A DNA stretch of 64,000 nt from a bacterium UBP2_UBA2255 (GTDB taxonomy: Bacteria > Edwardsbacteria > AC1 > EtOH8): NCBI GenBank assembly GCA_002347565.1, contig DDXR01000049.1, positions 42,302-106,301 of the forward strand. Direction: 5' to 3'. This document shows, piece by piece, positions 1 through 64,000 of the stretch. The position numbers and the translations under genes were made by a program. Below the pieces are notes generated by a model. The model did no database searches, had not been told where the DNA came from, and saw only the letters and a program-made list of their open reading frames with translations. Every line of letters starts with the position of its first letter. The first letter of the stretch is position 1.

Positions 1-744
1 AAGCTGGCCGAGGGCGCCGACGGCCTGGTGCTGGACGTCAAGACCGGCAGCGGGGCCTTCATGCGCCGGCCCGAGGACGCCCGGGCGCTGGCCGAGACGA
101 TGGTCGCCATCGGGAACGGCCTGGGGCGGAAGATGCGGGCGGTGATCACCGACATGAGCCAGCCGCTGGGGCGGACGGTCGGCAACGCGCTGGAGATCGG
201 AGAATGCGTCGAGTGCCTGCGGGGCGACGGCCCGGCCGACCTGATGGCGGTCACCTACGAGCTGGGCGCCGAGATGCTGGTGATGGGCGAGCGGGCCGCC
301 GACCTGGATGCCGCCCGCCGGGCCCTGCGCGGCATCGTCGACTCCGGCCAGGGCCTGGAAAAGTTCCGCGAGATGGTGGCCGCCCAGGGCGGCGACCCCG
401 CCGTGGCCGACGAGCCCTCGCGACTGCCGCAGGCACGGCTGGCGGTCGAGGCGCCGGCCGAACGGGACGGGTTCGTATCGGCGATGGACACCCGGGAGGT
501 GGGCATGGCGGCGGTCGGGCTGGGCTGCGGCCGGCTGACGATGGAGGATGCGATCGACCATGCCGCCGGATTCGTCTTCCACAAGAAGATCGGCGACCAG
601 GTGGCGCAGGGCGAGCCGCTGGTGACCGTGCGCGCCAACGACCGGCCCCGGGCCGAGGCGGTTGCGGCCAGGCTGTCCCGGCTGATCCGGATAGCGCACG
701 AACCGCCGGCAATCCCCGAGCTGATACGGGAGCGGCTGCCGTGA
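1..744 (+). CDS. thymidine / pyrimidine-nucleoside phosphorylase, C-terminal ~247 codons (5' end lies outside window)
   Basis: Open frame from nt 1 (KLAEGADGLVLDVKTGSGAFM...); C-terminal alpha/beta domain sequence typical of DeoA/Pdp family; stop at 742-744. Confidence 0.8.
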   Translation, partial: KLAEGADGLVLDVKTGSGAFMRRPEDARALAETMVAIGNGLGRKMRAVITDMSQPLGRTVGNALEIGECVECLRGDGPADLMAVTYELGAEMLVMGERAADLDAARRALRGIVDSGQGLEKFREMVAAQGGDPAVADEPSRLPQARLAVEAPAERDGFVSAMDTREVGMAAVGLGCGRLTMEDAIDHAAGFVFHKKIGDQVAQGEPLVTVRANDRPRAEAVAARLSRLIRIAHEPPAIPELIRERLP

Positions 745-767
745 GACGGCTGAGGGGAGCTACGGTG

Positions 768-1511
768 ATGATCACCGGAGCCTCCAGCGGCTTCGGGCTG
801 GCCTGCGCCCGCGCCTTCTCCGCCCGGGGCGCCCGCCTGATCATCGCCGCCCGGCGGCGCGCGCGCCTGGCGCAGCTGGCACGCGAACTGGGGCGGAGGC
901 GCGGCGCCGAAGTACGGACGATGATGCTGGACGTCCGCGACCGCCGCGCGGTGTCGACGGCCGTCGCTCGGCTGCCGCGCGGCTGGAGGAACATCGACAT
1001 CCTGGTGAACAATGCCGGGCTGTCGCGCGGACTGAACCCCCTCCAGACGGGCGAAGTCCGCGACTGGGAGGAGATGATCGACACCAACGTCAAGGGCCTG
1101 CTGTACGTCACCCGCGCCGTGCTGCCCGGCATGGTCGCGCGCGGCCGCGGGCACGTGGTCAACGTCGGGTCGATCGCCGGGCACGAGACCTACCCGTCCG
1201 GCAACGTCTACTGCGCCACCAAGGCCGCGGTGCGCGCGCTGAACAAGGCGCTGCGGATGGACCTGTCCGGCGCCGGCGTCCGGGTCACCAGCGTCGACCC
1301 CGGCCTGGCCGAGACCGAGTTCTCGGTGGTCCGCTTCCGCGGCGACCGGGAGCGGGCGCAGAAGGTCTACCAGGGGCTGCGGCCGCTGGACGCGGCCGAC
1401 GTCGCCGAGGCCGTGGTCTGGGCCTGCGAGCGCCCCGCCCACGTCGACATCGAGACCATCGTGATCATGCCGACCGCCCAGGCATCGGCGACGATCGTCC
1501 ACCGCACATGA
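768..1511 (+). CDS. short-chain dehydrogenase/reductase, YdfG-like NADP-dependent 3-hydroxy acid dehydrogenase
   Basis: MITGASSGFG...NAGL...Y..K SDR motifs; near colinear similarity to E. coli YdfG (NIDILVNNAGL, MIDTNVKGL, AVLPGMV); the longer ORF from 204 is a GC-frame extension, ATG at 768. Confidence 0.85.
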   Translation: MITGASSGFGLACARAFSARGARLIIAARRRARLAQLARELGRRRGAEVRTMMLDVRDRRAVSTAVARLPRGWRNIDILVNNAGLSRGLNPLQTGEVRDWEEMIDTNVKGLLYVTRAVLPGMVARGRGHVVNVGSIAGHETYPSGNVYCATKAAVRALNKALRMDLSGAGVRVTSVDPGLAETEFSVVRFRGDRERAQKVYQGLRPLDAADVAEAVVWACERPAHVDIETIVIMPTAQASATIVHRT

Positions 1512-1537
1512 TCGAAACACCACACGCAGGGGAATGA

Positions 1538-2176
1538 ATGAAGATCATCGGGGTCACCAGCCTGGCCATCCCCGACGTCAAGGTGATCCGCTACCAGCGG
1601 TTCGCCGACCACCGGGGCTACTTCACCGAGACCTACCGCCGCAGCGACTTCGAGCGCCTGCCGGAGCTGGACTTCATGCGGGGCGTCTCGTTCGGCCAGT
1701 GCAACGAGAGCCGGTCGCGGCCCGGCACGGTGCGCGGCCTGCACTTCCAGTGGAACCCCTACATGGGCAAGCTGGTGCGCACCACGTCCGGCCGGATGGT
1801 GGACCTGTTCCTCGACATCAGGAAGGGATCACCGACCTTCGGCCAGGCCGCAGCCTGCGACCTGCCCGACGATCCCGCCGCGCCCCACGGCGAGTGGATC
1901 TGGGTGCCGGCCGGCTTCGCCCACGGCAATTACTTCACGGCCGAGAGCCGGATCGAGTACTTCTGCTCCGGCGAGTACAGCCCGGGCTGCGAGGCCGGCA
2001 TCTCGCCGCTGGCCGCGGACCTCGACTGGTCGCGGTGCGACCCGGCGCTGAAGCGGGAGTTCGACGCGCTGGCCGCCGCCGGCGCCCTGATCACCGACAA
2101 GGACCGCGACGGGTTCACGCTGGCGTCCTGGCAGGCCGACCCCCGGTCCGACAACTTCATCCACGGGAAGTGCTGA
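1538..2176 (+). CDS. rmlC: dTDP-4-dehydrorhamnose 3,5-epimerase family (RmlC-like cupin)
   Basis: VRGLHFQ, GKLVR, DIRKGSPTFGQ, WIPAGFAHG-type motifs characteristic of RmlC; AGGGGA RBS before ATG 1538. Confidence 0.7.
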   Translation: MKIIGVTSLAIPDVKVIRYQRFADHRGYFTETYRRSDFERLPELDFMRGVSFGQCNESRSRPGTVRGLHFQWNPYMGKLVRTTSGRMVDLFLDIRKGSPTFGQAAACDLPDDPAAPHGEWIWVPAGFAHGNYFTAESRIEYFCSGEYSPGCEAGISPLAADLDWSRCDPALKREFDALAAAGALITDKDRDGFTLASWQADPRSDNFIHGKC

Positions 2177-2180
2177 CGCG

Positions 2181-3290
2181 GTGCTGTCGTTCCGCTGCAC
2201 GGTGATCGGCGCGGGCGCGGTCGGCTTGGCCGTGGCCCGCGCGCTGGCATCGCGCCACCGCGGCGAGAACGACGTGCTGGTGGTCGAGCAGGGCCGGTCG
2301 TTCGGCACCGGGATCTCCAGCCGCAACAGCGAGGTGGTCCATTCGGGGCTCTATTATCCCAACGGCAGCCTCAAGCACCGGCTGTGCGTCGAAGGGCGGC
2401 GCGCCCTGTACCAGTACTGCGAGGCCAAGGGCGTCCCGTTCAACAAGTGCGGGAAACTGGTCGTCGCGGCCGATGCCGCCGAGGAGCCGGAGCTCGATAT
2501 CCTGTTCGAGCAGGGCCGCCGCAACGGGATCGAGAACGTCGAGCGTCTGACCGGCGGACAGGCGGCGGCGCTGGAGCCGGACGTGCGGGCCAGCGCGGCG
2601 CTGTTCCTGGCCGAGACCGGCATCTTCGACACCCATTCCTACATGAAGGCGCTGGAATCGGACATCGCCGCGGACAACGGGACCGTTTCGTACGACTCCG
2701 AGGTGGTGGCGCTCGAGCGCAGCGGCTCCGGGTACGTGCTGCGGCTGCGCTCCGGCGAGGAGTTCGGGTCGGCGATCGTGGTCAACTGCGGCGGGCTGGG
2801 CGCCCCGGACATCGCCCGAATGGTGGGGCTGGAGCCTGAGGCCATGCACCCCTGCAAGGGCTCGTACTTCGCCTACTCGGGCGGACACCGGGTCACCCAC
2901 CTGGTTTACCCGATCCCGGAGAAGGGGTTGACCGGCCTGGGCGTGCACGCCACCATCGACCTGGCCGGCCGGCTGCGGTTCGGGCCGGATGTGGAGTACG
3001 TGGCATCGACCGACGACTTCACGGTGGACGAGCGCAAGCTGGAAGCGTTCCAGGGCGCGGCGCGGCGGCTGTTCCCCGCCATCGACGCCGCCCGGCTGGC
3101 GCCGGACCAGGCCGGGGTCCGCCCCAAGCTGCAGGGGCCGGGCGATGGCGAGGTCCGGGACTTCGTCATCCGGGACGAGATCGGCCGCGGGTTCCCGGGA
3201 TTCGTCGACCTGCTGGGGATCGAGTCGCCAGGCCTGACGGCCAGCCTGGCGATCGGGGAGCAGGTGGCTGTTCTCCTCGAAAAGGCATGA
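2181..3290 (+). CDS. FAD-dependent oxidoreductase, L-2-hydroxyglutarate oxidase/dehydrogenase-like
   Basis: N-terminal GAGxxG dinucleotide fold (VIGAGAVGLAVA), HSGLYY motif, overall LhgO/L2HGDH-family architecture; GTG start. Confidence 0.7.
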   Translation: MLSFRCTVIGAGAVGLAVARALASRHRGENDVLVVEQGRSFGTGISSRNSEVVHSGLYYPNGSLKHRLCVEGRRALYQYCEAKGVPFNKCGKLVVAADAAEEPELDILFEQGRRNGIENVERLTGGQAAALEPDVRASAALFLAETGIFDTHSYMKALESDIAADNGTVSYDSEVVALERSGSGYVLRLRSGEEFGSAIVVNCGGLGAPDIARMVGLEPEAMHPCKGSYFAYSGGHRVTHLVYPIPEKGLTGLGVHATIDLAGRLRFGPDVEYVASTDDFTVDERKLEAFQGAARRLFPAIDAARLAPDQAGVRPKLQGPGDGEVRDFVIRDEIGRGFPGFVDLLGIESPGLTASLAIGEQVAVLLEKA

Positions 3291-3303
3291 CACCTCCCTT
3301 GAC

Positions 3304-3328
3304 CCTCCCCGAAAGCGTTCGGGGAGGG
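3304..3328 (+). terminator. GC-rich hairpin directly after the oxidoreductase stop (CCCTCCCCGAA-AGCG-TTCGGGGAGGG), no U-tract
   Basis: 11-bp perfect stem seen in sequence; lacks T-run so could be a factor-dependent terminator or stability element. Confidence 0.3.
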
Positions 3329-3359
3329 TAGGGTGGGGTCAAGATATTGCATTAAGTGC

Positions 3360-3388
3360 TTGACAAATCAGGCATTCTGATGTAAAAT
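3360..3388 (+). promoter_or_regulatory. sigma70-like promoter TTGACA-17nt-TAAAAT with an ATCAG-N5-CTGAT palindrome in the spacer (operator-like)
   Basis: TTGACA 3360-3365, TAAAAT 3383-3388, 17-nt spacer containing inverted repeat ATCAGgcattCTGAT. Confidence 0.45.
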
Positions 3389-3394
3389 ATCCCA

Positions 3395-3584
3395 GAATTA
3401 TTAATCCAAGGGAGCGTACGGGCGAGAGCGTTAAAGTCGGCGGTTTTCGGACATTCTGACATACCTTCGAAAGCTCGGGATTGCTCGAAACCCCGCTTTG
3501 GCGCCCCGTATCCAAGCTTCTTTGGAGACAAAGGATCGCGTATTCCTTTGCCGGGCGCCGTTTAGCGGCCGCCCGGTTTTTTTA
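3395..3584 (+). ncRNA. candidate ~190-nt small RNA or cis-regulatory leader (promoter to intrinsic terminator) upstream of polysaccharide locus
   Basis: Bounded by the promoter above and a strong intrinsic terminator; no plausible ORF with RBS; internal hairpin CAAAGGA-N8-TCCTTTG; identity unknown. Confidence 0.2.
3551..3584 (+). terminator. rho-independent terminator (CCGGGCG...CGCCCGG stem followed by TTTTTTT)
   Basis: GC stem-loop plus 7-T run on + strand at 3577-3583. Confidence 0.6.
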
Positions 3585-3760
3585 TCCTATGAACTGCAGT
3601 GCATCGAGCAGCCCGCCGCAGGTCGAGTGGCCGCCATCTCGATATGAACCGGTATAGGTTCTACTCGATGTGCGGCTGTATCGAGACCCGGCGGGCATAT
3701 CGAGAGGCGCGGCCAACAACTATCACCGGAGAGAACATGCCTAAACACAGGGATTTGATC

Positions 3761-4690
3761 ATGAGACATCGCATCATTGTTGTCGCATCGATAGCCTTGA
3801 TGCTCGTCCTGGCCGTGCCGGCGTTCTCCCAGAAGACGATCATCCCCCAGATCGGCCTGGACTGGACCCGGGAGCGACCGGCGATCAAGGTGCAGGTGCT
3901 GGGCCAGGTGCGCAACCCCGGGCTCCACACCCTGCAGGCGTACGACCGGCTGGCCAGCGCCGTGGGCGCGGCCGGCGGGCCGAACGAGCAGGCGTCGATC
4001 CGCTCGGTGATCCTGATGCGCGACGGCAAGGCGATCGATACGCTCGACCTGTACCAGTACATGACCCAGAACGACCAGTCCCAGAACCCCGAGGTCAAAG
4101 ACGGGGACATCGTGTTCTTTCCCCTGGCCACCAACATGGTCACGGTCTTCGGCCAGGTGTTCAAGCCGGGGAAGTACGAGATCAAGCCGGGCGAGCGGCT
4201 GATGGACCTGGTCATCATGGCCGGCGGTTTCACGCCATTCTCGACCCGCGAGGACATCAAGGTCCAGAACATAGCCCGGCCGGACAGCGTGATAAGCATC
4301 AACGTCAAGCGGTTCGCCCTGGACCGCGACCCGGCGTTGAACATCGAGCTCAAGGCCGGCGACATCGTTACCGTGCCGACCACCCCGACCACCGTTACCG
4401 TGGTGGGACAGGTGCAGAAGGGCGGCACCTTCCCGTACGAGCCGGGAACGCTGCTGTCGTACTACCTGGGCATGGCCGGCGGGTACGCCGAGCGGGCCAG
4501 CACCGGGAACATCCGCATCAACCGCTGGGGCGGCAAGACGGTCAAGGGCAGGGAGAGCACCATCATGGAGCCGGGCGACGTGGTTGTGGTGGGGGAGATG
4601 CAGATCAAGGGCTGGCGCGACTACATCAACCTGATCGCCCAGGTGGCGACCACGGGTTTCATTGTATGGCAAGTTGCACGGGTACAATAG
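3761..4690 (+). CDS. polysaccharide export protein, Wza-like (SLBB domains) with signal peptide
   Basis: Signal peptide MRHRIIVVASIALMLVLAVPAFSQ; soluble-ligand-binding beta-grasp repeats (GDIV.VP...V.V.G.V..PG.Y); start chosen at signal peptide; ORF extends upstream to 3599. Confidence 0.7.
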   Translation: MRHRIIVVASIALMLVLAVPAFSQKTIIPQIGLDWTRERPAIKVQVLGQVRNPGLHTLQAYDRLASAVGAAGGPNEQASIRSVILMRDGKAIDTLDLYQYMTQNDQSQNPEVKDGDIVFFPLATNMVTVFGQVFKPGKYEIKPGERLMDLVIMAGGFTPFSTREDIKVQNIARPDSVISINVKRFALDRDPALNIELKAGDIVTVPTTPTTVTVVGQVQKGGTFPYEPGTLLSYYLGMAGGYAERASTGNIRINRWGGKTVKGRESTIMEPGDVVVVGEMQIKGWRDYINLIAQVATTGFIVWQVARVQ

Positions 4691-4698
4691 GAGGGACT

Positions 4699-5898
4699 AT
4701 GTTCAACAGCTTCTACGACGTCCTGGTGGTACTGGTCAAGAACCGGCGGATGATCCTCTGGAACACTGCTGGATTCACGGTCTTAGCTCTCGTACTGAGC
4801 CTGGTGATTCCTAACAAATATAAAGCCACGGCCACCTTGATGCCTCCGGTTTCACAAGGATCGAACAATTTAATGTCGATGGCGTTGCGGGGGAATTTCA
4901 TGTCCGCTGATCCCGAGATCGGCGGCACCGGGTTCATGCCGGGCATGGTCACACCATCGGACGTGTTTGCCTTCATGCTCGAGAGCGGTACTGTAGCTGA
5001 CATCGTCATCCGGGAATGCGATTTGGTCAACCACTACAAGCAGACGAAAACCTTCGTTAATAAACAGGACAAGGCGATGTACAACATCGCCAAGAAACTG
5101 AAGAAAGCCACCAAGGTCAAGGTCACGGACGAACGGTTCATCATCATCACGGTCGAGGACAAGAGCAAGACCAAGGCGGCCGAGATCGCCAACAAGTACG
5201 GCGAGGCGCTGGACCGGGTCTACGCCAAAATGACCATGACCCAGGGCGGCAAGATGCGGGAGTTCATCGAGAGAAGGTTGGGGCAGGAGGAACTCCTGCT
5301 GCGACAGACCGAGGACTCACTAAAACGGTTCCAGCAGCGTTACCGGACAATCTCGTTGGGCGACGAAATGAAGGCCGTTATCGAGATGTCGGCCACGCTG
5401 GAGGCCAAGATCATCAGCCAGAAGATCGAGCTGGACGCCATCAAGTCGTACGCCACAGCGGACAATACCCAGGTGAAAGTGATGGAGAACCAGATCCAGA
5501 AATCTCAACAGGAGCTGAACCAGCTGGTCGGCGGCAGCCGTGGCAACACGCTGTTCGTCTCGTTCGCCAAGGCCCCCGAGATCGGTGCCATGATGGGCCA
5601 GCTGACCCGGGATGTGCGGATCCACCAGGAGCTGTATGCGCTGCTGGTGCAGCAGCTGGAGCAAGCGAAAATATTGGAGGCCAAGGATACGCCCAAGGTT
5701 CAGTTCCTGGAACGCGCGGCGCCGCCGTACCGGAAGAGCTGGCCCAAGCGGTCGCTTCTAACGGCACTGGGATTAATCGCTGGACTGGTGAGCAGCATCG
5801 TCGCGATACTGGTGGCTCGCAGAATTGAGGCGTTCTTGACGGATTCCGGCCGCAGAGGTCAATTGGCGGAATTCAAGAAGATGCTTACAGCCAAGTGA
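4699..5898 (+). CDS. Wzz-like chain-length determinant / polysaccharide co-polymerase (no BY-kinase domain)
   Basis: N- and C-terminal TM helices flanking coiled-coil periplasmic region; AGGAGGGA RBS before ATG 4699; AT-rich codon usage. Confidence 0.65.
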   Translation: MFNSFYDVLVVLVKNRRMILWNTAGFTVLALVLSLVIPNKYKATATLMPPVSQGSNNLMSMALRGNFMSADPEIGGTGFMPGMVTPSDVFAFMLESGTVADIVIRECDLVNHYKQTKTFVNKQDKAMYNIAKKLKKATKVKVTDERFIIITVEDKSKTKAAEIANKYGEALDRVYAKMTMTQGGKMREFIERRLGQEELLLRQTEDSLKRFQQRYRTISLGDEMKAVIEMSATLEAKIISQKIELDAIKSYATADNTQVKVMENQIQKSQQELNQLVGGSRGNTLFVSFAKAPEIGAMMGQLTRDVRIHQELYALLVQQLEQAKILEAKDTPKVQFLERAAPPYRKSWPKRSLLTALGLIAGLVSSIVAILVARRIEAFLTDSGRRGQLAEFKKMLTAK

Positions 5899-5938
5899 TG
5901 CGACTGGAAGTACAATCGCCGTGCCCTTCTATCGAGCG

Positions 5939-7282
5939 ATGATGAAACGATTTCGGCACACCGTTGCTATTGCCTTGGGGTCCGCCCTGCTGCTGCTCGC
6001 TGTCTTTCAACAGTGGATCGTGCTGGGACTATTGTTCGGCATTAGCATCGCAGTGTCGCTTTTCTTAAAGATGCACACCAGACCGGAAATCATCCTTACG
6101 GTTTGCATGATACTTGGATTTGCACCTTCGCCATCGCGGTATTTCGGGTATGTGCTTTTTATGCTTGTCGCATTTGAACTGCTGTCTCGTCGCGGACCGA
6201 ATGCTCCGTGGAGGAACACGATTGATGTCGTTACTGTCGCCTGGTCTTGCATTGTTCTGTTTGGTCTCTTAACCGTACCACGGTGGCAGTTGCCTTTGGA
6301 AGGAATACAGTGGTCGCTGTCATTAGGATTGATGCCTCTTATTACTTATCTCATGGTCGGAGGTGGTATTTTGCGACCTGAGGAGTTGCGATGGATATTG
6401 GACAGGGGATTGCCGCTCGTATTTTTGTTCGTTGTTGGTGAGACACTTATCGCTGCGATAATCATCGCTGTTCAACAGCAATCCCTCAATAACTGGGTAG
6501 GTATTTATAGTTTTAGGAAACTGATGATACCGGACAATGGCAGCAACAGGCTGGCCGCACTGCTCGTCTTTATATCGGTGTTCAATTACACCAAGAACGT
6601 CACATGCCGCCGTGAGATGGCAAGTGAAACAAGAACAGTGATAGTATCGCTCGTAGCATTGGGACTGTCATTGTTGATCATGTCGCGCGGAGCGATCGTC
6701 GGCCTTGGTGTCGCAATAGCGGCATTCGTGTTGGGAAAGATTATCAAAGATAGACGGATCAGCGTAGTGCCGATAATTGTAATGATGCTGGTCCTATTTG
6801 TGGTTGCGAAGCCCTTCATTGATGAAGTAATATTCCGAATGCAGAACGTTCGATTTGACATGTCAACGCTCTATCGTCTCGGCATGTGGCAGCAAAGCAT
6901 TCTGTCTATCGGCAGGAACCTGGTGATCGGGTCGGGGCCCGGTCAACGGTCGTACGATATCATGAACGAGCAGCACGAGGACCCCCATAACATGGTGCTA
7001 CGCTATGGCGTAGAATACGGCGGCATAGCGGCACTGCTGATAGTGGTCATCCTGCTCTACCCGGTGATCCTTTACATAAGGCTGTTCCGCCGCGACCCTT
7101 CGTACGCGAAAAAACTATTTCTTGTGTTCAGCCCCGCGTTACTCGGTGTCACCGTTCACGCCCAGATGGATTTTGTGATAACGTCAAAGAGTTTCGGCCC
7201 GCTTTATTGGTTGGTTTGGTCGATGCAATTGCGGGCATTGCGAGACCATGATGACGGACGACTGATCAATACGTCGTCGTAG
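5939..7282 (+). CDS. Wzy-type polysaccharide polymerase / O-antigen ligase family membrane protein
   Basis: ~11 predicted TM helices, large periplasmic loop with GSGPGQ...H..N motif region typical of Wzy_C; start ambiguous (GTG 5921 or ATG 5939). Confidence 0.6.
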   Translation: MMKRFRHTVAIALGSALLLLAVFQQWIVLGLLFGISIAVSLFLKMHTRPEIILTVCMILGFAPSPSRYFGYVLFMLVAFELLSRRGPNAPWRNTIDVVTVAWSCIVLFGLLTVPRWQLPLEGIQWSLSLGLMPLITYLMVGGGILRPEELRWILDRGLPLVFLFVVGETLIAAIIIAVQQQSLNNWVGIYSFRKLMIPDNGSNRLAALLVFISVFNYTKNVTCRREMASETRTVIVSLVALGLSLLIMSRGAIVGLGVAIAAFVLGKIIKDRRISVVPIIVMMLVLFVVAKPFIDEVIFRMQNVRFDMSTLYRLGMWQQSILSIGRNLVIGSGPGQRSYDIMNEQHEDPHNMVLRYGVEYGGIAALLIVVILLYPVILYIRLFRRDPSYAKKLFLVFSPALLGVTVHAQMDFVITSKSFGPLYWLVWSMQLRALRDHDDGRLINTSS

Positions 7283-7289
7283 TATTGCG

Positions 7290-8549
7290 ATGAAAGCCTA
7301 CAGAACTATTTGGGAAAACCTGCTGTCGTTGCTGGGTCTCCAGGTCGTTAATTACCTGCTGCCGTTGGTGTCTTTCCCGTACATCGTGCGAGTTGTGGGG
7401 ATCGATGGATTTGGGTTGTTCTCATTCATATTTTCGATAAACCAGTACTTTGTCATTCTAACCGATTACGGATTTAACCTGACAGCGACGCGTGATATTT
7501 CGATAGCTCGGCATGAACCGCAAAGGGTCTCGGAGATATTTTCGGCAGTGATCATCATTAAGTCTTTGTTCTTGCTTGCCAGCATAATATTGATGACCGG
7601 CGCAGTGCTGATGGTCCCAAAACTTCACGAGCATTGGACGTTGTACATGCTGTCGATGCTCAGCGTACTAGGGAATGTTTTATTTCCGGTATGGTTCTTC
7701 CAAGGCGTCGAACTTACCAAATACATCGCGGTCATCAATGGCGCAGTTAAACTGGTAGCAACGGCCTGTATCTTTTTATTTGTAAAGGTGGGCAGTGATC
7801 TCTCGGTGTTAGTGTTCATCCAGTCAGTTGGCGTTGTCGTGGCCGGTGTGGCATCGCTTCTCCTGATCTGGCGGCAGCGATCGGTGCGATTGGTGTGGCC
7901 GAGCAGCGGGACGATCACGCGGATGATGCGGTCCGGTCGCGAAGTGTTCCTGACGATCATATCCTCGACCTTGGTCAACAACACCAACATATTTTTACTC
8001 GGCATGTTAACGGACAACATGACGGTAGGGTTCTTTTCGATCGCCGATCGGATCGTTCGGGTGTTCATATCGCTTTGCGCACCGGTCAGCACCGCAATAT
8101 TCCCTTACGTGAGTAAAGGCTTTGGCGAAGATCGAAAGAAGACGATGTCTTTCCTGCGGCGAGTATTGACCATCGGGGGGTTAGCTTTCGGTTGTTTTGT
8201 AATGGTCCTATTGATTGCGCCGGACCTGCTGGTGCGAATCGTCACCGGCAGTGATTCGTCGCGGATAAGCCTGCTGGTAAGAATCATGTCTGTGGTGCCG
8301 CTCAGCATATTCATTGACAACCTATATGGAACACAAATATTGATCAACGTCGGAAGGACATCTGATTTTCTCAAAGCGGTCTTCATTCCTGGTGTGTTAT
8401 CAGTATTGGCCGCTTTGGTAGTGTACCCTGTCTTTAAGGATCTCGGGGCGGCAGTGGTATTCACTGTCGCTGAGCTGATGATCTTGGTATTCATGATTCA
8501 CTATGTGCGAGGGCAGCAGCTGTACCTGGTTCGGGATGGGTGGTTATGA
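7290..8549 (+). CDS. wzx: Wzx oligosaccharide flippase (MOP superfamily)
   Basis: Typical Wzx N-terminus (LLSLLGLQVVNYLLPLVSFPYIVRVVGIDGFG), 12 TM helices. Confidence 0.8.
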   Translation: MKAYRTIWENLLSLLGLQVVNYLLPLVSFPYIVRVVGIDGFGLFSFIFSINQYFVILTDYGFNLTATRDISIARHEPQRVSEIFSAVIIIKSLFLLASIILMTGAVLMVPKLHEHWTLYMLSMLSVLGNVLFPVWFFQGVELTKYIAVINGAVKLVATACIFLFVKVGSDLSVLVFIQSVGVVVAGVASLLLIWRQRSVRLVWPSSGTITRMMRSGREVFLTIISSTLVNNTNIFLLGMLTDNMTVGFFSIADRIVRVFISLCAPVSTAIFPYVSKGFGEDRKKTMSFLRRVLTIGGLAFGCFVMVLLIAPDLLVRIVTGSDSSRISLLVRIMSVVPLSIFIDNLYGTQILINVGRTSDFLKAVFIPGVLSVLAALVVYPVFKDLGAAVVFTVAELMILVFMIHYVRGQQLYLVRDGWL

Positions 8550-9793
8550 AGATCGCCGTCTGGCACAACCTGCCGCATGGTGGAGGGCGTCGCGCCCTGC
8601 AGGACCATATCGCCGGACTTGCCTCGCGAGGGCATACCGTCAAAATCTGGCAGCCATCGGATGTGGCGCCACTCAATCTGCGAAAGGGGATAGCAGCTGA
8701 GCTCACACTTGTCGATCATCATTCCACATACCGGTCGGATGCTCCCTCGCCGAGAGGACTCATGCGACTGGTGGCGTATCAGCAGACCATTGCGACCCTC
8801 AATCGGAACGCGGCCGTAACCGCGTCGATGATACACCGGTCCGGTTGCGATGTACTCTTCGCCAATACCTGCCGGTTTATGGGTTCCCCGTTCATTGGAA
8901 GGCATGTGGAAATACCCTCGCTGCTGTACCTACAAGAGCCGTGCCGCGTACACTATGAAGCTATGCCTGAGAACCCATGGGCGGCCCCAGGCAGATTGAC
9001 ACGTGCCGGGAATTCGGCTCATGCGCTCGCCCGGCGTATGGAGAACGCCGTCAAGGTCTATGCTTACCGGCGAAAAGTGCGCGAGGAGATTGAGAACGCG
9101 CGGTCGTACCACCGAATCTTGGTCAACTCGTGCTATAGCCGCGAAAGCATCCTACGGGCTTATGGCATTGAAGCATCTGTGTGCTACCTGGGGGTTGATA
9201 CCGAGTTGTTCCATATGCAAGGTTCCCCGAATCGCCTGCACATGATCCTGACGGTCGGATCGGTCACCCGGCTGAAGCGCATCGATGCGGTTCTTGATGC
9301 TTTGGCCCTGGTGAGGCATCCGAGGCCGCGGTATGTGATCGTCGCCAGTACCTACGATGAGGATTATTGCCGGGAGCTCGTGAGGAACGCATCAAGGCAC
9401 GGCATCGAGTTCGAGTTGCGACGGAACGTCCCAGACGATGAACTTGTATCGTTGCTCTGCCGGGCCAAGGCGGTCGTGTACGCACCACGATTGGAACCGT
9501 TCGGGTACGGACCTCTTGAAGCCAACGCGTGCGCCACACCTGCGATCGGTATTGATGAAGGCGGGCTGCGGGAGACAATCGTCAACGGCGAGACTGGTGT
9601 GCTCGTCGAAAATGAACCCCGACATATCGCAGATGCTATCGAGATGTTGTGCCAGGACAGAGAGGCTCGCGAACGCCTCGGCGCACGAGGCAGAGAGTAC
9701 GTTATGGAGCGGTGGACGCTCCAGGCCGCGAACGAAAGACTCGCGGCTCATCTGGATCAGATCGTGGTACGATTTCCCGCAGGTGGAAGATGA
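8546..9793 (+). CDS. glycosyltransferase family 4 (GT-B fold)
   Basis: C-terminal E-x7-E region (EPFGYGPLEANACATPAIG...GETGVLV); 4-nt overlap with wzx stop. Confidence 0.75.
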   Translation: MKIAVWHNLPHGGGRRALQDHIAGLASRGHTVKIWQPSDVAPLNLRKGIAAELTLVDHHSTYRSDAPSPRGLMRLVAYQQTIATLNRNAAVTASMIHRSGCDVLFANTCRFMGSPFIGRHVEIPSLLYLQEPCRVHYEAMPENPWAAPGRLTRAGNSAHALARRMENAVKVYAYRRKVREEIENARSYHRILVNSCYSRESILRAYGIEASVCYLGVDTELFHMQGSPNRLHMILTVGSVTRLKRIDAVLDALALVRHPRPRYVIVASTYDEDYCRELVRNASRHGIEFELRRNVPDDELVSLLCRAKAVVYAPRLEPFGYGPLEANACATPAIGIDEGGLRETIVNGETGVLVENEPRHIADAIEMLCQDREARERLGARGREYVMERWTLQAANERLAAHLDQIVVRFPAGGR

Positions 9794-9797
9794 CGCT

Positions 9798-10742
9798 ATG
9801 GCGAATCATGCGACGGTTATAACAGTCTATCATGATGGGATGCCTGCGCTGCTCCAAATGATCGCAAGCGTCTACACACACCACGCGTTGATTGCTGATG
9901 TGATCATCGTGAATAACTCTAACGAAAGAATCGATCATCTGTCTCAGAAGAGGCACGGCGCGCCGTTCCGGGTCCGCATCATCGAGTCAGGCCGTAACAT
10001 CGGATTCGGTGCCGCGAACAACCTCGCACTACGCAGGACCCAGACCGATTACGTGCTGTTGCTAAACCCTGACGCGCAATTAACCGGTGGATTTCTAGAA
10101 GCCGCGATAGTCATGATGGACGAACGACCGGAGATAGCGGCGGTAGGCCCGAAACTGGTCGATTTCTATGGCAACCCTCATGCATCCGCGTTCACTTCCC
10201 CTTCCTGCGCATCGTACTTTATCGATGCGTTCGCGCTGGGACGCTTTGTCGATAGAAGGCGTACGCCCGCGCGCGAAATCAACCTCTGCGGTTACCTGTG
10301 CGAGACAGCTGATTGGCTGTGTGGCGCAGCGGTGGTCCTCCGGCGAAAAGTTCTCGACCAGATAGGGAGGTTCGATGAAGACTATTTCCTGTATTATGAA
10401 GACACCGACCTGTTCATGCGCATCCGAATGAACGGATCAGTTGTGATGCATTGCCCCCAGTTTATAGTGCGGCACGTTGGCCGGAACGAGGATGGGCTTT
10501 ATTGCGACAAGTTCAATTCAAGCACACGGATCGTGCACCATAGCAGAAGCGTGCTGACATATTGGCGTAAGCACGGCCGACAGCAAATGCCGATCGTTCG
10601 GGCTATCTTGTGCGCCAGCTCCATCTTCAAGTTTTGGACATGGGCGTTGTTGATGCTGATCTCGAGAAAGACTGGATTCACGGCTGTGCGCCAGCGCCTG
10701 CGGGGGTATGCCGAAGCCGCTGCGATCGCCTTGTTCGAATGA
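9798..10742 (+). CDS. glycosyltransferase family 2
   Basis: GT-A signatures (VITVYHDG, NIGFGAANN, LLNPDA, YYEDTD); AGGTGGAAGA RBS. Confidence 0.75.
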   Translation: MANHATVITVYHDGMPALLQMIASVYTHHALIADVIIVNNSNERIDHLSQKRHGAPFRVRIIESGRNIGFGAANNLALRRTQTDYVLLLNPDAQLTGGFLEAAIVMMDERPEIAAVGPKLVDFYGNPHASAFTSPSCASYFIDAFALGRFVDRRRTPAREINLCGYLCETADWLCGAAVVLRRKVLDQIGRFDEDYFLYYEDTDLFMRIRMNGSVVMHCPQFIVRHVGRNEDGLYCDKFNSSTRIVHHSRSVLTYWRKHGRQQMPIVRAILCASSIFKFWTWALLMLISRKTGFTAVRQRLRGYAEAAAIALFE

Positions 10743-10870
10743 TACACCCATAAAAAGCCCACGTCATTGTTCTGGAATACGTGCCCGTTTGGGAAATCTG
10801 CAAACGACACGAGCGAAGATACCTATGGTTTTTCGGCTGTAGTGCGCCACCAGCCTATAGCAGTATAGCT

Positions 10871-11068
10871 ATGATAGTGATCGACGCCCGGAAAAACTGC
10901 GATTCCGGTATAGGCATCTAGCTGCGTAGCCTCATCGACCATCTTAATGGCCGGCACGATCTGACCGTTCTGATGGCTCGCGATATGGTGTTGTCGGACA
11001 AGTTCGCGGAAACGTACATATATTCTCGTCAGCAGCCAACCCAACACCATGAAGACGTATTGAAATAA
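10871..11068 (+). pseudogene. truncated glycosyltransferase-4 N-terminal fragment with in-frame TAG (MIVIDARKNCDSGIGI*LRSLIDHL...)
   Basis: First ~65 codons resemble N-terminus of the GT4 gene at 12505 (MIAFDARMSERSGIGSYVRNLL); amber codon at 10919-10921 replaces the conserved aromatic; frame ends at TAA 11066-11068 with no remaining catalytic domain. Confidence 0.5.
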
Positions 11069-11289
11069 TGTGGAAGTGCTCGGTCTGCGATGTGTTTATC
11101 TTACCATGCAACAACATCCCGTTGCTGACAATGCCGACGAGGCGGCTGATCGTGTTCATTCAGGATATCCAGCATCTGCCGGCGAGCGCTGGGTATGGGC
11201 CGCAAAACAGGCGTGTGCTAGAATCATGATCAACTTGTTATTCCCGTTGGTCTTTGCCAAAGGGTAACCGCTTGAATGGATACAGTAAA

Positions 11290-12153
11290 ATGAACGCGAA
11301 TATGAATGACCCATGCATCGCTTGTAAAAGCAAATATTACAGAGTGGTTTTTAACGAATTTGGGATTGATATAGTTCAATGCAAATGCTGCGGCCATTTG
11401 TTCTCAACATTCCCGGGTGATCAAAACTACAACGGTTATTTCGGTGAGCAACAGATCGAATCATGTAAGCAATTCTGGTGGGACGATGCGCATCGCGATA
11501 TGTATGCTGACTTCTACCGACGATTTATAAACAAGAAAACAGGTACATTGCTGGATGTCGGCTGTGGCCTGGGCTATTTTGTCAAAAATATGTCAGTAAT
11601 ACCGTGCTGGGAGGTCTACGGTTGTGAAATATCTCGGGTAGCAGTAGCCTATGCCCGCAACAAACTTGGACTCAAGAACATTTATGAGGGGAAAATAGAG
11701 GAAATTGATTTCGGGTGCAGGACCTTTGATATCATAACACTGTGGGATGTTATTGAACACATTCCGAATCCCTATCCTCTTCTTGTCCGAATCTATTCGT
11801 TACTCAAGCAGGGAGGCATGCTATTCCTTCACACCCCCAATGCCCGCATCCAGTTGCCGAAAGCACGGATGAAACAGCTGATCATGCGCAGAAACCCGCA
11901 CGCCCATTTTCTTGAGGCAAAAGACCACATGAACATCTATACCGACAAATCGATATCTGCCGTACTCGGACGAAGTGGTTACATCTCGGTACAATTTCTG
12001 CATCTTAAACCATTGCAGAGTGTCGCTGGCAGTCGGAATGCTCTATTCGTCATCATCAAGAACTTATGGGCGTCTCTCTCAAGAATAATATACGTTTTAT
12101 CGAAGAGACGAATCAACATCGGGAATTTGTTCGTCGTCGCGTATAAACAATAG
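11290..12153 (+). CDS. class I SAM-dependent methyltransferase with N-terminal Cys4 zinc ribbon
   Basis: CIACKS...CKCCGH zinc ribbon, LLDVGCGLGYF SAM motif I, DIITLWDVIEH motif; very AT-rich; start ambiguous (TTG 11254, ATG 11290/11302). Confidence 0.7.
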   Translation: MNANMNDPCIACKSKYYRVVFNEFGIDIVQCKCCGHLFSTFPGDQNYNGYFGEQQIESCKQFWWDDAHRDMYADFYRRFINKKTGTLLDVGCGLGYFVKNMSVIPCWEVYGCEISRVAVAYARNKLGLKNIYEGKIEEIDFGCRTFDIITLWDVIEHIPNPYPLLVRIYSLLKQGGMLFLHTPNARIQLPKARMKQLIMRRNPHAHFLEAKDHMNIYTDKSISAVLGRSGYISVQFLHLKPLQSVAGSRNALFVIIKNLWASLSRIIYVLSKRRINIGNLFVVAYKQ

Positions 12154-12504
12154 CGAACGATTATCCCATCAGCTCAGGAACACCCGGGGAAAGCCATTTA
12201 CGGTCAGTTCGACTTCTCTCGATGACCGGGAATACGCACCCCGAGCGGAGTCGAGAAATGCAGTAACGTGCCATCCTGAATATATGGGATAATCACTCAA
12301 TAGAGATATGCCACCCGCAGGCTATTTCTTCTGTTCGCCGCGGCGGCATCGGATGGTCGGTTTGATGAAGAAGCACGAGAGTTACAACTCAATGAACTAC
12401 AATTCTCTTGATATCCGGTTGCAGGTTATACATAGCGCCACGAAATAGTAATGACAAGCTAGTTCTATAAAAGAAATGCAGTTTAAAAAAGTGATGGTGC
12501 CGGC

Positions 12505-13602
12505 ATGATCGCCTTTGACGCAAGAATGTCAGAGCGTTCTGGTATCGGTTCGTATGTGCGAAACTTGTTGGCACAATTCGCGGCAATGGACCGGCCGCCA
12601 AAGCTGACCGTGATCGGTGACCAAGATATCCACCGCTACTGGCGGCGACCGATTGTCTGCCGTAGCCCGATATACAGTATTCAGGAGCAACTGTCTATTC
12701 CAGTGGTGGCGCATAATTGCAACGTCTTTCATGCGCCGCATTACAACGCCCCGCTGCTGTTCCGCGGCCGTCTGGTCGTGACTATCCACGACCTCAATCA
12801 TCTCACGTTTTATGATGAATTGCCGACCATCGCCCACAAACTGTATGCCCGTCTGATGATGACGTTAGCCGTCCGGCGGGCCGACCACATCATGACGGAT
12901 TCCGAGTGGACACGGCGCGACCTCCTCCGACGATGGCCCGACGCAGCGACGAAGACGGAGGTTGTACATAACGGTATTGATCCACAATTGCGACGGACGA
13001 TCGAACCGGCTGTGCCAGCGAAATATGGCATCACCAAACCATACGTTCTTTATCTGGGACTGCTGAAACGGCATAAAAACATCACGCGACTGATCGAAGC
13101 TTTCCTGGCGGCCCAAGACGAATTGAAGGGTGAGTTCCAATTGGCCATCGCGGGAGATCCGACCAGCGACGATATCGGCCTTCGTGATTTTATCGTGCGA
13201 CGGCGATCATCCGAAATCGTACGGTTGATAGGATTCATTGCGCCGGGTGACATCGCCCCGTTGTATAGCGGCGCGAAGGTGTTCGCCTTCCCATCGCTGG
13301 CCGAGGGCTTCGGCTTGCCGCCGCTGGAGGCGATGGCCTGTGGCACGCCGGTGATCGCCAGCAACGCGAGCTGCCTTCCCGAGGTCCTGGGCGGCGCACC
13401 GCGTTTCTTCGACCCCCGCGACGTGGCTGACATGGCGGCGTCGATCGTGTCCGCCGTCCGGGACGAAGCCTGGCGGTTCGCAGCCATCGAGCGCGGCTAT
13501 CGCACCACGGCCAAGTACCGGTGGGAGGATACGGCGCTGGCCTGCATACGCGCATATAGTGCAGCCGATACGACGGTTGCCAATGGGAGTGGTGGGCGGT
13601 GA
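12505..13602 (+). CDS. glycosyltransferase family 4
   Basis: GT4 C-terminal motif (FPSLAEGFGLPPLEAMACGTPVIASN). Confidence 0.8.
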   Translation: MIAFDARMSERSGIGSYVRNLLAQFAAMDRPPKLTVIGDQDIHRYWRRPIVCRSPIYSIQEQLSIPVVAHNCNVFHAPHYNAPLLFRGRLVVTIHDLNHLTFYDELPTIAHKLYARLMMTLAVRRADHIMTDSEWTRRDLLRRWPDAATKTEVVHNGIDPQLRRTIEPAVPAKYGITKPYVLYLGLLKRHKNITRLIEAFLAAQDELKGEFQLAIAGDPTSDDIGLRDFIVRRRSSEIVRLIGFIAPGDIAPLYSGAKVFAFPSLAEGFGLPPLEAMACGTPVIASNASCLPEVLGGAPRFFDPRDVADMAASIVSAVRDEAWRFAAIERGYRTTAKYRWEDTALACIRAYSAADTTVANGSGGR

Positions 13603-14747
13603 CCCGCGAACGGAACAACCGGGTTTATAAATGGCTGGACGGACACATTGGACCGCCGATCATCGCGATGAAGGCAGCGCTTGATATGCGGCAACGGCCT
13701 TGCGATCAGCGTGTGTCCAACCGATCACCCAGGATCGCATTGGTGAAAACGGAATCCATAGGCGATACGTTGCTGACCGAACCGCTGATTAAAAGCATCA
13801 AACATGTCCATCCCGCGGGTGCGATCACGTACATCTGCATGTCGAACAACGTTGACGCGGTCAGGGGTCTGGATGGGATCGATGAGATCATCATCTTTGA
13901 TCTCGGGGCACCGCTACGATCGCTGTGTCGATTGACGAGGCTGCGACCGTTCGACGTGGTGATTGACTGCGGTTCCTGGGCCAGGATCAACAGCGTGATT
14001 GCAACCACAGTGCCCGCCGCATGCCGTGTGGGCTTCCGTACCGCCAGCATGCACCGGCACTATGCCTACGATATCGTCGTTGACCATGATTCCGGCATCC
14101 ATGAACTTGACAACTATCGCAACCTGCTACGGGCCGCCGGCATCACCCCGCAGCGGTCGGCACCGCGCTATGTCATCGGCCGGCAAGCTGCCGGGGCACC
14201 GGTGTTCCCGTTGCCGTCGCTGGGTGAATACGTCGTCCTGCACATTCATCCCGGCGGCGCCCAGCGGCATCTGAAGTGCTGGCCGGATGCCCAATGGATC
14301 GAACTGGGGAGGCGTCTGATCGGCGCCGGGATCCGCATCTATATTAGCGGCGGTCGCGGCGATGCCGTTGGTGCAGGGCGCATTGCGAACCTGATCGACG
14401 GCGTCCACTGCGCGTCGCTGGCTGGTCAGCTGTCTCTGGATCAAACCGCGCAGCTGATCGCGGGATCCCGTCTGCTGGTCACCGTTGACACCGGTATCAT
14501 GCACCTCGGAGCAGCCGTCGGGGCGAATGTCATCAGTCTACATGGACCGACCTCGCCACGACGGTGGGGCGGCATCGGCCGATCGGTCACGCCAGTTTGC
14601 ACGACGGCCAGCTGTGCCCCATGCATCAACCTGGGCTTCGATTCACCCTGTCGGCACGGCGGCTGCATGGACCTCATCACTGTTGATGCCGTGTTCACTC
14701 AGGCAGCCGAACACCTGAAACGCACCGGACGCGGACGGCCATCGTAG
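13599..14747 (+). CDS. glycosyltransferase family 9 (heptosyltransferase-like)
   Basis: GT9 features: KTESIGDTLLTEPL, ISGGRGD, VTVDTGIMHLGAAVG, LHGPTS; start uncertain (GTG 13599 overlapping, or downstream ATG 13668). Confidence 0.65.
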   Translation: MTRERNNRVYKWLDGHIGPPIIAMKAALDMRQRPCDQRVSNRSPRIALVKTESIGDTLLTEPLIKSIKHVHPAGAITYICMSNNVDAVRGLDGIDEIIIFDLGAPLRSLCRLTRLRPFDVVIDCGSWARINSVIATTVPAACRVGFRTASMHRHYAYDIVVDHDSGIHELDNYRNLLRAAGITPQRSAPRYVIGRQAAGAPVFPLPSLGEYVVLHIHPGGAQRHLKCWPDAQWIELGRRLIGAGIRIYISGGRGDAVGAGRIANLIDGVHCASLAGQLSLDQTAQLIAGSRLLVTVDTGIMHLGAAVGANVISLHGPTSPRRWGGIGRSVTPVCTTASCAPCINLGFDSPCRHGGCMDLITVDAVFTQAAEHLKRTGRGRPS

Positions 14748-14761
14748 CCGGGAGCGAAGTT

Positions 14762-15736
14762 ATGAGCGGCACTAACGCCGGTACAGCGTACCTGGTCACC
14801 GGCGGCAGCGGGTTCATCGGCGGGCACCTGATCGTCGACCTGCTACGGGACCCGGGCACCGCCCGGGTGGTCAATATCGACCTGCGCCCGTACCCGGGCG
14901 CGGTCGACCCTCGCCTGGAGACGGTGATTGCGGACATCAGAAAGCCGCTGGCGGCCGGCCTGCCGGCGGGGGTCGGCACCTGCTTCCACCTGGCCGCGGT
15001 CTGCCGCGAGCCGGGCCACCGGCGGGAGGAGTACTTCGAGACCAACCATCGCGGGACCGGCAACGTGATCGACCTGTGCCGGCGACAGGGCATCCACAGC
15101 ATCGTCTTCACCAGCACCATCATGGTCTATTCGCCCGGGGACGCCCCGTGCGACGAGTCGGCGACCACTCGGCCCAACACTGCTTACGGGGAATCGAAGC
15201 TGCTGGCGGAGCGCGAGCTGGAGCGGTGGGGGGCGGAGGGGCGACACCTGCGGATCGTACGGCCCGGCGTGGTGTTTGGTCCGGGCGACTACGGCAACTT
15301 CATCCGATTGCACCGCGCGCTGCGGAGCAACCTGTTCTGCTACGTCGGCCGCCGCACCACAGTCAAGGGCAGCGTCTACGTCCGTGACGTGGTGTCGTGC
15401 CTGCGGTTCATGGAGACGGCGGCGGCGCGGAGCGCTGTCTACAACTGCGTGTTCCCGGGGCGGTACACCATCGGCGAGATCGTCGCCGCCATCTGCACCG
15501 CCGAGGGATGGCGGCGTTGGGTGCCGGTTCTGCCGTACCGGCTGATGCGGGCCCTGGCGGCGGTCGGGCCCTGGCTGGACGCGGCCGGGCTGCGCAACGG
15601 GCTCCATCCCCGCCGCATCGACAAACTGTACCAGTCAACTGACGCGGTGCCGCAGGCGCTGGCGCGCGATGGGTTCGGGTTCCGGTACGATCTGCGTGCC
15701 GCTGTCCGGGAGTGGCTGTGCGGCGCGGCATCCTGA
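14762..15736 (+). CDS. NAD-dependent sugar epimerase/dehydratase (extended SDR)
   Basis: TGGSGFIGGHL Rossmann motif, YGESK catalytic Y-x3-K. Confidence 0.75.
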   Translation: MSGTNAGTAYLVTGGSGFIGGHLIVDLLRDPGTARVVNIDLRPYPGAVDPRLETVIADIRKPLAAGLPAGVGTCFHLAAVCREPGHRREEYFETNHRGTGNVIDLCRRQGIHSIVFTSTIMVYSPGDAPCDESATTRPNTAYGESKLLAERELERWGAEGRHLRIVRPGVVFGPGDYGNFIRLHRALRSNLFCYVGRRTTVKGSVYVRDVVSCLRFMETAAARSAVYNCVFPGRYTIGEIVAAICTAEGWRRWVPVLPYRLMRALAAVGPWLDAAGLRNGLHPRRIDKLYQSTDAVPQALARDGFGFRYDLRAAVREWLCGAAS

Positions 15737-15795
15737 ACGGCTGGATCTCCGGTGGCAGCACAGTTGCTGTATCGGAGTAGCCATTCGACGGCTGT

Positions 15796-17193
15796 ATGCG
15801 ATGGGGGCATTCAATGCTGAGGGATAAACGTACGGTCCTCCGCTTGTCGATGATGGCCATCGATATGGTGATCACCGTGGCCGCCTTCTTCACGGCGTAC
15901 TGGCTGCGGGTGGCGCTGCCGGTGCCGTGGTTCCAGGAGGGCGGCGTCTACCCGCTGGCGGTCACCATGAAGGCGCTGCTGCTGCTGCTGCCGCTGTGGT
16001 GGTCCCTGTATCAGCGCCTGGGCCAGTACCATCCGATCAAGATCCTGGGCCGCTACACCCTGCCGCTGCTGCCGGCCTACCGCGCCAACCTGATCGGCTT
16101 GGCGGTGGCCATCATCATCGCCTACTTCCTGAAGCTGGCGTCGGTCAGCCGGGCGCTGGTGCTGCTGTTCTTCATCGTCAACTGCCTGCTGCTGACCCTG
16201 TGGCGCCTGCTGCTGCTGTTCTCCCCCCGGCTGTCTTCCAGCAGCCGCGACAGCCGGCACGTGCTGCTGGTCGGGGACGCGGGCCGCCTGCCGCAGCTCG
16301 GGGCGTTCGAGCGCCTGGGAGAGGAGTGGGGCGTCACGGTGGTGGAAACCCTGGAACGTCGCGATCCGGAGCGGCTGGGCGCGGCGCTGCAGTCGATGGT
16401 GGTCGACGACGTGGTGTTCACCCTCGGCCGGACCAAGCTGCACGACCTCGAACCGGACATCCTGCTGTGCGAGGAGCGGGGGGTGGCCATCCACATCGTG
16501 ACCGACTGGTTCCGGGACCGCACCGGCCGGGCCAGGATGGACGAGTTCTACGGCATCCCTGTGATCTCCATCGATTCCACCAAGCGGCGGGCCTGGGAGG
16601 TGGTGGCCAAGCGGACCATCGACCTGCTGTGCTCCGGCCTGGCGCTGATCGCGCTGGCGCCGCTGCTGGCGGTGATCGCCGCGCTCATCAAGCTGACGTC
16701 GCCCGGGCCGGTGCTGTTCGCGCAAACACGGGCCGGCCTCAACGGGCGGCCGTTCCGGCTCTACAAGTTCCGTTCGATGATCCAGGGCGCAGAAAAACTG
16801 CAGGACAAGCTGCAGGACCGGAACGAGATGTCCGGCCCGGTGTTCAAGATCGCCAACGACCCGCGGCTGACGCGCGTCGGGAGGTTCCTGCGCCGCACCA
16901 GCCTGGACGAGCTGCCCCAGCTGTGGAACGTCCTGCGGGGCGACATCAGCCTGGTGGGCCCGCGGCCCCTGCCGGCCTACGAGGTCAAGAAGTTCAAGCT
17001 GCGCGAGCAGCGCCGCCTCAGCGTCATGCCGGGCATCACCTGCCTGTGGCAGATCAGCGGCCGGAACGAGGTCGGTTTCGACGAATGGATGCGTCTCGAC
17101 ATGCGGTACATCGACACCTGGTCGCTGTGGCTGGACATCAAGATACTGCTGCTGACGATCCCCGCCGTGCTGGTGCAGCGGGGGGCGAGGTAG
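15796..17193 (+). CDS. undecaprenyl-phosphate hexose-1-phosphate transferase (WbaP/WcaJ/EpsL family initiating enzyme)
   Basis: N-terminal TM block, C-terminal bacterial sugar transferase domain (RPFRLYKFRSM, DELPQLWNVLRGDISLVGPRP). Confidence 0.85.
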   Translation: MRWGHSMLRDKRTVLRLSMMAIDMVITVAAFFTAYWLRVALPVPWFQEGGVYPLAVTMKALLLLLPLWWSLYQRLGQYHPIKILGRYTLPLLPAYRANLIGLAVAIIIAYFLKLASVSRALVLLFFIVNCLLLTLWRLLLLFSPRLSSSSRDSRHVLLVGDAGRLPQLGAFERLGEEWGVTVVETLERRDPERLGAALQSMVVDDVVFTLGRTKLHDLEPDILLCEERGVAIHIVTDWFRDRTGRARMDEFYGIPVISIDSTKRRAWEVVAKRTIDLLCSGLALIALAPLLAVIAALIKLTSPGPVLFAQTRAGLNGRPFRLYKFRSMIQGAEKLQDKLQDRNEMSGPVFKIANDPRLTRVGRFLRRTSLDELPQLWNVLRGDISLVGPRPLPAYEVKKFKLREQRRLSVMPGITCLWQISGRNEVGFDEWMRLDMRYIDTWSLWLDIKILLLTIPAVLVQRGAR

Positions 17194-17248
17194 CGGGACG
17201 GCGGCGCGGCCCGGGACGGCCGCCGGCACACGGAACGAGGAGGGATGG

Positions 17249-19010
<1,762 letters not shown>

Positions 19011-19068
19011 GACCGGCATGAAGGCACGGCGATCCCGGGCCGCCGGCCGGCCCGGCAGGGGCGGCTGA

Positions 19069-20352
19069 ATGCCATTCCCCAGGATCGGCGCCCACCTGCG
19101 AAACATCCTGCTGCTCGGCGGCGGCACGGTGCTGGGTCAGGCGCTGGCGGTCGGGGCGATGCCGGTCGTCACCCGGATGTACCGGCCGGACCAGCTGGGC
19201 CAGCTGGGGCTGTTCCTGTCGTTCCTGGGTTTCGCCGGGATCGCGGTGACCCTGCGCCTCGAGATGGCGATCGCCTCGGAAACCAGCCAGCGCAGCGCCG
19301 ATTACCTGCTGGCGATCTCGTTCGCCATGGCCCTGCCGGTGTCCGTGCTGGCCGGGCTGGTCCAGCTGCTGATGATCAAGTGCGACATCCTGTCGTACGG
19401 GAGCCTGCCGGCCTGGACCGCAGCCGCGATGGCGGCGACGCTGGCGGCAACGGGCGTGTTCGTGTCCCTGCGGTATTGGTTCGTCCGGCAGCAGCGGTTC
19501 GCCGAGATCAGCCGGGCGATGGTCGCGCAGGGCGCGGCGCGGGCGGTCGTCCCGATCGCGCTCGGCGCGGCGGGCTGTGGCTGGATCGGCCTGCTGGCTG
19601 GTGAAATTGCGGGGCGCGCGATGGGCCTGTACCGGATGCTGGTCCTGGCCTGGCCGAGGCTGGCGGACGTGGTCCGCGGCTGGGACCGGACCGAGGCCGC
19701 CGCGGTGCTGGGGCGCAACGTCAAATTGCCGTTGATCGGCCTGCCGTCGTCGTTGCTGGACGCGCTGGCCGCGGCGCTGCCATTGCCGCTGATCGCCAGC
19801 CTGCACGGGATGGAGGCGGCGGGCCAGTTTCTGCTGGTGCACCGGCTGGCCGCGCTTCCGGCGGGACTGGTGATCGCCAGTGTCAGCGACGTTTACCACC
19901 CGGTGCTCGCCCAGACCCACCGCGACCAGCCGGCGTTGCTGCGGCCGACCGTATTGCGGATCGCCGGGCGGATGCTCCTGGTCGCCAGCGCGATCTATCT
20001 GCCGCTTTGCGCGGCGGCGCCGGCGATGTTCGCCCCGCTGTTCGGCAGCCAGTGGGCCAGGGCCGGCGTGATCATGGCGATCGTCGCCCCGGTTCATCTC
20101 GCAGCCCTGACGGTCAGCCCCCTCAGCCGGGTCCTGTACATCGTTGATCGGATCGAATACAAACTGGTGTTCGATGTGTTCAGCTTATTGGTGCCGGTCG
20201 TCAGCCTGTATGGATTCCATCTGATGGGATGGGGCCTCTACCGGTGTTTGGCCGTGTACAGCGTGCTGCATCTCTGCTCCAGCTGCATCTACTTCGGACT
20301 GATATGGAAGGCCAGCGGCAGCGCCTGCCCCGGGGGAGCGCCCCGGTGCTGA
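19069..20352 (+). CDS. second Wzx-like flippase / polysaccharide biosynthesis protein (MOP superfamily)
   Basis: 12-14 TM helices, N-terminal LLLGGGTVLGQALAVGAMPVVTRMY motif typical of Wzx/MurJ-like exporters. Confidence 0.65.
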   Translation: MPFPRIGAHLRNILLLGGGTVLGQALAVGAMPVVTRMYRPDQLGQLGLFLSFLGFAGIAVTLRLEMAIASETSQRSADYLLAISFAMALPVSVLAGLVQLLMIKCDILSYGSLPAWTAAAMAATLAATGVFVSLRYWFVRQQRFAEISRAMVAQGAARAVVPIALGAAGCGWIGLLAGEIAGRAMGLYRMLVLAWPRLADVVRGWDRTEAAAVLGRNVKLPLIGLPSSLLDALAAALPLPLIASLHGMEAAGQFLLVHRLAALPAGLVIASVSDVYHPVLAQTHRDQPALLRPTVLRIAGRMLLVASAIYLPLCAAAPAMFAPLFGSQWARAGVIMAIVAPVHLAALTVSPLSRVLYIVDRIEYKLVFDVFSLLVPVVSLYGFHLMGWGLYRCLAVYSVLHLCSSCIYFGLIWKASGSACPGGAPRC

Positions 20353-21713
20353 CGAGGATCACGGCGGCCGCGGCGGTGTCCGCGTACGCCGCAACATTCG
20401 CCTGGGCCTACGGTGCCCATGTCGCGCCATACTATGCATTCTGGGGGCTGGACAGCCGGGCGATACCGTCCCCGTTCCTGGCGCTGTCGGTGATGCTGGC
20501 CGTTGCGCCGGCGCTCTGGCTGCCGAGGGGGATCGGCAGGCCGTCGCTGCTGCTGTTCCTCGTGCAGTATCTGGTGCTTTTCGTGCCTGGGTGCTTCGTG
20601 CTGTACCAGACGTCGGCCCCGGTGCTGGCGCCGGCGGCATCGGCCCGGCTGCTGCTGGTGATGTTCGCCGGCCTGACGGTGATGCAGGCGTTCTACCTGC
20701 TGCCGACGGTGGCGCTGCCCCGCCCGGCCATTCCGCCGCGCGCCTACACGGCCCTGTTCTCATCGCTGACGGCCGGCCTGATGCTGTACGTGCTGTCGCA
20801 GTACGGGTCCAACTTCGCGATTACGGATTTCCGCGGCATCTACGCCGTCCGCCAGGCGCTGGCAGAGCGCATGGGAGGAGGCCCGGTGCTGGCCGGGCAA
20901 TACGCGATCATGTGGCTGTCCGGATTCTGCCTGCCGGCGGCGATGGCATTCGGTCTGCAGACCCGGCGGCTCCCGCTGCTGATCGCGGCTGCCGCCGGGT
21001 ACGTGGCCCTGTACGGCATCGCCGGGAACAAGCTGACGCTCCTGGCCATCGTCTTCATCCCCGCGCTCCACTGCTGGGCGCGGTGGGCCGCCCGGGCTGC
21101 GGTGCCCGCGTTCGCCGCCGGCATCACCCTGTTGCTGGCCGCGCCAGCCGCGCTGCCCGCGCTGCGGCTGGAGCCCCTGGGCCGGTGGTTCGTCGCGGTC
21201 GTGCACCAGCGCATTTTCAGCATTCCGTCGCTGCTGATCGCCCAGTATCACGGCTTTTTTGAGGGCCATCCCTTGACCTATTTTTCGCACATCCGGGGCA
21301 TCCACCTGGTGGTGCCATTCCCGTTCGGGATGGACCTTTCCCGGACGGTCGGCCTGCACTACTACGGTGAGCTGGTCGGTTCCAACGCCAATTTCTGGGC
21401 AGGCGACGGGCTGGCAGGTTTCGGGATGCCCGGCGTGATCCTGATGTCGCTGGCGTGCGGCCTGTTGTTCTGGGCCTTCGACAGTGTGGCGCGCGGCCTC
21501 AAGCCGGGTTTTGTGATGGCGGCTGCCGGATTCGCCGCGGCGTCCTTCGCCAACATCCCCCTGCCGACCCTGGTGCTGAGCGGCGGATTCGGCCTGCTGC
21601 TCCTCGCACTTTGGCTGCTGCCGCGGGAGGGCATGTACGCGTCGCTCTGGCAGACCGCTGCGGCCGGGGACCCGCCCCTTGCGCACGGCACCGCCGGACG
21701 GGGGCAACGCTGA
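20346..21713 (+). CDS. polytopic membrane protein, probable Wzy-like polymerase (no confident family match)
   Basis: ~12 TM helices with large loop; genomic context next to Wzx; start uncertain (GTG 20346 overlapping wzx stop or later Met). Confidence 0.4.
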   Translation: MLTRITAAAAVSAYAATFAWAYGAHVAPYYAFWGLDSRAIPSPFLALSVMLAVAPALWLPRGIGRPSLLLFLVQYLVLFVPGCFVLYQTSAPVLAPAASARLLLVMFAGLTVMQAFYLLPTVALPRPAIPPRAYTALFSSLTAGLMLYVLSQYGSNFAITDFRGIYAVRQALAERMGGGPVLAGQYAIMWLSGFCLPAAMAFGLQTRRLPLLIAAAAGYVALYGIAGNKLTLLAIVFIPALHCWARWAARAAVPAFAAGITLLLAAPAALPALRLEPLGRWFVAVVHQRIFSIPSLLIAQYHGFFEGHPLTYFSHIRGIHLVVPFPFGMDLSRTVGLHYYGELVGSNANFWAGDGLAGFGMPGVILMSLACGLLFWAFDSVARGLKPGFVMAAAGFAAASFANIPLPTLVLSGGFGLLLLALWLLPREGMYASLWQTAAAGDPPLAHGTAGRGQR

Positions 21714-23689
21714 TGTGCGGCATTCTGGGTCTGATCCAGCGGCCCGACCGGGCGGTCGACGTCGGCCGGTTCGCGGAATCCCTGCAGTCGATGCGCCACC
21801 GCGGGCCCGATGGCGAGGGCATCTACCTGCTGAACTCGGCCTCCGGCGCCGGCGCAGCCTGGGCTGGCAGCGACACCGATCCCCGGCTCCGGCTGCCGGC
21901 GGTGGCCGGTGCCGCCGGCAGCCGGGCCAATATCGCGCTGGGGCACCGCCGCCTGGCGATCATCGACCTGTCCCCCTCGGGCCATCAGCCGATGGCCAGC
22001 CGGGACCGCCGGCAGTGGATCGTCCTGAACGGTGAGGTTTACAATTACCGCGAATTGCGGAGCGAGCTGCGCGGCCGCGGCCATTCCTTCGTGTCATCAT
22101 CCGATACCGAGGTCGTGCTGGCCGCCTACCGGGAGTGGGGGCCGCTGTCGGTCGGGCGGTTCGTGGGGATGTTCGCCCTGGCGATCATCGACATCCCGCG
22201 GCGCGCTGTTTTCCTAGCGCGCGATCATTTCGGCATCAAGCCGCTCTACTACGCATTCGACGGCCGGCAGCTGGCGTTCGCATCCGAGATCGGGCCGCTG
22301 CTGCGGCTGCGCGGCGGGCGGCCCCGGATCGATCCCCGGCGCACCTACGAATACCTGCGGTACAACCTGTCGGACTACGGCGATGCCACCATGTTCCAGG
22401 GGATCTCCCAGTTGCCGACGGCGAGCACCATGGAGCTGTCCTGGGAGGACATGCGGCTGTCCGGGCCGACCGCCTACTGGCGGATCGACGGCGTTGCGCC
22501 GAGCGACATCGGCCGGCCGGAGGCGGCGCGCGAGCTGCGGCGGCTGCTCGAGGAGAGCGTCGGGTACCATCTCCGAAGCGATGTGCCGGTCGGATCGTGC
22601 CTGTCCGGCGGCCTGGACTCCAGCGCCATCGTCGCCATGATGCGCCAGCGCCTCGGGCCGCGGCGGTCGATCCAGACGTTCAGCTACGTCAGCGATGACC
22701 GCCTGTTGTCCGAGGAACGCTACATCGACATGGTCAACGGCGCCAACGCCTGCGTCCCCCACAAGACGACGATCTCACCGGACGAGCTGGCCAGGGACCT
22801 GGACAGCTTGATCCGGGTGCAGGAGCTGCCGTTCATGAGCACCAGCATCTACGCCCAGTACCGGGTCTTCCGGCTGGCGGGTGAATGCGGCATCAAGGTG
22901 ATGCTGGACGGGCAGGGAGCGGATGAGCTGTTCGCTGGCTACCTCAACCTGCTGGGGGCCAGGATCACGGCGCTGCTGGCCGGCCGCGACTGGTCCGGGG
23001 CCCGGCGGCTGTGTCGCGCGGTGCCGCTGAACATGGGCGGCTATCGCTTCGGCATGCTGGCGACAGCGCTCGGCCGGCTGGCGCCGGCCAGGCTCCATGG
23101 CCAGATGATGGCGGCGGCCGGGCAGCCGATCTGGCCGTCATGGCTGAACCCCGGATGGTTCGCCGAACGGGGCGTGGCGGCGGCGCCCCGGGCTTATGGG
23201 CGGGGGAGACAGGCGCTGCGCGAGGAGCTGCGACTGGCGATCGAGCAGGCGAGCCTCCCCAACCTGCTGCGCTTCGAGGACCGGAATTCAATGGCCCATT
23301 CGATCGAAAGCCGAGTTCCGTTCTGCAACCACCGGCTGGCGGAGTTCGCTTTCTCGCTGCCCGATGATTACCTGATCGACGGCAGCGGGACGACCAAGGC
23401 GATCCTCAAGCAGAGCCTGGGGGGGGTGCTGCCGGAGGAGATCCTCAACCGGGAGAAGGTCGGGTTCGCCGTGCCGGAGCGCCGCTGGGCGGTGCAGCTG
23501 GCCCCGTGGATCGAGCGCATCCTGGCCGGCGCCCACGACGATGGATTTCCGATGCTCGATCTGCCCAAGGTCAGGAAAACCGTGCGGCGGCAGATGGAGG
23601 ACGGACGCCGACACCTGCTGGGGGAGAGCTGGCGGATCGTGCTTTTCATCCGCTGGGCGGCGATCTGGGGCGCCGATGTCGCTGCCTGA
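21713..23689 (+). CDS. asnB: asparagine synthase (glutamine-hydrolysing) family amidotransferase, AsnB/WbpS-like
   Basis: N-terminal MCGI nucleophile, class II GATase domain, SGGLDSS PP-loop; ATG overlaps upstream stop (TGATG). Confidence 0.85.
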   Translation: MCGILGLIQRPDRAVDVGRFAESLQSMRHRGPDGEGIYLLNSASGAGAAWAGSDTDPRLRLPAVAGAAGSRANIALGHRRLAIIDLSPSGHQPMASRDRRQWIVLNGEVYNYRELRSELRGRGHSFVSSSDTEVVLAAYREWGPLSVGRFVGMFALAIIDIPRRAVFLARDHFGIKPLYYAFDGRQLAFASEIGPLLRLRGGRPRIDPRRTYEYLRYNLSDYGDATMFQGISQLPTASTMELSWEDMRLSGPTAYWRIDGVAPSDIGRPEAARELRRLLEESVGYHLRSDVPVGSCLSGGLDSSAIVAMMRQRLGPRRSIQTFSYVSDDRLLSEERYIDMVNGANACVPHKTTISPDELARDLDSLIRVQELPFMSTSIYAQYRVFRLAGECGIKVMLDGQGADELFAGYLNLLGARITALLAGRDWSGARRLCRAVPLNMGGYRFGMLATALGRLAPARLHGQMMAAAGQPIWPSWLNPGWFAERGVAAAPRAYGRGRQALREELRLAIEQASLPNLLRFEDRNSMAHSIESRVPFCNHRLAEFAFSLPDDYLIDGSGTTKAILKQSLGGVLPEEILNREKVGFAVPERRWAVQLAPWIERILAGAHDDGFPMLDLPKVRKTVRRQMEDGRRHLLGESWRIVLFIRWAAIWGADVAA

Positions 23690-24950
23690 TGGGGGCCGCC
23701 TGGTCGCGGCACCGCGGCGCTCCCCGATCCGCGTCGCCGTACTGACCGAGACCTTTGCCAAGGGCATGGGCTATGCTGGCAGCATGCTGCCGAAGTACCT
23801 TGCCCGGCTCGGGGCCGACGTCCACGTCATCACCATGGACCTGTCGCCGTACCATTCCCTCGCCGAGTTCCAGCAGATCTACGGCGGGATCACCGGCGCC
23901 GACGCCATCAAGCCCGGCACGGTCGAGCGATACGATGGCTATCACCTTCATGTGCTGGGGCACGCCCGGGTGATGGGATACATGCGGATGGTGGGGCTGG
24001 GGCCGGTGATCGCCGAGCTCAGGCCGGATGTCGTTCAGACCTTCGCCGCCATCGGGCCGATCCCGATGGATGCGGCCCTGCTGCGGCTCCGGTTCGGCTA
24101 CAAGCTGTTCACCGGAAACCACACCACGGCATCGGTGTTCCCGCTGGCGCAGGCGGCCCTGCCCTGCTGGCACCGCCGGCGGCTGCAGTGCCTCGCCCTG
24201 CGCAGCGCCCCCGGGCGCGTGATCAGCTGGTTCACCGAGCGCTGCTACGGCGCCACCGTCGACTGCGGGGAGGTCGCGGTCAAGTTCTTCGGCGTCCCGC
24301 GCCGAAAACTGACCGTCTGCCCGCTGGGCGTCGACAGCGAGGTATTCCACCCGGCGCCGGTGGCGGAAGGCGCTGAACGAGCCGCCCTGCGGCGGGAACT
24401 CGGGTTCGCAGACCACGAGATCGTCTGCATCTACACCGGCCGCTTCACCGAAGCCAAGAACCCGGCGCTGCTGGCCGAGGCCGTCGCCCGGCTGGCGCGG
24501 CAGGGCCGGCCATTCCGCGGGCTCTTCCTTGGGAGCGGCCCCCAGCAGGAACGGTTGCAGGGCAGCCCGGCCTGTTCGGTGCTGCCGTTCCGGCCGGTCA
24601 ACGAGCTCGGCAGGTACTTCCGGGCCAGCGAGATCGGCGTCTGGCCCACCCAGGAATCGACCTCGATGCTGGATGCGGCCGCCTGCGGTCTGCCGATCGT
24701 TGTCAACGACACGCTGCAGGCCGGGGAACGGGTCGAGGGGAACGGGCTGCGCTACCGGTTGAACGACCTTGACGACCTGGTCGCTGCGCTGCGCCGGCTG
24801 GAGGATCCAGCGCTGCGGTCCCGGCTGGGTTCAGCGGGAGCCGAGAAGATGCGGCGGGAGTACAGCTGGGAGAGCATCGCCCGCAGGCGCCTCGCGGATT
24901 ACCAACGGGCGCTCGAACCGCAGCCGGCCGCATGCGCCGGAACCGAATAG
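23676..24950 (+). CDS. glycosyltransferase family 4
   Basis: GT4 C-terminal half (FTEAKNP...ESTSMLDAAACGLPIVVND); ORF extends upstream to 23541 but start chosen after asnB. Confidence 0.7.
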   Translation: MSLPDGGRLVAAPRRSPIRVAVLTETFAKGMGYAGSMLPKYLARLGADVHVITMDLSPYHSLAEFQQIYGGITGADAIKPGTVERYDGYHLHVLGHARVMGYMRMVGLGPVIAELRPDVVQTFAAIGPIPMDAALLRLRFGYKLFTGNHTTASVFPLAQAALPCWHRRRLQCLALRSAPGRVISWFTERCYGATVDCGEVAVKFFGVPRRKLTVCPLGVDSEVFHPAPVAEGAERAALRRELGFADHEIVCIYTGRFTEAKNPALLAEAVARLARQGRPFRGLFLGSGPQQERLQGSPACSVLPFRPVNELGRYFRASEIGVWPTQESTSMLDAAACGLPIVVNDTLQAGERVEGNGLRYRLNDLDDLVAALRRLEDPALRSRLGSAGAEKMRREYSWESIARRRLADYQRALEPQPAACAGTE

Positions 24951-24959
24951 CACGAAGAC

Positions 24960-25736
24960 ATGTTCGTCCGCAACCTGAAGAAAATAGCCAACCGGTTGGG
25001 GTTCGAGGTCCGCCGCACGCCCGCGGTGCCCTATGACGACCAGGCATCAGCCGAGCGGGCCATCGCGGTGGTCGCGCCGTACACCATGCTCCCGTGGGAG
25101 CGTCTGGTGACGCTGTACCAGAAGGTGGCCTTTTGCGAGCGGTCGGGGCTGGACGGCGATTTGGTGGAATGCGGCGTCTGGAAAGGCGGTGCCGCGGCGC
25201 TAATGGCCCTGGCCAACATCGAATTGGGCCGAACGCGGCGCCACCTCCACCTGTTTGATTCGTTCCAAGAGATCTGCGCGCCGGATCAGGCGGTCGACGG
25301 CGAGCAAGCGGTGCGTGAGGCGCGCCGTCACGGCAGCGACTGCCTGGGCCAGCTCCGTCCGGTCACGGGGATCTATGACGCCGTTGGCGGTCCGGGGACC
25401 CTTCCCGGGAATCGCCGGCTGCTGGAGCAGGTTGTCGGCTATGACCCGGGATTCCTCCACTATCACGCCGGGTGGTTCCAGGAGACCCTGCCCCGGGACG
25501 CCCCCGGCATGGGGCCGATCGCGATCCTGCGGCTGGACGGTGATTGGTACGCTTCCACCAAAACCTGCTTGGCGCACTTGTACGATAAGGTCGTGTCCGG
25601 AGGTTTCGTGGTCATCGACGACTACGGCGCCTATCAGGGGTGCCGACGGGCGGTGGATGAGTTCATGGCGGAACGGCGCGTCAGCGCGTTTCTCCATTAC
25701 GACGATCGCATCTGCCGGTACTGGGTCAAGCCGTGA
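24960..25736 (+). CDS. TylF/MycF-family sugar O-methyltransferase
   Basis: LVECGVWKGGAA SAM-binding motif, DGDWYAST, VIDDYG motifs of macrocin-O-methyltransferase family. Confidence 0.8.
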   Translation: MFVRNLKKIANRLGFEVRRTPAVPYDDQASAERAIAVVAPYTMLPWERLVTLYQKVAFCERSGLDGDLVECGVWKGGAAALMALANIELGRTRRHLHLFDSFQEICAPDQAVDGEQAVREARRHGSDCLGQLRPVTGIYDAVGGPGTLPGNRRLLEQVVGYDPGFLHYHAGWFQETLPRDAPGMGPIAILRLDGDWYASTKTCLAHLYDKVVSGGFVVIDDYGAYQGCRRAVDEFMAERRVSAFLHYDDRICRYWVKP

Positions 25737-25792
25737 GCCGGCGGCGCGCGCCAGGCCGCGGAAGCGGCGGCACCACCAAGCGCGGAGGGACG

Positions 25793-26524
25793 ATGCTCAT
25801 CCTCAACCTAGGCTGCGGCCTGCGGACCAGCCCGGATCCTGATGTCGTCAACATCGACCGCTCGCCGTACCTCAGGATCAAACGGAATTTCCTGTTGCGG
25901 CTGCTGGTACCGGTGCTGCTGCGGGGCGAGCGGGCGGAGCGGTATTCCCGCATCCCGGACAACGTCGTCCTCCATGACCTGCGCCGGGGCATCCCGTTCG
26001 GTCCCGATAGTGTCGATGCGGTCTATCATTCGCACCTGCTGGAGCATCTCTCCCGAGCTGAAGCCGAGCATTTCCTGCTTGAGATCCGACGGGTGCTCAA
26101 GCCCGGCGGCATCCAGCGCATCGTTGTCCCCGATCTGGAGCGATCCTGCCGCCGCTGCCTGTCGCATCTCGCGCGGTGCGACGCAGACCCGTCACAGGCC
26201 GGCGAGCACGACCGCTATGTGGCGGCGATCATCGAGCAGTGCGTCCGCCGCGAGGCCGCCGGAACTGGCCGCCAAGGCCCGCTGCGGCGGTTTGCCGAGA
26301 ACCTGCTGGTGGGAGACGCCAGCAGGCGGGGCGAGGCCCACCAGTGGCTCTACGACCGGGCCAATCTCGCAGCTTTGCTGGCACGCACGGGCTACGTCAA
26401 TTTCTGCGTGCAGCGCCATGACACCAGCTTGATCCCGGGTTGGACCAGGTACGGACTGGACGGGGACCACCTGGGGGTCGAGCATCTGACCGATTCGCTG
26501 TTCGTCGAAGCGCGCAAGGGGTGA
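25793..26524 (+). CDS. class I SAM-dependent methyltransferase
   Basis: LNLGCGL motif I, LKPGGI motif; strong GGAGGG RBS before ATG 25793 (ORF extends to GTG 25733). Confidence 0.7.
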   Translation: MLILNLGCGLRTSPDPDVVNIDRSPYLRIKRNFLLRLLVPVLLRGERAERYSRIPDNVVLHDLRRGIPFGPDSVDAVYHSHLLEHLSRAEAEHFLLEIRRVLKPGGIQRIVVPDLERSCRRCLSHLARCDADPSQAGEHDRYVAAIIEQCVRREAAGTGRQGPLRRFAENLLVGDASRRGEAHQWLYDRANLAALLARTGYVNFCVQRHDTSLIPGWTRYGLDGDHLGVEHLTDSLFVEARKG

Positions 26525-26552
26525 CCGCTTGCCTCAGACGAGCAGGGCCCCG

Positions 26553-27815
26553 ATGCGGGCGTTGATCCTGAGCACCCACGACAGCGGGGGCGCCGGGATC
26601 GCAATCCACCGGCTGCACCGCAGCCTGCTGCGCCGGGGGATGTCATCCGCGATGGTAGTCTCGACGAAACGGACAGCGGACGAAACGGTGCTCGAGGCTC
26701 CCCGGGGAACGGCATTCTCGCGATGCTCCGCCCTTGCTGTCAGGGCGGCGTTGCGGCTGGCGACCCGCCAGGATTATCACTTCCAGCAGCAGCTGCTGGA
26801 GACGGGCCCGTCCGCCGCGGCGTTGCTGCGGACGCTGCCGTTCAGGCCGAACGTCATCATCGCCGGTTGGATATCGCGGTTCGTTTCGCCGCGGCTGCTG
26901 CGCGAACTGTCTCGGATCAGCGGCGCACCGGTGCTGTGGTATCTGATGGACATGGCCCCCCTGACCGGCGGCTGCCATTACGCCTGGGACTGCACCGGCT
27001 ACCAGCGCAGCTGCGGGAACTGCCCGGCGCTGCCGGTGCGGCATCCGGGGGACCTCTCCCACCGGATCATGCGCGGCAAGCGGCGGGAGCTGAAGGACTG
27101 CGACCTGACCATGGTCGCGGCCAGCGGCCAGCTGCAGCAGCAGTGCGCCCGATCGAGTCTCTGCCGCGGCAGGAGGGTGGAGCGGATCATGCTGTCGGTC
27201 GATCCCGACATCTTCCGTCCCGGCGACCGCCGCCTGGCCAGGAACGCTGTCGGACTTCCCGCCGCCGGCAAGGTTGTCCTGATCGGGGCCCAGTCGCTGT
27301 CGGTGCGCCGCAAAGGAACGGGACAGCTCGTTGACGCGCTCCGCCGCCTGGGGCCGATGCTCGGGGGCGCGGCCAAGTTGGTGACGATCGCGGCCATCGG
27401 TCCGGCCGCGGGACTGCGGGGCATGCTGCCATCGGTATTCGGTTTCCGGGCGCTCGGGTTCATGCACGGCGACCGGTCGCTGGCGGAGTGCTATCGGGCC
27501 GCTGATGTGTTCGTCTGCCCTTCAATCCAGGACTCGGGCCCCATGATGATAAATGAGGCGATCATGTCGGGCACGCCGGTGGTCTCGTTCGACATCGGCG
27601 TGGCGGCCGACTTGGTGGCGACCGGCAGCACCGGCTACCGTGCTGTTTCGCCGGACGCCCGCGACCTGGCCGCCGGCATCGCGGCGGTGCTTGACCTTGA
27701 TGCGCCGCGTGCGGACGCAATGGCGGCCCGCTGCCGGGATCTCGGTTTGCGGATGTGCCATCCCGCGGTCCAGGCCGGGGCATTCCGCGACCTGATGCGG
27801 GAGGTGACGGCATGA
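26553..27815 (+). CDS. glycosyltransferase (GT-B, GT4-like)
   Basis: C-terminal GT-B nucleotide-sugar-binding region (VFVCPSIQDSGPMMINEAIMSGTPVVSFD); start uncertain (TTG 26529 or ATG 26553). Confidence 0.6.
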   Translation: MRALILSTHDSGGAGIAIHRLHRSLLRRGMSSAMVVSTKRTADETVLEAPRGTAFSRCSALAVRAALRLATRQDYHFQQQLLETGPSAAALLRTLPFRPNVIIAGWISRFVSPRLLRELSRISGAPVLWYLMDMAPLTGGCHYAWDCTGYQRSCGNCPALPVRHPGDLSHRIMRGKRRELKDCDLTMVAASGQLQQQCARSSLCRGRRVERIMLSVDPDIFRPGDRRLARNAVGLPAAGKVVLIGAQSLSVRRKGTGQLVDALRRLGPMLGGAAKLVTIAAIGPAAGLRGMLPSVFGFRALGFMHGDRSLAECYRAADVFVCPSIQDSGPMMINEAIMSGTPVVSFDIGVAADLVATGSTGYRAVSPDARDLAAGIAAVLDLDAPRADAMAARCRDLGLRMCHPAVQAGAFRDLMREVTA

Positions 27816-28561
27816 GCAGCTCCGGCGGCGAAAATGACCGCGGCTACCGCCTACTTGAATGGGACAGCGGCTTCTTCGGGTTCGGCGTGGCGAGGCTCAC
27901 GGTGCCGACCGCAGACACCGCCGGGATGGCGGGGATCATTGATATGCTCCGGTCCCGCGGGGTGTCGCTCGCCTACTGGGCGACTGATCCGGGTGATGCC
28001 GGCGCACAACTGGCGGCTTGCAGCAACGGCGGCTGGCTGGCAGACGAGAAGGCGACGTACGTGATCGGGCTCCGCGCCCTCCCGCCGGACGGCATCCCGC
28101 CGCCGGAGGCCGAGATCAGCGAATACCGGTCGAACGAGGTTGACGATGCCCTGTACCGCCTGGCGCTCCAGAGCGGCGTCCATTCGCGTTTCCGCATTGA
28201 TCCCCGTTTCCCCCCGGGGGCCTTCGAACGGCTCTACCGGGAATGGATGCGGCGGTCGGTCGGCGGGGAGCTGGCCCGAGCCGTGCTGGTGGCGGGACCG
28301 GCCGGGCGGATATCGGGGATGCTGACCGTCGGCGAACAGGGCGGCCGCGGAGACATCGGGCTGGTGGCGGTCGATCAGGCCGCGCGAGGCCGCCATGTCG
28401 GGACCTCGCTGGTCCGCGCGGCGTTGAGGTGGTTCGTCGGCAACGGCTACCAGTCGGCGCAGGTGGTGACCCAGCGGGCCAATGTCCACGCCTGCCGGCT
28501 GTATCGGGCGTGCGGATTCGAGATCGAGCAGATCAGGAACGTCTATCATTTTTGGCTATGA
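27812..28561 (+). CDS. wecD: dTDP-fucosamine (dTDP-4-amino-4,6-dideoxygalactose) N-acetyltransferase, WecD/RffC-like GNAT
   Basis: LEWDSGFFG N-terminus and GNAT core (GLVAVDQAARGRHVGTSL) resemble E. coli WecD; ATGA overlap with upstream stop, GGAGGTGA RBS. Confidence 0.7.
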   Translation: MSSSGGENDRGYRLLEWDSGFFGFGVARLTVPTADTAGMAGIIDMLRSRGVSLAYWATDPGDAGAQLAACSNGGWLADEKATYVIGLRALPPDGIPPPEAEISEYRSNEVDDALYRLALQSGVHSRFRIDPRFPPGAFERLYREWMRRSVGGELARAVLVAGPAGRISGMLTVGEQGGRGDIGLVAVDQAARGRHVGTSLVRAALRWFVGNGYQSAQVVTQRANVHACRLYRACGFEIEQIRNVYHFWL

Positions 28562-29691
28562 CCATTCCGTTCAACAAACCGTACCTGACCGGCCGGGAGA
28601 CCGATTACATCCGGCAGGCGGTGGAATCGGGGAAGATATCCGGCGACGGCATGTTCACCAAGCGCTGCCACCGGTTCTTCGAGCAGCGCTACGGCATCCC
28701 CAGGGCGCTGCTGACGACCTCTTGCACCGACGCCCTGGAGATGGCCGCCATCCTGGCCGACATCGGGCCCGGCGACGAGGTGATCGCGCCCAGCTTCACC
28801 TTCGTCTCGACGGTCAACGCCTTCGTGCTGCGGGGCGCCCGCATCGTTTTTGCCGACAGCGGAGACGAAACGCCGAACATCGACACGTCACGGCTGGAAG
28901 GGCTGGTCACGCCCCGCACCAGGGTGATCGTGCCAGTCCACTACGGCGGCGTGGCCTGCGACATGGACGTCATCCTCTCGATCGCCGAGCGCCACGGGCT
29001 GCTGGTGGTAGAGGACGCCGCCCAGGCCGTGGAAGCCGCCTACCGCGGCCGCCAGCTGGGGACGATCGGCCACTTGGGAGCATTTTCGTTCCATGAGACC
29101 AAGAACGTCATCGCCGGCGAGGGGGGGATGCTGGCGGTCAATGACCAGCGTTTCGCGGCGCGCGCCGAGATCATCAGAGAGAAGGGAACCAACCGCGCTG
29201 CGTTTTTCCGGGGAGAGGTCGACAAGTACGGCTGGGTGGACATCGGCTCGTCCTTTCTGCCGTCGGACATCGTCGCCGCATTCCTGTACGCCCAGCTGGA
29301 GAACATCGACCGCATCCAGCGGCGGCGACTCGAGATCTGGGAACAGTACCGCCGGGGCCTGGCCGATCTGGCGGCCGACGGTTGCTGTCGCCTGCCGGTC
29401 CTTCCGGCGTATGCCAGCAACAACGCCCATCTGTTCCATTTGGTATGCGACAGCCTGAAGCAGCGGACTGAGCTGATAGAATGGCTGAAGGGCCGGGGCG
29501 TCATGGCGGTGTTCCACTACCTGTCGCTCCACCGGAGCAGCTTCTTCAAGGACAGGCACGACGGCCGGCCGCTTCCCTGCGCTGACCGGTTCAGCGATTG
29601 CCTGGTCAGGCTGCCGCTGTTCTTCGAGCTGACGGACGGCCAGGTCGAAGCGGTGATCGCCGGCGTGCGCTCGTTCTATGGCCGCGGCTGA
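28558..29691 (+). CDS. wecE: dTDP-4-amino-4,6-dideoxygalactose transaminase (DegT/WecE family, PLP-dependent)
   Basis: Near colinear similarity to E. coli WecE (IPFN.P...GSGK..GDG.FT.RC, VIMPS/APSFTFVSTVNAF, VPVHY.GVAC.MD, FSFHETKN, EIIREKGTNR, QNAHMF/NNAHLF, MAVFHY). Confidence 0.9.
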   Translation: MTIPFNKPYLTGRETDYIRQAVESGKISGDGMFTKRCHRFFEQRYGIPRALLTTSCTDALEMAAILADIGPGDEVIAPSFTFVSTVNAFVLRGARIVFADSGDETPNIDTSRLEGLVTPRTRVIVPVHYGGVACDMDVILSIAERHGLLVVEDAAQAVEAAYRGRQLGTIGHLGAFSFHETKNVIAGEGGMLAVNDQRFAARAEIIREKGTNRAAFFRGEVDKYGWVDIGSSFLPSDIVAAFLYAQLENIDRIQRRRLEIWEQYRRGLADLAADGCCRLPVLPAYASNNAHLFHLVCDSLKQRTELIEWLKGRGVMAVFHYLSLHRSSFFKDRHDGRPLPCADRFSDCLVRLPLFFELTDGQVEAVIAGVRSFYGRG

Positions 29692-29719
29692 AGCGGGGCG
29701 GCGCGACGGCGCCGCGGGG

Positions 29720-30991
29720 ATGCGGATCACGATCGTCTGCCAGCTGTACCCGCCGGAGGTCGCACCGATCGGCGTGATGGTCTCCGAGCTGGCCCGGGAT
29801 CTGGCACGGGCCGGGCACGAGGTGACGGTCGTCACCGCATTCCCCAACCATCCCCGGGGCGTGGTGTTCCCCGGATTCAGGCAGCGGCTCGTCCGCCGCG
29901 AACGGGCCGGCGGCATCACCGTGCTCCGCTGCTACATGTTCGTCACCCCCGGCCGGTCGCCCGCCGCGCGGATCGCCGGCTACCTGACGTTCGGGCTGGC
30001 CGCGGTGCTGGCGGCGCTGCGGCTGCCGCGGCAGCACGCCGTACTGGTCCCGTCGCCGCCGCTGACGAACGGCATCGTTGCGCTGGTGCTCCGCCGGCTG
30101 CTCCGTACACCCTGTGTGCTCAACATCCAGGACGTCTTCCCGGACGCGGCGATCGCCGCCGGCGTCATCAGGAATGCGGCGCTGATCAGCGCGATCCGTC
30201 GGATGGAGCTGGCCATCTACCGCGGCTGCCGCCGGATCGTAGTGATCTCTGACGGTTTCAGGCAGAACCTGGAAGCGAAGGGGGTGGCGGGCGGGAAGAT
30301 CGAAGTGATATACAACTGGCTGGACACCGCGGAGATCACGCCATTGTCGCGGGACAATCCGTTCGCCCGCCGCCATGCGCTGGCCGGCAAGTATGTCGTC
30401 CTCTACTCCGGCACCATCGGCTTGATCTCCGGCGCAGAGCTGTTGCTCGATTGCGCGCAGCGGCTGTCCGGACTGCCGGACATCCTGCTGCTGATCGTCG
30501 GGGAGGGCGTCGCCAGGGACGCCCTGGTGCGCGGCGCCGGGCAACGGGGGCTGGACAACATGCGGTTTCTCCCGTTCCAGCCACGCGAACTGCTGTCCCA
30601 AGTGCAGTCCAGCGCCGACGTGTCGGTGGTGACCCTCAAGCCGGCGATGGGGAGGACCTCGGTCCCCAGCAAGGTGCTGGGATACATGGCGGCGGCCCGT
30701 CCGGTGATCGCCAGCGTCGATCGGGACTGCGACACCAGCCGCATGATAGCGCTGGCCGACTGCGGCATCGTGACCCCGGCCGGGGATGCCCCGGCATTGA
30801 CCGCGGCGATGCTGGCGCTCTACCGGAACCGGGTGCTGGCCCGTCGGCTGGGAGCGAACGGCCGGGCGTTCATCGAGCGACACTGCTCCCGCGCAGCCGC
30901 CACTGCGGCCTACGGACGAGTACTGCGCGAGGCAGGCTGCTCCGGGTACGGGGGATGGGCAGGAGGAACGGACGATGGTGAACACCGCTAA
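29720..30991 (+). CDS. glycosyltransferase family 4 (WcaI-like)
   Basis: MRITIVCQLYPPE N-terminus typical of WcaI-type GT4; ORF extends upstream to 29678. Confidence 0.75.
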   Translation: MRITIVCQLYPPEVAPIGVMVSELARDLARAGHEVTVVTAFPNHPRGVVFPGFRQRLVRRERAGGITVLRCYMFVTPGRSPAARIAGYLTFGLAAVLAALRLPRQHAVLVPSPPLTNGIVALVLRRLLRTPCVLNIQDVFPDAAIAAGVIRNAALISAIRRMELAIYRGCRRIVVISDGFRQNLEAKGVAGGKIEVIYNWLDTAEITPLSRDNPFARRHALAGKYVVLYSGTIGLISGAELLLDCAQRLSGLPDILLLIVGEGVARDALVRGAGQRGLDNMRFLPFQPRELLSQVQSSADVSVVTLKPAMGRTSVPSKVLGYMAAARPVIASVDRDCDTSRMIALADCGIVTPAGDAPALTAAMLALYRNRVLARRLGANGRAFIERHCSRAAATAAYGRVLREAGCSGYGGWAGGTDDGEHR

Positions 30992-31991
30992 TCTTCAGCG
31001 ACGGGGGACTGCAATGCAGCATGCCAGGATCCTTTCGACAGGGAGCGGACTTCCTGAGCGGATCGTGCGGAACGAGGACCTGACACAATTCCCGCGGCAT
31101 ACCCTGGGCCTGATCGAAGAGAAGACGGGCGTCAGGGAGCGGCGTTTCGCGGACCCGTCACAGTGCACCTCGGACATCGCCGCGTTGGCGGCCTCGGCTT
31201 GCCTGAAGCGGATCGGCTTCGATCCCCTGCGCGTCGACGCGATCATCCTTGCCACTTCCTCGCCGGACCGGATCCAACCGGCGACCGCCACCCGCCTGCA
31301 GCAGCTGATCGGCGCCGCCAATGCGTTTTGCTTCGACATCAACTCGGTGTGCAGCGGCGGCGTCTACGCCCTGGCGCTGGCCGAGTCGATGATCCGTGCG
31401 GCGCGCTGCGCGACCGTGCTGGTGGTGGCGTCCGAGGTGTACTCGCGGATCCTCAACCCGGCGGATTTCTCGACATATCCTTACTTCGGCGACGGCGCCG
31501 GTGCGGTGCTGCTGGGCGCCGGTGACGCCGGACCCGAGGTGGTGGGTGCGGTGCTGCGGACCGACGGCGCCGGCGCCGATGTCATCCAGATCCCGGCCGG
31601 CGGCACGATGCTGCCCTTCCACCAGCTGCAGCAGCCGAAGGACGCCTTTTTCCGGATGAAGGGGAGGGAGGTCTTCGATTTCGCAGTCGACAAGGGTTCA
31701 CGGGTGATCGGCGAGCTGCTGGCAAGCACCGGAACACCGCGCGAAAGCATCCGTTGGGTGATCCCGCACCAGGCCAACCTCAAGATCATCGCGGAACTGT
31801 CACAACGCTGCGGCATTCCGCTGCACAAGTTCGTCATCAATCTTGACCGCTACGGCAACACGGCCGGCGCCTCGGTACTGATCGCGTTCGACGAGCTGTG
31901 CGGCAGCGGGGAACCCAGGCCGGGCGACCACGTCGTCCTCGTCGCCTTCGGCGGCGGGCTGTCGTGGGGCGCGGCGCTGATAACCATGTAA
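30975..31991 (+). CDS. 3-oxoacyl-[ACP] synthase III family (FabH-like KAS III)
   Basis: Active-site Cys context (FDINSVCSGGVYAL), His/Asn region (IPHQANLKII, YGNTAGAS); AGGAGG RBS 8 nt before ATG 30975. Confidence 0.8.
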   Translation: MVNTANLQRRGTAMQHARILSTGSGLPERIVRNEDLTQFPRHTLGLIEEKTGVRERRFADPSQCTSDIAALAASACLKRIGFDPLRVDAIILATSSPDRIQPATATRLQQLIGAANAFCFDINSVCSGGVYALALAESMIRAARCATVLVVASEVYSRILNPADFSTYPYFGDGAGAVLLGAGDAGPEVVGAVLRTDGAGADVIQIPAGGTMLPFHQLQQPKDAFFRMKGREVFDFAVDKGSRVIGELLASTGTPRESIRWVIPHQANLKIIAELSQRCGIPLHKFVINLDRYGNTAGASVLIAFDELCGSGEPRPGDHVVLVAFGGGLSWGAALITM

Positions 31992-32044
31992 CGGGCCGGC
32001 TGATCGGCCGGCGTACGAAAGGAGTGCAATCCATCATGGAAGCC

Positions 32045-32284
32045 CAGACCAAACAGCGGCTGATCGCCGCCATCAGCTCCGTGTTCGACCGCTTCAATCC
32101 CGACCAGTTCAGCGAGGAACTGATGCTGGGCGACATCCCGGACTGGGACTCGATGAACGGCATCAATCTCCAGATGGCCGTCGAATCGGAGTTCTCGGTC
32201 GAGCTCAAGGACGCGTCCCTCGCCGGCACCGACCGCGTCGCGGACATCCTGCGGCTGCTGCGCGGACAGGGTGTCGCGGTCTGA
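32045..32284 (+). CDS. acyl carrier protein
   Basis: 79-aa acidic protein with phosphopantetheine attachment DSM motif (GDIPDWDSMNGINL). Confidence 0.8.
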   Translation, partial: QTKQRLIAAISSVFDRFNPDQFSEELMLGDIPDWDSMNGINLQMAVESEFSVELKDASLAGTDRVADILRLLRGQGVAV

Positions 32285-32350
32285 CGGCCGCGGCCTGGTC
32301 GCCGCCAGAATCAGGGCAAGCCAACCGTCCCATCTAAGCGGGCTGGAGCG

Positions 32351-33013
32351 ATGCTGAAGCAACTCTACCTGTCCCCCCTGGGGTATTTCGCGTCGTTGAT
32401 GATGAATCTCGCGGCAGTGGCGCACCGCCCCTTCATGGTGTACGGCTACTACAACCGGGTGACCGGATCGTTCCACCGGCGGACCCGGATCAGCTCCACC
32501 GCGGCGCTGATCGCGAGGCGCAACCTGGACATCGCCGACAATGTCTGGGTATGGCACCATTCCATCCTCGACGCCAGCAACGGGCTGACGATCGGCCAGG
32601 GATGCCAGATCGGCGCCTGGGTGGGGATCTTCACCCACAGCAGCCATGTCGCGATCAGGCTGCTGGGCGACCGTTTCCTCCACATTGACCGGGATCAGCG
32701 CGCCGGATACCAGCGGGGCCCGGTGGCGATCGGCGAGTTCACTTTCATCGGCGCGTCATCGCTGGTCCTGCCGGGGGTGACGATCGGCAGAGGGTGCCTG
32801 ATCGCTGCCGGGTCAGTCGTCTCCCGATCGGTGCCCGACGGCTCGATCGCCGCCGGCAACCCGGCGCGGGTGGTCGGCAGGACCGCCGCGCTCGACGGCC
32901 GGCACCTCGCGGATCCCGAGGTCCAACGGACGTATTACGACCAGTCCGCCGCCGGCCGATTTCGGACCGCAGCCGGTGACACGGGGCGCGGGGGCGCCGG
33001 CGAGGGGCGATGA
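32351..33013 (+). CDS. left-handed beta-helix (hexapeptide-repeat) acyltransferase
   Basis: Repeated [LIV]-G-x-x-x-x hexads (IGQGCQIGAWVGIF..., IGEFTFIGASSLVLPGVTIGRGCLIAAGSVV). Confidence 0.75.
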   Translation: MLKQLYLSPLGYFASLMMNLAAVAHRPFMVYGYYNRVTGSFHRRTRISSTAALIARRNLDIADNVWVWHHSILDASNGLTIGQGCQIGAWVGIFTHSSHVAIRLLGDRFLHIDRDQRAGYQRGPVAIGEFTFIGASSLVLPGVTIGRGCLIAAGSVVSRSVPDGSIAAGNPARVVGRTAALDGRHLADPEVQRTYYDQSAAGRFRTAAGDTGRGGAGEGR

Positions 33014-34248
33014 GCGGCGCCAGGGCTGATGCGTGGCTGGCCGGCGCCGTCCGCGCCCTGACCCTGCTGTTTGCGTTCAGCCTGCCGGTCGGCATCGCCT
33101 TCACCCAGATCACGCTGTTGGTCGCCATCGCCGCCTGGCTGGTGCGTTGCATCGCCGCGCGCCGCTGGCCCCTGCACGCGACGCCGCTCGACGGCTGGAT
33201 CGGCCTGTTCCTGGCCGCCTCCATCGTGGCGACGCTGTTCTCGGTGCGGCCGGCCGAGAGCGCCGTCGCCCTCAAGAAATTCTACCTGGTCACCCCCGCA
33301 TACCTGCTGGCCTACGCCGTGACGGACCTGCGCCACCTGAGGATGGTGATCGCCTCGTTCCTGTTGGGGGCCGCCTTGACGGCGGGGTGGGGCTTGGCAA
33401 GGTACGCGGCGGGAATCGATCCCCGGTTGCTGGGAACGCAGACCATGGCGTTGACCTCGGGCGGCATCTACATGATGGCCGGCCTGCTGTCCCTGTCGAT
33501 GCTCTGGTCCGCGTTGGATCGGAGAAGCCATGCCGGACTGGCCGCTGCCGCGGCCCTGCTGATCACCGCGGGACTGGTGCTCACCAAGGCCGTCAGTTCG
33601 TGGCTCGGCTGGCTGGCGGGATCGCTGGCATTCATTCGCGGCCGGCGACGGGCCGCCGCCGCGGCCTCGATCGCCGTGGCCGTCCTGCTGGTCTGCCTGG
33701 TATCGTTCCGTTCGTCTTCCGCGGAATTCCTGACCGTCGACAAGGCGGGGTCGTGGCAGGTGAGGGTCAACCTGTGGCGCCTGGGATGGCAGCTGTTCCA
33801 GGACCGCCCGCTTACCGGACACGGCCTGCTGTCCCTGCAGGGGTTCTACCGGGGGATTCCCTATGACAACCCGTATTGGCACGAGGCCATCCAGACCGGG
33901 CACATGCACAACAACTTCATCCAGGTCGCCGTCACGACCGGGTTGCTGGGACTGGTCGCGTTCCTGGCGATGTGGGGCGCGATCATCGGGGTCATGTTCC
34001 GCGCGCTGTCCGCCACGCCCGGCGGCAGGCCGTACGCCCTGGGCGCCCTCGGCTGCGTCGTCGGCTTCCTCGTCAACGGCATGGCGGAGTACAATTACGG
34101 CGACTCGGAGGTTGTCACCGTGCTGTGGATGGCCGTCGGCCTGGCTCTGGCGCTGTGCCGGATGCGCCCCGGCCTGCCCTGCGGCTGCGGCGGGGCGCCG
34201 ATCCCCTCCGCACCTGCTGGCCGGCAGGACTGCGGTCATCTCGTTTGA
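33010..34248 (+). CDS. O-antigen ligase (WaaL) / Wzy_C-domain membrane protein
   Basis: Multi-TM protein with periplasmic loop carrying GHGLLS...HMHNNFIQV motif typical of O-antigen ligase/O-oligosaccharyltransferase family; ATGA overlap with upstream gene. Confidence 0.65.
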   Translation: MSGARADAWLAGAVRALTLLFAFSLPVGIAFTQITLLVAIAAWLVRCIAARRWPLHATPLDGWIGLFLAASIVATLFSVRPAESAVALKKFYLVTPAYLLAYAVTDLRHLRMVIASFLLGAALTAGWGLARYAAGIDPRLLGTQTMALTSGGIYMMAGLLSLSMLWSALDRRSHAGLAAAAALLITAGLVLTKAVSSWLGWLAGSLAFIRGRRRAAAAASIAVAVLLVCLVSFRSSSAEFLTVDKAGSWQVRVNLWRLGWQLFQDRPLTGHGLLSLQGFYRGIPYDNPYWHEAIQTGHMHNNFIQVAVTTGLLGLVAFLAMWGAIIGVMFRALSATPGGRPYALGALGCVVGFLVNGMAEYNYGDSEVVTVLWMAVGLALALCRMRPGLPCGCGGAPIPSAPAGRQDCGHLV

Positions 34249-34251
34249 CCG

Positions 34252-34280
34252 TTGATTTCCTTTCCCCGTTGTGCTATAAT
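34252..34280 (+). promoter_or_regulatory. sigma70-like promoter TTGATT-17nt-TATAAT upstream of hisC
   Basis: TTGATT 34252-34257, TATAAT 34275-34280, 17-nt spacer. Confidence 0.4.
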
Positions 34281-34312
34281 AATCGCTTGCGCCATCGATC
34301 GGAGGGCTGTAC

Positions 34313-35416
34313 ATGATCCCCCAGGCCAGGAAGAATATCCGGGAAATCAACCCCTACGTCCCGGGCAAGCCCATCGAGGAGGTGCGGCGCGAGCTGAAGC
34401 TGCGGGGTTCGATCCTCAAGCTGGCCTCGAACGAGAACCCGCTGGGGCCGTCCCCCAGGGCCATGGCCGCCCTGCGCCGCGGGATCCGGGACGTCCATCT
34501 CTACCCCGACGACAACTGCTTCTACCTCAGCCGGGCCCTGGCGGATCGTTTGGGCGTTGCCCAGGACCGCCTGATCTTCGGCAACGGCTCGGTGGACATC
34601 ATCGACTTCATCGTCAAGAGTTTCGTGGCTCCCGGCGACCACGTGGTCTACTCCCAGGGGGCGTTCATCATGTACGCCATCGCGGCCAAGATGGCGGATG
34701 CCAGGGCGTCAGCGGTCCCGCTGCGGGAGTATGCCCACGACCTTGACGCCATGGCCGCCGCGGTCACGCCGCGGACCAGGGTGGTGTTCGTCGCCAACCC
34801 CAACAACCCGACCGGGACCATGGTCGACGCCGCCCAGGTCGGGCGCTTCCTGGGGCGGATCCCCGGCACCTGCGTCGTGGTGTTCGACGAGGCGTACTAC
34901 GAGTACCTCGACCGCAATGATTTTCCCGACACCATCCGGCTGATTGACCGGCACCCCAACGTCATGGTGCTGCGGACATTCTCCAAGATCTACGGCCTGG
35001 CCGGGCTGCGGGTGGGCTTCGGCGTCGGCCACCCGGAGATGATCGCCACCATCCGCAAAGTCCGGCTGCCGTTCAACGTGGGGCTGCTGTCGCAGATGGC
35101 CTGCCTGGCGGCGATCGGCGACACCCGGCACGTGGCGGCCAGCCGGGCGATGAACGCTGCCGGCAAAAAATACCTCTACGGCCAGTTCGACGCCATGGGA
35201 TTGCCATATGTCCGGTCCGAGGGCAACTTCGTCCTGATCGACGTCCGGACCGATTCCCGCGCCGTGTTCGACGCACTGCAGCGCCTGGGCGTTATCGTCC
35301 GCCCGGTGAAGAACTACGGGTTCCCGACCCATTTGCGGGTGACGGTGGGCACGCCTCCCCAGAACCGGCGGCTGGTCGCCGGCCTCAAGCGGGTGCTGGC
35401 CGGACCGCCGCGGTAG
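34313..35416 (+). CDS. hisC: histidinol-phosphate aminotransferase
   Basis: NENPLGPSP, PDDNCFYL, NPNNPTG, SKIYGLAGLRVG (PLP-lysine) motifs; GGAGGG RBS. Confidence 0.9.
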   Translation: MIPQARKNIREINPYVPGKPIEEVRRELKLRGSILKLASNENPLGPSPRAMAALRRGIRDVHLYPDDNCFYLSRALADRLGVAQDRLIFGNGSVDIIDFIVKSFVAPGDHVVYSQGAFIMYAIAAKMADARASAVPLREYAHDLDAMAAAVTPRTRVVFVANPNNPTGTMVDAAQVGRFLGRIPGTCVVVFDEAYYEYLDRNDFPDTIRLIDRHPNVMVLRTFSKIYGLAGLRVGFGVGHPEMIATIRKVRLPFNVGLLSQMACLAAIGDTRHVAASRAMNAAGKKYLYGQFDAMGLPYVRSEGNFVLIDVRTDSRAVFDALQRLGVIVRPVKNYGFPTHLRVTVGTPPQNRRLVAGLKRVLAGPPR

Positions 35417-35432
35417 GCCCGCGGCTCCGGAA

Positions 35433-36122
35433 ATGCGCATGCCCCGCCAGCTGGTGATCGCCATCGACGGGCCGGCCGCGTCGGGCAAAAGCACCACGGC
35501 CCGGCTGGTGGCCGAGCGGCTGGGATACCTCTACATCGACACCGGCGCCATGTACCGGGCGCTGGGACTGAAGGCGCGGCGGCTCGGCATCCCCCTGTCC
35601 GACCTGGCGGCCGTCGCCGCCGTGGCCGAAGGCACCGAGATCCGGCAGGAGCAGGTCGCCGGCGGGGTGGCGACGTTCCTGGACGGCGAGGACGTCAGCG
35701 TGGCGATCCGCAGCCCGGAGATCTCGCAGGCCGCGTCCGACATCTCCACCATACCGGCGGTGCGCCGCCGTCTGGTGGCGTTGCAACAGGCCATGGGACG
35801 GTCGGGCGGGGTGGTGATGGAGGGCCGCGACATCGGGACCGTGGTGTTCCCGGACGCCGAGGTCAAGGTGTACATGGAGGCGTCGCTGGCCGAGCGCGCC
35901 AGGCGGCGCGGGTCGGAGCTCTCCGCCCGCGGCATCGCGGCCCGGGCCGACGAGCTGGAGTCGCAGATCGCCGCCCGCGACCACCAGGACAGTCAGCGGG
36001 AGGACAGCCCGCTGGCCGTCGCGCCCGGCGCGGTGGTGATCGACACCACGGGGCTGACGGTGGCGCAGCAGGTCGACCGGGTGGTGGCGCTGGCCGGCGA
36101 CGCCGCGGGGGGCCGGAGGTGA
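35433..36122 (+). CDS. cmk: cytidylate kinase
   Basis: IAIDGPAASGKST P-loop, DTGAMYRA motif. Confidence 0.9.
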   Translation: MRMPRQLVIAIDGPAASGKSTTARLVAERLGYLYIDTGAMYRALGLKARRLGIPLSDLAAVAAVAEGTEIRQEQVAGGVATFLDGEDVSVAIRSPEISQAASDISTIPAVRRRLVALQQAMGRSGGVVMEGRDIGTVVFPDAEVKVYMEASLAERARRRGSELSARGIAARADELESQIAARDHQDSQREDSPLAVAPGAVVIDTTGLTVAQQVDRVVALAGDAAGGRR

Positions 36123-36766
36123 TCTGGGAGAGCCGGGCGTTCCAGTCGCGGGCGTTCCGGCTGTCGTGGCATGTCCTCAACTTCTTCATCCCGCGGCTGT
36201 TCGATTGGCGGGTGTCCGGGCGCGCGCATGTCCCGCACAACGGGGTGTTCCTGGTGGCCGCCAACCACATCGCGCTGCTCGATCCGCCCTATGCCGGCGC
36301 CTGTCTGCCCCGCGAGTGCGGATACCTTGCCAAACGGGAGCTGTTCGCCAACCCGTTCCTGCGCTGGCTGATCGAGGCGCACAACGCAGTCCCGATACGC
36401 CGCGGCGGATGGGACACGGCCGCGTTCCGTCACGTGAAACGAAAGCTGGCCCGGGGGATCCCGGTGATGGTCTTCCCCGAGGGCACGCGCAGCCGCGGCG
36501 ACCGGTTCCTCGCTGCCAAGCCGGGACTGGGCCTGCTGGCGATCAAGCTGGGCATGCCGATCCTGCCGATGTACATCGACGGTACCCAGCGCCGGCTGGC
36601 GGACCTGCTGCTGCGACGGCAGCCGCTGGTGTGCCGGATCGGGACCATGATCCCGGTCGGGGCGGTCCGCGAATTCTCCGATGACAAGGACGGGTACCAG
36701 TCATTGAGCGACTATACGATGGAGCGGATCGGCCGGTTGCGGGACGGGACGGAGGCGGCCGGATGA
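36119..36766 (+). CDS. plsC: 1-acyl-sn-glycerol-3-phosphate acyltransferase
   Basis: NHIALLD (HxxxxD) and FPEGTRS motifs of LPLAT family; GTG start overlapping cmk stop. Confidence 0.8.
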   Translation: MIWESRAFQSRAFRLSWHVLNFFIPRLFDWRVSGRAHVPHNGVFLVAANHIALLDPPYAGACLPRECGYLAKRELFANPFLRWLIEAHNAVPIRRGGWDTAAFRHVKRKLARGIPVMVFPEGTRSRGDRFLAAKPGLGLLAIKLGMPILPMYIDGTQRRLADLLLRRQPLVCRIGTMIPVGAVREFSDDKDGYQSLSDYTMERIGRLRDGTEAAG

Positions 36767-37647
36767 GGATCGAGGTCGCCCGCAGCGCCGGTTTCTGCTT
36801 CGGCGTGAAGCGGGCGGTGCAGCTGGCCTTCGAGGCCGCGCGGACCACTGGCGGCCCGGTGTACACGCTGGGGCCGATCATCCACAACCCGGAGGTGGTG
36901 GCGGAGCTGGCCCGGCGCGGGGTGCGGGCGGTCGGCGATCCGCGCCGGATCAAGAACGGCGCGGTCATCATCCGCTCGCACGGCGTGCACCCCCGGGTGC
37001 TGGCCTCGCTGCAGCGGCGCGGACTGGCCATCATCGACGCCACCTGCCCGTTCGTGACCAAGGCCCAGCGGGCGGCCGCCGCCCTGCGGGACGAGGGGCG
37101 CCAGGTGGTGATCGTGGGCGAGCCCCACCATCCCGAGGTGGTGGCGCTCAAGGGATACGCCGGCCGCAATTCGCTGATCTGCGACCGCCGGCCGGTCCGC
37201 GTCAAGTCCCGGATCGGCGTGCTGTCGCAGACCACCGTCTCGCAGGAAGATTTCATCGGCGCCCTGCTGTCGTTCGGCCGGCAGGCGGCCGACATCCACA
37301 TCTTCAACACCATCTGCAACGCCACCCAGATCCGGCAGCAGGAGACCATGGATCTGGCGCAGCGCTCCGACCTGATGATCGTGGTGGGCGGGCGCAACTC
37401 GGCCAACACCTCGCGCCTGGCGGAACTGTGCCGGACCGTCGGCAAGCCGACCCGCTCGGTGGAGACCGAGCAGGAGCTGCGGCCGGCCTGGTTCGCCGGC
37501 GTGCGCAAGGTCGGCGTGGCCGCCGGCGCCTCGACCCCGGCGTCTACGGTCGAGCGGGTGGTGCGCCGGATCCGGGGACTCACTACCGGGAAAACGAAGG
37601 CGGAAAGCCGAAAACGAGGCGGGAAACACTCCGTCCGGGGCAACTGA
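36763..37647 (+). CDS. ispH: 4-hydroxy-3-methylbut-2-enyl diphosphate reductase
   Basis: GFCFGVKRAV, IIHNPEV, DATCPFV, VVGGRNSANTSRL motifs of IspH/LytB. Confidence 0.9.
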   Translation: MRIEVARSAGFCFGVKRAVQLAFEAARTTGGPVYTLGPIIHNPEVVAELARRGVRAVGDPRRIKNGAVIIRSHGVHPRVLASLQRRGLAIIDATCPFVTKAQRAAAALRDEGRQVVIVGEPHHPEVVALKGYAGRNSLICDRRPVRVKSRIGVLSQTTVSQEDFIGALLSFGRQAADIHIFNTICNATQIRQQETMDLAQRSDLMIVVGGRNSANTSRLAELCRTVGKPTRSVETEQELRPAWFAGVRKVGVAAGASTPASTVERVVRRIRGLTTGKTKAESRKRGGKHSVRGN

Positions 37648-37729
37648 CGGGTTCGTTTTCGCGATCTGTTTCTTGTTTTGACGGCCGGCATTGGTCGGCC
37701 GATCCTAGGAAAAGGAGCGTACCCAAACC

Positions 37730-39499
37730 ATGGCAAAATCCAACAAACTGCGTTCAGAGGACCTGAACGACGACCTCGTCATGGACGAGCAGGAGGCACT
37801 GGCGGCGGCGGAGTTCCGCCAGCTGCTGGACCAGTCACTCCACCACAAGAAGTTCGAGGAGGGGGAGGTGGTCCAGGGCACCGTGCTGCGGATCTCGGGC
37901 GACTCGGTGATCGTGGACATCGGCTTCAAGTCCGAGGGAGTGGTGCCGACCAACGAGTTCTCCGACATCACCACGGTCAAGCCCGGCGACAAGCTGGACC
38001 TGTACCTGGAAAAGGTGGAGGACGACGAGGGCCAGATCGTCCTGTCGAAGCAGCGGGCCGATTTCATCCGGGTGTGGGACAAGGTCAAGGAGTCGCTGGA
38101 CGGCGAGCAGGTGGTGGAGGGCAGGGTGGTGCGGCGGGTCAAGGGCGGCATGATCATCGACCTGATGGGCGTGGACGCCTTCCTGCCGGCTTCGCAGATC
38201 GGACTGCGACCGCTGGAATCGCAGGATTCGCTGGTGGGGACGGCGATCCCGCTCAAGGTGATCAAGATCAACAAGAAACGGCGCAACATCGTGGTTTCGC
38301 GGCGGGTGGTGATGGACGCCGAGCGCGCCAAGCTGCGCGACGTGATCCTGGCCGAGATCGACAAGGGCCAGGTGCGCGAGGGCGTGGTCAAGAACATCAC
38401 CGATTTCGGGGCCTTCATCGACCTGGGCGGCCTGGACGGCCTGCTCCACATCACCGACATTTCATGGGGCCGGATCAACCACCCCACCGAGGTGCTCAAG
38501 ATCGGGCAGCGGGTGAAGGTCAAGATCCTGGAGTACGACCGCGAGCGGTCGCGGGTGTCGCTGGGGCTCAAACAGCTGACGCCGCACCCCTGGGAGAACA
38601 TCGAGACCAAGTTCCCGGTGGCCGCCACCATCAAGGGCAAGATCGTCTCCATCGTCGACTACGGCGCCTTCATCGAGCTGGAGAAGGGCGTGGAGGGCCT
38701 GATCCACATCTCCGAGATGTCGTGGACCAAGCAGGTCAAGCACCCCTCCAAGATCCTCTCGATCGGGGACATCGTGGATGCGGTGGTGCTGAAGATCGAC
38801 AAGAACGAGCAAAAGATCAGCCTGGGGCTGCGCCAGCTGGAACCCGATCCCTGGTTCACCATCGACCGCAAGTACCCGGTGGGGAGCACGGTGGAGGGGC
38901 GGGTGCGCAACATCACCAACTTCGGCATCTTCGTCGAGATCGAGGAGGGGATCGACGGCCTGATCCACATCTCGGACATCTCCTGGACCAAGCGGATCAA
39001 GCATCCCTCCGAGGTCGTCAAGAAGGGCGACCTGGTCAAGTGCGTGGTCACCAACATCGACAAGGACAACCGCCGCATCTCGCTCGGCATCAAGCAGCTG
39101 GATGAGGACCCCTGGATGCTGATCGGATCCCGCTTCAAGCTGGGACAGCGCATCACGGCCGTGGTCAACCGGCCGCTGGACCGGGGCCTGTTGGTGGACA
39201 TGGACTACGGCTTCGAGGGCTTCGTGCCGGCGGCGGAGCTGGAGGGCGTGGAGGAATCCAAGCTGGCCGAGGCCTTCAAGGGCGGGGAGTCGCTGGACCT
39301 GCTGATCATCGAGATCGACCAGGTCAACCGGCGGATCGCGCTGTCGCAGAAGGCCTACCAGAAGTCGCAGGACAACCAGGACGTCAAGCCCTTCCTCAAG
39401 GATACTGCCGCCCCGGCCGGCACGGCCATGGGAGAGGCGCTGAAGGAGGCCCTGCAGAAGCAGGAGGAGAGCAAGCCCGAGGCCCCGCCCCAGGCGTAA
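37730..39499 (+). CDS. rpsA: 30S ribosomal protein S1
   Basis: Six tandem S1 domains (G..V.G.V..I...G.F...G..GL.H.S......), acidic C-terminus. Confidence 0.92.
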   Translation: MAKSNKLRSEDLNDDLVMDEQEALAAAEFRQLLDQSLHHKKFEEGEVVQGTVLRISGDSVIVDIGFKSEGVVPTNEFSDITTVKPGDKLDLYLEKVEDDEGQIVLSKQRADFIRVWDKVKESLDGEQVVEGRVVRRVKGGMIIDLMGVDAFLPASQIGLRPLESQDSLVGTAIPLKVIKINKKRRNIVVSRRVVMDAERAKLRDVILAEIDKGQVREGVVKNITDFGAFIDLGGLDGLLHITDISWGRINHPTEVLKIGQRVKVKILEYDRERSRVSLGLKQLTPHPWENIETKFPVAATIKGKIVSIVDYGAFIELEKGVEGLIHISEMSWTKQVKHPSKILSIGDIVDAVVLKIDKNEQKISLGLRQLEPDPWFTIDRKYPVGSTVEGRVRNITNFGIFVEIEEGIDGLIHISDISWTKRIKHPSEVVKKGDLVKCVVTNIDKDNRRISLGIKQLDEDPWMLIGSRFKLGQRITAVVNRPLDRGLLVDMDYGFEGFVPAAELEGVEESKLAEAFKGGESLDLLIIEIDQVNRRIALSQKAYQKSQDNQDVKPFLKDTAAPAGTAMGEALKEALQKQEESKPEAPPQA

Positions 39500-39512
39500 G
39501 CGAACCAACCCC

Positions 39513-39543
39513 AAGCCCCTCTCTGGTGAGAGGGGCTTTTTTA
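39513..39543 (+). terminator. rho-independent terminator after rpsA (AAGCCCCTCTC-TGGTG-AGAGGGGCTT + TTTTTT)
   Basis: 11-bp perfect stem and 6-T run. Confidence 0.75.
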
Positions 39544-39566
39544 CAAGCCCGGGCCGCGGACGGCTC

Positions 39567-39595
39567 TTGACTTTTTACCTGGTTGGGGCTACACT
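39567..39595 (+). promoter_or_regulatory. sigma70-like promoter TTGACT-17nt-TACACT upstream of S8 peptidase gene
   Basis: TTGACT 39567-39572, TACACT 39590-39595. Confidence 0.4.
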
Positions 39596-39624
39596 ACTTC
39601 ATTCAAGCGGAAAGGACCTGACCC

Positions 39625-41385
39625 ATGAGGGCGTTGAAAACGATCGTCCTGCTGAGCGGCCAGCTGTGGACGTTGGCGGCCCCGGCGTCCATGGCGCATG
39701 CAGCCGAAGCTGATCGCCAGCCATCGGCGTTTGCAGCAACAGTGGCTGACAGCCGTCTGCCGGTGATGGTATATTTCACCGATAAGGGGATCCAGGGCAA
39801 AGGCGGGCTGCAGGCCGCGCTCGATGCCCGCCGGGCGCAATTCAGCGCGCGCGCCCTGAAACGCCGGGCCAAGATGGGTTTGGTGGGAATGACCTTCCAA
39901 GATCTCCCGGTGTGTGCCGCCTATGCGCAACAGATCGAAGCCCTGGGCGCGAGGCGCCGGCAGGCCTTGAACTGGTTCAACGCCGCCAGCTTCGAGATGA
40001 CCAAAGATCAGATCGCGGCCTGCGCCGGGTTTGTCTTTGTGGAGAGGATCGAGTTTTTAAGAAACCGCAGGCGCTCCGATATCACTGTACCCAAGCAGGG
40101 GGATGACATTCCGGCCGGGCCGGGCCCGGCCAAGGATCACCTGCTGAACTACGGCAACTCGCACGCCCAGCTGCACCTGATCAAGGCCGACGTCTGCCAC
40201 GATTCGGGCTACTCCGGCGCCGGCGTGCTGGTGGCGGTGCTCGACAACGGGTTCCGCAAGGATCACCAGGCGTTCGACTCGATCCGGATCTCAGGCCGGC
40301 TGATCGACACCTGGGACTTCGTCCATGGTGTTGACACCGTCGAATGGGCCGCCCACGGCACCGGCACCTGGTCGCTGGCCGGCGGGCACGTTCCGGGACA
40401 GCTGGTCGGACCGGCGTACCGGGCGCACTGGGCGATCTACCACACCGAGGACAATGCGCAGGAGATGCCGGTGGAGGAGGACCATTGGGCGGCGGCGCTG
40501 CAGCGGGCCGACTCCATCGGCGCCGACATCGTCACCAGCTCGCTGGGCTACCGCACGTTCGACGATCCGCAGTACTCCTACGACTACCAGGACCTGGACG
40601 GCAACACCGCCGTCAGCACCCTCGCGGCCCGCCATGCGGCGGCGCTGGGCATCATCGTCTGCAACGCCATGGCCAACAGCGGACCGTCGCTCGGCAGCCT
40701 GGCCGCGCCGGCCGACGCCGATTCCATCCTCTCGGTCGGGGCCACCGACTCGCTGGGCAATCTTTCCAGCTACAGCTCGCGCGGCCCGACTTACGACGGC
40801 CGGCCCAAGCCCGAGGTCTGCGCCCAGGGCTCGCAGACCTGGTGGGCGAGCTGGAACACCACCGCCTCATACGGACGGGCCACCGGCACCTCCTGCGCCA
40901 CGCCGCTGGTGGCCGGCGCCTGCGCCCTGGTGCTGGAGGCGCATCCCGAGTGGACGCCGCTGCAGGTAAGGGAGGCCCTGATGATGACCGCCAGCCGGGC
41001 GTCCAACCCGGATAGCTCGGCCTACGGCTGGGGCGTGATCGACGCCTGGGCGGCCATCCACTACGGTGGCAGCGGCGTGGGCCACGATCATCCCGGGATT
41101 ACGGCGAGTCCGGCGCTGTCGCTGTCCTGCCGGCCGAACCCGGCCCGGACGGGCACGGTGCTGAGCTTCGTGATGCCCAGAAGCGGGGAAGCATCCGTGT
41201 CGGTGTACGATATCGCCGGCCGGCTGGTGCGGGAGCTCCCCGCCGTCCGTCTTTCCGCGGGGCCGGGCGAGGTCCGCTGGGACGGCCGCGACCGGGCAGG
41301 GTACCCGGCCCGCAGCGGCGTCTATGTCTGCCGGATCGACGCCGCGGGCGCGGCGGCGGCGGCCAAGGTCCTGCTGCTGCGGTGA
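39625..41385 (+). CDS. secreted subtilisin-like serine peptidase (S8 family) with T9SS-type C-terminal sorting domain
   Basis: Signal peptide; catalytic triad contexts VAVLDNGF (Asp), HGTGTWS (His), ATGTSCATPLVAG (Ser); C-terminal ~80 aa beta-sandwich (PNPARTGTVLSF...VSVYDIAGRLVREL...GVYVCRI) resembling Por/T9SS secretion-signal domain. Confidence 0.8.
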   Translation: MRALKTIVLLSGQLWTLAAPASMAHAAEADRQPSAFAATVADSRLPVMVYFTDKGIQGKGGLQAALDARRAQFSARALKRRAKMGLVGMTFQDLPVCAAYAQQIEALGARRRQALNWFNAASFEMTKDQIAACAGFVFVERIEFLRNRRRSDITVPKQGDDIPAGPGPAKDHLLNYGNSHAQLHLIKADVCHDSGYSGAGVLVAVLDNGFRKDHQAFDSIRISGRLIDTWDFVHGVDTVEWAAHGTGTWSLAGGHVPGQLVGPAYRAHWAIYHTEDNAQEMPVEEDHWAAALQRADSIGADIVTSSLGYRTFDDPQYSYDYQDLDGNTAVSTLAARHAAALGIIVCNAMANSGPSLGSLAAPADADSILSVGATDSLGNLSSYSSRGPTYDGRPKPEVCAQGSQTWWASWNTTASYGRATGTSCATPLVAGACALVLEAHPEWTPLQVREALMMTASRASNPDSSAYGWGVIDAWAAIHYGGSGVGHDHPGITASPALSLSCRPNPARTGTVLSFVMPRSGEASVSVYDIAGRLVRELPAVRLSAGPGEVRWDGRDRAGYPARSGVYVCRIDAAGAAAAAKVLLLR

Positions 41386-41388
41386 CGG

Positions 41389-41814
41389 GTGACCGATCAC
41401 GATCAAGTTGTGACCACGCTGCCGGTCGTCATTGCGATCGCCCTCCTGCTCCTCTGTTGCGCAGGCGGAGCGACCTGCGGCGATCGTCAATCGGCCGATG
41501 CCGGCAGCGACACGCTGCGGCTCGACCTGGGCTGTGCCACGGCGCGGAGCCGCAGCCTGGTGCGGCTGCTGTCGCAGGACGGGATCGCGGTCACCGCCAT
41601 CGATATCGGCAGGTCCGGCGAGACTGCGGTCCGCGTGGCGATGACGGCGGAACGGTTCCGGTCGTTGTTCGGCGGCACGGTTGCTGCACGGAACGTCGCC
41701 CGCAGTTCGGGTGACGGCTTCGTCAGCCAGCGGTATATCGTGGGATACTCGGCCCCCCAGCGCTACCGGCGTGCACTGCGCTGGATCCGCCTGCCCGACC
41801 CGCAGCTGGAATGA
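41389..41814 (+). CDS. hypothetical lipoprotein
   Basis: Signal peptide with LLLCC lipobox-like sequence; no family recognised; GTG start 4 nt after peptidase stop. Confidence 0.45.
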   Translation: MTDHDQVVTTLPVVIAIALLLLCCAGGATCGDRQSADAGSDTLRLDLGCATARSRSLVRLLSQDGIAVTAIDIGRSGETAVRVAMTAERFRSLFGGTVAARNVARSSGDGFVSQRYIVGYSAPQRYRRALRWIRLPDPQLE

Positions 41815-41829
41815 CGCAGCGCCCGGCGA

Positions 41830-41862
41830 TAAAAAACCCCGATGATCGCTCATCGGGGTTTC
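41830..41862 (+). terminator. intrinsic terminator (AAAAAA-CCCCGATGA-TCGC-TCATCGGGG-TTT), potentially bidirectional
   Basis: 9-bp perfect stem flanked by A-run and short T-run. Confidence 0.6.
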
Positions 41863-41876
41863 CCAGTTGAGAACCG

Positions 41877-42056
41877 GGTGGCTAGCTCCGGGCCTAGGTG
41901 TTTCCAGAGTACCGGATACCGAAGCACCGTTTCTCCAGAGTCCCAAGTCACCGGATTCCGGGGTACCGGGGAAGGTACCACACTCCAACGTTAGGTTGAT
42001 TCACGGGTTGCCGTAACGACCAGTGTCCCACCAGTAGTACATTGGAGCTAGCCACC
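41877..42056 (+). ncRNA. candidate structured non-coding RNA (~180 nt) closed by a perfect 13-bp helix GGTGGCTAGCTCC / GGAGCTAGCCACC; identity unknown (6S-like size)
   Basis: Exact 13-nt inverted repeat 41877-41889 vs 42044-42056 enclosing a region with local hairpins (CCGGattCCGG, ACGGgttgCCGT); no ORF with RBS; lies between terminator and ispG; strand not established. Confidence 0.3.
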
Positions 42057-42193
42057 ATCCAATCGCATTATAGCCACGGATCGCCGCTTTGTCAAGTGGC
42101 ATTCGTCCGATTTTTCACTTTTTCCCTGCATCGCCGCCAACCTGTTCTATCTGTGAGTTTTCTGTTGCAAACCCGGTGCGGAAGGTCTATAAT

Positions 42194-43318
42194 ATGACGA
42201 TGAGTCGAAACGATGGGACCGTGCGCCGGCGCTCCGCGACCGTCCGGATCGGATCGGTGACCATCGGCGGCGGCCGGCCGGTGGCGATCCAGTCGATGGC
42301 CAGCACCGACACCAGGGATGTCCGGGCCACGCTGGCCCAGATCCGGCGCCTGCAGAGGGCCGGCTGCGAGATCGTCCGCCTGGCGGTGCCCGACCGCGCG
42401 GCCGCCGCCGCCCTGAAGCAGATCCGCGCGGGGACCGCGGTCCCCCTTGTTGCGGACATCCACTTCGATCACCGGCTGGCGCTGGCGGCGCTGGATGCCG
42501 GAGTGGACAAGCTGCGGATCAATCCCGGGAACATCGGGCCGATTGAAAATGTTCGAGAGGTTGTAAAGGCTGCAAAGGTTCGCAAGGTTCCAATTAGAAT
42601 AGGGGTCAATGCCGGGTCGCTGGAGCGGGACATCCTGCGCAAGCACGGGCGCCCGACCGCGGCCGGCATGGTGGAAAGCGCCCTGCGGCATGCCCGGATG
42701 CTGGAGCGGCTGGACTTTCGCGGCATCGTGCTGTCGCTCAAGGGCTCGGACGTGCCGATGACCATCGCCGCCTGCCGGCTGATCGCCGGGAAGGTCCCCT
42801 ATCCCCTGCACCTGGGCGTCACCGAGGCGGGGACGGCCTTCGCCGGTGCGGTGCGATCGGCAGTGGGCATCGGGACCCTGCTGGCCGAGGGCATCGGCGA
42901 CACCATCCGCGTGTCGCTGTGCGGCGACCCGGTCAGGGAAATGGAGGCCGCCAAGCTGATCCTGCAGTCGCTGGGCCTGCGCAGCTTCGGCCCGACCGTG
43001 ATCGCCTGCCCCACCTGCGGCCGCTGCAGCATTGACGTCGAGAAGATCGCCCGGCGCGTGGAAGCGGCGGTCAAAGGGATCGGGCGGCCGCTGAAGATCG
43101 CGGTGATGGGCTGCGCGGTCAACGGGCCGGGCGAGGCGCGGGAGGCCGACGTCGGCATCTGCGGCGGCCGGGGCCGCGGCGCGCTGATCCGCAGGGGGAG
43201 GGTCGTGGCGACGGTGCGGGAGCGGGAGCTGGTGCCGGCCCTGCTGCGGGAGATCGCGGCACTGTCCCGGGGACGCCGCGCGTCCCCGAAGAACCAGAAC
43301 CAACGAACGACGGGATAA
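42194..43318 (+). CDS. ispG: 4-hydroxy-3-methylbut-2-en-1-yl diphosphate synthase (flavodoxin)
   Basis: GcpE motifs (IQSM, RINPGNIG, CPTCGRC, VMGCAVNGPGEA); ORF extends upstream to 42089, ATG 42194 chosen. Confidence 0.9.
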   Translation: MTMSRNDGTVRRRSATVRIGSVTIGGGRPVAIQSMASTDTRDVRATLAQIRRLQRAGCEIVRLAVPDRAAAAALKQIRAGTAVPLVADIHFDHRLALAALDAGVDKLRINPGNIGPIENVREVVKAAKVRKVPIRIGVNAGSLERDILRKHGRPTAAGMVESALRHARMLERLDFRGIVLSLKGSDVPMTIAACRLIAGKVPYPLHLGVTEAGTAFAGAVRSAVGIGTLLAEGIGDTIRVSLCGDPVREMEAAKLILQSLGLRSFGPTVIACPTCGRCSIDVEKIARRVEAAVKGIGRPLKIAVMGCAVNGPGEAREADVGICGGRGRGALIRRGRVVATVRERELVPALLREIAALSRGRRASPKNQNQRTTG

Positions 43319-43324
43319 CGAACC

Positions 43325-44440
43325 ATGTTCAAGACCAACGAGGGCAGCACCGGCCGGCTGGTGCAGCTGTGCCTGGCCTACCTGTTGACGTACGTGGTCT
43401 ACAGCGTGGCCACCAAGTACTACACCGGACCGGCCGCCAGGGGGCTGCCCGGGGTGGACAACTGGGAGTTCCTGGTCTACAGCACATTGGGCGGCAGCCT
43501 GGTGTGCCTGGCGGTGGTGTCCGCCTTCCGCTGGGCGCGGATGGAGTCGGCCAACATGATCGCCTGGGGCCCGGTCAGGTTCCCCGCGGAATACCTCTAC
43601 ATCATCCCGTCGGGCATCTGCACCGCGGTGGTCATTCCCACCACCACCCTGCTCTACATGCTGCTGCGCTCGGTGATGGTGGCCATGCTGATCATGCGCG
43701 GTTCGGTGATCATCTTCTCACGGATCATCGACGCCATCCAGATCAGGCAGGGCATCCTCCACAAGAAGGTCTACTGGGAGGAGGAGGTGGCGGTGCTGTT
43801 CGCCATCGCCGCGGTCGGGCTGCAGATGTTCTTCGTCAAGGAGGCCGGGGGCAGCGACCTCGTCAAGAACACACTGGCCATGCTGGTGCTGGGGAGCTAC
43901 CTGCTGGCCTATTTCATCCGCATCTACATCATGAACTACTACAAGAACACCCGGGGCAAGGGATGCCGGCAGGACAACAAGGCCTTCTTCGGCGTGGAGC
44001 AGCTGGCGGCATCGGCCACCATCCTGCTGGCGCTGGCGGCGCTGCTGCTGCTGCCCGCGGGTTCCGGCAAGGTCCTGGATTCGCTGCACCGCGGCTACCT
44101 GGCGGCCTCGGCCCACTGGCCGATGGTGGTGGCGTCCGGCGGCGTGTTCGGCGTCGTGGCGTTCTTCTCGGTGTTCATATTCATGTTCAAGGGGCGGACC
44201 GCCACGTTCGCCGGGCTGTCCAACCGGCTGACCTCGCTGGTGGCCGGCACCCTGGCCACCCTGCTGTTCGCGCTGTTCTTCGGGGGCAAGTATCCCCAGG
44301 CCGGGGACTGGGTGGCGCTGGTGTTCATCTTCGCCGCCGTGGCTTTCATGACCAGGGCCGAGTCCAAGCGGGCGGCGGAGCTCAAGCGCGAGGGCGATAT
44401 CTGCGGCCCGGAGAATCCGGCGGCGCCGGCCAAGGCGTGA
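43325..44440 (+). CDS. hypothetical polytopic membrane protein (~10 TM helices)
   Basis: Hydrophobic segments throughout; no family recognised. Confidence 0.5.
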   Translation: MFKTNEGSTGRLVQLCLAYLLTYVVYSVATKYYTGPAARGLPGVDNWEFLVYSTLGGSLVCLAVVSAFRWARMESANMIAWGPVRFPAEYLYIIPSGICTAVVIPTTTLLYMLLRSVMVAMLIMRGSVIIFSRIIDAIQIRQGILHKKVYWEEEVAVLFAIAAVGLQMFFVKEAGGSDLVKNTLAMLVLGSYLLAYFIRIYIMNYYKNTRGKGCRQDNKAFFGVEQLAASATILLALAALLLLPAGSGKVLDSLHRGYLAASAHWPMVVASGGVFGVVAFFSVFIFMFKGRTATFAGLSNRLTSLVAGTLATLLFALFFGGKYPQAGDWVALVFIFAAVAFMTRAESKRAAELKREGDICGPENPAAPAKA

Positions 44441-44677
44441 CCCCGCCCCCGCCGTTCCGGGAACGCGCCCCCTCCCCTGAGCAAAACAGGAGAGGGGGTC
44501 GTCGTCAGGCAAGGCCGCAAGCCGTCATGGTCTTGCCGCCGCAACCCTGTGACGTACGCGCCCCGGTCCCGGTTACTGGGAATCACCAGGGCCATAAGAT
44601 TGCAGCACACGGGGTAGCCGCTGCCAGGGTCGCCCGTCGCGAACGCCGGGTCATTGCATTTCCTGAAAAGGTTTTAG

Positions 44678-44706
44678 TTGAATTGTTCGGCGATTTCGTG
44701 TAAAAT
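44678..44706 (+). promoter_or_regulatory. sigma70-like promoter TTGAAT-17nt-TAAAAT upstream of birA-coaX
   Basis: TTGAAT 44678-44683, TAAAAT 44701-44706. Confidence 0.4.
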
Positions 44707-44741
44707 ACTACGTTCACAAGCGTTACCCCTTATGCCAGGCC

Positions 44742-45527
44742 ATGAAGTTCCTGCAGATCGACTATATCACGGAAAACCTCCACACCCGGTCCATCGGAAA
44801 GAAACTGACCTATTTCGAGCGGCTGGACTCGACCAGCGCCAGGCTTTCCGCGCTGGCCGCCGATGGCGCCGCCGAGGGGACGGTGATCATCGCCGAGCAG
44901 CAGACGGCGGGCCGGGGCCGCACGGGCAGCGCCTGGTACTCGCCCCCCGGCGCCGGCCTGTACTTCTCCGTCCTGCTGCGGCCGGGGCTGCCGCTGATCA
45001 AGCTGTCCGGGTTGACCCTGGCGCTCGGCCACGCCGCGGCCACGGCCGTCGAGGCGGCCGCCGGCGCCGTGATCCAGGTCAAGTGGCCCAACGACCTCTA
45101 CTGCAACGGGCGCAAGTGCGGGGGCATCCTGGCCGAGGCCGGCGCCGGCGACGGGCCGCCGGTCGTGGCCGGGATCGGCATCAACGTCAACAACGACTTC
45201 CTGCCGCTCGAGCTCTGCGAGAGCGCGACCTCGCTGCGGCTGGAAACGGGCCAGTCGGTGTTCCGCGAGGGGCTGCTGGTGGCGCTGCTGGCCGCGATCG
45301 AGCGCGACTACGGCCTGTTCCGCAGCGACGGGCTGGCGCCGTTCCTGGAGCCGCTGCAGGCGAGGTCCTTGCTGGCCGGCCGCCGGGTGGTGGTCGAGGG
45401 CGAGGGCGGGGTCGCGGCCGCCGGCGTGGCGACCAGGTTCGACGGCCATGGCGCGCTGCTGCTGATCAATGAAAAGGGGGAGACGATGCGAATGACATCC
45501 GGCACCGTGCGGGAGGTCGGCGAATGA
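44742..45527 (+). CDS. birA: biotin--[acetyl-CoA-carboxylase] ligase (group I, no HTH domain)
   Basis: GRGRTGSAWYSP biotin-binding loop motif (GRGRxG), C-terminal SH3-like domain. Confidence 0.85.
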   Translation: MKFLQIDYITENLHTRSIGKKLTYFERLDSTSARLSALAADGAAEGTVIIAEQQTAGRGRTGSAWYSPPGAGLYFSVLLRPGLPLIKLSGLTLALGHAAATAVEAAAGAVIQVKWPNDLYCNGRKCGGILAEAGAGDGPPVVAGIGINVNNDFLPLELCESATSLRLETGQSVFREGLLVALLAAIERDYGLFRSDGLAPFLEPLQARSLLAGRRVVVEGEGGVAAAGVATRFDGHGALLLINEKGETMRMTSGTVREVGE

Positions 45528-46288
45528 ACCTGTGCCTCGACATCGGCAACACCAAGGTCGCCATGGCGGTGTTCTCCGGCGACAAACTGATCCGCCAGTC
45601 GCGGATGGAGCACGGCGGGTCGCTGACCCACGAGGCCTTCTTCAGCTACATGGAGAAGGTGATCGGGGTGCGGTCCATCAAGAAGGCGGCGCTGATCTCG
45701 GTCGTGCCCGAGATGACCAAGATCGTCAGCGGGGTGGTGCGGGAGCTGCTGGCCGTCAATCCGCTGGTGATCCATTCGCGCCTGCTGCCGGGGTTCAAGA
45801 TCGGGTACCGCAGGCCCGACCAGCTGGGCGCGGACCGAATGATGAACGCCTTCGCCGCCTGGAAGCTGTACCGCGGGCCGGCCCTGGTGGCCGACATCGG
45901 CACCGCGGTCACCTGGGACGTCGTCGACGCCCGGGGCGTGTTCCGGGGCGGGGCCATCGCGCCGGGGCCCGGACTGATGATCAGGGCGCTGGCCGAGCGG
46001 ACCGCGCAGGTCAAGGAGGTCGCGTTGCGCAAAACGCCGCCGGCCGCCGGGCGCGACACTGCCGAGTGCGTCCGCTCGGGCGTGTACTGGGGCACGGTCG
46101 GGATGATCGAGGACCTGGCCCGGCGCATCTCCGCCGAGCTGGGCATCAGGCCCCGGCTGGTGCTGACCGGGGGGCTGGGCCCGCTGTACTCGCCGGCGCT
46201 CAAGGGCTGGACCCACGACCCGCTGCTGTCGCTGAAGGGGATCAACGCCGTGCTGGCGGGGATAGAGATCAGGGAGAAGAAACGATGA
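45524..46288 (+). CDS. coaX: type III pantothenate kinase
   Basis: LCLDIGNTK N-terminus, ADIGTAVT and GGL motifs of CoaX; ATGA overlap with birA. Confidence 0.85.
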   Translation: MNLCLDIGNTKVAMAVFSGDKLIRQSRMEHGGSLTHEAFFSYMEKVIGVRSIKKAALISVVPEMTKIVSGVVRELLAVNPLVIHSRLLPGFKIGYRRPDQLGADRMMNAFAAWKLYRGPALVADIGTAVTWDVVDARGVFRGGAIAPGPGLMIRALAERTAQVKEVALRKTPPAAGRDTAECVRSGVYWGTVGMIEDLARRISAELGIRPRLVLTGGLGPLYSPALKGWTHDPLLSLKGINAVLAGIEIREKKR

Positions 46289-46339
46289 CCCCGCGCTGCG
46301 CCGCCGCTGGTGCGGCAGCCGGAATGGACGGGACCGCCG

Positions 46340-47839
46340 ATGCCGTTTGACATCATCGTCAACGCGATGCCGGCGGAGACGCGGATCGCGGTGCTCGAGG
46401 ACGGGCTGCTGACCGAATTCTGGATGGACCGCGAGACCACCCGGGCGTCGGTGGGCGATATCTACAAGGGACGGGTGGAGAAGGTGCTGCCAGGCCTGCA
46501 AGCGGCCTTCGTCGACATCGGCACCGGCAAGAGCGGTTTCCTGTCCCTGGACGACGTCGCGTTCGACCCGGCGGACTTCGATGACGATGACGGCGGGAAG
46601 GCGAAACGGCCGCGCCGGCTGGAGCAGCTGCTCAAGGCCGGCCAGGAGATACTGGTCCAGGTCACCAAGGAGCCGATCTCGGCCAAGGGACCGCGGCTGA
46701 CCGCCCAGGTGTCGCTGCCGGGGCGGCTGTGCGTGCTGGTGCCGGCCGAGTCGGGCATCGGGGTGTCGCGCCGCATCGAGAACCGCGAGGAGAGGCGCCG
46801 GCTGAAGGAGGCGGTCCGCGGGCTGCTGCCGCCGGGTTGCGGCGCCATTGTCCGCACCGCGGCCCAGGGCGAGCCGGACAAGAAACTGAAGGTCGACCTT
46901 TCCTGGCTGGCCAAGGCCTGGGACGGCGTCGCCGGGGCCGCCAAGAAGGTCCGGGCGCCGGCGCGGGTCCACGCCCAGCCGCCGCTGGTGATCGGCCTGC
47001 TGCAGGACCTGGCGTCCTACGACATCAAGCGGGTGGTGGTGGACGACAAGGGGATGCAGAAGCTGCTCGCCGACCAGCTGGGGAAGACCGATCCCGACCT
47101 CAGGCGCAAACTGCAGCTGCACAAGGGCGACCGGCCGGTGTTCGAGGCCTACGATGTCGAGGGCCAGCTGGAGAAGGCCGTGCAGCGCAAGGTCTGGCTC
47201 AAGGGCGGCGGCCACCTCACCATCGAGCAAACCGAGGCCCTGGCCGCCATCGACGTCAATTCCGGCAAGTTCGTCGGCCGCTCCAACCCCGAGGACACCG
47301 TGTTCAAGGTCAACCTGGTCGCGGCCCGCGAGGTGGCCCGCCAGGTCCGGCTGCGCGACATGGGCGGCATCATCGTGATCGACTTCATCGACATGGAGAA
47401 GCGCAGCCACCGCCAGGCCGTGGTCGACGAGTTCAAGAAGGCCCTCGCCAGCGACCGTTCCCGGCCCAAGGTGTACGACATCTCGCCGCTGGGCCTGGTG
47501 GAGATGAGCCGTAAGCGGGTGCGCCCCAGCCTGTGGCAGAGCCTGTCGCAGGAATGCCCCGCCTGCGGTGGCACCGGCCGGGTGCTGTCGCCGCTGACCA
47601 TGGCGCTCAAGCTGGAGCGATGGCTGGCCGGCCGGGGAGAGGGGCTGAAGCGGAGGAAGATCCAGATCGCGGTGAATCCGGCGTTCCTCGACCACTTGCG
47701 GGGCGACGGCGCCCACGTGATCAGCAACCTGCGGCGGCAGCAGCGGACCGAGGTGTACCTGGTGGCCGACAAGCAGCTGCCGATGTCCGAGTTCGCGGTG
47801 ACCGACCTGGACGGCGGGCAGCTGCTGACCGACCAGTGA
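46340..47839 (+). CDS. rng: ribonuclease E/G family endoribonuclease (Rng/CafA-like)
   Basis: S1 domain (GDIYKGRVEKVLPGLQAAFVDIG), DNase I-like and Zn-link (CPACGGTG) regions; ORF extends to 46310. Confidence 0.85.
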   Translation: MPFDIIVNAMPAETRIAVLEDGLLTEFWMDRETTRASVGDIYKGRVEKVLPGLQAAFVDIGTGKSGFLSLDDVAFDPADFDDDDGGKAKRPRRLEQLLKAGQEILVQVTKEPISAKGPRLTAQVSLPGRLCVLVPAESGIGVSRRIENREERRRLKEAVRGLLPPGCGAIVRTAAQGEPDKKLKVDLSWLAKAWDGVAGAAKKVRAPARVHAQPPLVIGLLQDLASYDIKRVVVDDKGMQKLLADQLGKTDPDLRRKLQLHKGDRPVFEAYDVEGQLEKAVQRKVWLKGGGHLTIEQTEALAAIDVNSGKFVGRSNPEDTVFKVNLVAAREVARQVRLRDMGGIIVIDFIDMEKRSHRQAVVDEFKKALASDRSRPKVYDISPLGLVEMSRKRVRPSLWQSLSQECPACGGTGRVLSPLTMALKLERWLAGRGEGLKRRKIQIAVNPAFLDHLRGDGAHVISNLRRQQRTEVYLVADKQLPMSEFAVTDLDGGQLLTDQ

Positions 47840-47984
47840 ACAGCCGCGGGGAACCGCGCGTTCGACTGATCGCGATCTCCGGCCGGTGGTTTTCAACGGT
47901 CAGCACCGAGTGGCGCGGGTGGCGCTGGCTGACCGGCGATCGGGGCGGAAAACAGGCTCGGCCGTTTATTTTCCCGGTTTGGGA

Positions 47985-48014
47985 TTGACAGCACCAGCGG
48001 TTTTACGTTACAAT
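47985..48014 (+). promoter_or_regulatory. sigma70-like promoter TTGACA-18nt-TACAAT upstream of tRNA-Leu
   Basis: TTGACA 47985-47990, TACAAT 48009-48014. Confidence 0.45.
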
Positions 48015-48077
48015 CATGCAGGGTTGAGGCATTCCGACAGGCTTGCAATTGAACGGGTTAGCAAATCGGGTCACTGT

Positions 48078-48164
48078 GCCGGGATGGTGGAATTTTGGTA
48101 GACACGTACGTTTGAGGTGCGTATGGCGCAAGCCATGTGGGTTCAAGTCCCACTCCCGGCACCA
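48078..48164 (+). tRNA. tRNA-Leu (anticodon GAG), class II with long variable arm
   Basis: Manual fold: 7-bp acceptor GCCGGGA/TCCCGGC, 3-bp D stem, anticodon stem TACGT/GCGTA with loop TTGAGGT (U33, G37), variable arm ATGGC-GCAA-GCCAT, T arm GTGGG-TTCAAGT-CCCAC, discriminator A, encoded CCA. Confidence 0.8.
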
Positions 48165-48270
48165 TGTCATCGGCCGCAGGCCAGGCTCTTGCCCATGCTC
48201 GGCCGCGCGCGAAACCCCCAGGGTTCGGCTCTTTCCCGGCCACTCCCGTCGTTAACCGCGAGATGATTCC

Positions 48271-49233
48271 ATGACCTTCGTTGACCTGATCATCGAGCGC
48301 CATTCGTGCGACCACGCGCTGCAGCAGGCGGTCGCCCTTATCAACGCGCGGCGGTACCGCCAGGCCATCCCCATTCTGGATGCGCTCCACCGCCGAGAGC
48401 CGCAGGGCTGCATCCAGAGCAGCGAGGTGGTGCAGTTCTACCTGATCGAGTCGCGCATGGCGCTGGCCCGCCGGGCGGCGCAGCGACGGGCGCTGGCCGA
48501 GGCGATCCGCGAGTACGGCGCGGCCGCGAAGCTGGCGCCGCGGTATGCCGACCTGCGCCATGCGCTGGGGATGATCGAGTACGAGCGGAGGCGCTACGCG
48601 GCAGCCGCCGCCGAGTTCCGCCGGGCGCTGCGGATCAACCCCCGGTACCAGGCGGCGCGCGTCCAGCTCGGGCTGACGATGCTCCGGCAGCGCCGGTACC
48701 GGGCCGGCCTGCGCCTGTTCGCCGGCCTGGCGCGCGACTGCAGCCTGGTCGACCAGGAGCGATACGACCGCGCCGTGGCCGCGGCGCAACGCCGCCGGTA
48801 CCGGGAGGCCGAGGGCGGTTTCGCGGCGGCGTTCCGGTCGAGGCCCGACCGGGGAAGGGCCCTCTGCGCCATGGGCCAGGACGCCTATCGGGAGAGCCGT
48901 TACGACGAGGCCATCCGCCATTTCCGGCAGGCGCAGCGGCTGGCACCGGGCTATGCGGATGTTTACAACAATCTCGGCGCCTGCTACAGCCGGAAAGGGA
49001 ACTGGGGCAGGGCGGCCCGCTGTTTCGCCATGGCGGCATCGCTGGCTCCGCGCTTCACCCGCGCCTGGCTCAACCTGGCGTATGTCTGTGACCGGCTGGG
49101 CGACCGCGAACGGGCGGCGAGGGCGGCCCGTAGCGCCCTGCGGCTGGACCCGGCGAACAAGCTGGCGACCGCCATCCTGCGCCGCGACGGCGCAACCAGG
49201 ACGGCGGCACTGAAGGACCGGCAGCATGGCTGA
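48271..49233 (+). CDS. tetratricopeptide-repeat protein
   Basis: Multiple TPR-like A/R/Y-rich helical repeats. Confidence 0.65.
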   Translation: MTFVDLIIERHSCDHALQQAVALINARRYRQAIPILDALHRREPQGCIQSSEVVQFYLIESRMALARRAAQRRALAEAIREYGAAAKLAPRYADLRHALGMIEYERRRYAAAAAEFRRALRINPRYQAARVQLGLTMLRQRRYRAGLRLFAGLARDCSLVDQERYDRAVAAAQRRRYREAEGGFAAAFRSRPDRGRALCAMGQDAYRESRYDEAIRHFRQAQRLAPGYADVYNNLGACYSRKGNWGRAARCFAMAASLAPRFTRAWLNLAYVCDRLGDRERAARAARSALRLDPANKLATAILRRDGATRTAALKDRQHG

Positions 49234-49882
49234 GTTCAAGGATTACTACGCAGTCCTGGGTGTCGGCCGCACGGCCGCGGAGCAGGAGATCAAGGCCGCC
49301 TACCGGCGGCTGGCGGTGAGGCTCCATCCCGACAAGAACCCGGCCGAGAGCAAGCAGGGATTCGCCAGCAGCCAGTTCCAGGACGTCAACGAGGCCTATC
49401 ATACCCTGGTCGACCGCAGAAAGCGAGACGCCTACAACAAGCAGCTGCTGGCCCGCCAGACCGGCATGTCCGACGGTCACACGTACGAGGCCAACCAGGC
49501 CGAAATGGTGTACCGCCAGGGGGTCAAGGCCTACAACGAACAGAATTTCAAGCGGGCGGTGGAGTACTTCAAGGCCGCAGTCAGGCTCAATCCCAAAAAG
49601 GCGTCCTACTACGACCGGCTGGGGATCGCCATCGTGAAATCCGGCGGATCGATCGAGGACGCCCGCGCCCAGTGCGAAAAGGCCCAGCAGATGGAGATGT
49701 ACAACCCCGAGCACTACCTGTCGATGGGCATCATCTACCAGCTGGCCGGGCTGGGGGACAAGGCCCGGGAGCAGTTCCGGGAGGCCCTCAAGTGGGATCC
49801 CGCCAACGCCGCCGCCAAGCAGCGCCTGGAGCAGCTCGGCCGGAGCAAGAAGGGGTTCTTCGGCAAGATGTTCGGCGGGTGA
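49226..49882 (+). CDS. J-domain (DnaJ-like) protein with TPR-like C-terminal region
   Basis: DYYAVLGV...YRRLAVRLHPDKN J-domain with HPD motif. Confidence 0.8.
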   Translation: MAEFKDYYAVLGVGRTAAEQEIKAAYRRLAVRLHPDKNPAESKQGFASSQFQDVNEAYHTLVDRRKRDAYNKQLLARQTGMSDGHTYEANQAEMVYRQGVKAYNEQNFKRAVEYFKAAVRLNPKKASYYDRLGIAIVKSGGSIEDARAQCEKAQQMEMYNPEHYLSMGIIYQLAGLGDKAREQFREALKWDPANAAAKQRLEQLGRSKKGFFGKMFGG

Positions 49883-49940
49883 CCGACCCTCCCGTTGAAC
49901 GCGCCGCCTCCCGAGCCAACATCACGAAGGTAACCGTCCA

Positions 49941-50318
49941 ATGGACATGGCGAACTACGAGCAGCGGTTGAAGGAGCTGGTTGACAGCATCCCGGGTGCG
50001 GCGTCGGCCAACCTGACCGGCATCGACGGCATCGGGATCGCGGCCAGCAGTCTCGATCCGACGCTGGACCCGACGCTGGCCGACGCCGAGTTCGCCACCA
50101 TGCTGGCCACCGCCAACCGCGCCGCGGGCAACCTGCAGGTGGGTGACATCTCCGAGCTGATCTTCGCCACCGACAGGATCATGATCATCCTCAAGATGGT
50201 GGGCCAGGATTTCTACCTAGCGGTGGGGCTGCCGGCGGCCGCCGGCAACCTGGGGATGGCCCGGCTACAGATGCGCTGGGCGGTGGACGATTTCGCCAAG
50301 ATGCTGTACGCCGCGTGA
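49941..50318 (+). CDS. roadblock/LC7 (MglB-like) domain protein
   Basis: ~125 aa with alternating hydrophobic pattern (ISELIFATDRIMIILKMVGQDFYLAVGL) typical of roadblock/LC7 fold. Confidence 0.6.
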   Translation: MDMANYEQRLKELVDSIPGAASANLTGIDGIGIAASSLDPTLDPTLADAEFATMLATANRAAGNLQVGDISELIFATDRIMIILKMVGQDFYLAVGLPAAAGNLGMARLQMRWAVDDFAKMLYAA

Positions 50319-50328
50319 GGAGGCTTTT

Positions 50329-50673
50329 GTGACGAACCACCAAAATGGATACCACGACCAGGCGTCCGAGATCATCAGGTCGCTGGCCGAGCGCGAGCGC
50401 GAGCTGTCCCGTTCGCTGGAGTCGGCCGAGGCCGAGGCCCGGCAGGCGATCGAGCGGGCCGAGGCGGCTGCGTCCGGCATTCGCGCAGCCGCTGCCGAGT
50501 CCGAGCGCCGCCTGGCGGCCGAGCATGCCGGGAGCTTGGCGGCGCTGGCAGATCAGATCGCCGCTGCCCGGGCGGCCCGGGCCGGGCAGGAGGCCGAGGC
50601 CCTGGCGGCCGCTGCCGCGGCCCGGATGGAGGCGGCCGTGTCGGAAGTCGTCAGGCGCGTGCTGCCGGAGTAG
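50329..50673 (+). CDS. coiled-coil protein, probable A/V-type ATPase peripheral-stalk subunit (G/H-like)
   Basis: 114-aa Ala/Glu/Arg-rich predicted coiled coil immediately upstream of subunit I, matching position of subunit G in Thermus-type operons; GTG start with GAGGAGG RBS. Confidence 0.5.
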   Translation: MTNHQNGYHDQASEIIRSLAERERELSRSLESAEAEARQAIERAEAAASGIRAAAAESERRLAAEHAGSLAALADQIAAARAARAGQEAEALAAAAAARMEAAVSEVVRRVLPE

Positions 50674-50679
50674 CCGCCG

Positions 50680-52578
50680 ATGATCGTCCCCATGCTCAGG
50701 GTGCTGGTGGCTGGTCCCAAACCGCTGATGGCCGCCGTGATCGAGACCATCCAGCGGCAGGGGCGGGTCCACATCGCGGCCGCGCGGGGCCAGGAGCAGG
50801 GCGTTTGCGCCGGCGGGCTGGCCGAGGCCGAGGCCGGGCGCCGGCAATCGGTCGAACGGGCCGCTTCCGAGATCGACGGCCTGCTGGCCCTGCTTGGGTT
50901 CCGGGGAAGGCCGGCACGACAGACCGGGGAACCGGACTGGGGCGCGCTGGAGGCCGGGCTGCGCGAACGCCAGGAGCGCGTGCGGGCGCTGGTGCGGCGG
51001 CGGCTGGAGCTGGAGGATGAGCTGGCGCTGATAGCCAGTTACCAGCAGGCGTTCGAGGCGCTCTCGCCGCTGCTGTCGCGGCTGGAGGGGAGCGCCAGGC
51101 TCCGGGCCTTCGGGTTCATCATCAAGGGGACCGATGCCACGGCTGCCGAACCGCTGCGCCGCGAGCTGGGCAGGGCCACGAGCGGCCGGTGCGAGGTGTT
51201 CGCCCAGGCGCTGGGCGACGGCCGGGTCGCCGTGCTGGCGGCGCACCACGCCGGGGACACCGACCGGGTGCGGGGGTTCTTCGCCAAGCTTGGCGTCAGC
51301 GAGCTGAAATTGCCGTCGACCGTTACCGGCCTGCCGATGGCAGAGGCGGTGCGGCAGCTCAAGGGAAAGCTGCGCGACCTGCCCGGGCAGATCCGGGCCG
51401 CGCAGGAGGATATCGGCAGCCTGGCCGGGCAGTGGGGGCCGGAGCTGGCGGGGCTGCGCCTGCTGGCGGGCGACGTGCTGGCGAGGCTGGCCGTGCGGGC
51501 CCAGGTCGGGGAAAGCCGGTTCACCTTCCTGCTGCAAGGTTACCTGCCGCAGGACGACCTGCCCGGCCTCCGCGACGCCCTGCGCGCCGCCTACCAGGAC
51601 CGGGTCACGGTGCAGACGATAGAGATCGGACACCGCGACGCGGCGCAGGTCCCGGTGATGCTGAAGAACAACCGGCTGGTCAAGCCGTTCGAGATGATGC
51701 TGTCGATCTTCAACCCGCCGCGCTACGGGACTGTCGACCCCACGCCGTTCATCGCGTTCTTCTTCCCGCTGTACTTCGGCTTCATCGTCGGCGACCTCGG
51801 CTACGGCCTGGTGATGCTGGCGCTGGCGCTGGCGCTGCGCTGGAAGCTCGGTCAGCGGCCGTTGGTCAGGCCGCTGACCACCATTTTCGCGCTGTGCGCC
51901 GCCTGGACCGCCGCGTTCGGCGTCGTCTACGGCGAGCTGTTCGGCGACCTGGGCGAGCACATGCACTGGCTGCATCCCATGGCCGACGCGGTCAACCGCA
52001 TGAGGCCGGAGTCGCTGATGCCGCTGTTCTGGTCATCGATCGCCGTCGGCGCGTTCCAGGTGATGGCCGGGTTCGGGATCATGCTCTACCAGGGTCTGAG
52101 GCATCGCGACCGGCACCATATCCTTGAGCCGCTGGCCTTCGTCATCGGCATCGCCGGCGTGGCCGGCTTCGCAGCCTCCTGGATGTTCGGGGTCATCCCG
52201 TCCTCCTTCATGGCGCCGTCGCTGGCCCTGCTGGTCGCCGGCGCCGGCCTGCTTGGGTGGCTGGCCGGCGTGGCAGGGCCGATCGAGATCTTCGGCGCGG
52301 TCGGCAACATTCTGTCCTTCGCCCGTTTGTTCGCGATCGGATTGTCCGCGGCATATCTGGCGTATGCGGCCAACCTGATCGGCCGCACCATCGGCGGCAT
52401 TCCGGGGATTCTGGTGGCGGCCCTGGTAGTGCATCCGCTGTTCTTCGCCCTGGGCCTGATCAGCCCCATCATGCAGTCGTTCCGTCTCCAGGTCGTGGAG
52501 TTCTTCACCAAGTTCAAATACCACGATTATCCCGGCAAACAATACAAACCATTCAAAACCACAGGAGAGACCCCATGA
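50680..52578 (+). CDS. atpI: A/V-type ATP synthase subunit I (a-subunit)
   Basis: ~630 aa: N-terminal hydrophilic coiled-coil half, C-terminal 7-8 TM half. Confidence 0.8.
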   Translation: MIVPMLRVLVAGPKPLMAAVIETIQRQGRVHIAAARGQEQGVCAGGLAEAEAGRRQSVERAASEIDGLLALLGFRGRPARQTGEPDWGALEAGLRERQERVRALVRRRLELEDELALIASYQQAFEALSPLLSRLEGSARLRAFGFIIKGTDATAAEPLRRELGRATSGRCEVFAQALGDGRVAVLAAHHAGDTDRVRGFFAKLGVSELKLPSTVTGLPMAEAVRQLKGKLRDLPGQIRAAQEDIGSLAGQWGPELAGLRLLAGDVLARLAVRAQVGESRFTFLLQGYLPQDDLPGLRDALRAAYQDRVTVQTIEIGHRDAAQVPVMLKNNRLVKPFEMMLSIFNPPRYGTVDPTPFIAFFFPLYFGFIVGDLGYGLVMLALALALRWKLGQRPLVRPLTTIFALCAAWTAAFGVVYGELFGDLGEHMHWLHPMADAVNRMRPESLMPLFWSSIAVGAFQVMAGFGIMLYQGLRHRDRHHILEPLAFVIGIAGVAGFAASWMFGVIPSSFMAPSLALLVAGAGLLGWLAGVAGPIEIFGAVGNILSFARLFAIGLSAAYLAYAANLIGRTIGGIPGILVAALVVHPLFFALGLISPIMQSFRLQVVEFFTKFKYHDYPGKQYKPFKTTGETP

Positions 52579-52919
52579 AGAAGTTCCTGGCGATCGTGAT
52601 GCTGTCCGTCATCGCGATGACCTTCGCCTCGGTGGCGTTGGCCCAGCATGCCGCACCGGCCGCGGAACAGCAGAAGGCGGACTCCCCGGCCAAGCCGCTG
52701 GACAACATCGTGATCTGGAAGGCCCTCGGCGCGGCGCTGGCCATCGGCGCCGCCGCTTTCGCCACGGCCTGGGCCCAGAGCAAGATCGGATCGGCCGCGG
52801 CCGGCGCCATCGCCGAGAAGCCGGAGATCGGCGGCGTGATGATCGTGCTGGAGGCCCTGCCCGAGACCATCATCATCCTGGGCTTCGTGATCGCCATCAT
52901 GATCGTGGGGATGAAGTAG
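52575..52919 (+). CDS. atpK: A/V-type ATP synthase proteolipid subunit K (c-subunit), single hairpin with N-terminal signal-like segment
   Basis: Gly/Ala-rich TM hairpin (GAALAIGAAAFATAWAQSKIGSAAAGAIAEKPE / LEALPETIIILGFVIAIMIVG) with conserved Glu; ATGA overlap with atpI. Confidence 0.75.
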   Translation: MKKFLAIVMLSVIAMTFASVALAQHAAPAAEQQKADSPAKPLDNIVIWKALGAALAIGAAAFATAWAQSKIGSAAAGAIAEKPEIGGVMIVLEALPETIIILGFVIAIMIVGMK

Positions 52920-52968
52920 CCGCTGCGCCGGGCCCCGGAACCGGCGGCATCTGGCACGATCTGACGAT

Positions 52969-53541
52969 ATGAATTCCGAACTACTGAAGGTCATCGAGGC
53001 CGAGGCCGCGGCCGAGCGCCAGCGGATCACGGACGCGGCCCGGGAGCGGGCCGGCGAGATCATCTCCTCGGCCGAGACCGCGGCCCGGCGGCTGCGCGAC
53101 AGCGGCGAGCGCGCCCGGGATGAGCAGGAACGCGCGGTCAGGCTCAAGACGGCCGCGGCCGCGGAACTGGCGGCATCGGCGCTGCGGCTGGAAGCCAAGC
53201 GCCGGGTGCTGGATTCGGTGTTCGACGCCGCCCGTCGGCGTCTGGCGCAGCTGTCCGGCCCGGAGTACCGGCGCGTCCTGAAGTCGCTGATCGCCGAGGC
53301 GGCGGCGGGCTTCGATGGGCAGTTCCGGCTGCGGGTGCGCCGGCAGGACGCCAAGCCGGCCGCCGAGATACTGAAGGAGTTGGGTCTGGAGGCGGAGGCC
53401 GAGGCCGAGGGCGCGGATGACGGCGGCGTGGTCGCGTCCGACCCCCAAGGCCGGATGATGGTCTGCAACAGGTTCGCCGACCGCCTGGAGCGCGCCCGTC
53501 CCGAGCTGCTGCCCGCGCTGTCGCGCATCCTGTGGGGATGA
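52969..53541 (+). CDS. atpE: A/V-type ATP synthase subunit E
   Basis: 190-aa charged helical N-terminus plus C-terminal globular part, operon position. Confidence 0.7.
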   Translation: MNSELLKVIEAEAAAERQRITDAARERAGEIISSAETAARRLRDSGERARDEQERAVRLKTAAAAELAASALRLEAKRRVLDSVFDAARRRLAQLSGPEYRRVLKSLIAEAAAGFDGQFRLRVRRQDAKPAAEILKELGLEAEAEAEGADDGGVVASDPQGRMMVCNRFADRLERARPELLPALSRILWG

Positions 53542-53544
53542 GCG

Positions 53545-54603
53545 ATGCCGTCGGACTACGGGTACATCAACGCCCGGATCAAGGGATGGCACAGCCGCCT
53601 GCTGACGGCCGGCGCAGTGACCGAGATCGCCGACCTGCCTGATTTTCCGGCTTTTCTGAAATGGATGGCCGCCGGTCCGTACGCGGCCGATTGGCAGCTG
53701 GCCCGTGCCCGGTTCGAGGGATTGGAAGCGGTCGAGCAGGCGCTGGAAGCGAATTTCGGCCAGACCACCCGGCGGTTGTTGGCGGTCTCGGACGGCGCCC
53801 CGCGCCGCCTGATCGGGATCATGCTGCGGCGCTGGGACCTGGCCAACCTCAAGACGGTGGTCCGTGGCATCGCCCGCCAGCACGGTTCGCAGGAGATCGC
53901 CCGCAACCTGTGGCCGGCCGGCAACCTGGTGATGGTCCGCCTGAGGGAGCTGGCCCAGCAGCGCGACCTGCGCGGCGTGGCGGACGTGCTGGCCACCTGG
54001 CGCGACCCGCTGGCGCAGCCCCTGATTGAATGCCTGGCAGGGTTCGACCGGGACCACGACCTGGTGCCGGTCGAACTGGCGCTGGACCGGTTCCATTTCC
54101 GCGACTCGCTGCGGCGGCTGCGAGGCCCGGAGAGCAACCGCAGCCTGATGGCGGGCCTGCTGCGGCGGGAGATCGACCTGGCCAATGCCAAAACGGCCAG
54201 GAGGCTGGCCGGTCAGGCCGCGGATCAGGCGCGGGATCCCCGGGCCTATGTGATCGACGGCGGCGAAGTCATCGATGCCGAGGCCGTGGCCGAATTGCTC
54301 GATCCCAGGACGCGCAGCCGCCGGCTGCGTGCCCTGCGGGCATCGCCCTACCACGGCTATCTGGCCGGCACCGGCGACCCGGTCCGGCTGGAGGATGAAC
54401 TCGACCATTCGTTCTGGCGCCACTGCGCCCGGCTGTACCGGGCCCGGCCGCTGGCGATCGACGTGGCCGTCGGCTTCATCTGGCGGAAACAGTACGAGCT
54501 GGTCAACCTGCGCCTGCTGGCCCGGTCCAAGTTCTACGGGCTGCCGCCGGAAGAGATACGCAGCCAGCTGTTCCTGGACGTTGCGGGCGGCCGCTGCGGC
54601 TGA
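53545..54603 (+). CDS. atpC: A/V-type ATP synthase subunit C (d-subunit)
   Basis: YGYINARIKG N-terminus and all-helical ~350 aa like Thermus AtpC. Confidence 0.75.
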   Translation: MPSDYGYINARIKGWHSRLLTAGAVTEIADLPDFPAFLKWMAAGPYAADWQLARARFEGLEAVEQALEANFGQTTRRLLAVSDGAPRRLIGIMLRRWDLANLKTVVRGIARQHGSQEIARNLWPAGNLVMVRLRELAQQRDLRGVADVLATWRDPLAQPLIECLAGFDRDHDLVPVELALDRFHFRDSLRRLRGPESNRSLMAGLLRREIDLANAKTARRLAGQAADQARDPRAYVIDGGEVIDAEAVAELLDPRTRSRRLRALRASPYHGYLAGTGDPVRLEDELDHSFWRHCARLYRARPLAIDVAVGFIWRKQYELVNLRLLARSKFYGLPPEEIRSQLFLDVAGGRCG

Positions 54604-54675
54604 CGACGGCTGGCGGTTTCCGCGCCGCATCCCGGGCATCCACCCAACCCCACCACGACAGCGAAAGGGGACGGT

Positions 54676-55884
54676 ATGAACCGCATCGCACTCGGCGCCA
54701 TTGCCCTGGTCCTGACGGCCGGACTGGCCGGCGCGGCGCCGGAAGCGCCGCCGGCCGCGCCGCCCGGTGAGGCGTCTGCCGCCGGACTGACGGCGGTCGA
54801 CACTCCCAACGACGAGGGGCGGTCGATCACCGTCACCTGGGCCCGGTCGCCCCGGGACATCGGCGATGCCGCCGTGTTCAAGGGCTACCAGATCCTGCGG
54901 GCCGACCACGCCGATGGGCCGTTCGCCGAGGTCGGGTTCGTCATCGGCGGCAAGACGGAGTTCCGCGACAACGTGGCCGAGGGCGCGGCGCACTGGTACC
55001 GCGTGCGCGCCGTGGCCGGCAGCGATTCATCGGAAACGGGGACGGCCGGTCCGGTCCGGGCGTCGGCCCAGTGGTTCGACGCCGGCCGCAGCAACGTGCT
55101 GATCGTGACCGTCCTGCTGGCGTTCCTGATGATCTGGTACATCGAGCGGGCCAAGAAGGGCGAGGAGCTGTTCATCCGGAAGATCCACGGCCTGGACGCC
55201 ATCGACGAGGCGGTGGGGCGGTCCACCGAGCTGGGCAAGCCGGTGCTGTTCTCGTTCGGCCTGGGCGAGATCAAGGACATCGTGACCGTGGCCGCGCTGT
55301 CAATCCTGCGCCAGGTCGCGGTGCGCTGCGCCCAGCACGGCACCGAGCTGCTGGTCCCGAACTGGGACCCGCTGGTGATGGCCGCGGCCCAGGAGACCAT
55401 CCAGCAGGCCTACTCCGAGCCGGGCCGGCCCGACCTGTACAAGGAGGGCAACGTCAGCTTCCTGACCTCGGATCAGTTCGGGTACGCCGCGGGCGTCGAC
55501 GGCATGATGATCCGGCAGAAGCCGGGGGCGGTGTTCTTCATGGGCTACTTCTATGCCGAGGCCCTGCTGATGTCGGAGACCGGCCACTCGGTGGGCGCGA
55601 TCCAGATCGCCGGGACCACGGCGGTCACCCAGCTGCCGTTCTTCATCGCCTCCTGCGACTACACCCTGATCGGCGAGGAGATGCTGGCTGCCAGCTGCTA
55701 CCTGAAGCGCGATCCCCAGCTGCTGGGGTCGATCAAGGGCGAGGATTTCGTCAAGGCCATCCTGATCGTCGGGTTCGCGGCGCTGGCCGTGGTCGGCACC
55801 GCCGGCGCCCTGCTGGCCGGCGCCGGGCGTCCCTGGCTGTCCGGCGTGTTCCAGGCCATCATCCAGTGGTTCGTGACCGCATGA
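54676..55884 (+). CDS. hypothetical bitopic membrane protein: signal peptide, FN3/Ig-like exodomain, TM helix, ~270-aa C-terminal domain
   Basis: Cleavable signal (ALVLTAGLAGAAP), beta-rich segment (SITVTWARSP...HWYRVRAV), TM (VLIVTVLLAFLMIWYI), C-terminal domain ending in second hydrophobic segment; no family recognised. Confidence 0.5.
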   Translation: MNRIALGAIALVLTAGLAGAAPEAPPAAPPGEASAAGLTAVDTPNDEGRSITVTWARSPRDIGDAAVFKGYQILRADHADGPFAEVGFVIGGKTEFRDNVAEGAAHWYRVRAVAGSDSSETGTAGPVRASAQWFDAGRSNVLIVTVLLAFLMIWYIERAKKGEELFIRKIHGLDAIDEAVGRSTELGKPVLFSFGLGEIKDIVTVAALSILRQVAVRCAQHGTELLVPNWDPLVMAAAQETIQQAYSEPGRPDLYKEGNVSFLTSDQFGYAAGVDGMMIRQKPGAVFFMGYFYAEALLMSETGHSVGAIQIAGTTAVTQLPFFIASCDYTLIGEEMLAASCYLKRDPQLLGSIKGEDFVKAILIVGFAALAVVGTAGALLAGAGRPWLSGVFQAIIQWFVTA

Positions 55885-55921
55885 CGCGCGCGTCACTGAT
55901 CGAAATGAAGGAGCGGCGCCC

Positions 55922-56554
55922 ATGAAAAAAGAGATCCCATTGGCCATCACCTTCCTGACCGGCCTGATCATCGTGGTCACGTTCTTCATCCCCCACCAGC
56001 CGCTGGGGACGATGCAGCAGCGGCTGCTGATCTGGTACTCGATCGTGCTGGGGTTCACCATGCTGCTGGGCGTGGACAGCTTGCTGCGCAGCAACCTCAA
56101 GCGGCTGGTGGGGCGCACCCCGGGATGGCCGTACGCCGCAGTGCTGCTCGCCGGGTTCGCGTTCACCCTGGCGGCCGGGATCTACAACTGGGCCACCACC
56201 AGGTCGCTGCTGACCCTGGGGTCGCCGTTCATGTTCGTCTACACCTTCGTGATCGTGCCCCTGCAGGCGACCATGTTCGCGGTGCTGGCGTTCTTCATCG
56301 CGTCGGCCGCCTACCGCGCCTTCCGGGCCCGCACCCTGGAGGCGACCCTGCTGCTGGTCACCGCCGCCATCGTCATGATCGGGCGGGTGCCGGTGGGGGC
56401 CGAGCTGTGGGACAAGCTGCCGGTCCTGGCCGACTGGATCATGGAGGTCCCCCAGATGGCGGCCAAGCGGGGCATCGTCATCGGCGTGGCCCTGGGGACC
56501 ATCGCCATGTCGCTGCGGGTGATCCTGGGCCTGGAACGGACCTACCTGTCATGA
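55922..56554 (+). CDS. hypothetical polytopic membrane protein (~6 TM)
   Basis: Hydrophobicity pattern; no family recognised. Confidence 0.5.
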   Translation: MKKEIPLAITFLTGLIIVVTFFIPHQPLGTMQQRLLIWYSIVLGFTMLLGVDSLLRSNLKRLVGRTPGWPYAAVLLAGFAFTLAAGIYNWATTRSLLTLGSPFMFVYTFVIVPLQATMFAVLAFFIASAAYRAFRARTLEATLLLVTAAIVMIGRVPVGAELWDKLPVLADWIMEVPQMAAKRGIVIGVALGTIAMSLRVILGLERTYLS

Positions 56555-56576
56555 AGCGCAGCAGAGGAGAACGACG

Positions 56577-57398
56577 ATGAGATTCTTCGAGCGGATCGCC
56601 GCCATCGACCGGCGGCTGATCTACCTGGCGCTGGCGCTGTCGGTGCTCATCCCCCTGCTGTTCAAGATGGTGCTCCCGACCCGCGTCTCCGAGCCGGTGC
56701 GGGCCGCCTACCGGTCGATCGATGACCTGCCCGAAGGTTCCGTGGTGATGATCTCGGTCGACTACGACGCCTCGTCGGCGCCGGAGCTGCAGCCCATCTA
56801 TCTCGGCATCCTGCAGCACTGCTTCGCCAAGAAGCTCAAGGTGCTGGTGCTGGGGCAGTGGGTGATGGGGACCCCCTTCGGCGAGCTGGGCTTGGGCCGG
56901 ATCGCGCCGCTGTACGACGCCGTCTACGGCGTCGACTACGTCAACCTGGGGTACCGGCCCGGCTACCGCGCCCAGATGGTGGGGCTGGGCCGCGAGATTC
57001 GCGACTTCTTCGCGGTCGATTCCCGCGGCATCACCCTCGACAGCTTGCCGATGATGGCCGGGGTCCACAATTACAACCAGATCGACCTGCTGGTGGGTCT
57101 CGAGGCCGGCCAGGCCGGCGACGAGTGGATCCAATTCGCCGGCGCCCGCTACGGCGTCGACATCGTGATCGGCGCCACCGGCGTGGTGGCCCCCGACAAG
57201 TTCCATTACCTGCAGGCCCGGCAGATCCGCGGGCTGATCGGCGGCCTGCAGGGCGCGGCCGAGTACGAGACCCTGATCGGCAAGCCGGGCGCCGCCATCG
57301 CCGGCATGGTCGCCCAATCCTGGGCGCACCTCCTGCTGCTGGCGTTCATCGTCCTGGGCAACGTCGGATATTTCGTGATGCGGAGGGCCAAGCCATGA
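56577..57398 (+). CDS. hypothetical membrane-anchored protein (N- and C-terminal TM helices, central soluble domain)
   Basis: TM at residues ~14-32 and ~245-265; no family recognised. Confidence 0.5.
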   Translation: MRFFERIAAIDRRLIYLALALSVLIPLLFKMVLPTRVSEPVRAAYRSIDDLPEGSVVMISVDYDASSAPELQPIYLGILQHCFAKKLKVLVLGQWVMGTPFGELGLGRIAPLYDAVYGVDYVNLGYRPGYRAQMVGLGREIRDFFAVDSRGITLDSLPMMAGVHNYNQIDLLVGLEAGQAGDEWIQFAGARYGVDIVIGATGVVAPDKFHYLQARQIRGLIGGLQGAAEYETLIGKPGAAIAGMVAQSWAHLLLLAFIVLGNVGYFVMRRAKP

Positions 57399-58018
57399 CG
57401 CAGATCATCGGCACCTGGATCGCGGCCGGGCTGACCCTGGCCATCTTCTCCTTCCTCTACAAGGACAACCCGTTCTACAAGGTGGCGGAGCACCTCTACG
57501 TCGGTGTCTCGGCGGCCTACGCCGTGCTGTACGCCTGGGCCAACGACGTCTACCCGATGCTGGTCGAACCGATGTTCCTGGGCCGGGGCGCCGTCACCAC
57601 GGCCGACCGCTGGATCCTGCTGGTGCCGCTGCTGTTCGGCCTGATGATGCTGGCGCGGTGGGTGCCGAGGATCGCCTGGCTGTCGCGCTGGTCCATCGCA
57701 CTGACGGTAGGCATCGCGGCGGGCCTGGGCATCACCGGCCAGATCCAGGGCATTCTGCTGCCGCAGGTGGCCGGCACCCTGGTGCCGCTGACATCGGCCA
57801 ACAACGTTCTGATGGTGGCCGGCGTCATCGCCACGCTGGTGTACTTCTATTTCTCGATCGCCCAGAAGGGCGCGGTCAAAGTGGGCAGCCGGCTGGGCAT
57901 GGTGTTCATCATGGTCGCGTTCGGCGCCTCGTTCGGCTATACGGTGATGGCCAGGATCTCGCTGTTGATCGGGCGCCTGCAGTTCCTGGTGTTCGACTGG
58001 CTCCACGTGGTCAAGTGA
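57398..58018 (+). CDS. hypothetical polytopic membrane protein (~6 TM)
   Basis: ATGA overlap with upstream gene; hydrophobic throughout. Confidence 0.5.
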   Translation, partial: TQIIGTWIAAGLTLAIFSFLYKDNPFYKVAEHLYVGVSAAYAVLYAWANDVYPMLVEPMFLGRGAVTTADRWILLVPLLFGLMMLARWVPRIAWLSRWSIALTVGIAAGLGITGQIQGILLPQVAGTLVPLTSANNVLMVAGVIATLVYFYFSIAQKGAVKVGSRLGMVFIMVAFGASFGYTVMARISLLIGRLQFLVFDWLHVVK

Positions 58019-58052
58019 CGGCCGCCCCAACCGTCGAGAGGAGGATCCTGCG

Positions 58053-58355
58053 ATGAACGACCTGACCGCTGTCAAGGGGGTGCGGGCCTGGGCGGTGTTC
58101 GCCAACGACGCGCCGGTGGAGGGCGAGGCCAAGGGCGAGCTGGGGGACAAGGCGGGCGAGATCGAGCAGTTCTGGGTGAACGCGGCCTCGGTGATCGCCA
58201 GCAACTTCCGGCTGGGCCAGCTGCGCGAGGTGGCCGTGGCCGGCCCCGACCGGCAGGTGCTGATGCTGCTGGCCGGCGACCGGACCGTGGTGTGCGAGGT
58301 CGATCCCGCCGCCGACTGGAAGGCGCTGGCGGGCGAGATCCGGAGGAAGATGTAG
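58053..58355 (+). CDS. small soluble protein, possibly roadblock/LC7-like
   Basis: 100 aa; alternating hydrophobic pattern (VRAWAVFAND..., VLMLLAGDRTVVCEV) reminiscent of roadblock fold; tentative. Confidence 0.4.
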   Translation: MNDLTAVKGVRAWAVFANDAPVEGEAKGELGDKAGEIEQFWVNAASVIASNFRLGQLREVAVAGPDRQVLMLLAGDRTVVCEVDPAADWKALAGEIRRKM

Positions 58356-58356
58356 C

Positions 58357-58905
58357 ATGGCACTTGCAGACGCGATAGCTGCTGGCAGGGTGGCGGGCCT
58401 CAAGGGCGCGTTCCTGGTGCCGGCCGGCGGCGACATCCAGGCGCAGGGCTGCGACCAGTCGGCCGCGACCCCCAGCGCCGAGCTGGCCCGCCAGATCCAG
58501 GACATCGTCGGCCTGCCGACGCTGGACACCGTGTGGCTCGCCGCCGAGGGCGGCATCGCCGGCCTGCGGCTGGCCGCCGGGGCGACGGCCGGGGTGCTGC
58601 TGGGGCCGGACGGGGCGGCCGGGCCCGCCCGCAAGCTGCTGGACGCGTTGCTGGCAGCCCCGGCGGCCGGAACGGGCGGCGGCGACGCCATCAACCAGAT
58701 CCGCAAGGTCGCCACCGAGTACCTCACCGACTTCGCCGAGACCGCGCTGATGATCCAGATCAAGCAGTCGGGTCTGGACGAGAAGAACCCCAGCCCCGAA
58801 AGCCTGGCCAAGCTGGCCGGCGGCCTGGAGAAGGCGGCGCTGATGATCATCGGCCCCTCGCGAGCCAAGGAGATGGGCGAGAGGCTGAAGAAGGCGATAT
58901 CATGA
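58357..58905 (+). CDS. hypothetical soluble protein (Gly/Ala-rich N-terminal half, possibly roadblock-like; helical C-terminus)
   Basis: Starts 2 nt after the preceding stop; no family recognised. Confidence 0.4.
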   Translation: MALADAIAAGRVAGLKGAFLVPAGGDIQAQGCDQSAATPSAELARQIQDIVGLPTLDTVWLAAEGGIAGLRLAAGATAGVLLGPDGAAGPARKLLDALLAAPAAGTGGGDAINQIRKVATEYLTDFAETALMIQIKQSGLDEKNPSPESLAKLAGGLEKAALMIIGPSRAKEMGERLKKAIS

Positions 58906-58998
58906 TGCGGGACGCGGATCGACGCAGATCATATCGATCGGTTGTCCCGGCCGTCCGAACAGCGGATGTCTGCGTGAATCAGCGTCCGGAAGTGTCGG

Positions 58999-59322
58999 AT
59001 GAATAGGCTGGCCGTCATCACCGACAGCGGCACCGCCACCGGGTTCCGGATGGCGGGGGTGGACACCTTCGAGGTCGCCTCCGAACCGCAGCTCCAGGCC
59101 AAGCTGGCCGAGCTGATCGCGACGGGCGACTACGGGCTGATCGCCGTCAACCAAGACCTGGCGGCGGACCTGGGCGAGGAGGTCGACCGCATCATGAAGA
59201 ATCGCGCCCTGCCGGTGATCCTGCCGTTCCCGGTGCCCAAGGGCGGGACGGTGGAGAGCGGCGAGGCCTACCTCAATAAGCTGGTCAAGGACGCCATCGG
59301 GTTCTACGTCAAGCTGAAGTGA
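58999..59322 (+). CDS. atpF: A/V-type ATP synthase subunit F
   Basis: 107 aa with VITDSGTATGFRMAGV and LPVILPFP motifs matching Thermus/Enterococcus subunit F. Confidence 0.8.
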   Translation: MNRLAVITDSGTATGFRMAGVDTFEVASEPQLQAKLAELIATGDYGLIAVNQDLAADLGEEVDRIMKNRALPVILPFPVPKGGTVESGEAYLNKLVKDAIGFYVKLK

Positions 59323-59336
59323 CCGCGGTGAAATCG

Positions 59337-59807
59337 ATGACGTTCCTGGGATACCTCTTCGTCGCGTGCTGCTTCGCCGGTTGCAGCAAGGACCCGGCCG
59401 CGCCTGGAGCGACCCCCACGTTGGACACTGCCACGCTGACGGATTCCCTGCATGCAGTCGCCATCGGCATGTCGCGCCGGGAATGCCAGATCGACATCCA
59501 GCTGGCGTATTCGATCAATCGTTACCCGCTGATCAAGGCCGGCTCCGACTCGGATATGGTGACCGTCTACCTGCACAACGGCAAGGCGATATCGACCGAC
59601 ACCCCATACAACGCTGGCGCGATCGTCAGGCAGGATTACCGGAACGGTGACCTCCTGGCGAGATCGGTGCAAGGGGGATGGGGCTCGGACACGACGGCAC
59701 ACGTCCTGATGGCTTCCGATACCCTGACCACCATCGACAGTGCCACGGTCGACGTGTGGTGGTGGTTTGATGGCGGCCGCCAGGTGCACCACCGGCTTTT
59801 CCCGTAG
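59337..59807 (+). CDS. hypothetical lipoprotein
   Basis: Signal peptide with FAGCS lipobox; no family recognised; ORF extends to GTG 59319. Confidence 0.45.
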
Positions 59808-59851
59808 ACCACAGCACAGCAACCATCGAATATATCCTTCGGGGAGAACCT

Positions 59852-61594
<1,743 letters not shown>

Positions 61595-61680
61595 CTGCCG
61601 ACGAACGGTATCCACTATATCGTAGACGCTATCCAGTAGAGGATACTGAGTAGTGAATACTGAATAGGGAAGGCAACAGT

Positions 61681-62595
61681 ATGCGTTTAGTCACCCGCTC
61701 CGATTTCGACGGTTTGATCTGCGGCGTCCTGCTGCAGGAGGCCGGCATCGTCGACTCGTCCCTGTTCGTCCACCCCAAGGACGTCCAGGACGGCAAGGTC
61801 GAGGTCACGGCCAACGACGTGCTGGCCAACGTGCCCTACGCCAAGGGCTGCGGCCTGTGGTTCGACCACCACATGTCCGAGGAGGAGCGCGCCGCCTTCC
61901 CCCACGACTTCAAGGGCGCGTCCCTGCCGGCGAAGAGCTGCGCCCGGGTGATCTACGAGTACTACGGCGGCCGGGAGAAATTCCCGCGGTTCGAGGACAT
62001 GCTCAAGGCGGTGGACAAGTCCGACTCCGGCGGCCTGTCGCTGGAGGAGGTGGCCCAGCCCACCGGCTGGCTGCTGCTGGCCTTCCTGATGGACCCGCGC
62101 ACCGGCCTGGGCCGCTTCTCGGACTACCGCATCAGCAACCTGCAGCTGATGCAGGACCTGATGGAGCGATGCCGCACCATGGCGATCGCCGAGATCCTGG
62201 AGCTGCCCGACGTCACGGAGCGGATCAGGCGCTACCGCGAGTCGGAGTGGCTCTACAAGGAGATGATCAAGAGCAACGCCAAGGTCCACGGCAACGTGCT
62301 GGTGGTGGACCTGCGCAACGTGGAGAACATCGCCACCGGCAACCGCTTCGTGGAGTACGGCATGTTCCCGGCCATCAACATCTCGGTGCGGGTGATGTGG
62401 GGCGTCAAGAAGCAGAACGTGGTGTTCGCCGTGGGACACAGCATCCTCAACCGCACCTCCAAGACCAACGTCGGCTCGCTGATGCTGAAGCACAACGGCG
62501 GCGGCCATCCCAAGGTGGGCACCTGCCAGGTGCCGACCGACCAGGCCGACGCGGTGCTGGCCGAGCTGGTCAGGAAGATGAACGCCGACGGCTGA
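61681..62595 (+). CDS. DHH-family phosphoesterase (DHH + DHHA1-like, GGGH motif)
   Basis: DFDGLICGVLL (DxD), LWFDHHM (DHH), MLKHNGGGHPKVGTCQV (GGGH) motifs. Confidence 0.7.
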   Translation: MRLVTRSDFDGLICGVLLQEAGIVDSSLFVHPKDVQDGKVEVTANDVLANVPYAKGCGLWFDHHMSEEERAAFPHDFKGASLPAKSCARVIYEYYGGREKFPRFEDMLKAVDKSDSGGLSLEEVAQPTGWLLLAFLMDPRTGLGRFSDYRISNLQLMQDLMERCRTMAIAEILELPDVTERIRRYRESEWLYKEMIKSNAKVHGNVLVVDLRNVENIATGNRFVEYGMFPAINISVRVMWGVKKQNVVFAVGHSILNRTSKTNVGSLMLKHNGGGHPKVGTCQVPTDQADAVLAELVRKMNADG

Positions 62596-62607
62596 GGGGC
62601 CTCCCGA

Positions 62608-62946
62608 ATGACCGGTCCAGACCACGATACTTTCCGCACACTGTACAAGATCGTCGGGGGCCTCGATAAAAAATTCCCCGGCGGGAACGACCCGTTCCGG
62701 ATCTTGTCCCGCCTGATGGAGGAATCCGGGGAACTGGCGAGCGAGATACACCACTTCGAGGGCCTGAAACGCCATCGCCGGCAGGACCCGCCGGACAAGG
62801 GCCATCTCGCGAAGGAGTGCATGGACATCTTCACCGCGGTGCTCCATATCGCGAAGCACTACGGGATCGAAAAAGAGCTGTCCGCCCGGATCGACAAGCA
62901 CTACCGCATGGTCATTTCCGAGGGATTGGTCGAACCTCTTGAATGA
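62608..62946 (+). CDS. MazG-like nucleotide pyrophosphohydrolase (small all-alpha NTP-PPase)
   Basis: EExGELA.E motif (LMEESGELASEIHHFEG) and downstream acidic helix (LAKECMDIFTAVLHIAKHYGI). Confidence 0.6.
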   Translation: MTGPDHDTFRTLYKIVGGLDKKFPGGNDPFRILSRLMEESGELASEIHHFEGLKRHRRQDPPDKGHLAKECMDIFTAVLHIAKHYGIEKELSARIDKHYRMVISEGLVEPLE

Positions 62947-63061
62947 TGTATGTTTTCAGGCTGAACCATGACCACGATACTATGCGGCATTCTATTTCTG
63001 ACGAGCTATCGTTGCATCGCAGCGTAGCGATCGACTGAACGACTACAGATTTGGAACTACA

Positions 63062-63508
63062 ATGGCACCGTTCAACAAGACCAAGAAATTCGGCAAGCCG
63101 TCCTTCAGCCGGCCGGACAGCCGGGCCCCGCGGAAGTTCGGCGCCGGACCGCGCCCGGCGGGCGGGCCCAAACGCTTCGGCGGGGGGCCGCGCGCAGCGG
63201 GCGCCCGGACGTTCGGCAAGCCGCCCTTCGACAAACAGCTGTTCAAGGCCACCTGCGCCAGCTGCGGCAATCCCTGCGAGGTGCCGTTCCGGCCGTCCGG
63301 CGAGAAGCCGGTCTACTGCCGCGACTGTTTCCGCCGGCAGGAGGGCGACGGCCCGGCACGCCCCGCGTTCCGCCGCGACGACGCGCCCCGGCCGATGCGC
63401 CCCGCGTTCCGCCGTCCCGAGCCGGCCGGCCCCGGCAACCTGGAGAAGGAGCTGGAGCGCATCAACCTCAAGCTGGACCGGATCCTGCGGGCACTAGAAG
63501 GCAATTGA
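63062..63508 (+). CDS. Arg/Gly-rich basic protein with C4 zinc ribbon (CxxC-x17-CxxC)
   Basis: N-terminal repeats FGKP/FGAGPRP/FGGGPRA, CASCGNPCEVPFRPSGEKPVYCRDC zinc ribbon, C-terminal helix. Confidence 0.5.
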   Translation: MAPFNKTKKFGKPSFSRPDSRAPRKFGAGPRPAGGPKRFGGGPRAAGARTFGKPPFDKQLFKATCASCGNPCEVPFRPSGEKPVYCRDCFRRQEGDGPARPAFRRDDAPRPMRPAFRRPEPAGPGNLEKELERINLKLDRILRALEGN

Positions 63509-63524
63509 TTCATAAGGAACCGAC

Positions 63525-64000
63525 ATGGACCTGACCACCAAGAAATACCAGAGCATCTCCTACGTCTCCGGGCCGCTGTTGTTCGTCGACAACGCCAAGG
63601 GCCTGTCCTACGGCGCCATCGTCGAGATCGAGCTGCCCGACGGGTCGACCAAGGGCGGCCAGACCATCGAGGTCTCGGAGAAATACGCCGTGATCCAGGT
63701 GTTCGAGGAGACCCGCGGCCTGGACCTGGCCAAGAGCTCGGTGTCCCTCAAGGAGGACGTGGCCCGGATCCCGGTGAGCCGCGACATGATCGGCCGCCGC
63801 TTCAACGGACTGGGCGAGCCCATCGACGGCCTGCCGCCGATCGTGCCCGAGCAGCGCCTGGCCATCATCGGCGAGCCGATGAACCCCACCTCGCGGGCCA
63901 AGCCCGAGGCCTTCATCCAGACCGGCATCTCCACCATCGACGGCTTCGCCACCCTGGTGCGCGGACAGAAGCTGCCGATATTCTCCGGCGCCGGCCTGCC
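63525..64000 (+). CDS. atpB: A/V-type ATP synthase subunit B, N-terminal 158 codons (3' end outside window)
   Basis: Manual translation MDLTTKKYQSISYVSGPLLFVDNAKGLSYGAIVEI...GQKLPIFSGAGLP closely matches V-type B subunits; not in supplied ORF table because it runs off the window. Confidence 0.9.
   Translation, partial: MDLTTKKYQSISYVSGPLLFVDNAKGLSYGAIVEIELPDGSTKGGQTIEVSEKYAVIQVFEETRGLDLAKSSVSLKEDVARIPVSRDMIGRRFNGLGEPIDGLPPIVPEQRLAIIGEPMNPTSRAKPEAFIQTGISTIDGFATLVRGQKLPIFSGAGL

Follow-up and report, generated by a model that had tools for sequence, protein, structure and literature searches.

The small RNAs CsrB/CsrC and RsmX/Y/Z are independent transcripts of about 100–350 nt that end in an intrinsic terminator. 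They carry many short degenerate repeats on small hairpins, and the number of repeats varies with the species while the core motif stays fixed. In TRAP-binding segments and in CrcZ, a short motif recurs at a near-constant spacing over tens of nucleotides. Regular motif spacing of this kind lets an RNA wrap round, or load, the subunits of an oligomeric RNA-binding protein (GAG/UAG for TRAP, A-rich motifs for Hfq/Crc). 6S RNA has its ends paired in a closing helix, and in the bacterial Y RNAs (YrlA/Yrn1) a closing stem of the 5′ and 3′ parts surrounds a multi-hairpin module.

We analysed an intergenic element next to ispG (42194–43318) in a 64-kb stretch of DNA, hereafter the window, that shares features with each of these systems. 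As in the Csr/Rsm RNAs, it has the anatomy of an independent small RNA with its own intrinsic terminator, and its interior consists of many short degenerate repeats, variable in number and fixed in core, that may lie on small hairpins. As in the TRAP segments and CrcZ, the motif is spaced almost evenly. As in 6S RNA, the core is 166–203 nt long, its ends are paired, and abundance is expected from a very strong promoter. As in the Y RNAs, which fall in a similar size range, a closing stem surrounds what is predicted to be a multi-hairpin module. Judged from the sequence and its relatives, the element is very probably a real non-coding RNA gene on the minus strand, conserved in a subclade of Candidatus Edwardsbacteria and previously uncatalogued. 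A literature search on non-coding RNAs of Edwardsbacteria and on repeat-array small RNAs found nothing relevant.

Closing helix and conservation of the locus

The first-pass annotation had proposed a structured RNA closed by a 13-bp helix. The complementarity is exact: GGTGGCTAGCTCC at 41877–41889 is the reverse complement of GGAGCTAGCCACC at 42044–42056, with 154 nt between the arms. In the sense of the minus-strand RNA, the 5′ arm (42044–42056) reads GGUGGCUAGCUCC and the 3′ arm (41877–41889) reads GGAGCUAGCCACC; both were assigned by the inverted-repeat match and by covariation. The internal palindromes and repeats reported in the same annotation are all present in the sequence. They are the palindromes CCGGATTCCGG (41951–41961) and ACGGGTTGCCGT (42004–42015), two copies of GGTACC (41964–41969 and 41976–41981), and the CCAGAGT(A/C)CC repeats (direct repeats CCAGAGTACC and CCAGAGTCCC, at 41904–41913 and 41935–41944).

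A 13-bp inverted repeat alone is weak evidence. In first-order Markov simulations, 0.75 perfect 13-bp inverted repeats within 200 nt were expected per window on average, and 41% of the simulated windows contained one or more, whereas four different ones occur in the real window. The repeat gains its significance only through conservation and covariation in relatives. The folding energy was below that of shuffled sequences for both strands (z = −3.4 for plus, −4.0 for minus). The G+C content of the element, 0.54–0.58, is below that of its flanks, in a genome of 66% G+C. Mechanical open reading frames (ORFs) of 43–50 amino acids do overlap the element. Two properties of the interior make them implausible as genes: its 8-nt periodicity, and a length that differs by 1 nt in close relatives (153 versus 154 nt).

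Homologues were taken from the ispG loci of relatives and from one metagenome scan with the terminator pattern. With the window, the set comprised eight distinct sequences, the seven others being L083, L084, L085, L089, L212, L213 and L097. Identity of ispG to that of the window was 80–81% in L083, L084 and L085 and 71% in L089, L212 and L213. At seven loci fetched through ispG, the RNA was found in the same place and divergent from ispG; L097 is a metagenome contig of 1.7 kb, and the statement on synteny covers the loci fetched through ispG. The RNA is thus single-copy and syntenic beside ispG in loci from several samples and assemblies. IspG proteins 100% identical to that of the window were encoded on Logan contigs from two samples, and the closest named relatives of the protein were from Candidatus Edwardsbacteria assemblies. 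When representative GTDB genomes were searched with IspG, the matches were in other phyla at 62% identity or less and gave no useful synteny.

The RNA was absent beside ispG in four further loci with 69–71% ispG identity (L087, L088, L210 and L211; P0009, P0014 and P0021). Among the relatives examined, it was seen only in a narrow subclade with ispG at least 71% identical. The locus of P0008 ends 73 nt upstream of ispG, and on the contig of P0007 ispG is preceded by a gap of 665 nt. Scanning metagenomes with the terminator pattern returned at least 120 loci, and L097 was the only true homologue among the matches listed. Many human-gut contigs carry an identical but unrelated hairpin. Pattern, blastn and profile searches of the window found no second copy, and a distant-mode search of plasmids and phages returned nothing similar. 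In viral contigs, the pattern gave seven matches. We took these as due to chance, because the family profile was weak over the pattern region in four of them and gave no match in the others.

Among the window, L083 and L084, the RNA was 89–92% identical. The corresponding values were 87–93% for ispG codon positions 1 and 2, 70–82% for ispG third codon positions, and 61–69% for the spacer between the two promoters. The identity of the RNA exceeds that of the third codon positions and of the inter-promoter spacer, which indicates that it is under purifying selection.

The helix arms changed in concert. The arms of the window, GGUGGCUAGCUCC and GGAGCUAGCCACC, are shared with L083 and L097. L084 carries GGUGGCUGGCUCC opposite GGAGCUAGCCACC, so that G-U replaces an A-U pair (the plus strand would have C-A there). 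In L085, with GGUGGUUAAGCUCC and GGAGCUUACCACC, a C-G pair becomes U-A and one bulge is present. L089 and L213 have GACGGCCAGCUCC and GGAGCUGGCCGUC, and L212 has GACGGCUAGCUCC and GGAGCUAGCCGUC. In the alignment of the eight sequences (A3), 4 of the 13 pairs changed on both sides and one pair changed to G-U, amounting to at least four independent compensatory events. Between 96 and 98% of the helix cells were paired, the few unpaired cells representing the 1-nt bulge in L085, and no slid register of the helix came close in pairing. We concluded that the closing helix is genuine and that it functions in the single-stranded molecule. The structured RNA proposed in the annotation is therefore borne out by the conservation and compensatory changes in the eight homologues; conservation and covariation in related genomes, which it had named as a check, were both found (four compensatory pairs).

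Transcription signals and strand

On the minus strand, a sigma70-type promoter at 42067–42095 faces the element, with TTGACA at 42095–42090, a 17-nt spacer and TATAAT at 42072–42067. It matched the consensus at 12 of 12 positions in a consensus scan. This was the only site in the 64 kb with TTGACA-N16–18-TATAAT, and none occurred in 100 shuffles. The perfect promoter was kept in all seven homologues with an intact 5′ side, each of which also had an A/T-rich tract upstream of the −35 box. In the window this tract (42107–42126; GGGAAAAAGUGAAAAAUCGG in the RNA sense) lies about 47–66 nt upstream of the predicted start and may act on the promoter as an UP-like element. In L087, L210 and L211, the same perfect promoter, again with A/T-rich sequence ahead of it, stands before tRNA-Gly genes; the perfect-consensus promoters in the ispG loci that lack the RNA (P0009, P0014 and P0021) belong to tRNA genes. 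This use of one promoter for tRNA-Gly genes in relatives suggests that the small RNA is transcribed in the manner of stable RNAs.

On the other side of the element, a G+C-rich hairpin of 9–12 bp (41861–41834) is followed by six U on the minus strand but by only three on the plus strand. The whole terminator at 41831–41861 reads AAACCCCGAUGA-GCGA-UCAUCGGGGUUU and then UUU, which gives the run of six U. The hairpin was absent from the list of the simple signal scan that gave the promoters. Its 9-bp stem, CCCCGAUGA/UCAUCGGGG, was invariant in all eight homologues, with a variable loop. From its sequence, we assign this hairpin as the terminator of the minus-strand unit. The same hairpin probably also stops the convergent plus-strand gene ending at 41814. 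A linker (CGGUUCUCAACUGGG, 41862–41876) joins the closing helix to the terminator; measured from the closing helix up to CCCCGAUGAG, it was 16–19 nt long in all homologues, with a clade-specific sequence.

From these signals, the predicted start is at about 42060 (42061–42058), some 3–4 nt before the closing helix. The predicted primary transcript runs on the minus strand from about 42060 to about 41831, divergent from ispG, and is roughly 230 nt long. The limits given in the first-pass annotation, 41877–42056, are thus too narrow, as the unit extends to the promoter at 42067–42095 on one side and through the terminator to a tail at about 41831 on the other. The annotation had placed the element between a terminator and ispG. 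Its location is as described, but the hairpin belongs to the element's own minus-strand unit.

The promoter, the U-run and the G-U pair of L084 (mismatched C-A if read on the plus strand) favour the minus strand. A minus-strand RNA had been one of the alternatives in the annotation. Beyond the promoter and the terminator, the strand assignment rests on one G-U wobble and on one hairpin of uncertain homology between clades. Folding energy did not identify the strand: the mean difference of minus from plus was −1.4 kcal/mol and its sign was inconsistent among homologues.

The −10 box and the helix are separated by 10–11 nt in the clade of the window, by 35–37 nt in that of L089 and by 149 nt in L085. 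Because this distance varies between clades, the conserved module is the helix-enclosed core. In clades with 5′ leaders (35–150 nt), the helix probably marks the ends of a mature, processed RNA and may form a processing stalk.

The interior repeat array

The interior between the arms (41890–42043, 154 nt in the window) was 139–177 nt long among the homologues, corresponding to 166–203 nt from helix to helix. It contains 11 YYGG cores (Y = C or U) in the window and 11–14 per homologue, compared with 3.8–5.1 ± 1.6 (about 4.7 ± 1.6) in dinucleotide shuffles. The modal spacing of YYGG was 8 nt, with 7, 16 and 24 nt as other values. In alignments A2 and A3, the invariant columns were GG, an A two positions on, and a C another two positions along; the unit consensus is therefore YYGG-N-A-N-C. 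Units in the window include CCGGUACC, CCGGAAU, CCGGUGAC, UUGGGACU, CUGGAGAA, UCGGUAU, CCGGUACU and CUGGAAAC. Eight full matches to the motif fall within 80 nt of the minus strand at 41890–41969, where the window-wide mean was 0.28 ± 0.57 and the next-best value was 4. A secondary cluster of the motif at 60455–60534 (minus strand) was dismissed because it lies within coding sequence.

The clades vary in how many units they carry but not in the GG, A and C positions, and this combination resembles the pattern of a sponge. The segment GUGAAUCAACC was conserved in the window, L083, L084 and L097 but was not kept in the clade of L089, L212 and L213. The trinucleotide GGA occurred 4–9 times per homologue against 3.7–5.5 ± 1.4 in dinucleotide shuffles and was therefore not enriched; about half of the units carry GGU. 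On this ground, and with no Rfam match to a Csr or Rsm family, we rejected a CsrA sponge of the CsrB/Rsm type.

With G-U pairs allowed, YYGG can pair with itself, so that adjacent units can form 4-bp hairpins with loops of 3 or 4 nt, such as UAAC, UGAC or AAU. One local hairpin reads CCGG-AAU-CCGG in the window, CUGG-AAU-CCGG in L083, L084 and L097, and UUGG-NNNN-CCAA in L089, L212 and L213; its homology between clades was read from the sequences and is approximate. Instead of 4-bp hairpins, the units may form long imperfect arms, which is what was predicted for the L089 clade. Single-sequence and consensus predictions gave multi-branched or two-armed folds. RNAalifold predictions for the interior, from all sequences or from separate clades, disagreed with one another, and eight sequences in two or three clades provide almost no covariation power there. 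The conserved GG may lie inside stems rather than be exposed.

Possible function, alternatives and comparison with known systems

Rfam 15 gave no family match for the window at the gathering score, for 41700–42300 at E ≤ 10, or for the seven homologous loci at E ≤ 1. The sole matches were tRNAs and, on or beside the terminator hairpin and mainly in the minus orientation, weak ones to small-RNA families that carry terminators. This agrees with the earlier annotation, which had been unable to place the element in a known RNA family. Neighbouring genes encode S8 or SDH-type peptidases, a small lipoprotein-like ORF, IspG, a membrane protein, BirA and CoaX, and among them no candidate gene for a partner protein was linked to the locus. 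A retron msr/msd RNA was rejected because no reverse transcriptase domain was found among the neighbours (about 2.5–4 kb upstream and 4–5 kb downstream).

The reading we prefer is that of an independently transcribed minus-strand small RNA that acts as a multivalent protein-binding platform. Transcription would start at about 42060, a few bases before the helix, from a perfect-consensus promoter of the stable-RNA type, and would stop at about 41831, at the conserved hairpin and its U-run. The 5′ and 3′ parts would then pair as a 13-bp helix round 140–180 nt that consist almost entirely of degenerate 8-nt units. These units would form either short 4-bp hairpins with four-base loops or long imperfect arms. 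The array would thereby offer many docking sites to a putative RNA-binding protein, following the logic of CsrB/RsmZ or CrcZ with another motif. The RNA would presumably be abundant. Taken as a whole, this account explains the locus best, although we would put its chance slightly below even. Multivalent protein binding as its mechanism, by sponge or scaffold, is a tentative proposal drawn from the analysis of the array. Rather doubtful is the further step that the RNA represents a new class of abundant stable RNA whose array titrates or scaffolds a putative global RNA-binding protein, in a Csr/Rsm- or TRAP-like system with a new motif and a new protein.

Two other accounts also assume a minus-strand RNA. 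The transcript might be a base-pairing regulatory small RNA, in which GUGAAUCAACC or the repeat units pair with target mRNAs and the helix and terminator serve only to stabilise the molecule. Its own promoter, intrinsic terminator and intergenic position are typical small-RNA gene anatomy, and the conservation of GUGAAUCAACC in the window, L083, L084 and L097 would fit a seed. That segment is lost from the L089, L212 and L213 clade, however, and what is conserved across the clades is the periodic GG/A/C pattern and no single seed. A length of about 230 nt and a promoter of the stable-RNA type are also atypical for a seed-based small RNA, so that we consider this account unlikely. Still less probable, in our judgement, is another housekeeping ribonucleoprotein RNA, either a highly divergent 6S RNA (a decoy for RNA polymerase) or a Y-RNA-like partner of a Ro-type protein. 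It would account for the paired ends, for the helix-to-helix length of 166–203 nt (the first-pass annotation had called the 180-nt element 6S-like in size), and for the very strong tRNA-type promoter. Sequence models are known to miss the 6S RNAs of distant phyla. But no match to RF00013, 6S-Flavo or Y RNA was obtained at E ≤ 10 in 41700–42300 or, for the seven loci, at E ≤ 1 (RF01685 and YrlA were likewise unmatched), and the predicted folds are multi-branched or two-armed, not one extended rod with a central bubble. A 6S-like identity is therefore not supported. As for a Y RNA, Ro-binding stems typically have bulges, but the 13 bp of the closing helix are perfect, and no rsr-like gene or TROVE/Ro domain was found among the neighbours within about 4–5 kb. 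The 8-nt repeat array is foreign to both families.

The element could instead act on the plus strand, as a long 5′ leader or riboswitch of ispG, which the annotation had suggested, or as the 3′ UTR of the upstream gene reached by read-through of the hairpin. Folding is about equally good for the two strands, and the hairpin, with a tail of only UUU in the plus direction, could be leaky. However, a conserved ispG promoter (TTGCAA-N17-TATAAT, plus strand, 42165–42193 by consensus scan) lies downstream of the element, which is thus on the wrong side of it to be a leader, and ispG appears leaderless. No plus-strand promoter was found ahead of the element, the conserved perfect promoter reads in the opposite direction, the L084 variant would put a C-A mismatch in the helix, and no riboswitch family matched. 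We regard a plus-strand element as very unlikely. An RNA might also not be involved at all, and the element might be a DNA feature: a MITE, or what is left of one, or an array to which a DNA-binding protein attaches between two divergent genes. Ends that form perfect 13-bp inverted repeats, a G+C content below the 0.66 of the genome, and the palindromic CCGG and GGTACC would be expected of such a feature. Against it, the element is single-copy in the window, with nothing similar in plasmids, phages or viral contigs, and it keeps its syntenic position in species with ispG only 71–81% identical. Its flanks (...GAACCG and ATCCAA...) contain no direct repeat and hence no target-site duplication. 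The arms covary so as to keep pairing, including G-U, as expected for an RNA but not for transposase-binding ends, and the 8-bp period does not match the helical repeat of DNA. A DNA feature is therefore very unlikely as well.

Post-transcriptional regulation is poorly understood in the Fibrobacterota–Chlorobiota–Bacteroidota (FCB) group and its candidate phyla. One report describes Hfq and CsrA as missing from Bacteroides (PMC13370968), and RRM-type proteins are described as only recently implicated (PMC11697453; PMC13370968). If the titration or scaffold reading is true, the FCB group, in which cultured Bacteroides reportedly lack Hfq and CsrA, would have a system like Csr/Rsm or TRAP with a new motif and a new protein. 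This strongly promoted, conserved, repeat-built RNA provides a handle for the search for a new regulatory pair of RNA and protein in an uncultivated phylum, and an RNA family missing from current databases would be added. If the function is more ordinary, the locus is still a clean case in which promoter and terminator logic together with covariation gave the strand and the limits of an orphan element.

Set against the known systems, the RNA differs from each in definable ways. Its core is YYGG-N-A-N-C with a regular 8-nt period, whereas that of the Csr/Rsm RNAs is A(N)GGA, and its array is enclosed by a 13-bp helix of the 5′ and 3′ parts, which the Csr/Rsm RNAs lack. Its motif differs from those of TRAP-binding segments and CrcZ, its period of 8 nt contrasts with 5–6 nt for TRAP and with triplets for the distal face of Hfq, and the likeness to these systems is architectural only. 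Unlike 6S RNA, it has no covariance-model match and no single-rod predicted fold, and its interior is repetitive. It lacks the bulged Ro-binding helix and the tRNA-like module of the Y RNAs, Rfam gives it no match to them, and its neighbourhood has no rsr gene. In architecture, as far as the analysis of its repeats and helix can tell, it most resembles the protein-sequestering small RNAs, from which it is set apart by its motif, its strict 8-nt period and its closing helix.

Leader segments ahead of the closing helix

In two of the relatives' loci that carry homologues of the small RNA, an additional segment separates the closing helix from the promoter (L085:3656-3800, minus strand; L097:1-78, plus strand). 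It amounts to about 149 nt in L085 and to at least 79 nt in L097, where the contig end cuts it. The two leaders have in common an almost identical stretch of about 40 nt, CAACAUCUAUUAACUCU(U/A)GACGGAGGUAAUGAUGC, which could form a hairpin masking GGAGG-AUG. After this stretch comes a putatively translated ORF of 15-16 codons (predicted products MMLRTKKQIFPIDGG and MMRQLKKIIFHPWCGG), which ends at a UAA or UAG stop codon inside the closing helix, in its 5′ arm.

In the clade of L089, L212 and L213, the 5′ leader (L089:3788-3822, L212:1829-1863 and L213:975-1010, all minus strand) is 35-37 nt long. It has a stretch rich in A and G (AAAGAAAAAG, AGGAAAA or AAGGAAA) that is complementary to the U/C-rich linker UUUUUCUUU immediately 3′ of the closing helix. 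Because of this complementarity, the closing helix in this clade may continue across a 17-nt bulge.

The ispG start region and the adjacent gap

The conserved ispG promoter and the start of the gene were compared in the window (42165-42203, plus strand) and the three closest relatives (L083:3960-4010, L084:2420-2455 and L085:3900-3935). In the window, the annotated ispG ATG (42194) immediately follows the promoter TATAAT (42188-42193); in the three relatives, an ATG lies 3-7 nt past the -10 box. Given this spacing, ispG of the window's clade is probably translated from an mRNA that lacks a leader. Since the window has another in-frame ATG at 42200, 6 nt 3′ of the annotated one, and the relatives' ATGs lie at the distance just described, the true start may be two codons later than annotated. 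In another relative, the IspG protein (P0007, 78% identical; contig from JGI sample 3300075153) is encoded downstream of 665 nt without genes, a gap long enough to accommodate another homologue of the RNA.

Similar repeats and hairpins elsewhere

Three further perfect inverted repeats of 13-14 bp within 200 nt were present in the window, at 21889-21925, 44947-45148 and 55991-56113. On inspection, the first and the last were both in G+C-rich sequence; by its coordinates, the second is inside the birA ORF. They show that perfect inverted repeats of this length arise in this genome by chance or within coding sequence.

Among the matches listed from the metagenome pattern scan (L090-L209), dozens of contigs, for example L090, L093, L096, L108 and L109, had the same profile score across a 31-nt stretch matching CCCCGATGAG....CATCGGGG plus a T-run. 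Many are labelled human gut and are unrelated to the window's lineage. The stretch is probably a common terminator of an abundant gut species that has only the stem sequence in common with the RNA and is otherwise unrelated to it.

tRNA genes and full-consensus promoters

The sole Rfam or ARAGORN match in the 64-kb window was a tRNA-Leu(GAG) gene (48078-48164, plus strand). At three relatives' loci without the RNA beside ispG, a tRNA-Gly gene has a perfect TTGACA-N17-TATAAT promoter with A/T-rich sequence upstream (L087:5993-6021, plus strand; L210:8249-8277 and L211:8340-8368, minus strand). Full-consensus promoters in this lineage seem to be kept for stable RNAs. In L087 (6030-6270, plus strand), a tRNA-Gly gene is followed on its 3′ side by a unit of about 85 nt that occurs twice in tandem. 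Each copy repeats the tRNA 3′ end (CGCCCGCUCCA), after which come terminator-like hairpins. The copies resemble either scars left by several integrations at this tRNA or a terminator module that has been duplicated.

Follow-up and report, generated by a model that had tools for sequence, protein, structure and literature searches.

The operons of rotary ATPases belong to the most conserved gene arrangements of prokaryotes, and the stoichiometry of ATPase subunits normally depends on a single transcript. The Thermus-type V/A-ATPase is a proton-coupled enzyme, and in Thermus thermophilus its genes form the order G-I-L/K-E-C-F-A-B-D. In Enterococcus hirae, a K+ transporter gene, ntpJ, is found within the ntp operon of the V-ATPase. 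The eukaryotic V-ATPase has a partner, Ragulator, with Roadblock-domain LAMTOR proteins. No literature on a V-type ATPase of the uncultured lineage Candidatus Edwardsbacteria was found. The Edwardsbacteria operon considered here is similar to that of Thermus thermophilus in the set and order of subunits. However, the operons of Thermus and Trueperaceae are contiguous and free of foreign genes, whereas this one contains ten foreign genes at three junctions. In our opinion, it is probably an old mosaic of autonomous modules, one of them possibly coupled to membrane energetics.

The window is the whole stretch of DNA that was analysed, 64 kb in length, and all the features described below are on its + strand. 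Eight ATPase genes were identified using Pfam (subunit B by translation), and their order, G-I-K-E-C-F-A-B, is that given by the sequence-only reading. They encode subunit G of the peripheral stalk (50329..50673; V-ATPase_G_2, PF16999, E=3.7e-16), the a-type stator subunit I (50680..52578; PF18670 and PF01496), the c-ring proteolipid K with an N-terminal presequence (52575..52919; PF00137), subunit E (52969..53541; PF01991), the d-type subunit C (53545..54603; PF01992, E=7e-55), subunit F (58999..59322; PF01990, E=4.5e-20), the catalytic subunit A (59852..61594; PF00006, PF16886, PF22919 and PF02874) and the N-terminal 158 residues of subunit B, truncated by the window end (63525..64000). Subunit D lies beyond the window and was found downstream in the relatives L081, L083 and L084. 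Among solved structures, subunit K is closest to its counterpart in the Thermus-type V/A-ATPase, where the presequence is similar and the Q...PET residues are identical; in view of this identity, the idea that the c subunit binds Na+ was dropped. Open reading frames of the foreign genes occupy the spans reported earlier, namely 54676-58905 between C and F (six genes), 59337-59807 between F and A (one) and 61681-63508 between A and B (three), which gives ten genes and not eleven.

The block conserved in Edwardsbacteria starts upstream of 50329. Its first gene encodes a TPR-repeat protein (48271..49233; Pfam TPR families) with homologues in the corresponding place of L081, L082, L083, L086, L092, L094 and L095. 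It is followed by the gene of a J-domain (DnaJ) and TPR protein (49226..49882; Pfam DnaJ, E=9e-22), syntenic in relatives at 59-62% identity, and by that of Robl0, a probable Roadblock/LC7-domain protein (49941..50318; Pfam Robl_LC7, E=1.3e-4, 22.1 bits against a cut-off of 23), which ends 10 nt 5' of subunit G and is syntenic in relatives at 56-72% identity.

Six genes, X1-X6, fill the C|F junction. X1 (54676..55884) is predicted, from its TM segments and a match to DUF6754, to consist of a signal peptide, an external FN3 domain, a TM helix, the cytoplasmic DUF6754 domain and a second TM helix. The match (PF20539, E=6e-106, 353.7 bits) is above the Pfam gathering threshold of 27, and homologues of X1 form at least 2727 protein clusters. 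Its AlphaFold2 model is confident over FN3 only, with pLDDT <50 in the DUF6754 core, and this FN3 domain was the sole match when profiles of X1, X2, X3, X4 and X6 were searched against PDB sequences. X2 (55922..56554) is a polytopic membrane protein without a Pfam family. X3 (56577..57398) includes a Rossmann-like alpha/beta domain, predicted to be periplasmic, between two TM helices, and its fold matches are to generic Rossmann proteins only. X4 (57395..58018) is another polytopic membrane protein. Searches of all the inserts against Pfam and NCBIfam gave only DUF6754, weak matches to DHHA1 and MazG, and a zinc finger, a Pfam scan of individual members of the X2, X3 and X4 alignments gave no consistent family, and hhalign gave no internal paralogy between X1 and X3 or X2 and X4. 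No recognisable NTPase was found among X1-X4, and no literature on DUF6754 was found. X1-X4 are predicted to form a four-protein inner-membrane complex with the FN3 domain outside, the Rossmann-like domain in the periplasm and DUF6754 in the cytoplasm.

The DUF6754 four-gene cassette, as defined in this analysis, is the order X1-X2-X3-X4 on one strand. The window has it, and so do nearly all of 80 sampled loci from genomes of other phyla, whose neighbourhoods were examined over 10 kb; X2 follows X1 in all 80. The carriers comprise at least 592 species, including WOR-3, Zixibacteria, Poribacteria, Ignavibacteria and other groups. A V-ATPase A or B gene was absent within 10 kb in 79 of the 80 loci, and in 27 the cassettes are arranged in tandem as two or three paralogous copies. 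Beyond lineage-specific sets, no common neighbour was found across these loci, the widest sharing being 14 loci, and in most phyla the cassette adjoins neither ATPase nor ExbBD genes. X1-X4 is thus an autonomous cassette.

X5 (58053..58355) is a small soluble protein, possibly Roadblock-like (hhalign against Robl0, E=0.006-0.018). X6 (58357..58905), also soluble, combines in alignments an N-terminal half resembling Roadblock with a helical C-terminal domain that is conserved. X5 and X6 had no direct Pfam match to Roadblock/LC7 (PF03259), for which even Robl0 scores below the cut-off. Three of 20 aligned proteins (X6 relatives, X5, two X5L and Robl0) touched Robl_LC7 at E<=0.1, the best being Robl0 itself, and the Roadblock assignment of X5 and X6 is weak. 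The X6 family is narrow, with 15 clusters among 1.84 billion representatives. Longer X5 homologues, designated X5L, come after PATAN genes in loci of the WOR-3 type; X5 is devoid of their C-terminal helical domain. Relatives of X5/X6 with enough context show three arrangements only: the Edwardsbacteria ATPase operon, the series X1-X4-PATAN-X5L-X6L-two small TM proteins-ExbB-ExbD-ExbD-TonB, and PATAN-X5L-X6L adjoining ruvB. The extended X1-X6 module was found only beside ExbB-ExbD-TonB or within a rotary ATPase operon.

At the A|B junction, Y1 (61681..62595) is a PggH-type pGpG/nanoRNA phosphodiesterase of the DHH/DHHA1 family with predicted activity. It is aligned end to end with Vibrio cholerae PggH (PDB 7D62, E=5e-98), with DFDG, DHH and GGGH motifs kept, and an assay of pGpG hydrolysis by PggH has been described (PMC8861645). 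Unlike that of Vibrio cholerae PggH, the Y1 gene is lodged between ATPase genes A and B; in relatives it is syntenic with 77-81% identity. The other inserts are variable. The lipoprotein at F|A (59337..59807; lipobox FAG|C) is missing or replaced in most relatives, with a homologue in L092 and L094 only, and its GC3 is 0.82 against 0.88-0.98 in conserved genes. MazG-like Y2 (62608..62946; PF03819, 21.9 bits against a cut-off of 22) has a GC3 of 0.79 and no homologue in the relatives. Y3 (63062..63508), a basic CxxC-x17-CxxC zinc-finger protein, scores above the curated thresholds (PF23477, E=1.2e-16, 60.5 bits against 27; TIGR04272, 58.6 bits against 36) and is not kept at the A|B position in relatives. 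The contents of both slots change between relatives, and in L001 the last F codons (KLVKDAIGFYVKLK) are repeated after a 303-aa gene inserted at F|A, which is an insertion footprint. Short-lived cargo, such as lipoprotein, MazG-like and zinc-finger genes, gathers at F|A and A|B.

Ten other Candidatus Edwardsbacteria contigs were compared with the window. Its order is shared by L081, L082/L083, L084, L086, L092, L094, L095, L096 and fragments, and one further gene is present at B|D in relatives. Subunit B is 92-96% identical to that of the relatives. X1-X6 are found at C|F and Y1 at A|B in each Edwardsbacteria operon that was seen, even where the identity of subunit C falls to 44-51%. Absence of the inserts from all relatives, earlier named as part of what would refute the reading, is therefore not observed for X1-X6 and Y1; it is largely observed for the lipoprotein, Y2 and Y3. 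The identity of X1-X4 to relatives is 65-83% vs 32-58% for G, E, C and I; X1-X6 are under stronger constraint than several ATPase subunits, and in GC3 X1-X6 and Y1 agree with the ATPase genes. The nearest subunit C outside Edwardsbacteria, from Trueperaceae (Deinococcus-Thermus group), shows 36% identity. Because the order is compact (G-I-K-E-C-F-A-B-D) in the nearest operons from outside the lineage, L087 (Trueperaceae) and L088, the insertions are derived, and the arrangement is indeed as unusual as the sequence-only reading supposed. The operon probably became a mosaic before the divergence of the sampled Edwardsbacteria.

Co-transcription of the inserts with the ATPase, previously called very likely, is plausible. 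Gaps across the locus do not exceed 115 nt, a GGAG-like ribosome-binding site stands before most genes, overlaps between genes are of the translationally coupled kind, X3 and X4 overlapping by the reported ATGA (57395-57398), and the spacer between X5 and X6 is 1 nt, not two. Co-orientation of the inserts is true but carries little weight, because every credible gene of the 64-kb window is on the + strand. Between 47 and 64 kb, the only terminator-like match on this strand is a weak 5-pair hairpin within X4, and the only sigma-70-like match (47985-48014) precedes a tRNA. Separate co-oriented units G-C, X1-X6, F-A, Y1-Y3 and B-D are conceivable in a window read on one strand: the widest spacers (72-115 nt), at C|X1, X6|F, A|Y1 and Y2|Y3, coincide with module borders and could accommodate promoters of types other than those searched, and the AT-rich spacer at A|Y1 contains a hairpin (z = -2.5). 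We regard such a division as unlikely. The borders showed no terminator-like sites, and no sigma-70 or Bacteroidetes-type (TAnnTTTG) promoter matches were found inside the operon, although these consensus sequences may not be those of this phylum; moreover, F, alone or with the lipoprotein, would be left as a very small unit of its own, and the dependence of ATPase stoichiometry on one transcript also argues against the division. We infer that the whole block, probably from the TPR gene at 48271, forms one transcript, so the X module and the ATPase would be co-expressed.

The earlier suggestion that the inserts are accessory subunits or assembly factors can hardly be maintained. For X1-X6, perhaps with the upstream TPR, DnaJ and Roadblock genes, such a lineage-specific role would agree with their tightly spaced position between C and F, their retention throughout Edwardsbacteria and the presence of J-domain and TPR proteins, which are possible chaperones. 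Nevertheless, we consider it very improbable: X1-X4 do not accompany ATPase genes wherever the family is found, as the 79 loci without A or B show, they are spread over hundreds of species and form tandem paralogous arrays, X5/X6 occur in non-ATPase contexts, Y1 is of the PggH type, and the nearest V/A-ATPases work in the absence of such genes. The inserts are autonomous modules that occur without the ATPase in other phyla, and not ATPase subunits. A more serious alternative, which we hold to be possible, is hitch-hiking, or a frozen accident: genes would have settled in permissive junctions of a strongly expressed essential operon, from which removal is disruptive, and X1-X6 would have no functional link to the ATPase. 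Y1, Y2, Y3 and the lipoproteins share the operon without a plausible ATPase role, the occupants of F|A and A|B vary from relative to relative, the footprint in L001 records an insertion, and X1-X4 work free of the ATPase elsewhere. Since Y1 is as fixed as X1-X6 and has no obvious link to the ATPase, conservation of position is no proof of functional coupling. On the other hand, X1-X6 are fixed in all of at least ten sampled operons under a constraint above that of several ATPase subunits, and the only other context of the extended module also adjoins an ion-motive-force machine, ExbBD-TonB.

The mosaic reading, which we prefer, combines these observations. A self-contained six-gene module lies at C|F and a PggH-type phosphodiesterase at A|B; because their positions are kept across the lineage, the four-protein membrane module and the pGpG-degrading enzyme may be regarded as old passengers and not as parts of the ATPase. 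The most likely functional logic would be co-expression of an ion-motive-force-dependent envelope machine with an enzyme making or using that force, because X1-X4 have no recognisable NTPase and both partners of X1-X6, ExbB-ExbD-TonB and the rotary ATPase, are driven by ion-motive force; X5 and X6 could act as cytoplasmic regulators. Gene context makes a coupling of X1-X6 to membrane energetics possible, in line with the functionally coupled membrane system suggested by the sequence-only reading. As the module occurs only in these two settings, its dependence on ion-motive force is a testable hypothesis, and the operon context gives a functional lead for the large uncharacterised DUF6754 membrane system. 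Phylum-wide interleaving with foreign genes also means that even rotary ATPase operons are able to absorb and fix passengers.

Among the systems known to us, the WOR-3/Stahlbacteria-type locus is similar in having homologous X1-X4 followed by homologous X5/X6; it contains PATAN, a small TM pair and ExbBD-TonB, whereas the window is devoid of all three, and the partner energy machine is ExbB-ExbD-TonB there and a rotary ATPase here. For a bacterial V-type ATPase that shares its transcript with the gene of a non-ATPase membrane transporter, the Enterococcus hirae ntp operon offers a precedent, but ntpJ is at the operon end and belongs to a known transporter family, whereas the foreign genes of the window lie between ATPase genes and have no assigned function. 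It is also imaginable, though in our view rather improbable, that X1-X6 are a new class of ion-motive-force-driven envelope machine with Roadblock-like switches, docking physically or regulatorily onto the Edwardsbacteria V/A-ATPase. If so, prokaryotes would have a counterpart to the V-ATPase-Ragulator partnership of eukaryotes. The likeness is that genes of Roadblock-like proteins (Robl0, perhaps also X5 and X6) accompany those of a V-type ATPase; the difference is that a possible fold alone is in common and that no GTPase gene lies nearby.

The ATPase operon at the 3' end of the window is a mosaic, in which a Thermus-type V/A-ATPase is combined with autonomous modules fixed at specific junctions. 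As the sequence-only reading had proposed, its genes follow the order G, I, K, E, C, F, A, B; Pfam matches were obtained for subunits G (50329-50673), I (50680-52578), K (52575-52919), E (52969-53541), C (53545-54603), F (58999-59322) and A (59852-61594), and the gene of subunit B is partial (from 63525, incomplete at the window end). Ten extra genes, and not eleven, were counted on the same forward strand, namely X1-X6 between C and F (54676-58905), a lipoprotein gene between F and A (59337-59807) and Y1-Y3 between A and B (61681-63508). Small or overlapping gaps were indeed found (spacing from -4 to 115 nt across the block), including the ATGA overlap at 57398 (57395-57398); the gap between X5 and X6 is 1 nt instead of the claimed 2 nt. 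GGAG-like ribosome-binding sites precede most genes of the block. The co-orientation emphasized earlier is true and carries little weight, because all credible genes of the 64-kb window lie on the forward strand. On the whole, a heavily intercalated operon was confirmed, and its interpretation was supported in part only. Elsewhere in the window, a low-GC island at about 5000-14000 (GC 0.46-0.59 versus about 0.68 for the window) contains Wzz/GNVR and Polysacc_synt flippase genes and probably represents a surface-polysaccharide cluster gained by horizontal transfer.

Homologues of the window proteins carry the label Candidatus Edwardsbacteria, and the interleaved order is kept in all Edwardsbacteria contigs that extend far enough to show it, in agreement with the earlier suggestion to compare synteny with relatives (L081, L082, L083, L084, L086, L001, L092, L094, L095, L096 and short fragments were compared). 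The conserved core comprises TPR, DnaJ-TPR and Roadblock-like genes, G, I, K, E, C, X1-X6, F, A, Y1 and B. Identity to the window is 65-83% for X1-X4, 77-81% for Y1, 85-86% for A and 92-96% for B, and amounts to 32-36% for G, 38-46% for E, 44-51% for C and 51-58% for I; GC3 of X1-X6 and Y1 (0.92-0.98) is in line with that of the ATPase genes. Judging from this order and these identities, the arrangement is old, with inserts that are strongly constrained. The lipoprotein gene (GC3 0.82), Y2 (GC3 0.79) and Y3 are variable and not conserved in relatives, where their slots are filled by other small genes, encoding small membrane proteins, a lipoprotein of the BamE-like kind and a secreted protein of 302 aa. 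In some relatives, past the end of the window, a fourth interruption separates B from D; the gene there encodes 265-291 aa and has a weak FlgT_N match only (L081 19924-20799; L083 20045-20842; L086 20600-end). Outside the lineage, the V/A-ATPase operons closest to this one, L087 (Trueperaceae) and L088, are both compact (G-I-K-E-C-F-A-B-D), which indicates that the insertions are a derived state. In L001 (4437-5780), F and A are separated by the gene of a 303-aa secreted protein, and 3' of this gene, just upstream of A, the last codons of F (KLVKDAIGFYVKLK, stop) occur in a duplicated copy, which looks like an insertion footprint. In L082 (16429-21179), an Edwardsbacteria assembly, no B gene was found within the 3.8 kb covered downstream of Y1, and GIY-YIG and N6_Mtase/Eco57I genes occupy this stretch instead.

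In its predicted layout, X1 begins with a signal peptide, followed by an FN3 domain, a transmembrane helix, DUF6754 (PF20539, E=6e-106) and a second transmembrane helix; X2, like X4, is a polytopic membrane protein, and X2, X3 and X4 have no match to any Pfam, NCBIfam or PDB sequence family. In a survey of one genome per species, relatives of X1 were found in at least 592 stretches, and in the best 80 of these loci the set X1-X2-X3-X4 is invariant. Its hosts there include WOR-3, Zixibacteria, Poribacteria, Ignavibacteria, Eisenbacteria, Coatesbacteria and Stahlbacteria; 27 of the 80 loci carry tandem cassettes of 2-3 copies, an ATPase gene lies within 10 kb only in L001 (also Edwardsbacteria), and all-against-all clustering of adjacent ORFs revealed no neighbour common to more than 14 loci. 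Homologous clusters are nearly equal in number for X1 (at least 2727) and X3 (2672). This spread without an ATPase, together with the invariant set and the cluster counts, argues that X1-X4 is an autonomous, widespread module and not an ATPase component. The fold predicted for the DUF6754 core of X1 has low confidence and gives no indication of the biochemical role of X1-X4. Tandem arrays in Zixibacteria, Ignavibacteria, Eisenbacteria and Coatesbacteria adjoin recurring genes, encoding a MutL/GlmL-like ASKHA ATPase (PF13941, about 610 aa), a 375-aa protein, small membrane proteins and GcvP subunits (L015, L016, L037, L040, L041, L044, L046, L058, L064 and others).

X5 and X6 are small soluble proteins, and the X6 family is narrow, with 15 clusters at E≤0.001 among 1.84 billion representatives. 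A metagenome scan with the X6 alignment gave 43 loci, and three architectures cover every X5/X6 locus with context: the Edwardsbacteria ATPase operon (A); X1-X4, PATAN/DUF4388, the longer homologue X5L, X6L, two small TM proteins, ExbB, ExbD, ExbD, TonB and a lipoprotein (B, in at least 14 long loci and in L017, L018, L035 and L048); and PATAN, X5L and X6L adjoining ruvB and an MCP gene in loci that lack X1-X4 (C). The triad PATAN (DUF4388)-X5L-X6L stands beside ruvB, without X1-X4, in L119 (8011-11226), L115, L121 and L126, and a PatA_N gene abuts ruvB in the Trueperaceae contig too (L087 97-2161). The C-terminal helical domain of X5L resembles that of X6 (hhalign E=0.0076). Profile comparisons are at most suggestive of X5 and X6 being Roadblock/LC7 relatives: X5 matches Robl0, the probable Roadblock/LC7 protein just upstream of G (49941-50318), at E=0.006-0.018, and Robl_LC7 was touched by 3 of 20 aligned proteins, among them Robl0, which itself scores slightly below the Pfam threshold. 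Among the genes between A and B, Y1 can be aligned over its full length to V. cholerae PggH (PDB 7D62, E=5e-98) and keeps the DHH/DHHA1 motifs; as a phosphodiesterase specific for pGpG, PggH takes part in c-di-GMP turnover (PMC8861645). Y2 resembles MazG, with a match at threshold, and Y3 has a CxxC-x17-CxxC zinc finger.

The block contains no sigma-70 or Bacteroidetes-type promoter matches, and no terminator-like sites were found at the module borders; its division into several separate transcription units instead of one operon seems unlikely. The sole sigma-70-like promoter match in 47-64 kb (47985-48014) is directly upstream of a tRNA gene (48078-48161, forward strand) between the RNase E/G and TPR genes. 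The block is probably co-transcribed, and the modules would then be co-expressed with the ATPase. The extended module X1-X6 was found solely beside ExbBD-TonB or within a rotary ATPase operon, both systems driven by ion-motive force, and X1-X4 includes no recognisable NTPase. These two circumstances weakly favour X1-X6 as an envelope machine dependent on ion-motive force, with X5 and X6 as possible cytoplasmic regulators, which would be co-expressed with the enzyme setting that force.

The inserts may instead be passengers without a functional link to the ATPase, and this hitch-hiking is a serious, if somewhat less probable, possibility; it remains a strong rival because Y1 is as fixed in position as X1-X6 without an evident ATPase link. 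Accessory subunits of the ATPase, also suggested earlier, are very improbable, as L001 stands alone among the best 80 cassette loci in having an ATPase gene nearby. In our opinion, the operon is of interest as a conserved breach of the classic arrangement and for the functional lead that it offers on the DUF6754 cassette, a large, unstudied membrane system.

In a literature search, no paper was found on DUF6754 and none joining Edwardsbacteria to V-type ATPase. The N terminus of subunit K (52575-52919) carries a hydrophobic presequence, and solved Thermus-type K occurs as chains of 99-102 aa and 73-74 aa, in line with cleavage of a leader. Both the presequence and the Q...PET residues are shared with Thermus-type subunit K; these residues are therefore uninformative on Na+ coupling, which had been considered. 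The ATPase itself is unremarkable within the Thermus-type V/A family, and the interleaved architecture of its operon is a new variant.

Follow-up and report, generated by a model that had tools for sequence, protein, structure and literature searches.

A six-gene membrane-protein and roadblock-like module within the V-ATPase operon of an Edwardsbacteria clade

When a block of genes sits inside the operon of an ATPase, is it part of that machine or a separate unit that has settled there? The question arises from a 64-kb stretch of DNA (hereafter, the window, meaning the whole sequence analyzed) in which six genes, g1 to g6, are flanked by the V-ATPase genes for subunits C and F. A sequence-only reading had suggested that they encode an ATPase-coupled system. 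We instead consider it reasonably probable that g1–g6 are an autonomous six-gene module gained between C and F by the ancestor of one Edwardsbacteria clade. This follows from the occurrence of the g1–g4 cassette without V-ATPase in many phyla and from the linkage of that cassette to a homologous g5–g6 pair in WOR-3/Stahlbacteria. Placement beside V-ATPase genes does not show that the module works with the ATPase, because the unit exists elsewhere without any V-ATPase.

The six open reading frames run in one direction and were confirmed exactly where they had first been read (Table 1), and separate gene calls of the source contig concur. They are real genes, given that conserved homologs of all six exist elsewhere. 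Successive gaps, from subunit C through the block to subunit F, are 72, 37, 22, −4, 34, 1, and 93 bp (the negative value being g3/g4). The block is made of two parts, a membrane cassette (g1–g4) and a roadblock pair (g5–g6).

Table 1. Genes of the block, the surrounding V/A-type ATPase operon, and the genes upstream (window coordinates)
Feature	Coordinates	Strand	Remarks
TPR-repeat protein	48271–49233	+	Pfam TPR_2, TPR_1, related families
J-domain (DnaJ) + TPR protein	49226–49882	+	Pfam DnaJ and TPR
MglC-like roadblock/LC7 protein	49941–50318	+	125 aa; MglC, Robl_LC7 similarity
V/A-type ATPase G-like subunit	50329–50673	+	Pfam V-ATPase_G_2
V/A-type ATPase subunit I	50680–52578	+	V_ATPase_I
V/A-type ATPase subunit c/K	52575–52919	+	ATP-synt_C
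V/A-type ATPase subunit E	52969–53541	+	vATP-synt_E
V/A-type ATPase subunit C/AC39	53545–54603	+	vATP-synt_AC39
g1	54676–55884	+	402 aa
g2	55922–56554	+	210 aa
g3	56577–57398	+	273 aa
g4	57395–58018	+	207 aa; ATG overlaps g3 stop
g5	58053–58355	+	100 aa, soluble
g6	58357–58905	+	182 aa
V/A-type ATPase subunit F	58999–59322	+	Pfam ATP-synt_F, E 4.5e-20
V/A-type ATPase catalytic subunit A	59852–61594	+	Pfam ATP-synt_ab families

The location inside the V-ATPase operon, as originally described, proved to be an invariant feature of one Edwardsbacteria clade. On each of the 10 clade contigs that cover the C–F junction, the block is found there, and F follows g6 on all 16 contigs that reach beyond the 3′ end of g6 (adjacency was seen at loci L007, L087–L089, L091–L099, and L111). 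This placement holds across the divergence of the clade (43%–52% identity for g6, 38%–51% for subunits E and C). The gap between g6 and F can be as short as 7 bp (L087), so co-transcription is likely, and neither block junction has a terminator-like site. In this clade the module is probably co-expressed with the V-ATPase, and selection for co-expression of the block and the V-ATPase genes is possible. The clade-conserved unit starts with the TPR-repeat gene (same position in L087, L088, L092, L094, and L095), followed by the DnaJ + TPR gene, which keeps its position at 59%–62% identity. Subunits B and D fall past the window end and were observed in L001, L088, and L111. The operon tolerates further insertions: L087 has a restriction-modification system, and variable genes can separate F from A and B from D.

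Among the cassette proteins, g1 was initially described as a 402-aa protein with a signal peptide, an FN3/Ig-like domain, and a TM segment. All of these are present; the order is signal peptide, periplasmic FN3 domain (residues ∼31–140), TM (141–158), a very conserved cytoplasmic DUF6754 domain (∼160–357), and a second TM (358–380). The protein is a full-length member of PF20539 (DUF6754; E 6e-106, a score of 353.7 bits where the gathering cut-off is 27, profile positions 2–245 of 257), a family without known function for which our literature search found no paper. Its most conserved part (residues 266–353) has a pLDDT of 25–41 when modeled as a monomer, despite an alignment of 71 sequences, a result that would fit a region dependent on partners for its folding.

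For g1–g4, topologies are predictions from hydropathy and charge. Averaged hydropathy gives six TM segments for g2, which has the conserved motif ATMFxLLAFFxASAAYRAFRAR. With the positive-inside rule it gives an N-in arrangement for g3, in which TM segments 12–30 and 248–268 would hold a ∼215-aa periplasmic domain. The topologies first read for these two proteins (about six and two TM segments) thus agree with this check. For g4 (motifs SFLYKDNPFYKxAEH and FGASFGYTVM), five to six TM segments are predicted; the earlier call of a ∼6-TM membrane protein is compatible with this, although its length of 206 aa was one residue short. That no family could be named no longer applies to g1 but stands for g2, g3, and g4, as these three window proteins match no Pfam or NCBIfam family, have no PDB profile match or PADLOC match, and have no profile match to known transporter, ABC-2, Rnf/Nqr, or defense families; Pfam searches with 46 members of each family returned scattered noise alone. 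Paralogy between g2 and g4 is not detectable, neither has a clear internal repeat, and the core cassette encodes no NTPase.

The two small proteins had been judged roadblock-like from their hydrophobic patterns. This fits g6 according to its AlphaFold2 model (pLDDT 83), in which residues 1–100 follow the α-β-β-α-β-β-β-α order of the roadblock/LC7 fold, ahead of a linker and a three-helix C-domain (109–181) that is highly conserved (EYLTDFAETALMIQIKQ...LEKAALMIxGPxxAKEM). In a Foldseek search of the PDB with this model, the top 50 matches were all roadblock-family proteins (E 1e-5 to 8e-4, target-normalized TM 0.5–0.7). The matches include 3kye, LAMTOR2, MglC (7ct3), MglB (6hjm), and Asgard roadblocks (E 1e-5 to 1e-3, probability 1.0), as well as MP1-p14. 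By sequence, g6 has no match in Pfam or NCBIfam at E up to 1 (Robl_LC7, PF03259, included), an hhalign probability of 1% against the window's roadblock family, and nothing relevant in a profile search of PDB sequences. Its orthologs form 36 clusters, found solely in this V-ATPase operon, and distant homologs (26%–45% identity) have the same architecture and the MIxGPxxAKEM motif. For g5 the original judgment is probably right, on homology and a weak in-register roadblock alignment. It aligns by hhalign with the N-domain of a 213–273-aa protein that precedes g6-like genes in trios with a PATAN gene (probability 95.3%, E 2e-8) and, weakly, with the window's roadblock family (P 0.0014, probability 17%, 66 columns in register). 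The protein itself is below any Pfam Robl_LC7 sequence threshold, and one ortholog matches that model weakly (E 0.0036). Relatives of g5 are rare (three among 1.84 billion representatives), with orthologs solely in this operon. Taken together, g5 is probably roadblock-like.

The upstream MglC-like protein had been called a bona fide roadblock/LC7 protein. This is well founded on its phmmer match to Myxococcus xanthus MglC (PDB 7ct3, E 2.5e-11, residues 6–113), but its Pfam Robl_LC7 score is slightly under the cut-off (E 1.3e-4; 22.1 bits, 0.9 bit below 23). It also matches a Thorarchaeota roadblock protein (E 6e-4), and several of its orthologs bear precomputed PF03259 matches. These orthologs (33 clusters in 5.8 billion proteins; those named are all Edwardsbacteria) exist solely in this V-ATPase operon. 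No small GTPase is encoded within the 64-kb window: its four Walker A ORFs (a 134-aa minus-strand ORF at 8501–8905, a 229-aa ORF at 35433, the g1 FN3 domain, and V-ATPase subunit A) all lack an NKxD motif. Thus there is no Ras-like GTPase near the roadblock genes within the window, as there would be in an MglA-MglB type GTPase/GAP module.

The g1–g4 cassette is widespread, with at least 592 species from some nine phyla carrying it (WOR-3, Zixibacteria, Poribacteria, Ignavibacteria, Latescibacteria, and others). Strict g1-g2-g3-g4 order and strand are kept in 74–81 of 82 loci from about nine phyla, and many loci carry one to three tandem copies, often two or three. In tblastn searches, queries for subunits A, F, I, C, and E of the V-ATPase gave no match within 10 kb in 78 cassette loci outside the clade, and F-type ATPase genes were likewise absent from that distance. 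Stand-alone cassettes with Pfam-annotated neighbors occur in WOR-3 and Latescibacteria. The boundary is sharp: with g1 at ≥64% identity the cassette lies within the V-ATPase operon (L111), and at 63% it stands alone (L112). Any one neighboring gene family is common to at most 16 loci; a GlmL-family ASKHA ATPase is a partner in 16.

Homologs of the roadblock pair also have a life apart from the V-ATPase. In four closely related loci that amount to one lineage (L023, L024, and L054 in WOR-3 and L041 in Stahlbacteria), a trio of PATAN, g5-like (213–227 aa), and g6-like (192 aa) genes starts 0–2 bp past g4, with ExbB-ExbD-ExbD-TonB downstream and no V-ATPase near. The order g4-g5-g6 is identical there and in the Edwardsbacteria clade, so the notion of the six genes as one unit is upheld by the joint recurrence of cassette and pair. 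PATAN adjoins g6-like genes in these four loci and in L102–L110, and g6-like genes elsewhere neighbor PATAN and RuvB. Two PATAN proteins used as tblastn queries found none in the window or the clade loci.

These distributions bear directly on the idea that g1–g6 and the upstream roadblock gene are accessory or regulatory subunits of the clade's V-ATPase, with roadblock proteins docking in the manner of Ragulator/LAMTOR and membrane proteins associating with the Vo sector. The invariant C–F site, the tight spacing with terminator-free junctions, and the presence of LAMTOR2 among the best structural matches of g6 speak for it, as does an operon with a recognized MglC-like roadblock, the modeled g6 fold, and a probable one in g5, in a window that lacks a small GTPase. 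However, phylogenetic profiling at the locus level (≤10 kb) gave no co-occurrence of cassette and V-ATPase in 78 loci outside the Edwardsbacteria clade, the homologous pair trails the cassette in WOR-3/Stahlbacteria beside PATAN and ExbBD-TonB, and g6-like genes elsewhere keep company with PATAN and RuvB. Cassette proteins and V-ATPase subunits in the clade are of the same length as elsewhere (canonical, for the V-ATPase), with no domains added or absent; the operon has taken up unrelated inserts such as the restriction-modification system; and the g6 match is not Ragulator-specific, because it extends to bacterial Roadblock, MglB, and MglC proteins as well as LAMTOR. We therefore regard a role as V-ATPase subunits as unlikely, and the V-ATPase-coupled system originally envisaged is not supported.

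It is also improbable, in our view, that the cassette works as an ion-coupled transporter or mechanotransducer drawing on a Na+ or H+ gradient built by the V-ATPase, the two being an energetic pair that is co-regulated without contact. An NTPase-free core with two polytopic subunits and domains at both membrane sides would suit such a device, and two lineages do have ion-motive partners (V-ATPase here, ExbB-ExbD-ExbD-TonB in WOR-3/Stahlbacteria). [quoted passage not shown] Finally, that g5 and g6 regulate the V-ATPase only, beside a cassette that has no tie to them and merely shares their operon, would account for orthologs confined to this operon and for F directly following g6, but is very unlikely given that homologs trail the cassette in the same g4-g5-g6 order in WOR-3/Stahlbacteria without V-ATPase.

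Returning to the autonomous module, we infer that g1–g4 form a hetero-oligomeric inner-membrane complex. Polytopic g2 and g4 would be its membrane core, g3 would place an α/β domain in the periplasm, and g1 would contribute the periplasmic FN3 domain and an extremely conserved ∼200-aa cytoplasmic domain. Such an NTPase-free core is probably passive, driven by an ion gradient, or served by lineage-specific partners. The g5 and g6 proteins are reduced forms of those encoded by the second and third genes of the PATAN/roadblock-like/g6-like trio and, by analogy with roadblock proteins, would assemble into a dimeric platform. This platform could dock on the cytoplasmic side, with the g1 domain as the most plausible site and the conserved g6 C-domain as the contact, and there regulate or localize the membrane complex. 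The module would function without needing the V-ATPase; coupling of its function to the V-ATPase is possible.

Compared with known systems, the modeled g6 N-domain shares the fold of the roadblock/LC7 superfamily (MglB and MglC of M. xanthus, CvnB of Streptomyces conservons, and Asgard proteins), and the upstream gene resembles MglC in sequence. MglC and 328 "orphan" MglB homologs are not encoded beside a GTPase (PMC4316618; PMC4719450). The window's roadblock genes likewise have no adjacent GTPase. They differ in that g6 has the extra conserved three-helix C-domain, g5 has no long N-terminal helix, and the genomic partner of g5/g6 is a membrane cassette rather than MglA or a conservon. In the cassette, g1 belongs to PF20539, whereas its partner families g2, g3, and g4 have no Pfam model. 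In size and predicted topology, g2–g4 are like the arrangement of GldF/GldG-type ABC-2, RnfA/E-RnfG, and NqrD/E-NqrC systems. The likeness is confined to two ∼210-aa 6-TM proteins and a periplasmic domain held by terminal TMs; g2–g4 have no ABC-2, ABC_transp_aux, or Rnf-Nqr similarity by sequence or profile, the cassette has no ABC ATPase or redox subunits, and no paralogy of g2 with g4 can be detected.

In eukaryotes, Ragulator/LAMTOR docks on the v-ATPase as a pentamer that is built on a lipidated LAMTOR1 scaffold and partners with Rag GTPases. Here, too, a protein with a modeled roadblock fold is encoded with a V-type ATPase, and the best structural matches of g6 include LAMTOR2 and MP1-p14. 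However, no Rag GTPase is encoded in the window, the V-ATPase link is limited to one clade, and g6 matches bacterial roadblocks equally well; the likeness, drawn from genes and a model, is one of shared fold. The PATAN/roadblock-like/g6-like trio is also comparable. PATAN (DUF4388)/MglB-like gene neighborhoods are credited to Makarova et al. 2006 in PMC4316618. In low-GC bacteria, as in WOR-3/Stahlbacteria, distant g5 and g6 homologs make up a conserved trio with PATAN (Pfam DUF4388, E 4e-11). Although the window has no PATAN gene and its g5 is shortened to 100 aa, its g6 shares the architecture and motif of the trio's g6-like protein, and a g5-type gene stands ahead of g6 in both.

The contig is rich in GC (~68% in the window), the nearest named kin of the window's proteins are Candidatus Edwardsbacteria, and JGI contig Iso3TCLC_10008090 (3300002821) is identical to the window over this region. 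The genes considered here form a tight row that runs to the window end. It encodes, in order, a TPR protein, a DnaJ/TPR protein, a roadblock protein, V-ATPase subunits G, I, c, E, and C, six genes that we call g1 to g6, V-ATPase F, a 162-aa lipoprotein-like ORF, V-ATPase A, and DHH/DHHA1-like (304 aa), MazG-like (112 aa), and zinc-finger (148 aa) proteins. V-ATPase B and D lie past the window end, as seen in three related contigs (L001, L088, and L111). All six of the ORFs picked out in a sequence-only reading are present as it described them. Four encode membrane proteins (g1 to g4, here termed the cassette) and two encode small soluble proteins (g5 and g6, the roadblock pair). The gaps from C to g1 and onward through g6 to F are 72, 37, 22, −4, 34, 1, and 93 bp, and g1 has a good ribosome-binding site.

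Features discussed in the text, with positions in the window or in the comparison contig named
Feature	Contig	Coordinates	Strand	Details
Surface-polysaccharide gene cluster	window	4666-14747		low-GC island
Sigma-70-like site	window	47985-48014		TTGACA, 18 nt, TACAAT
tRNA-Leu(GAG)	window	48078-48164		
Gene row	window	48271 to window end	+	TPR protein to zinc-finger protein
Upstream roadblock gene	window	49941-50318	+	MglC-like
V-ATPase c	window	52575-52919	+	114 aa
g1-g6	window	54676-58905	+	between V-ATPase C and F
162-aa ORF	window	59319-59807	+	lipobox-like N-terminus (FAGC)
304-aa DHH/DHHA1-like gene	window	61681-62595	+	DHH and GGGH motifs; Pfam DHHA1, E 0.003
MazG-like 112-aa ORF	window	62608-62946	+	after the 304-aa gene
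148-aa zinc-finger ORF	window	63062-63508	+	zf_Tbcl_2
Two tandem stand-alone cassettes	L026	6539-13252		Edwardsbacteria isolate DeMMO3_1
Two-gene addition (example)	L043	6656-9656		ATPase and 375-aa protein
Trio with ExbB-ExbD-ExbD-TonB	L054	13174-18274		also in L023, L024, L041
Restriction-modification-like insert	L087	13762-18310		GIY-YIG, N6_Mtase/Eco57I, two ORFs

The tRNA gene lies upstream of the row and is itself preceded by the sole strong sigma-70-like site in the 16-kb region. Elsewhere in the window, the polysaccharide cluster (GC 0.49-0.59 vs. ~0.68) encodes Wzz/GNVR, a Wzy-type polymerase/ligase, a Polysacc_synt flippase, a methyltransferase, and GT1, GT2, GT4, and GT9 glycosyltransferases, and was probably acquired horizontally.

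Within one Edwardsbacteria clade the placement of g1-g6 is invariant. The order TPR, DnaJ, roadblock, G, I, c, E, C, g1-g6, F, A, 304-aa gene, B, D holds across the clade; ten contigs span the junction (L001, L002, L007, L087, L088, L092, L094, L095, L096, and L111), and in shorter clade contigs that reach past g6 the next gene is always F. The order is fixed despite considerable divergence of the proteins (43-52% identity for g6, 38-51% for E and C, and 65-83% for g1-g4). The junction gaps are short throughout the clade (46-111 bp from C to g1 and 7-98 bp from g6 to F) and no terminator-like element was found at either junction, so co-transcription from C through g1-g6 to F is likely. It should be noted that the sigma-70 and terminator scans gave no excess over shuffled controls, and that this phylum may not follow the consensus.

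The operon carries other inserts as well: a variable gene between F and A, the conserved DHH-like gene after A, and variable genes between B and D. The restriction-modification-like insert in one clade contig, between the 304-aa gene and V-ATPase B, indicates that the operon tolerates foreign insertions. The 304-aa gene sits between A and B in every clade member, and its product is 77-79% identical among them, above subunits E and C. The 162-aa ORF overlaps the end of F and precedes A; it is missing in L087, L095, and L111, and a 302-aa ORF is found instead in L088. The c subunit has a hydrophobic, signal-like N-terminal extension followed by a two-helix hairpin, with a PET motif where the ion-binding glutamate is presumed to lie.

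Beyond this clade, the cassette is found without the V-ATPase. Scanning one genome per GTDB species with DUF6754 patterns (DUF6754 being the domain carried by g1), we confirmed the cassette in at least 592 species from about nine mostly uncultured phyla. The best 80 loci belong to WOR-3, Zixibacteria, Poribacteria, Ignavibacteria, Eisenbacteria, Stahlbacteria, Coatesbacteria, and Edwardsbacteria; a Latescibacteria cassette was seen separately. When loci were compared by tblastn and all-against-all ORF clustering, g1-g2-g3-g4 occurred in that order on a single strand in 74-81 of 82, the exceptions being truncated contigs. There are 122 copies of g1 in 81 loci; tandem arrays, often triplicate, are common, and about a third of loci have at least a second complete cassette, to a total of two or three. 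Apart from the cassette genes, no family reaches more than 16 loci, and no V-ATPase subunit, including the highly conserved A, was matched at cassette loci outside the Edwardsbacteria clade. Pfam-annotated contexts likewise show cassettes standing alone in WOR-3 and Latescibacteria. The transition is abrupt: a g1 of 65% identity lies inside the V-ATPase operon (L111), and one of 63% identity lies outside it (L112). Even under the Edwardsbacteria name the insertion is not universal, given that the isolate DeMMO3_1 has two tandem cassettes, with g1 49% identical to that of the window, and no V-ATPase genes nearby.

Sixteen loci from Zixibacteria, Eisenbacteria, Coatesbacteria, and Ignavibacteria carry two extra genes that lie either immediately before the cassette or, at tandem loci, between its copies (L021, L022, L027, L040, L043, L046-L048, L050, L052, L058, L063-L065, L070, and L080). 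The first encodes a 614-aa GlmL-family actin-fold (ASKHA) ATPase (Pfam MutL PF13941, E 3e-129) and the second a protein of 375 aa that weakly matches the RnfC_N barrel-sandwich. The window lacks this pair, a candidate ATPase partner for the cassette. A further cluster of 496-aa neighbors is probably an antisense shadow ORF, judging from its arginine-rich translation.

The sequence-only reading could name no family for any of the six proteins. This stands for g2-g4, which had no match in Pfam, NCBIfam, PADLOC, or PDB sequence profiles, even when 46 members per family were scanned singly, and fails for g1 (402 aa), which is a DUF6754 protein (E 6e-106). Hydropathy averaged across 122 homologues, together with charge distribution, predicts for g1 a signal peptide, a periplasmic FN3 domain, a TM segment (141-158), a non-hydrophobic cytoplasmic domain of ~200 aa, and a second TM segment (358-380). 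Of this layout the FN3 domain is established, and the topology is a prediction from sequence. Conservation is very strong in the cytoplasmic domain (g1 as a whole is 53-60% identical across phyla), and g1 has dozens of invariant polar residues (e.g., R168, R182, T184, E185, E295, E301, Q310, D328, E334, E335, and D357). Modeled as a monomer, the most conserved part of g1 fails to fold alone (pLDDT 25-41). An apparent P-loop, GFVIGGKT, falls within the periplasmic FN3 domain and was set aside as a chance match. For the others, hydropathy predicts six TM segments in g2 (210 aa), an N-in TM segment, a periplasmic domain of ~215 aa, and a second TM segment in g3 (273 aa), and about five to six TM segments in g4 (207 aa). 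Paralogy of g1 with g3 and of g2 with g4, suspected by eye, was rejected; BLASTP shows no homology, and hhalign on alignments of 112-122 sequences gives probabilities below 4%. Neither g2 nor g4 gave more than a weak signal when searched for internal repeats, and no kinship is detectable among the four families, three of which have no Pfam model and none a solved relative.

Neither g5 nor g6 matches a family in Pfam, NCBIfam, PADLOC, or PDB profiles, and the assignment of g6 comes from structure. Its homologues fall into 36 clusters among 5.8 billion proteins, every named one from Edwardsbacteria, and an AF2 model (34 of the 36 clusters in the alignment) has pLDDT 83. Residues 1-100 of the model follow the order H-E-E-H-E-E-E-H; a disordered linker then leads to a C-domain of three helices, where conservation within the protein is highest. 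The top 50 Foldseek matches in PDB are all of the roadblock family (E 1e-5 to 8e-4, probability 1.0), among them Streptomyces Roadblock/LC7 3kye, LAMTOR2, MP1-p14, MglC, MglB, and Asgard roadblocks, which bears out the earlier guess of a roadblock fold for g6. By hhalign the N-domain of g6 does not match the roadblock family though it has the fold, so sequence methods under-call it. The g5 protein is always exactly 100 aa, and phmmer, run exhaustively against 1.84 billion representatives, found just three relatives. It shows a weak in-register match to the roadblock family of the window (P 0.0014), as does one orthologue to Pfam Robl_LC7 (E 0.0036). The roadblock parts, g5 probably among them, are new and divergent representatives of an established fold family, and g6 brings a C-domain that is itself new.

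The gene upstream of the V-ATPase subunits, also read as a roadblock protein from sequence, does match Myxococcus xanthus MglC (E 2.5e-11), and its orthologues are limited to this clade. MglC, a paralogue of the GAP MglB and itself an "orphan," has lost MglA binding and works via MglB and RomR (PMC4719450, PMC7949163). In a 2014 survey, 328 of 749 MglB homologues had no GTPase coupling, none of them characterized then (PMC4316618); MglC has been characterized since (PMC4719450). No ORF in the 64-kb window has Walker A and NKxD motifs together.

Metagenome scanning with a g6 profile recovered distant homologues (26-37% identity) of the same two-domain architecture. In low-GC bacteria these belong to a conserved trio of genes encoding a PATAN/DUF4388 protein (Pfam E 4e-11), a 229- to 273-aa protein, and a g6-like protein, followed by RuvB. 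At three WOR-3 loci and one Stahlbacteria locus, where the middle gene encodes 213-227 aa, the trio begins 0-2 bp after g4 of a cassette; the four are closely related (flanking genes 65-94% identical) and count as one independent observation. The g5 family matches the N-domain of the middle protein (hhalign probability 95.3%, E 2e-8), and by these homologies g5 and g6 are reduced forms of the second and third trio genes. The order cassette, g5-like, g6-like is therefore common to two lineages, in only one of which a V-ATPase is present at that place. The link to a roadblock pair and a PATAN protein is a first handle on the biology of the cassette, and it suggests a role for orphan MglB-like proteins. 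At the four WOR-3 and Stahlbacteria loci (L054, L023, L024, and L041), the trio is followed by genes for 123- and 116-aa membrane proteins and ExbB-ExbD-ExbD-TonB, all on the same strand as the cassette; both small membrane genes again follow the g6-like gene in L100.

Overall, we consider it reasonably probable that g1-g6 is an autonomous module that does not need the V-ATPase operon. The module would comprise a four-subunit inner-membrane complex (g1-g4) and a cytoplasmic roadblock pair, and would have been inserted into the operon in the ancestor of one clade. That g1-g4 form a single complex is suggested by the strict co-occurrence of the four genes, their fixed order, stop codons that overlap the next start, and a monomer model in which the most conserved stretch of g1 does not fold. 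The g5 and g6 proteins may dimerize and dock on g1 at its cytoplasmic domain, and the cassette core itself is presumably not ATP-driven. Partners recur but differ by lineage (V-ATPase here, ExbBD-TonB and PATAN in WOR-3, and the GlmL-family ATPase with the 375-aa protein in Zixibacteria, Eisenbacteria, Coatesbacteria, and Ignavibacteria), and as context they hint at a machine that would be envelope-spanning, energy-coupled, or spatially regulated.

The sequence-only reading instead proposed a candidate V-ATPase-coupled system. Invariant placement and likely co-transcription are what a true V-ATPase accessory would show; such a role is unlikely, as the cassette occurs elsewhere without the V-ATPase, and the lengths of V-ATPase subunits and cassette proteins, equal to those elsewhere, give no sign of physical integration. 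Energetic coupling of cassette and pump without contact is likewise improbable. We regard as quite doubtful the reading that, in this clade, the cassette with the MglC-like protein, g5, and g6 is built into or docked onto the V-ATPase, with a roadblock platform that would either anchor a new membrane machine of four subunits on the pump or govern how the pump is assembled. Were docking true, it would assign a first role to GTPase-less orphan roadblock proteins and provide a bacterial counterpart of the Ragulator-v-ATPase connection. If there is no coupling, the placement warns that operons in these lineages can be mosaics of unrelated members.

Literature searches found no publication on the cassette, on DUF6754 (PF20539), or on roadblock genes in V-type ATPase operons. 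At the level of sequence and profile the cassette resembles nothing characterized and as a system appears categorically new, a newness that consists of negative searches of that kind; g2, g3, g4, and the DUF6754 domain may have remote kinship to a known transporter or enzyme. It is among the more widespread uncharacterized membrane systems documented in this analysis. The eukaryotic v-ATPase associates with roadblock-fold scaffolds (Ragulator), and if the operon placement reflects real coupling, the module would be an unexpected bacterial parallel to them; the likeness is that of a shared roadblock fold only.

Follow-up and report, generated by a model that had tools for sequence, protein, structure and literature searches.

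In the 64,000-nt stretch of DNA analyzed here (the window), the genes encoding subunits A and B of a V/A-type ATPase are separated by three genes. The first, pggH, is an old, fixed resident of the operon, and the other two, mazG and a gene for a CxxC-type protein (the CxxC gene), behave as exchangeable cargo. Taken as a whole, the locus is probably best explained as a fixed PggH resident followed by a variable cargo slot in an insertion-tolerant operon. All three proteins belong to known families, hence none is a discovery alone. It is the architecture that is unusual, that of a candidate-phylum lineage which tolerates insertions at four subunit junctions. Rotary ATPase operons are normally among the most rigidly organized gene clusters.

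Organization of the atpA-atpB region

Three intact ORFs lie on the + strand between atpA and atpB, exactly where the first-pass annotation had placed them. The gene of catalytic subunit A, atpA (59852..61594, + strand, 580 aa), matches Pfam ATP-synt_ab, _Xtn, _VA_C and _N, as well as NF003220 (880 bits) and TIGR01043 (912 bits). It is followed on the same strand by pggH (61681..62595), encoding a putative PggH-like DHH/DHHA1 phosphodiesterase of 304 aa, by mazG (62608..62946), encoding a small MazG-like protein of 112 aa, putatively an all-alpha NTP pyrophosphohydrolase, and by the CxxC gene (63062..63508), encoding a basic Arg/Pro/Gly-rich CxxC-x17-CxxC zinc ribbon protein of 148 aa with a C-terminal helical tail. 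The subunit B gene, atpB (63525..64000, + strand; NF003235, E 7e-60), leaves the window after its 5′ part, and the full gene on the extended contig encodes 470 aa (L001 11845-13257). From the atpA stop to the atpB start, the three genes occupy 1,930 nt, with successive gaps of 86, 12, 115 and 16 nt.

The three ORFs are real genes and not chance ORFs, because of their GC3 relative to GC2 (0.97 and 0.38 for pggH, 0.79 and 0.35 for mazG, 0.90 and 0.60 for the CxxC gene), the presence of homologues at the same position in relatives and pairwise dN/dS values below 1 (0.29-0.46 for PggH, 0.05-0.22 for MazG and 0.49-0.68 for the CxxC protein). All three are under purifying selection. The GC3 of the flanking ATPase genes is 0.97 for atpA and 0.96 for atpB, and pggH matches them in codon composition.

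Conservation and turnover between atpA and atpB

The window corresponds to metagenome contig k141_21422 of ENA ERZ27315059, and its closest named relatives are Candidatus Edwardsbacteria. The relatives compared display eight gap arrangements, in lineages whose atpA is 84-93% identical and whose atpE identity falls to 37%. pggH comes first 3′ of atpA in all related lineages recovered, hence it is not a recent insertion. Across these lineages PggH identity is 77-92%, against only 37-76% for atpE. Between pggH and atpB the content varies: MazG, a nitroreductase, the CxxC protein, membrane proteins, a defence candidate or another copy of PggH may be found there. The order A-PggH-MazG-CxxC-B of the window is shared by L094/L095. 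A nitroreductase gene is found between pggH and mazG in L092 (A-PggH-nitroreductase-MazG-CxxC-B) and between mazG and the CxxC gene in L093 (A-PggH-MazG-nitroreductase-CxxC-B), while L012 and L161/L162 carry a second pggH and a small ORF (A-PggH-PggH-small ORF-CxxC-B). Elsewhere, pggH is followed by a 147-aa membrane protein gene (L009/L010/L098), by two small membrane ORFs (L096) or by a PDC-S14 defence candidate (L099), directly before atpB.

At this position, mazG is confined to the sub-clade of the window. CxxC homologues are found at the corresponding site in L092, L093, L094, L012 and L161; of the eight arrangements, five include the gene and three lack it. Conservation in relatives, raised by the first-pass annotation for the A-[three genes]-B block, holds in all lineages recovered for pggH but not for its two neighbors. 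Of these, mazG is the younger cargo (GC3 of 0.79 vs 0.97). Local GC in the related loci ranges from approximately 43 to 70% in windows of 400 nt. A defence-island reading of the window's own three genes was discarded, as PADLOC gave no defence model match.

A PggH-type phosphodiesterase downstream of atpA

The first of the three products had been described as a DHH/DHHA1 phosphoesterase, and both signature motifs are present, DHH at residues 62-64 and GGGH at residues 273-276. Its subfamily can now be narrowed. A phmmer search against the PDB matched 7d62, the PggH of Vibrio cholerae (E 5.3e-98, 51% identity over 303 aa), in a full-length, collinear alignment of residues 2-304 to residues 21-324 of 7d62. 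V. cholerae PggH (VCA0593-type) is a pGpG-specific DHH/DHHA1 phosphodiesterase, in which Asp15, Asn55, His68, His69 and Asp121 form the Mn2+ site with support from Asp13 and Asp67, and Arg146, Asn227, Arg228, His282 of GGGH and Arg11 determine the specificity for guanine (PMC8861645). The window protein keeps all 12 of these published residues, namely D10, N50, H63, H64 and D115 at the Mn2+ site, D8 and D62 in support, and R140, N221, R222, H276 and R6 for specificity. The five specificity residues are kept in 15 of 15 aligned sequences, and the 12 functional residues in 12 of the 13 other aligned homologues, the exception being L094, with Asn at the Asp13 equivalent. The window and V. cholerae proteins share both motifs and are of the same length class (304 aa), and Gly120 is replaced by Ser in the former. 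However, the window protein comes from another phylum and another genomic setting, between the V/A-ATPase genes atpA and atpB.

By this homology the protein is a PggH-type enzyme, predicted to cleave pGpG to 2 GMP, a specificity for which the prediction leans on one characterized enzyme at 51% identity. A search of the 64-kb window for a GGDEF motif was negative, which counts against a c-di-GMP-related role. [quoted passage not shown]

A different biochemistry can also be envisaged, in which the DHH protein is a general nanoRNase, a pAp phosphatase or an exopolyphosphatase, acting with MazG in nucleotide salvage or house-cleaning. As a rule, DHH/DHHA1 enzymes act on a broad range of substrates (PMC8861645), and close relatives are annotated as 'exopolyphosphatase' or 'nanoRNase/pAp phosphatase', but these labels were assigned automatically, before the work on PggH. 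The association of the PggH family with c-di-GMP genes is also weak. Among 80 PggH-family neighborhoods, HD-GYP genes were found within 5 kb in four and GGDEF genes in two, and these six loci lend weak support to a c-di-GMP role of the family. Against such an activity stands the retention of the Arg146, Asn227, Arg228 and His282 equivalents in all sequences checked. Furthermore, NrnA, GdpP and PPX1, which the first-pass annotation had proposed as candidate subfamilies, are ruled out: the protein has no match to Pfam DHH (PF01368) and stays below the DHHA1 cut-off (18.4 vs 25.9 bits), NrnA structures give no better than E 0.23-0.56 in 34-residue alignments, and the 304 aa contain no extra domains such as the TM-PAS-GGDEF N-terminus of GdpP. 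No NCBIfam model matches PggH or MazG. We consider this other biochemistry unlikely. For the local regulatory function suggested by the first-pass annotation, the nucleotide pathway concerned would more likely be c-di-GMP/pGpG than (p)ppGpp.

The wider V/A-ATPase cluster

The upstream part of the cluster (49941..59807, + strand) was assigned by Pfam and called genes on the source contig. It begins with a Roadblock/LC7-like gene (49941-50318), followed by an atpG/H-like gene (50329-50673), atpI (50680-52578), atpK (52575-52919), atpE (52969-53541) and atpC (53545-54603). An inserted block of six genes (DUF6754, m210, p273, m207, p100 and p182; 54676-58905) then precedes atpF (58999-59322) and a lipoprotein-like ORF (59319-59807), all on the + strand. 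A complete subunit set (G-like, I, K, E, C, F, A, B and D) was found by Pfam/NCBIfam, with four junctions occupied, as C-[6 genes]-F-[1]-A-[3]-B-[1]-D. The content of the F-A gap also differs between lineages. The operon is insertion-tolerant as a whole, the gaps C-F, F-A, A-B and B-D all being filled.

Roadblock homology of p100 and p182 was rejected at the sequence level, as neither has a Pfam match and their hhalign probabilities are 12% and 0.1%, respectively. The sole positive result was a fold comparison of p100. In other phyla, the DUF6754 membrane cassette adjoins ExbB-ExbD-TonB and a PATAN protein, and no mention of DUF6754 was found in the literature searched.

Transcription signals and intergenic elements

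All genes of the cluster lie on one strand, and the gaps around the three genes measure 12-115 nt. The first-pass annotation had considered a terminator after atpA and a separate promoter for atpB. Neither was detected: consensus scans, which for promoters cover sigma-70-type sites only, found no + strand terminator and no sigma-70 promoter from 58.9 kb to the end of the ATPase genes. Elsewhere in the window, the scan picked up a strong TTGACA-18-TACAAT promoter, and it is therefore capable of finding promoters in this organism. In the upstream part of the cluster, a weak terminator-like site inside m207 is the sole + strand signal. From this layout, pggH is probably co-transcribed with the ATPase operon.

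An imperfect palindrome or hairpin (61611..61670, + strand) lies between atpA and pggH, with an RNA fold of -28.3 kcal/mol (z -2.58). Its core, CGCTATCCAGTAG ... ATACTGAATAGGG, lacks a U-tract, and the hairpin adjoins the Shine-Dalgarno-like GGGAAGG of pggH. The motif is kept in L092, L093 and L094. Covariation analysis of the four sequences revealed no compensatory pairs, hence an RNA element and a DNA element are indistinguishable here. The sequence CTATCCAGTAG was considered as an operator motif and rejected, as its 6 matches in the window show no enrichment over the 5.7 expected. Rfam scans, of the whole window at gathering score and of the 2.3-kb region at E<=1, gave no RNA family within the three genes or in the gaps between them. 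Directly 5′ of the CxxC gene, a non-coding stretch (62994..63061, + strand) is near-identical in the window, L092 and L093 and differs in L094 and L012. It is possibly a promoter or 5′ leader of the CxxC gene. The 115-nt gap before this gene, which holds the conserved stretch, could thus contain an internal promoter.

Relationship between pggH and the ATPase

The maintenance of pggH at one position while its neighbors turn over could equally reflect a functional tie to the ATPase. In such a coupled system, PggH, perhaps together with the MazG-like and CxxC proteins, would be a dedicated regulatory accessory of the ATPase or of an embedded membrane module, and local pGpG/c-di-GMP would control the rotary enzyme. 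In addition to the fixed position of pggH after atpA next to changing cargo, tandem copies of pggH follow atpA in one lineage, and c-di-GMP binds FliI and HrcN, which are F1/V1-related, at the subunit interface (PMC4591828). The operon also contains Roadblock/LC7-like proteins and a conserved membrane cassette, and may therefore exceed a housekeeping ATPase. However, ATPase genes are never neighbors of PggH in the 80 loci compared from other phyla, hence the family shows no general association with rotary ATPases. In addition, neither the operon nor the window revealed a synthase or receptor domain for c-di-GMP. No paper in the literature searched reports c-di-GMP binding to V/A-type A or B subunits, or a connection of a pGpG or c-di-GMP phosphodiesterase with V-type ATPase operons. 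Moreover, where an operon is rarely rearranged, a useful gene can keep its place without any functional link. Functional coupling is thus, in our judgment, improbable, and a direct regulatory connection with the ATPase is speculation. An extension of this idea, in which the whole cluster would be a specialized signal-regulated machine made of the rotary ATPase, the DUF6754 membrane cassette and Roadblock/LC7-type proteins, the last reminiscent of eukaryotic Ragulator at the V-ATPase, under local c-di-GMP/pGpG control via PggH, appears more doubtful still.

Most likely, pggH is linked to the ATPase by shared expression in an insertion-tolerant operon and not by a physical or allosteric partnership. 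The arrangement is unusual and probably without mechanistic coupling.

mazG and the CxxC gene

The assignment of the second product as a small MazG-type protein is borne out at the profile level. As a single sequence, it reaches 21.9 bits for Pfam MazG against a cut-off of 22, and matches 5ie9 at E 2.3e-4, while a profile of 9 sequences matches 5ie9 at E 1.4e-7 and YpjD (2gta) at E 5.7e-7. The residues of the EExxE...ExxD metal-binding motif, in EESGE (residues 38-42) and ECMD (residues 70-73), are invariant in 9 of 9 homologues (E38, E39, E42, E70 and D73). The AF2 model, all-helical with five helices, is mediocre (mean pLDDT 73), and a Foldseek search with it gave no PDB match with E <3. The predicted MazG/YpjD-like family membership therefore stands on the profile match and the motif. 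The protein is similar in size to the YpjD-type MazG proteins 2gta and 5ie9 (103-119 aa) and keeps their metal-binding motif, but is only ~25-30% identical to them, by eye from the alignment. Its subfamily is small and separate, numbering 413 representatives (E<=1e-3) in a search of 1.84 billion proteins. The mazG ORF is flanked on both sides by an exact 12-nt direct repeat, GACCACGATACT. This repeat was rejected as a target-site duplication, since repeats of similar length arise by chance in this 2.3-kb stretch.

The third product had been described as a basic Arg/Gly-rich CxxC-x17-CxxC protein. This description holds, with a pI of 10.7, 21 R, 22 P and 17 G among 148 residues, and matches above cut-off to PF23477 zf_Tbcl_2 (E 1.2e-16, 60.5 bits vs 27) and TIGR04272 (58.6 bits vs 36). 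The ribbon CASC-x17-CRDC spans residues 65-89 (C65-x2-C68-x17-C86-x2-C89). CxxC-x17-CxxC small proteins of Methanosarcina mazei were shown by ICP-MS to bind zinc (PMC12704099). The bacterial protein has the same 36-residue zinc-ribbon domain, zinc binding being shown for archaeal members only, and adds a basic N-terminus with FGKP/RxFG repeats and a C-terminal helix. Other CxxC-x17-CxxC genes adjoin cold-shock, ABC-F, DEAD-box or GreA genes, whereas this one lies in an ATPase operon. This zinc-ribbon protein of the RGG type probably binds nucleic acids.

A recent, unrelated insertion of the three genes, absent in relatives, had been named by the first-pass annotation as evidence against its own reading. 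In its full form, this view takes all three for newly landed passengers, selfish or neutral, each under a promoter of its own. It applies in part to the exchangeable mazG and CxxC gene, and is ruled out for pggH by its conservation in all lineages with fully ameliorated codon usage. In favor of this view, the GC3 of mazG is atypical, at synonymous sites the gene has diverged from its L093/L094 counterparts much more (dS 2.1-3.5) than the neighboring pggH has (0.13-0.25), the exact repeat surrounds its ORF, and the slot is filled in other lineages by a defence candidate, low-GC membrane ORFs or a nitroreductase. Nevertheless, with the CxxC gene retained in most arrangements, no terminator or promoter detected by the scans, no transposase, integrase or tRNA found in the atpA-atpB gap, and no relatives of mazG among 2.9 M viral contigs to suggest a viral origin, we regard it as very unlikely for the three genes together.

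Proposed history and significance

Under the preferred explanation of a fixed resident and a variable slot, pggH would have been acquired once by the ancestor of the clade and retained since directly after atpA. By homology, its product would hold Mn2+ through D8, D10, N50, H63, H64 and D115 and accept pGpG in a narrow guanine pocket (R140, N221, R222 and H276), and cleavage of pGpG into 2 GMP would finish c-di-GMP turnover. The gene would probably be read through from the ATPase promoter, and through the conserved hairpin or palindrome at its ribosome-binding site it may be expressed less than atpA. What lies between pggH and atpB turns over, and consists here of mazG, a relatively recent arrival, and the CxxC gene, older but dispensable.

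One junction of this operon thus has a fixed, predicted pGpG hydrolase between two catalytic subunits. If the link is transcriptional only, the locus offers a clean natural example of an essential operon in which genes can land, where one insert has been domesticated and the slot next to it keeps changing occupants. Thousands of database entries labeled 'exopolyphosphatase' could also receive the sharper name PggH-like. A functional link would be the first to join c-di-GMP-pathway enzymes with a V/A-type ATPase, and would point to an undescribed ATPase-associated membrane machine.

Comparison with known systems

Canonical V/A-ATPase operons include atpGIKECFABD of Thermus thermophilus, ntpFIKECGABDHJ of Enterococcus hirae and ahaHIKECFABD of Methanosarcina mazei, in which A and B are adjacent. 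The cluster described here has the same subunit set, in the usual order and on one strand, but atpA and atpB are non-adjacent, four junctions are filled and a Roadblock-like gene stands at the head. With respect to regulation, c-di-GMP controls the ATPases FliI, HrcN and ClpB2 by binding them directly (PMC4591828). Both cases tie the c-di-GMP pathway to an ATPase of F1/V1-related fold; however, the sole link in the present operon is the gene adjacency of a predicted pGpG hydrolase.

Gene content of the atpA-atpB gap

Between the gene for the V/A-type ATPase subunit A, atpA (59852-61594, + strand, 580 aa; Pfam ATP-synt_ab, _Xtn and _VA_C; NF003220 at 880 bits), and that for subunit B, atpB (+ strand, from 63525 and past the window end; NF003235, E 7e-60), three intact + strand ORFs occupy exactly the interval in which the first-pass annotation had placed three genes. 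They encode a DHH/DHHA1 protein, hereafter PggH (61681-62595, 304 aa), a MazG-like protein (62608-62946, 112 aa) and a zinc-ribbon protein, CxxC (63062-63508, 148 aa), with successive intergenic gaps from atpA to atpB of 86, 12, 115 and 16 nt. Every motif named in that annotation was recovered, namely DHH (62-64), GGGH (273-276), EESGE/ECMD and C65xxC-x17-C86xxC. Each of the three proteins is a new member of a known family (PggH, MazG-like or TIGR04272), and all three genes are under purifying selection, with dN/dS <1 in pairwise comparisons with same-position homologues in relatives.

A PggH-type phosphodiesterase

Among solved structures, the DHH protein matches best by far the PggH of Vibrio cholerae (PDB 7d62; E 5.3e-98), with 51% identity along the full length. 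An NrnA identity was rejected, as the corresponding structures match at E 0.2-0.6 only, and the subfamily, which the first-pass annotation had left for profile searches to settle, is the PggH type. PggH is a pGpG-specific phosphodiesterase that performs the last step of c-di-GMP degradation (PMC8861645). The window protein conserves R11, D13, D15, N55, D67, H68, H69, D121, R146, N227, R228 and H282 (V. cholerae numbering), which are all the residues that PMC8861645 calls metal-coordinating, supporting or specificity-determining. The full set is kept in 12 of the 13 other homologues checked, the exception being the PggH of locus L094 (1893-2807), with an Asn at the position equivalent to D13; in V. 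cholerae, the D13A substitution abolished activity (PMC8861645).

Pfam returned a sub-threshold DHHA1 match only for this protein and NCBIfam no match, and public records label its relatives as 'exopolyphosphatase' or 'nanoRNase/pAp phosphatase' (P0002, P0016, P0018, P0026, P0041 and others). In view of the match to 7d62 and of the functional residues, which are fully conserved, the automatic labels are probably out of date for the PggH family. That the enzyme is instead a general nanoRNase, pAp phosphatase or polyphosphatase is unlikely, given a predicted guanine-specific pocket that is conserved in full. The protein would cleave pGpG to GMP with Mn2+.

The MazG-like and CxxC proteins

Taken alone, the 112-aa protein is a borderline MazG (Pfam 21.9 bits against a cut-off of 22; MazG-type structure 5ie9 at E 2e-4). 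A nine-sequence profile reached 5ie9 at E 1.4e-7 and YpjD at E 5.7e-7, and the acidic motif EExxE...ExxD is invariant in homologues, in agreement with the small MazG-type protein announced from the sequence. The subfamily is small: a search of 1.84 billion proteins yielded 413 representatives at E<=1e-3. A structure model was all-helical (pLDDT 73), and a Foldseek search with it gave no match. The protein may hydrolyse some (non-canonical) NTP. Its dS against L093 and L094 is 2.1-3.5, compared with 0.13-0.25 for the adjoining pggH. A direct repeat, GACCACGATACT, flanks nearly the entire mazG ORF (62620-62636 and 62970-62986; 12 nt exact, 15/17 overall). Its downstream copy reads ccATGACCACGATAC, resembling the relic of a gene start, and is also conserved in L092; repeats of similar length arise by chance in the same stretch.

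The 148-aa protein, with a pI of 10.7, exceeds both curated cut-offs for the CxxC-x17-CxxC ribbon of PF23477/TIGR04272, as expected from its description as a basic Arg/Gly-rich ribbon protein. [quoted passage not shown] In other lineages, CxxC-type genes adjoin cold-shock, ABC-F and DEAD-box genes, or GreA, which hints weakly at a role related to RNA or transcription. The protein may bind zinc and nucleic acid.

A fixed gene beside a variable slot

Related loci were gathered through exact-protein look-ups and two scans, one of genomes with PggH and one of metagenomes with an upstream operon gene as query; all operon proteins were then mapped onto them. An identical PggH protein is found on a 150-kb metagenome contig (ENA ERZ27315059). 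Past the window end, the cluster on this contig continues with atpB and atpD, separated by a gene for a 282-aa secreted protein, and then with a 221-aa lipoprotein-like ORF and two genes each for GWxTD proteins and aromatic lyases. The nearest named relatives are Candidatus Edwardsbacteria, with PggH 78-81% identical. Divergence among the lineages is deep, with atpA 84-93% and atpE 37-76% identical and local GC spanning roughly 43-70% in 400-nt windows.

PggH is the first gene 3′ of atpA in all related lineages recovered, and none of 80 loci from other phyla (including Desulfobacterota, Geobacter, Acidobacteriota, Planctomycetota and Paenibacillus) carries ATPase genes near PggH; hence the linkage of pggH to the ATPase is clade-specific and old. 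Such a strikingly stable position, with the gene duplicated in place in one lineage, and the binding of c-di-GMP to the related ATPases FliI/HrcN (PMC4591828) could point to a true regulatory partnership between PggH and the ATPase. However, the family has no general ATPase association in those 80 loci, and neither a synthase nor a receptor of c-di-GMP was detected in the vicinity, which leaves this partnership improbable.

The remainder of the gap varies. PggH, MazG and CxxC fill it in the window and in L094/L095, and a nitroreductase gene is added before MazG in L092 (PggH, nitroreductase, MazG, CxxC) or after it in L093 (PggH, MazG, nitroreductase, CxxC). The order is PggH, PggH, small ORF, CxxC in L012 and L161/L162; PggH and a low-GC 147-aa membrane protein in L009/L010/L098 (Edwardsbacteria RIFOXYD12_FULL_50_11); PggH and two small membrane ORFs in L096; and PggH and a candidate defence gene, PDC-S14, in L099 (18187-19029, 280 aa; PADLOC E 4e-100), so that a defence-type gene can lodge within the ATPase operon. 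The position of pggH is therefore fixed and the adjoining slot turns over. Of the three-gene arrangement proposed for this gap, pggH holds in all relatives recovered, MazG is limited to the window's sub-clade, and CxxC, a second resident, is often present yet dispensable. The GC3 values agree with residence, PggH (0.97) being indistinguishable from atpA (0.97) and atpB (0.96), followed by CxxC (0.90) and MazG (0.79). That all three genes are recent hitchhikers is very unlikely, being plausible for mazG, weak for CxxC and refuted for pggH.

The tandem PggH genes of L012 (9055-9969 and 10001-10915) share 63% identity and both retain every catalytic and specificity residue; L161 holds a pair recognised as two adjoining 304-aa genes (2764-4628). 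They stem either from a duplication long ago or from another capture of the gene. On the L003 contig, identity to the window lineage is 98.4% as far as position 4943, and identity to the RIFOXYD12-type lineage is 96.3% beginning at 3541; the switch falls within atpB, which is highly conserved. The contig is probably a chimera assembled from a sample that contains both lineages, or possibly the product of real recombination.

Transcription signals

Consensus scans that started at 58.9 kb and ran to the end of the ATPase genes detected neither an intrinsic terminator on the + strand nor a promoter of the sigma-70 type; thus these scans gave no sign of a terminator after atpA or of a separate atpB promoter, the two signals expected if atpB were transcribed on its own. 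Between 47.8 and 59 kb, the scans returned just two hits on the + strand, a weak terminator-like site that falls within a coding sequence and a strong promoter, TTGACA-18-TACAAT (47985-48014), ahead of tRNA-Leu, which indicates that the promoter scan works in this organism. This near-consensus sigma-70 site (11/12) lies 64 nt upstream of the sole tRNA of the window, tRNA-Leu(GAG) (48078-48164). Judged from these signals, the ATPase cluster resembles a single long unit, in which the gap genes would be transcribed together with the ATPase genes.

A long hairpin that lacks a U-tract (-28.3 kcal/mol, z -2.6) is formed by the 86-nt atpA-pggH spacer. Its core, CGCTATCCAGTAG...TACTGGATAGGG, adjoins a GGGAAGG ribosome-binding motif and is kept in the four closest lineages (the window, L092, L093 and L094). 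Spacers of distant lineages differ, yet are strongly structured (z down to -4.0). No compensatory substitutions were seen in the hairpin across the four lineages, so that an RNA element and a DNA operator are indistinguishable. The hairpin may bring pggH expression below that of atpA. The CxxC gene is preceded by about 65 nt that hardly differ among three lineages (the window, L092 and L093) and could be an internal promoter or a leader. No Rfam family matches the gap region.

Insertions at other junctions

Foreign genes are also found at three other junctions of the operon, with six genes between atpC and atpF, a lipoprotein-like ORF between atpF and atpA, and a secreted protein between atpB and atpD. 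The F-A junction varies between lineages: it is empty in L010, is occupied by a DUF6036 nucleotidyltransferase gene in L012, and has additional ORFs in L096 and L099. In our view, the tie between the gap genes and the ATPase is probably one of shared expression, in an operon that tolerates insertions.

The F-A lipoprotein-like ORF (59319-59807) also occurs in L092, L096 and L099; the extras are one ORF in L096 (13326-14712) and two in L099 (13334-15292), and the low-GC gene of L012 (6503-7015) is of the DUF6036/DUF2204 type. A B-D insertion is present in every related locus reaching past atpB (51-72% identity where the match is full-length). On L001, the source contig extended past the window end, the 282-aa signal-peptide protein lies at 13334-14182 between atpB and atpD, and the 221-aa ORF at 14870-15535, 3′ of atpD. 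Elsewhere in the window, an ORF run at 4666-13602 has a lower GC3 (0.59-0.78 against about 0.9), which suggests a horizontally acquired island.

The atpC-atpF block (54676-58905) comprises DUF6754 (402 aa), proteins of 210, 273 and 207 aa, of which two are clearly membrane proteins, and soluble ORFs of 100 and 182 aa; it also occurs in L009-L012, L092 and L096-L102. Its first four genes constitute a cassette that recurs in 63 metagenome loci (210-aa protein 35-85% identical), inside the ATPase operon only in the Edwardsbacteria-like group (>=74%) and in tandem duplicate at several other loci. In L104, the one distant locus viewed in detail, the cassette precedes genes for a DUF4388/PATAN protein and for ExbB-ExbD-ExbD-TonB.

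Comparison with known systems

Two Roadblock/LC7-like proteins are encoded in the cluster. That at 49941-50318 matches Pfam Robl_LC7 at E 1.3e-4, slightly below the cut-off. For the 100-aa protein (58053-58355), sequence methods gave no support for a Roadblock identity, and a low-confidence single-sequence AF2 model (pLDDT 64) retrieved, with Foldseek, structures that nearly all have the Roadblock fold: LAMTOR subunits of Ragulator, Asgard Roadblock, MglB and MglC (E 1.5e-4 to 1e-3, TM 0.5-0.62). A machine centred on the ATPase and tuned by c-di-GMP, in which Roadblock proteins and the DUF6754 membrane cassette take part, would be a highly speculative proposal, built on adjacency and one low-confidence fold match.

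The two Roadblock-like proteins of this V/A-ATPase cluster are reminiscent of Ragulator at the eukaryotic V-ATPase. No description of a V/A-ATPase operon with such insertions was found in the searchable literature. Unlike usual V/A-ATPase operons, that of the window does not have subunits A and B adjacent and carries clade-fixed insertions.
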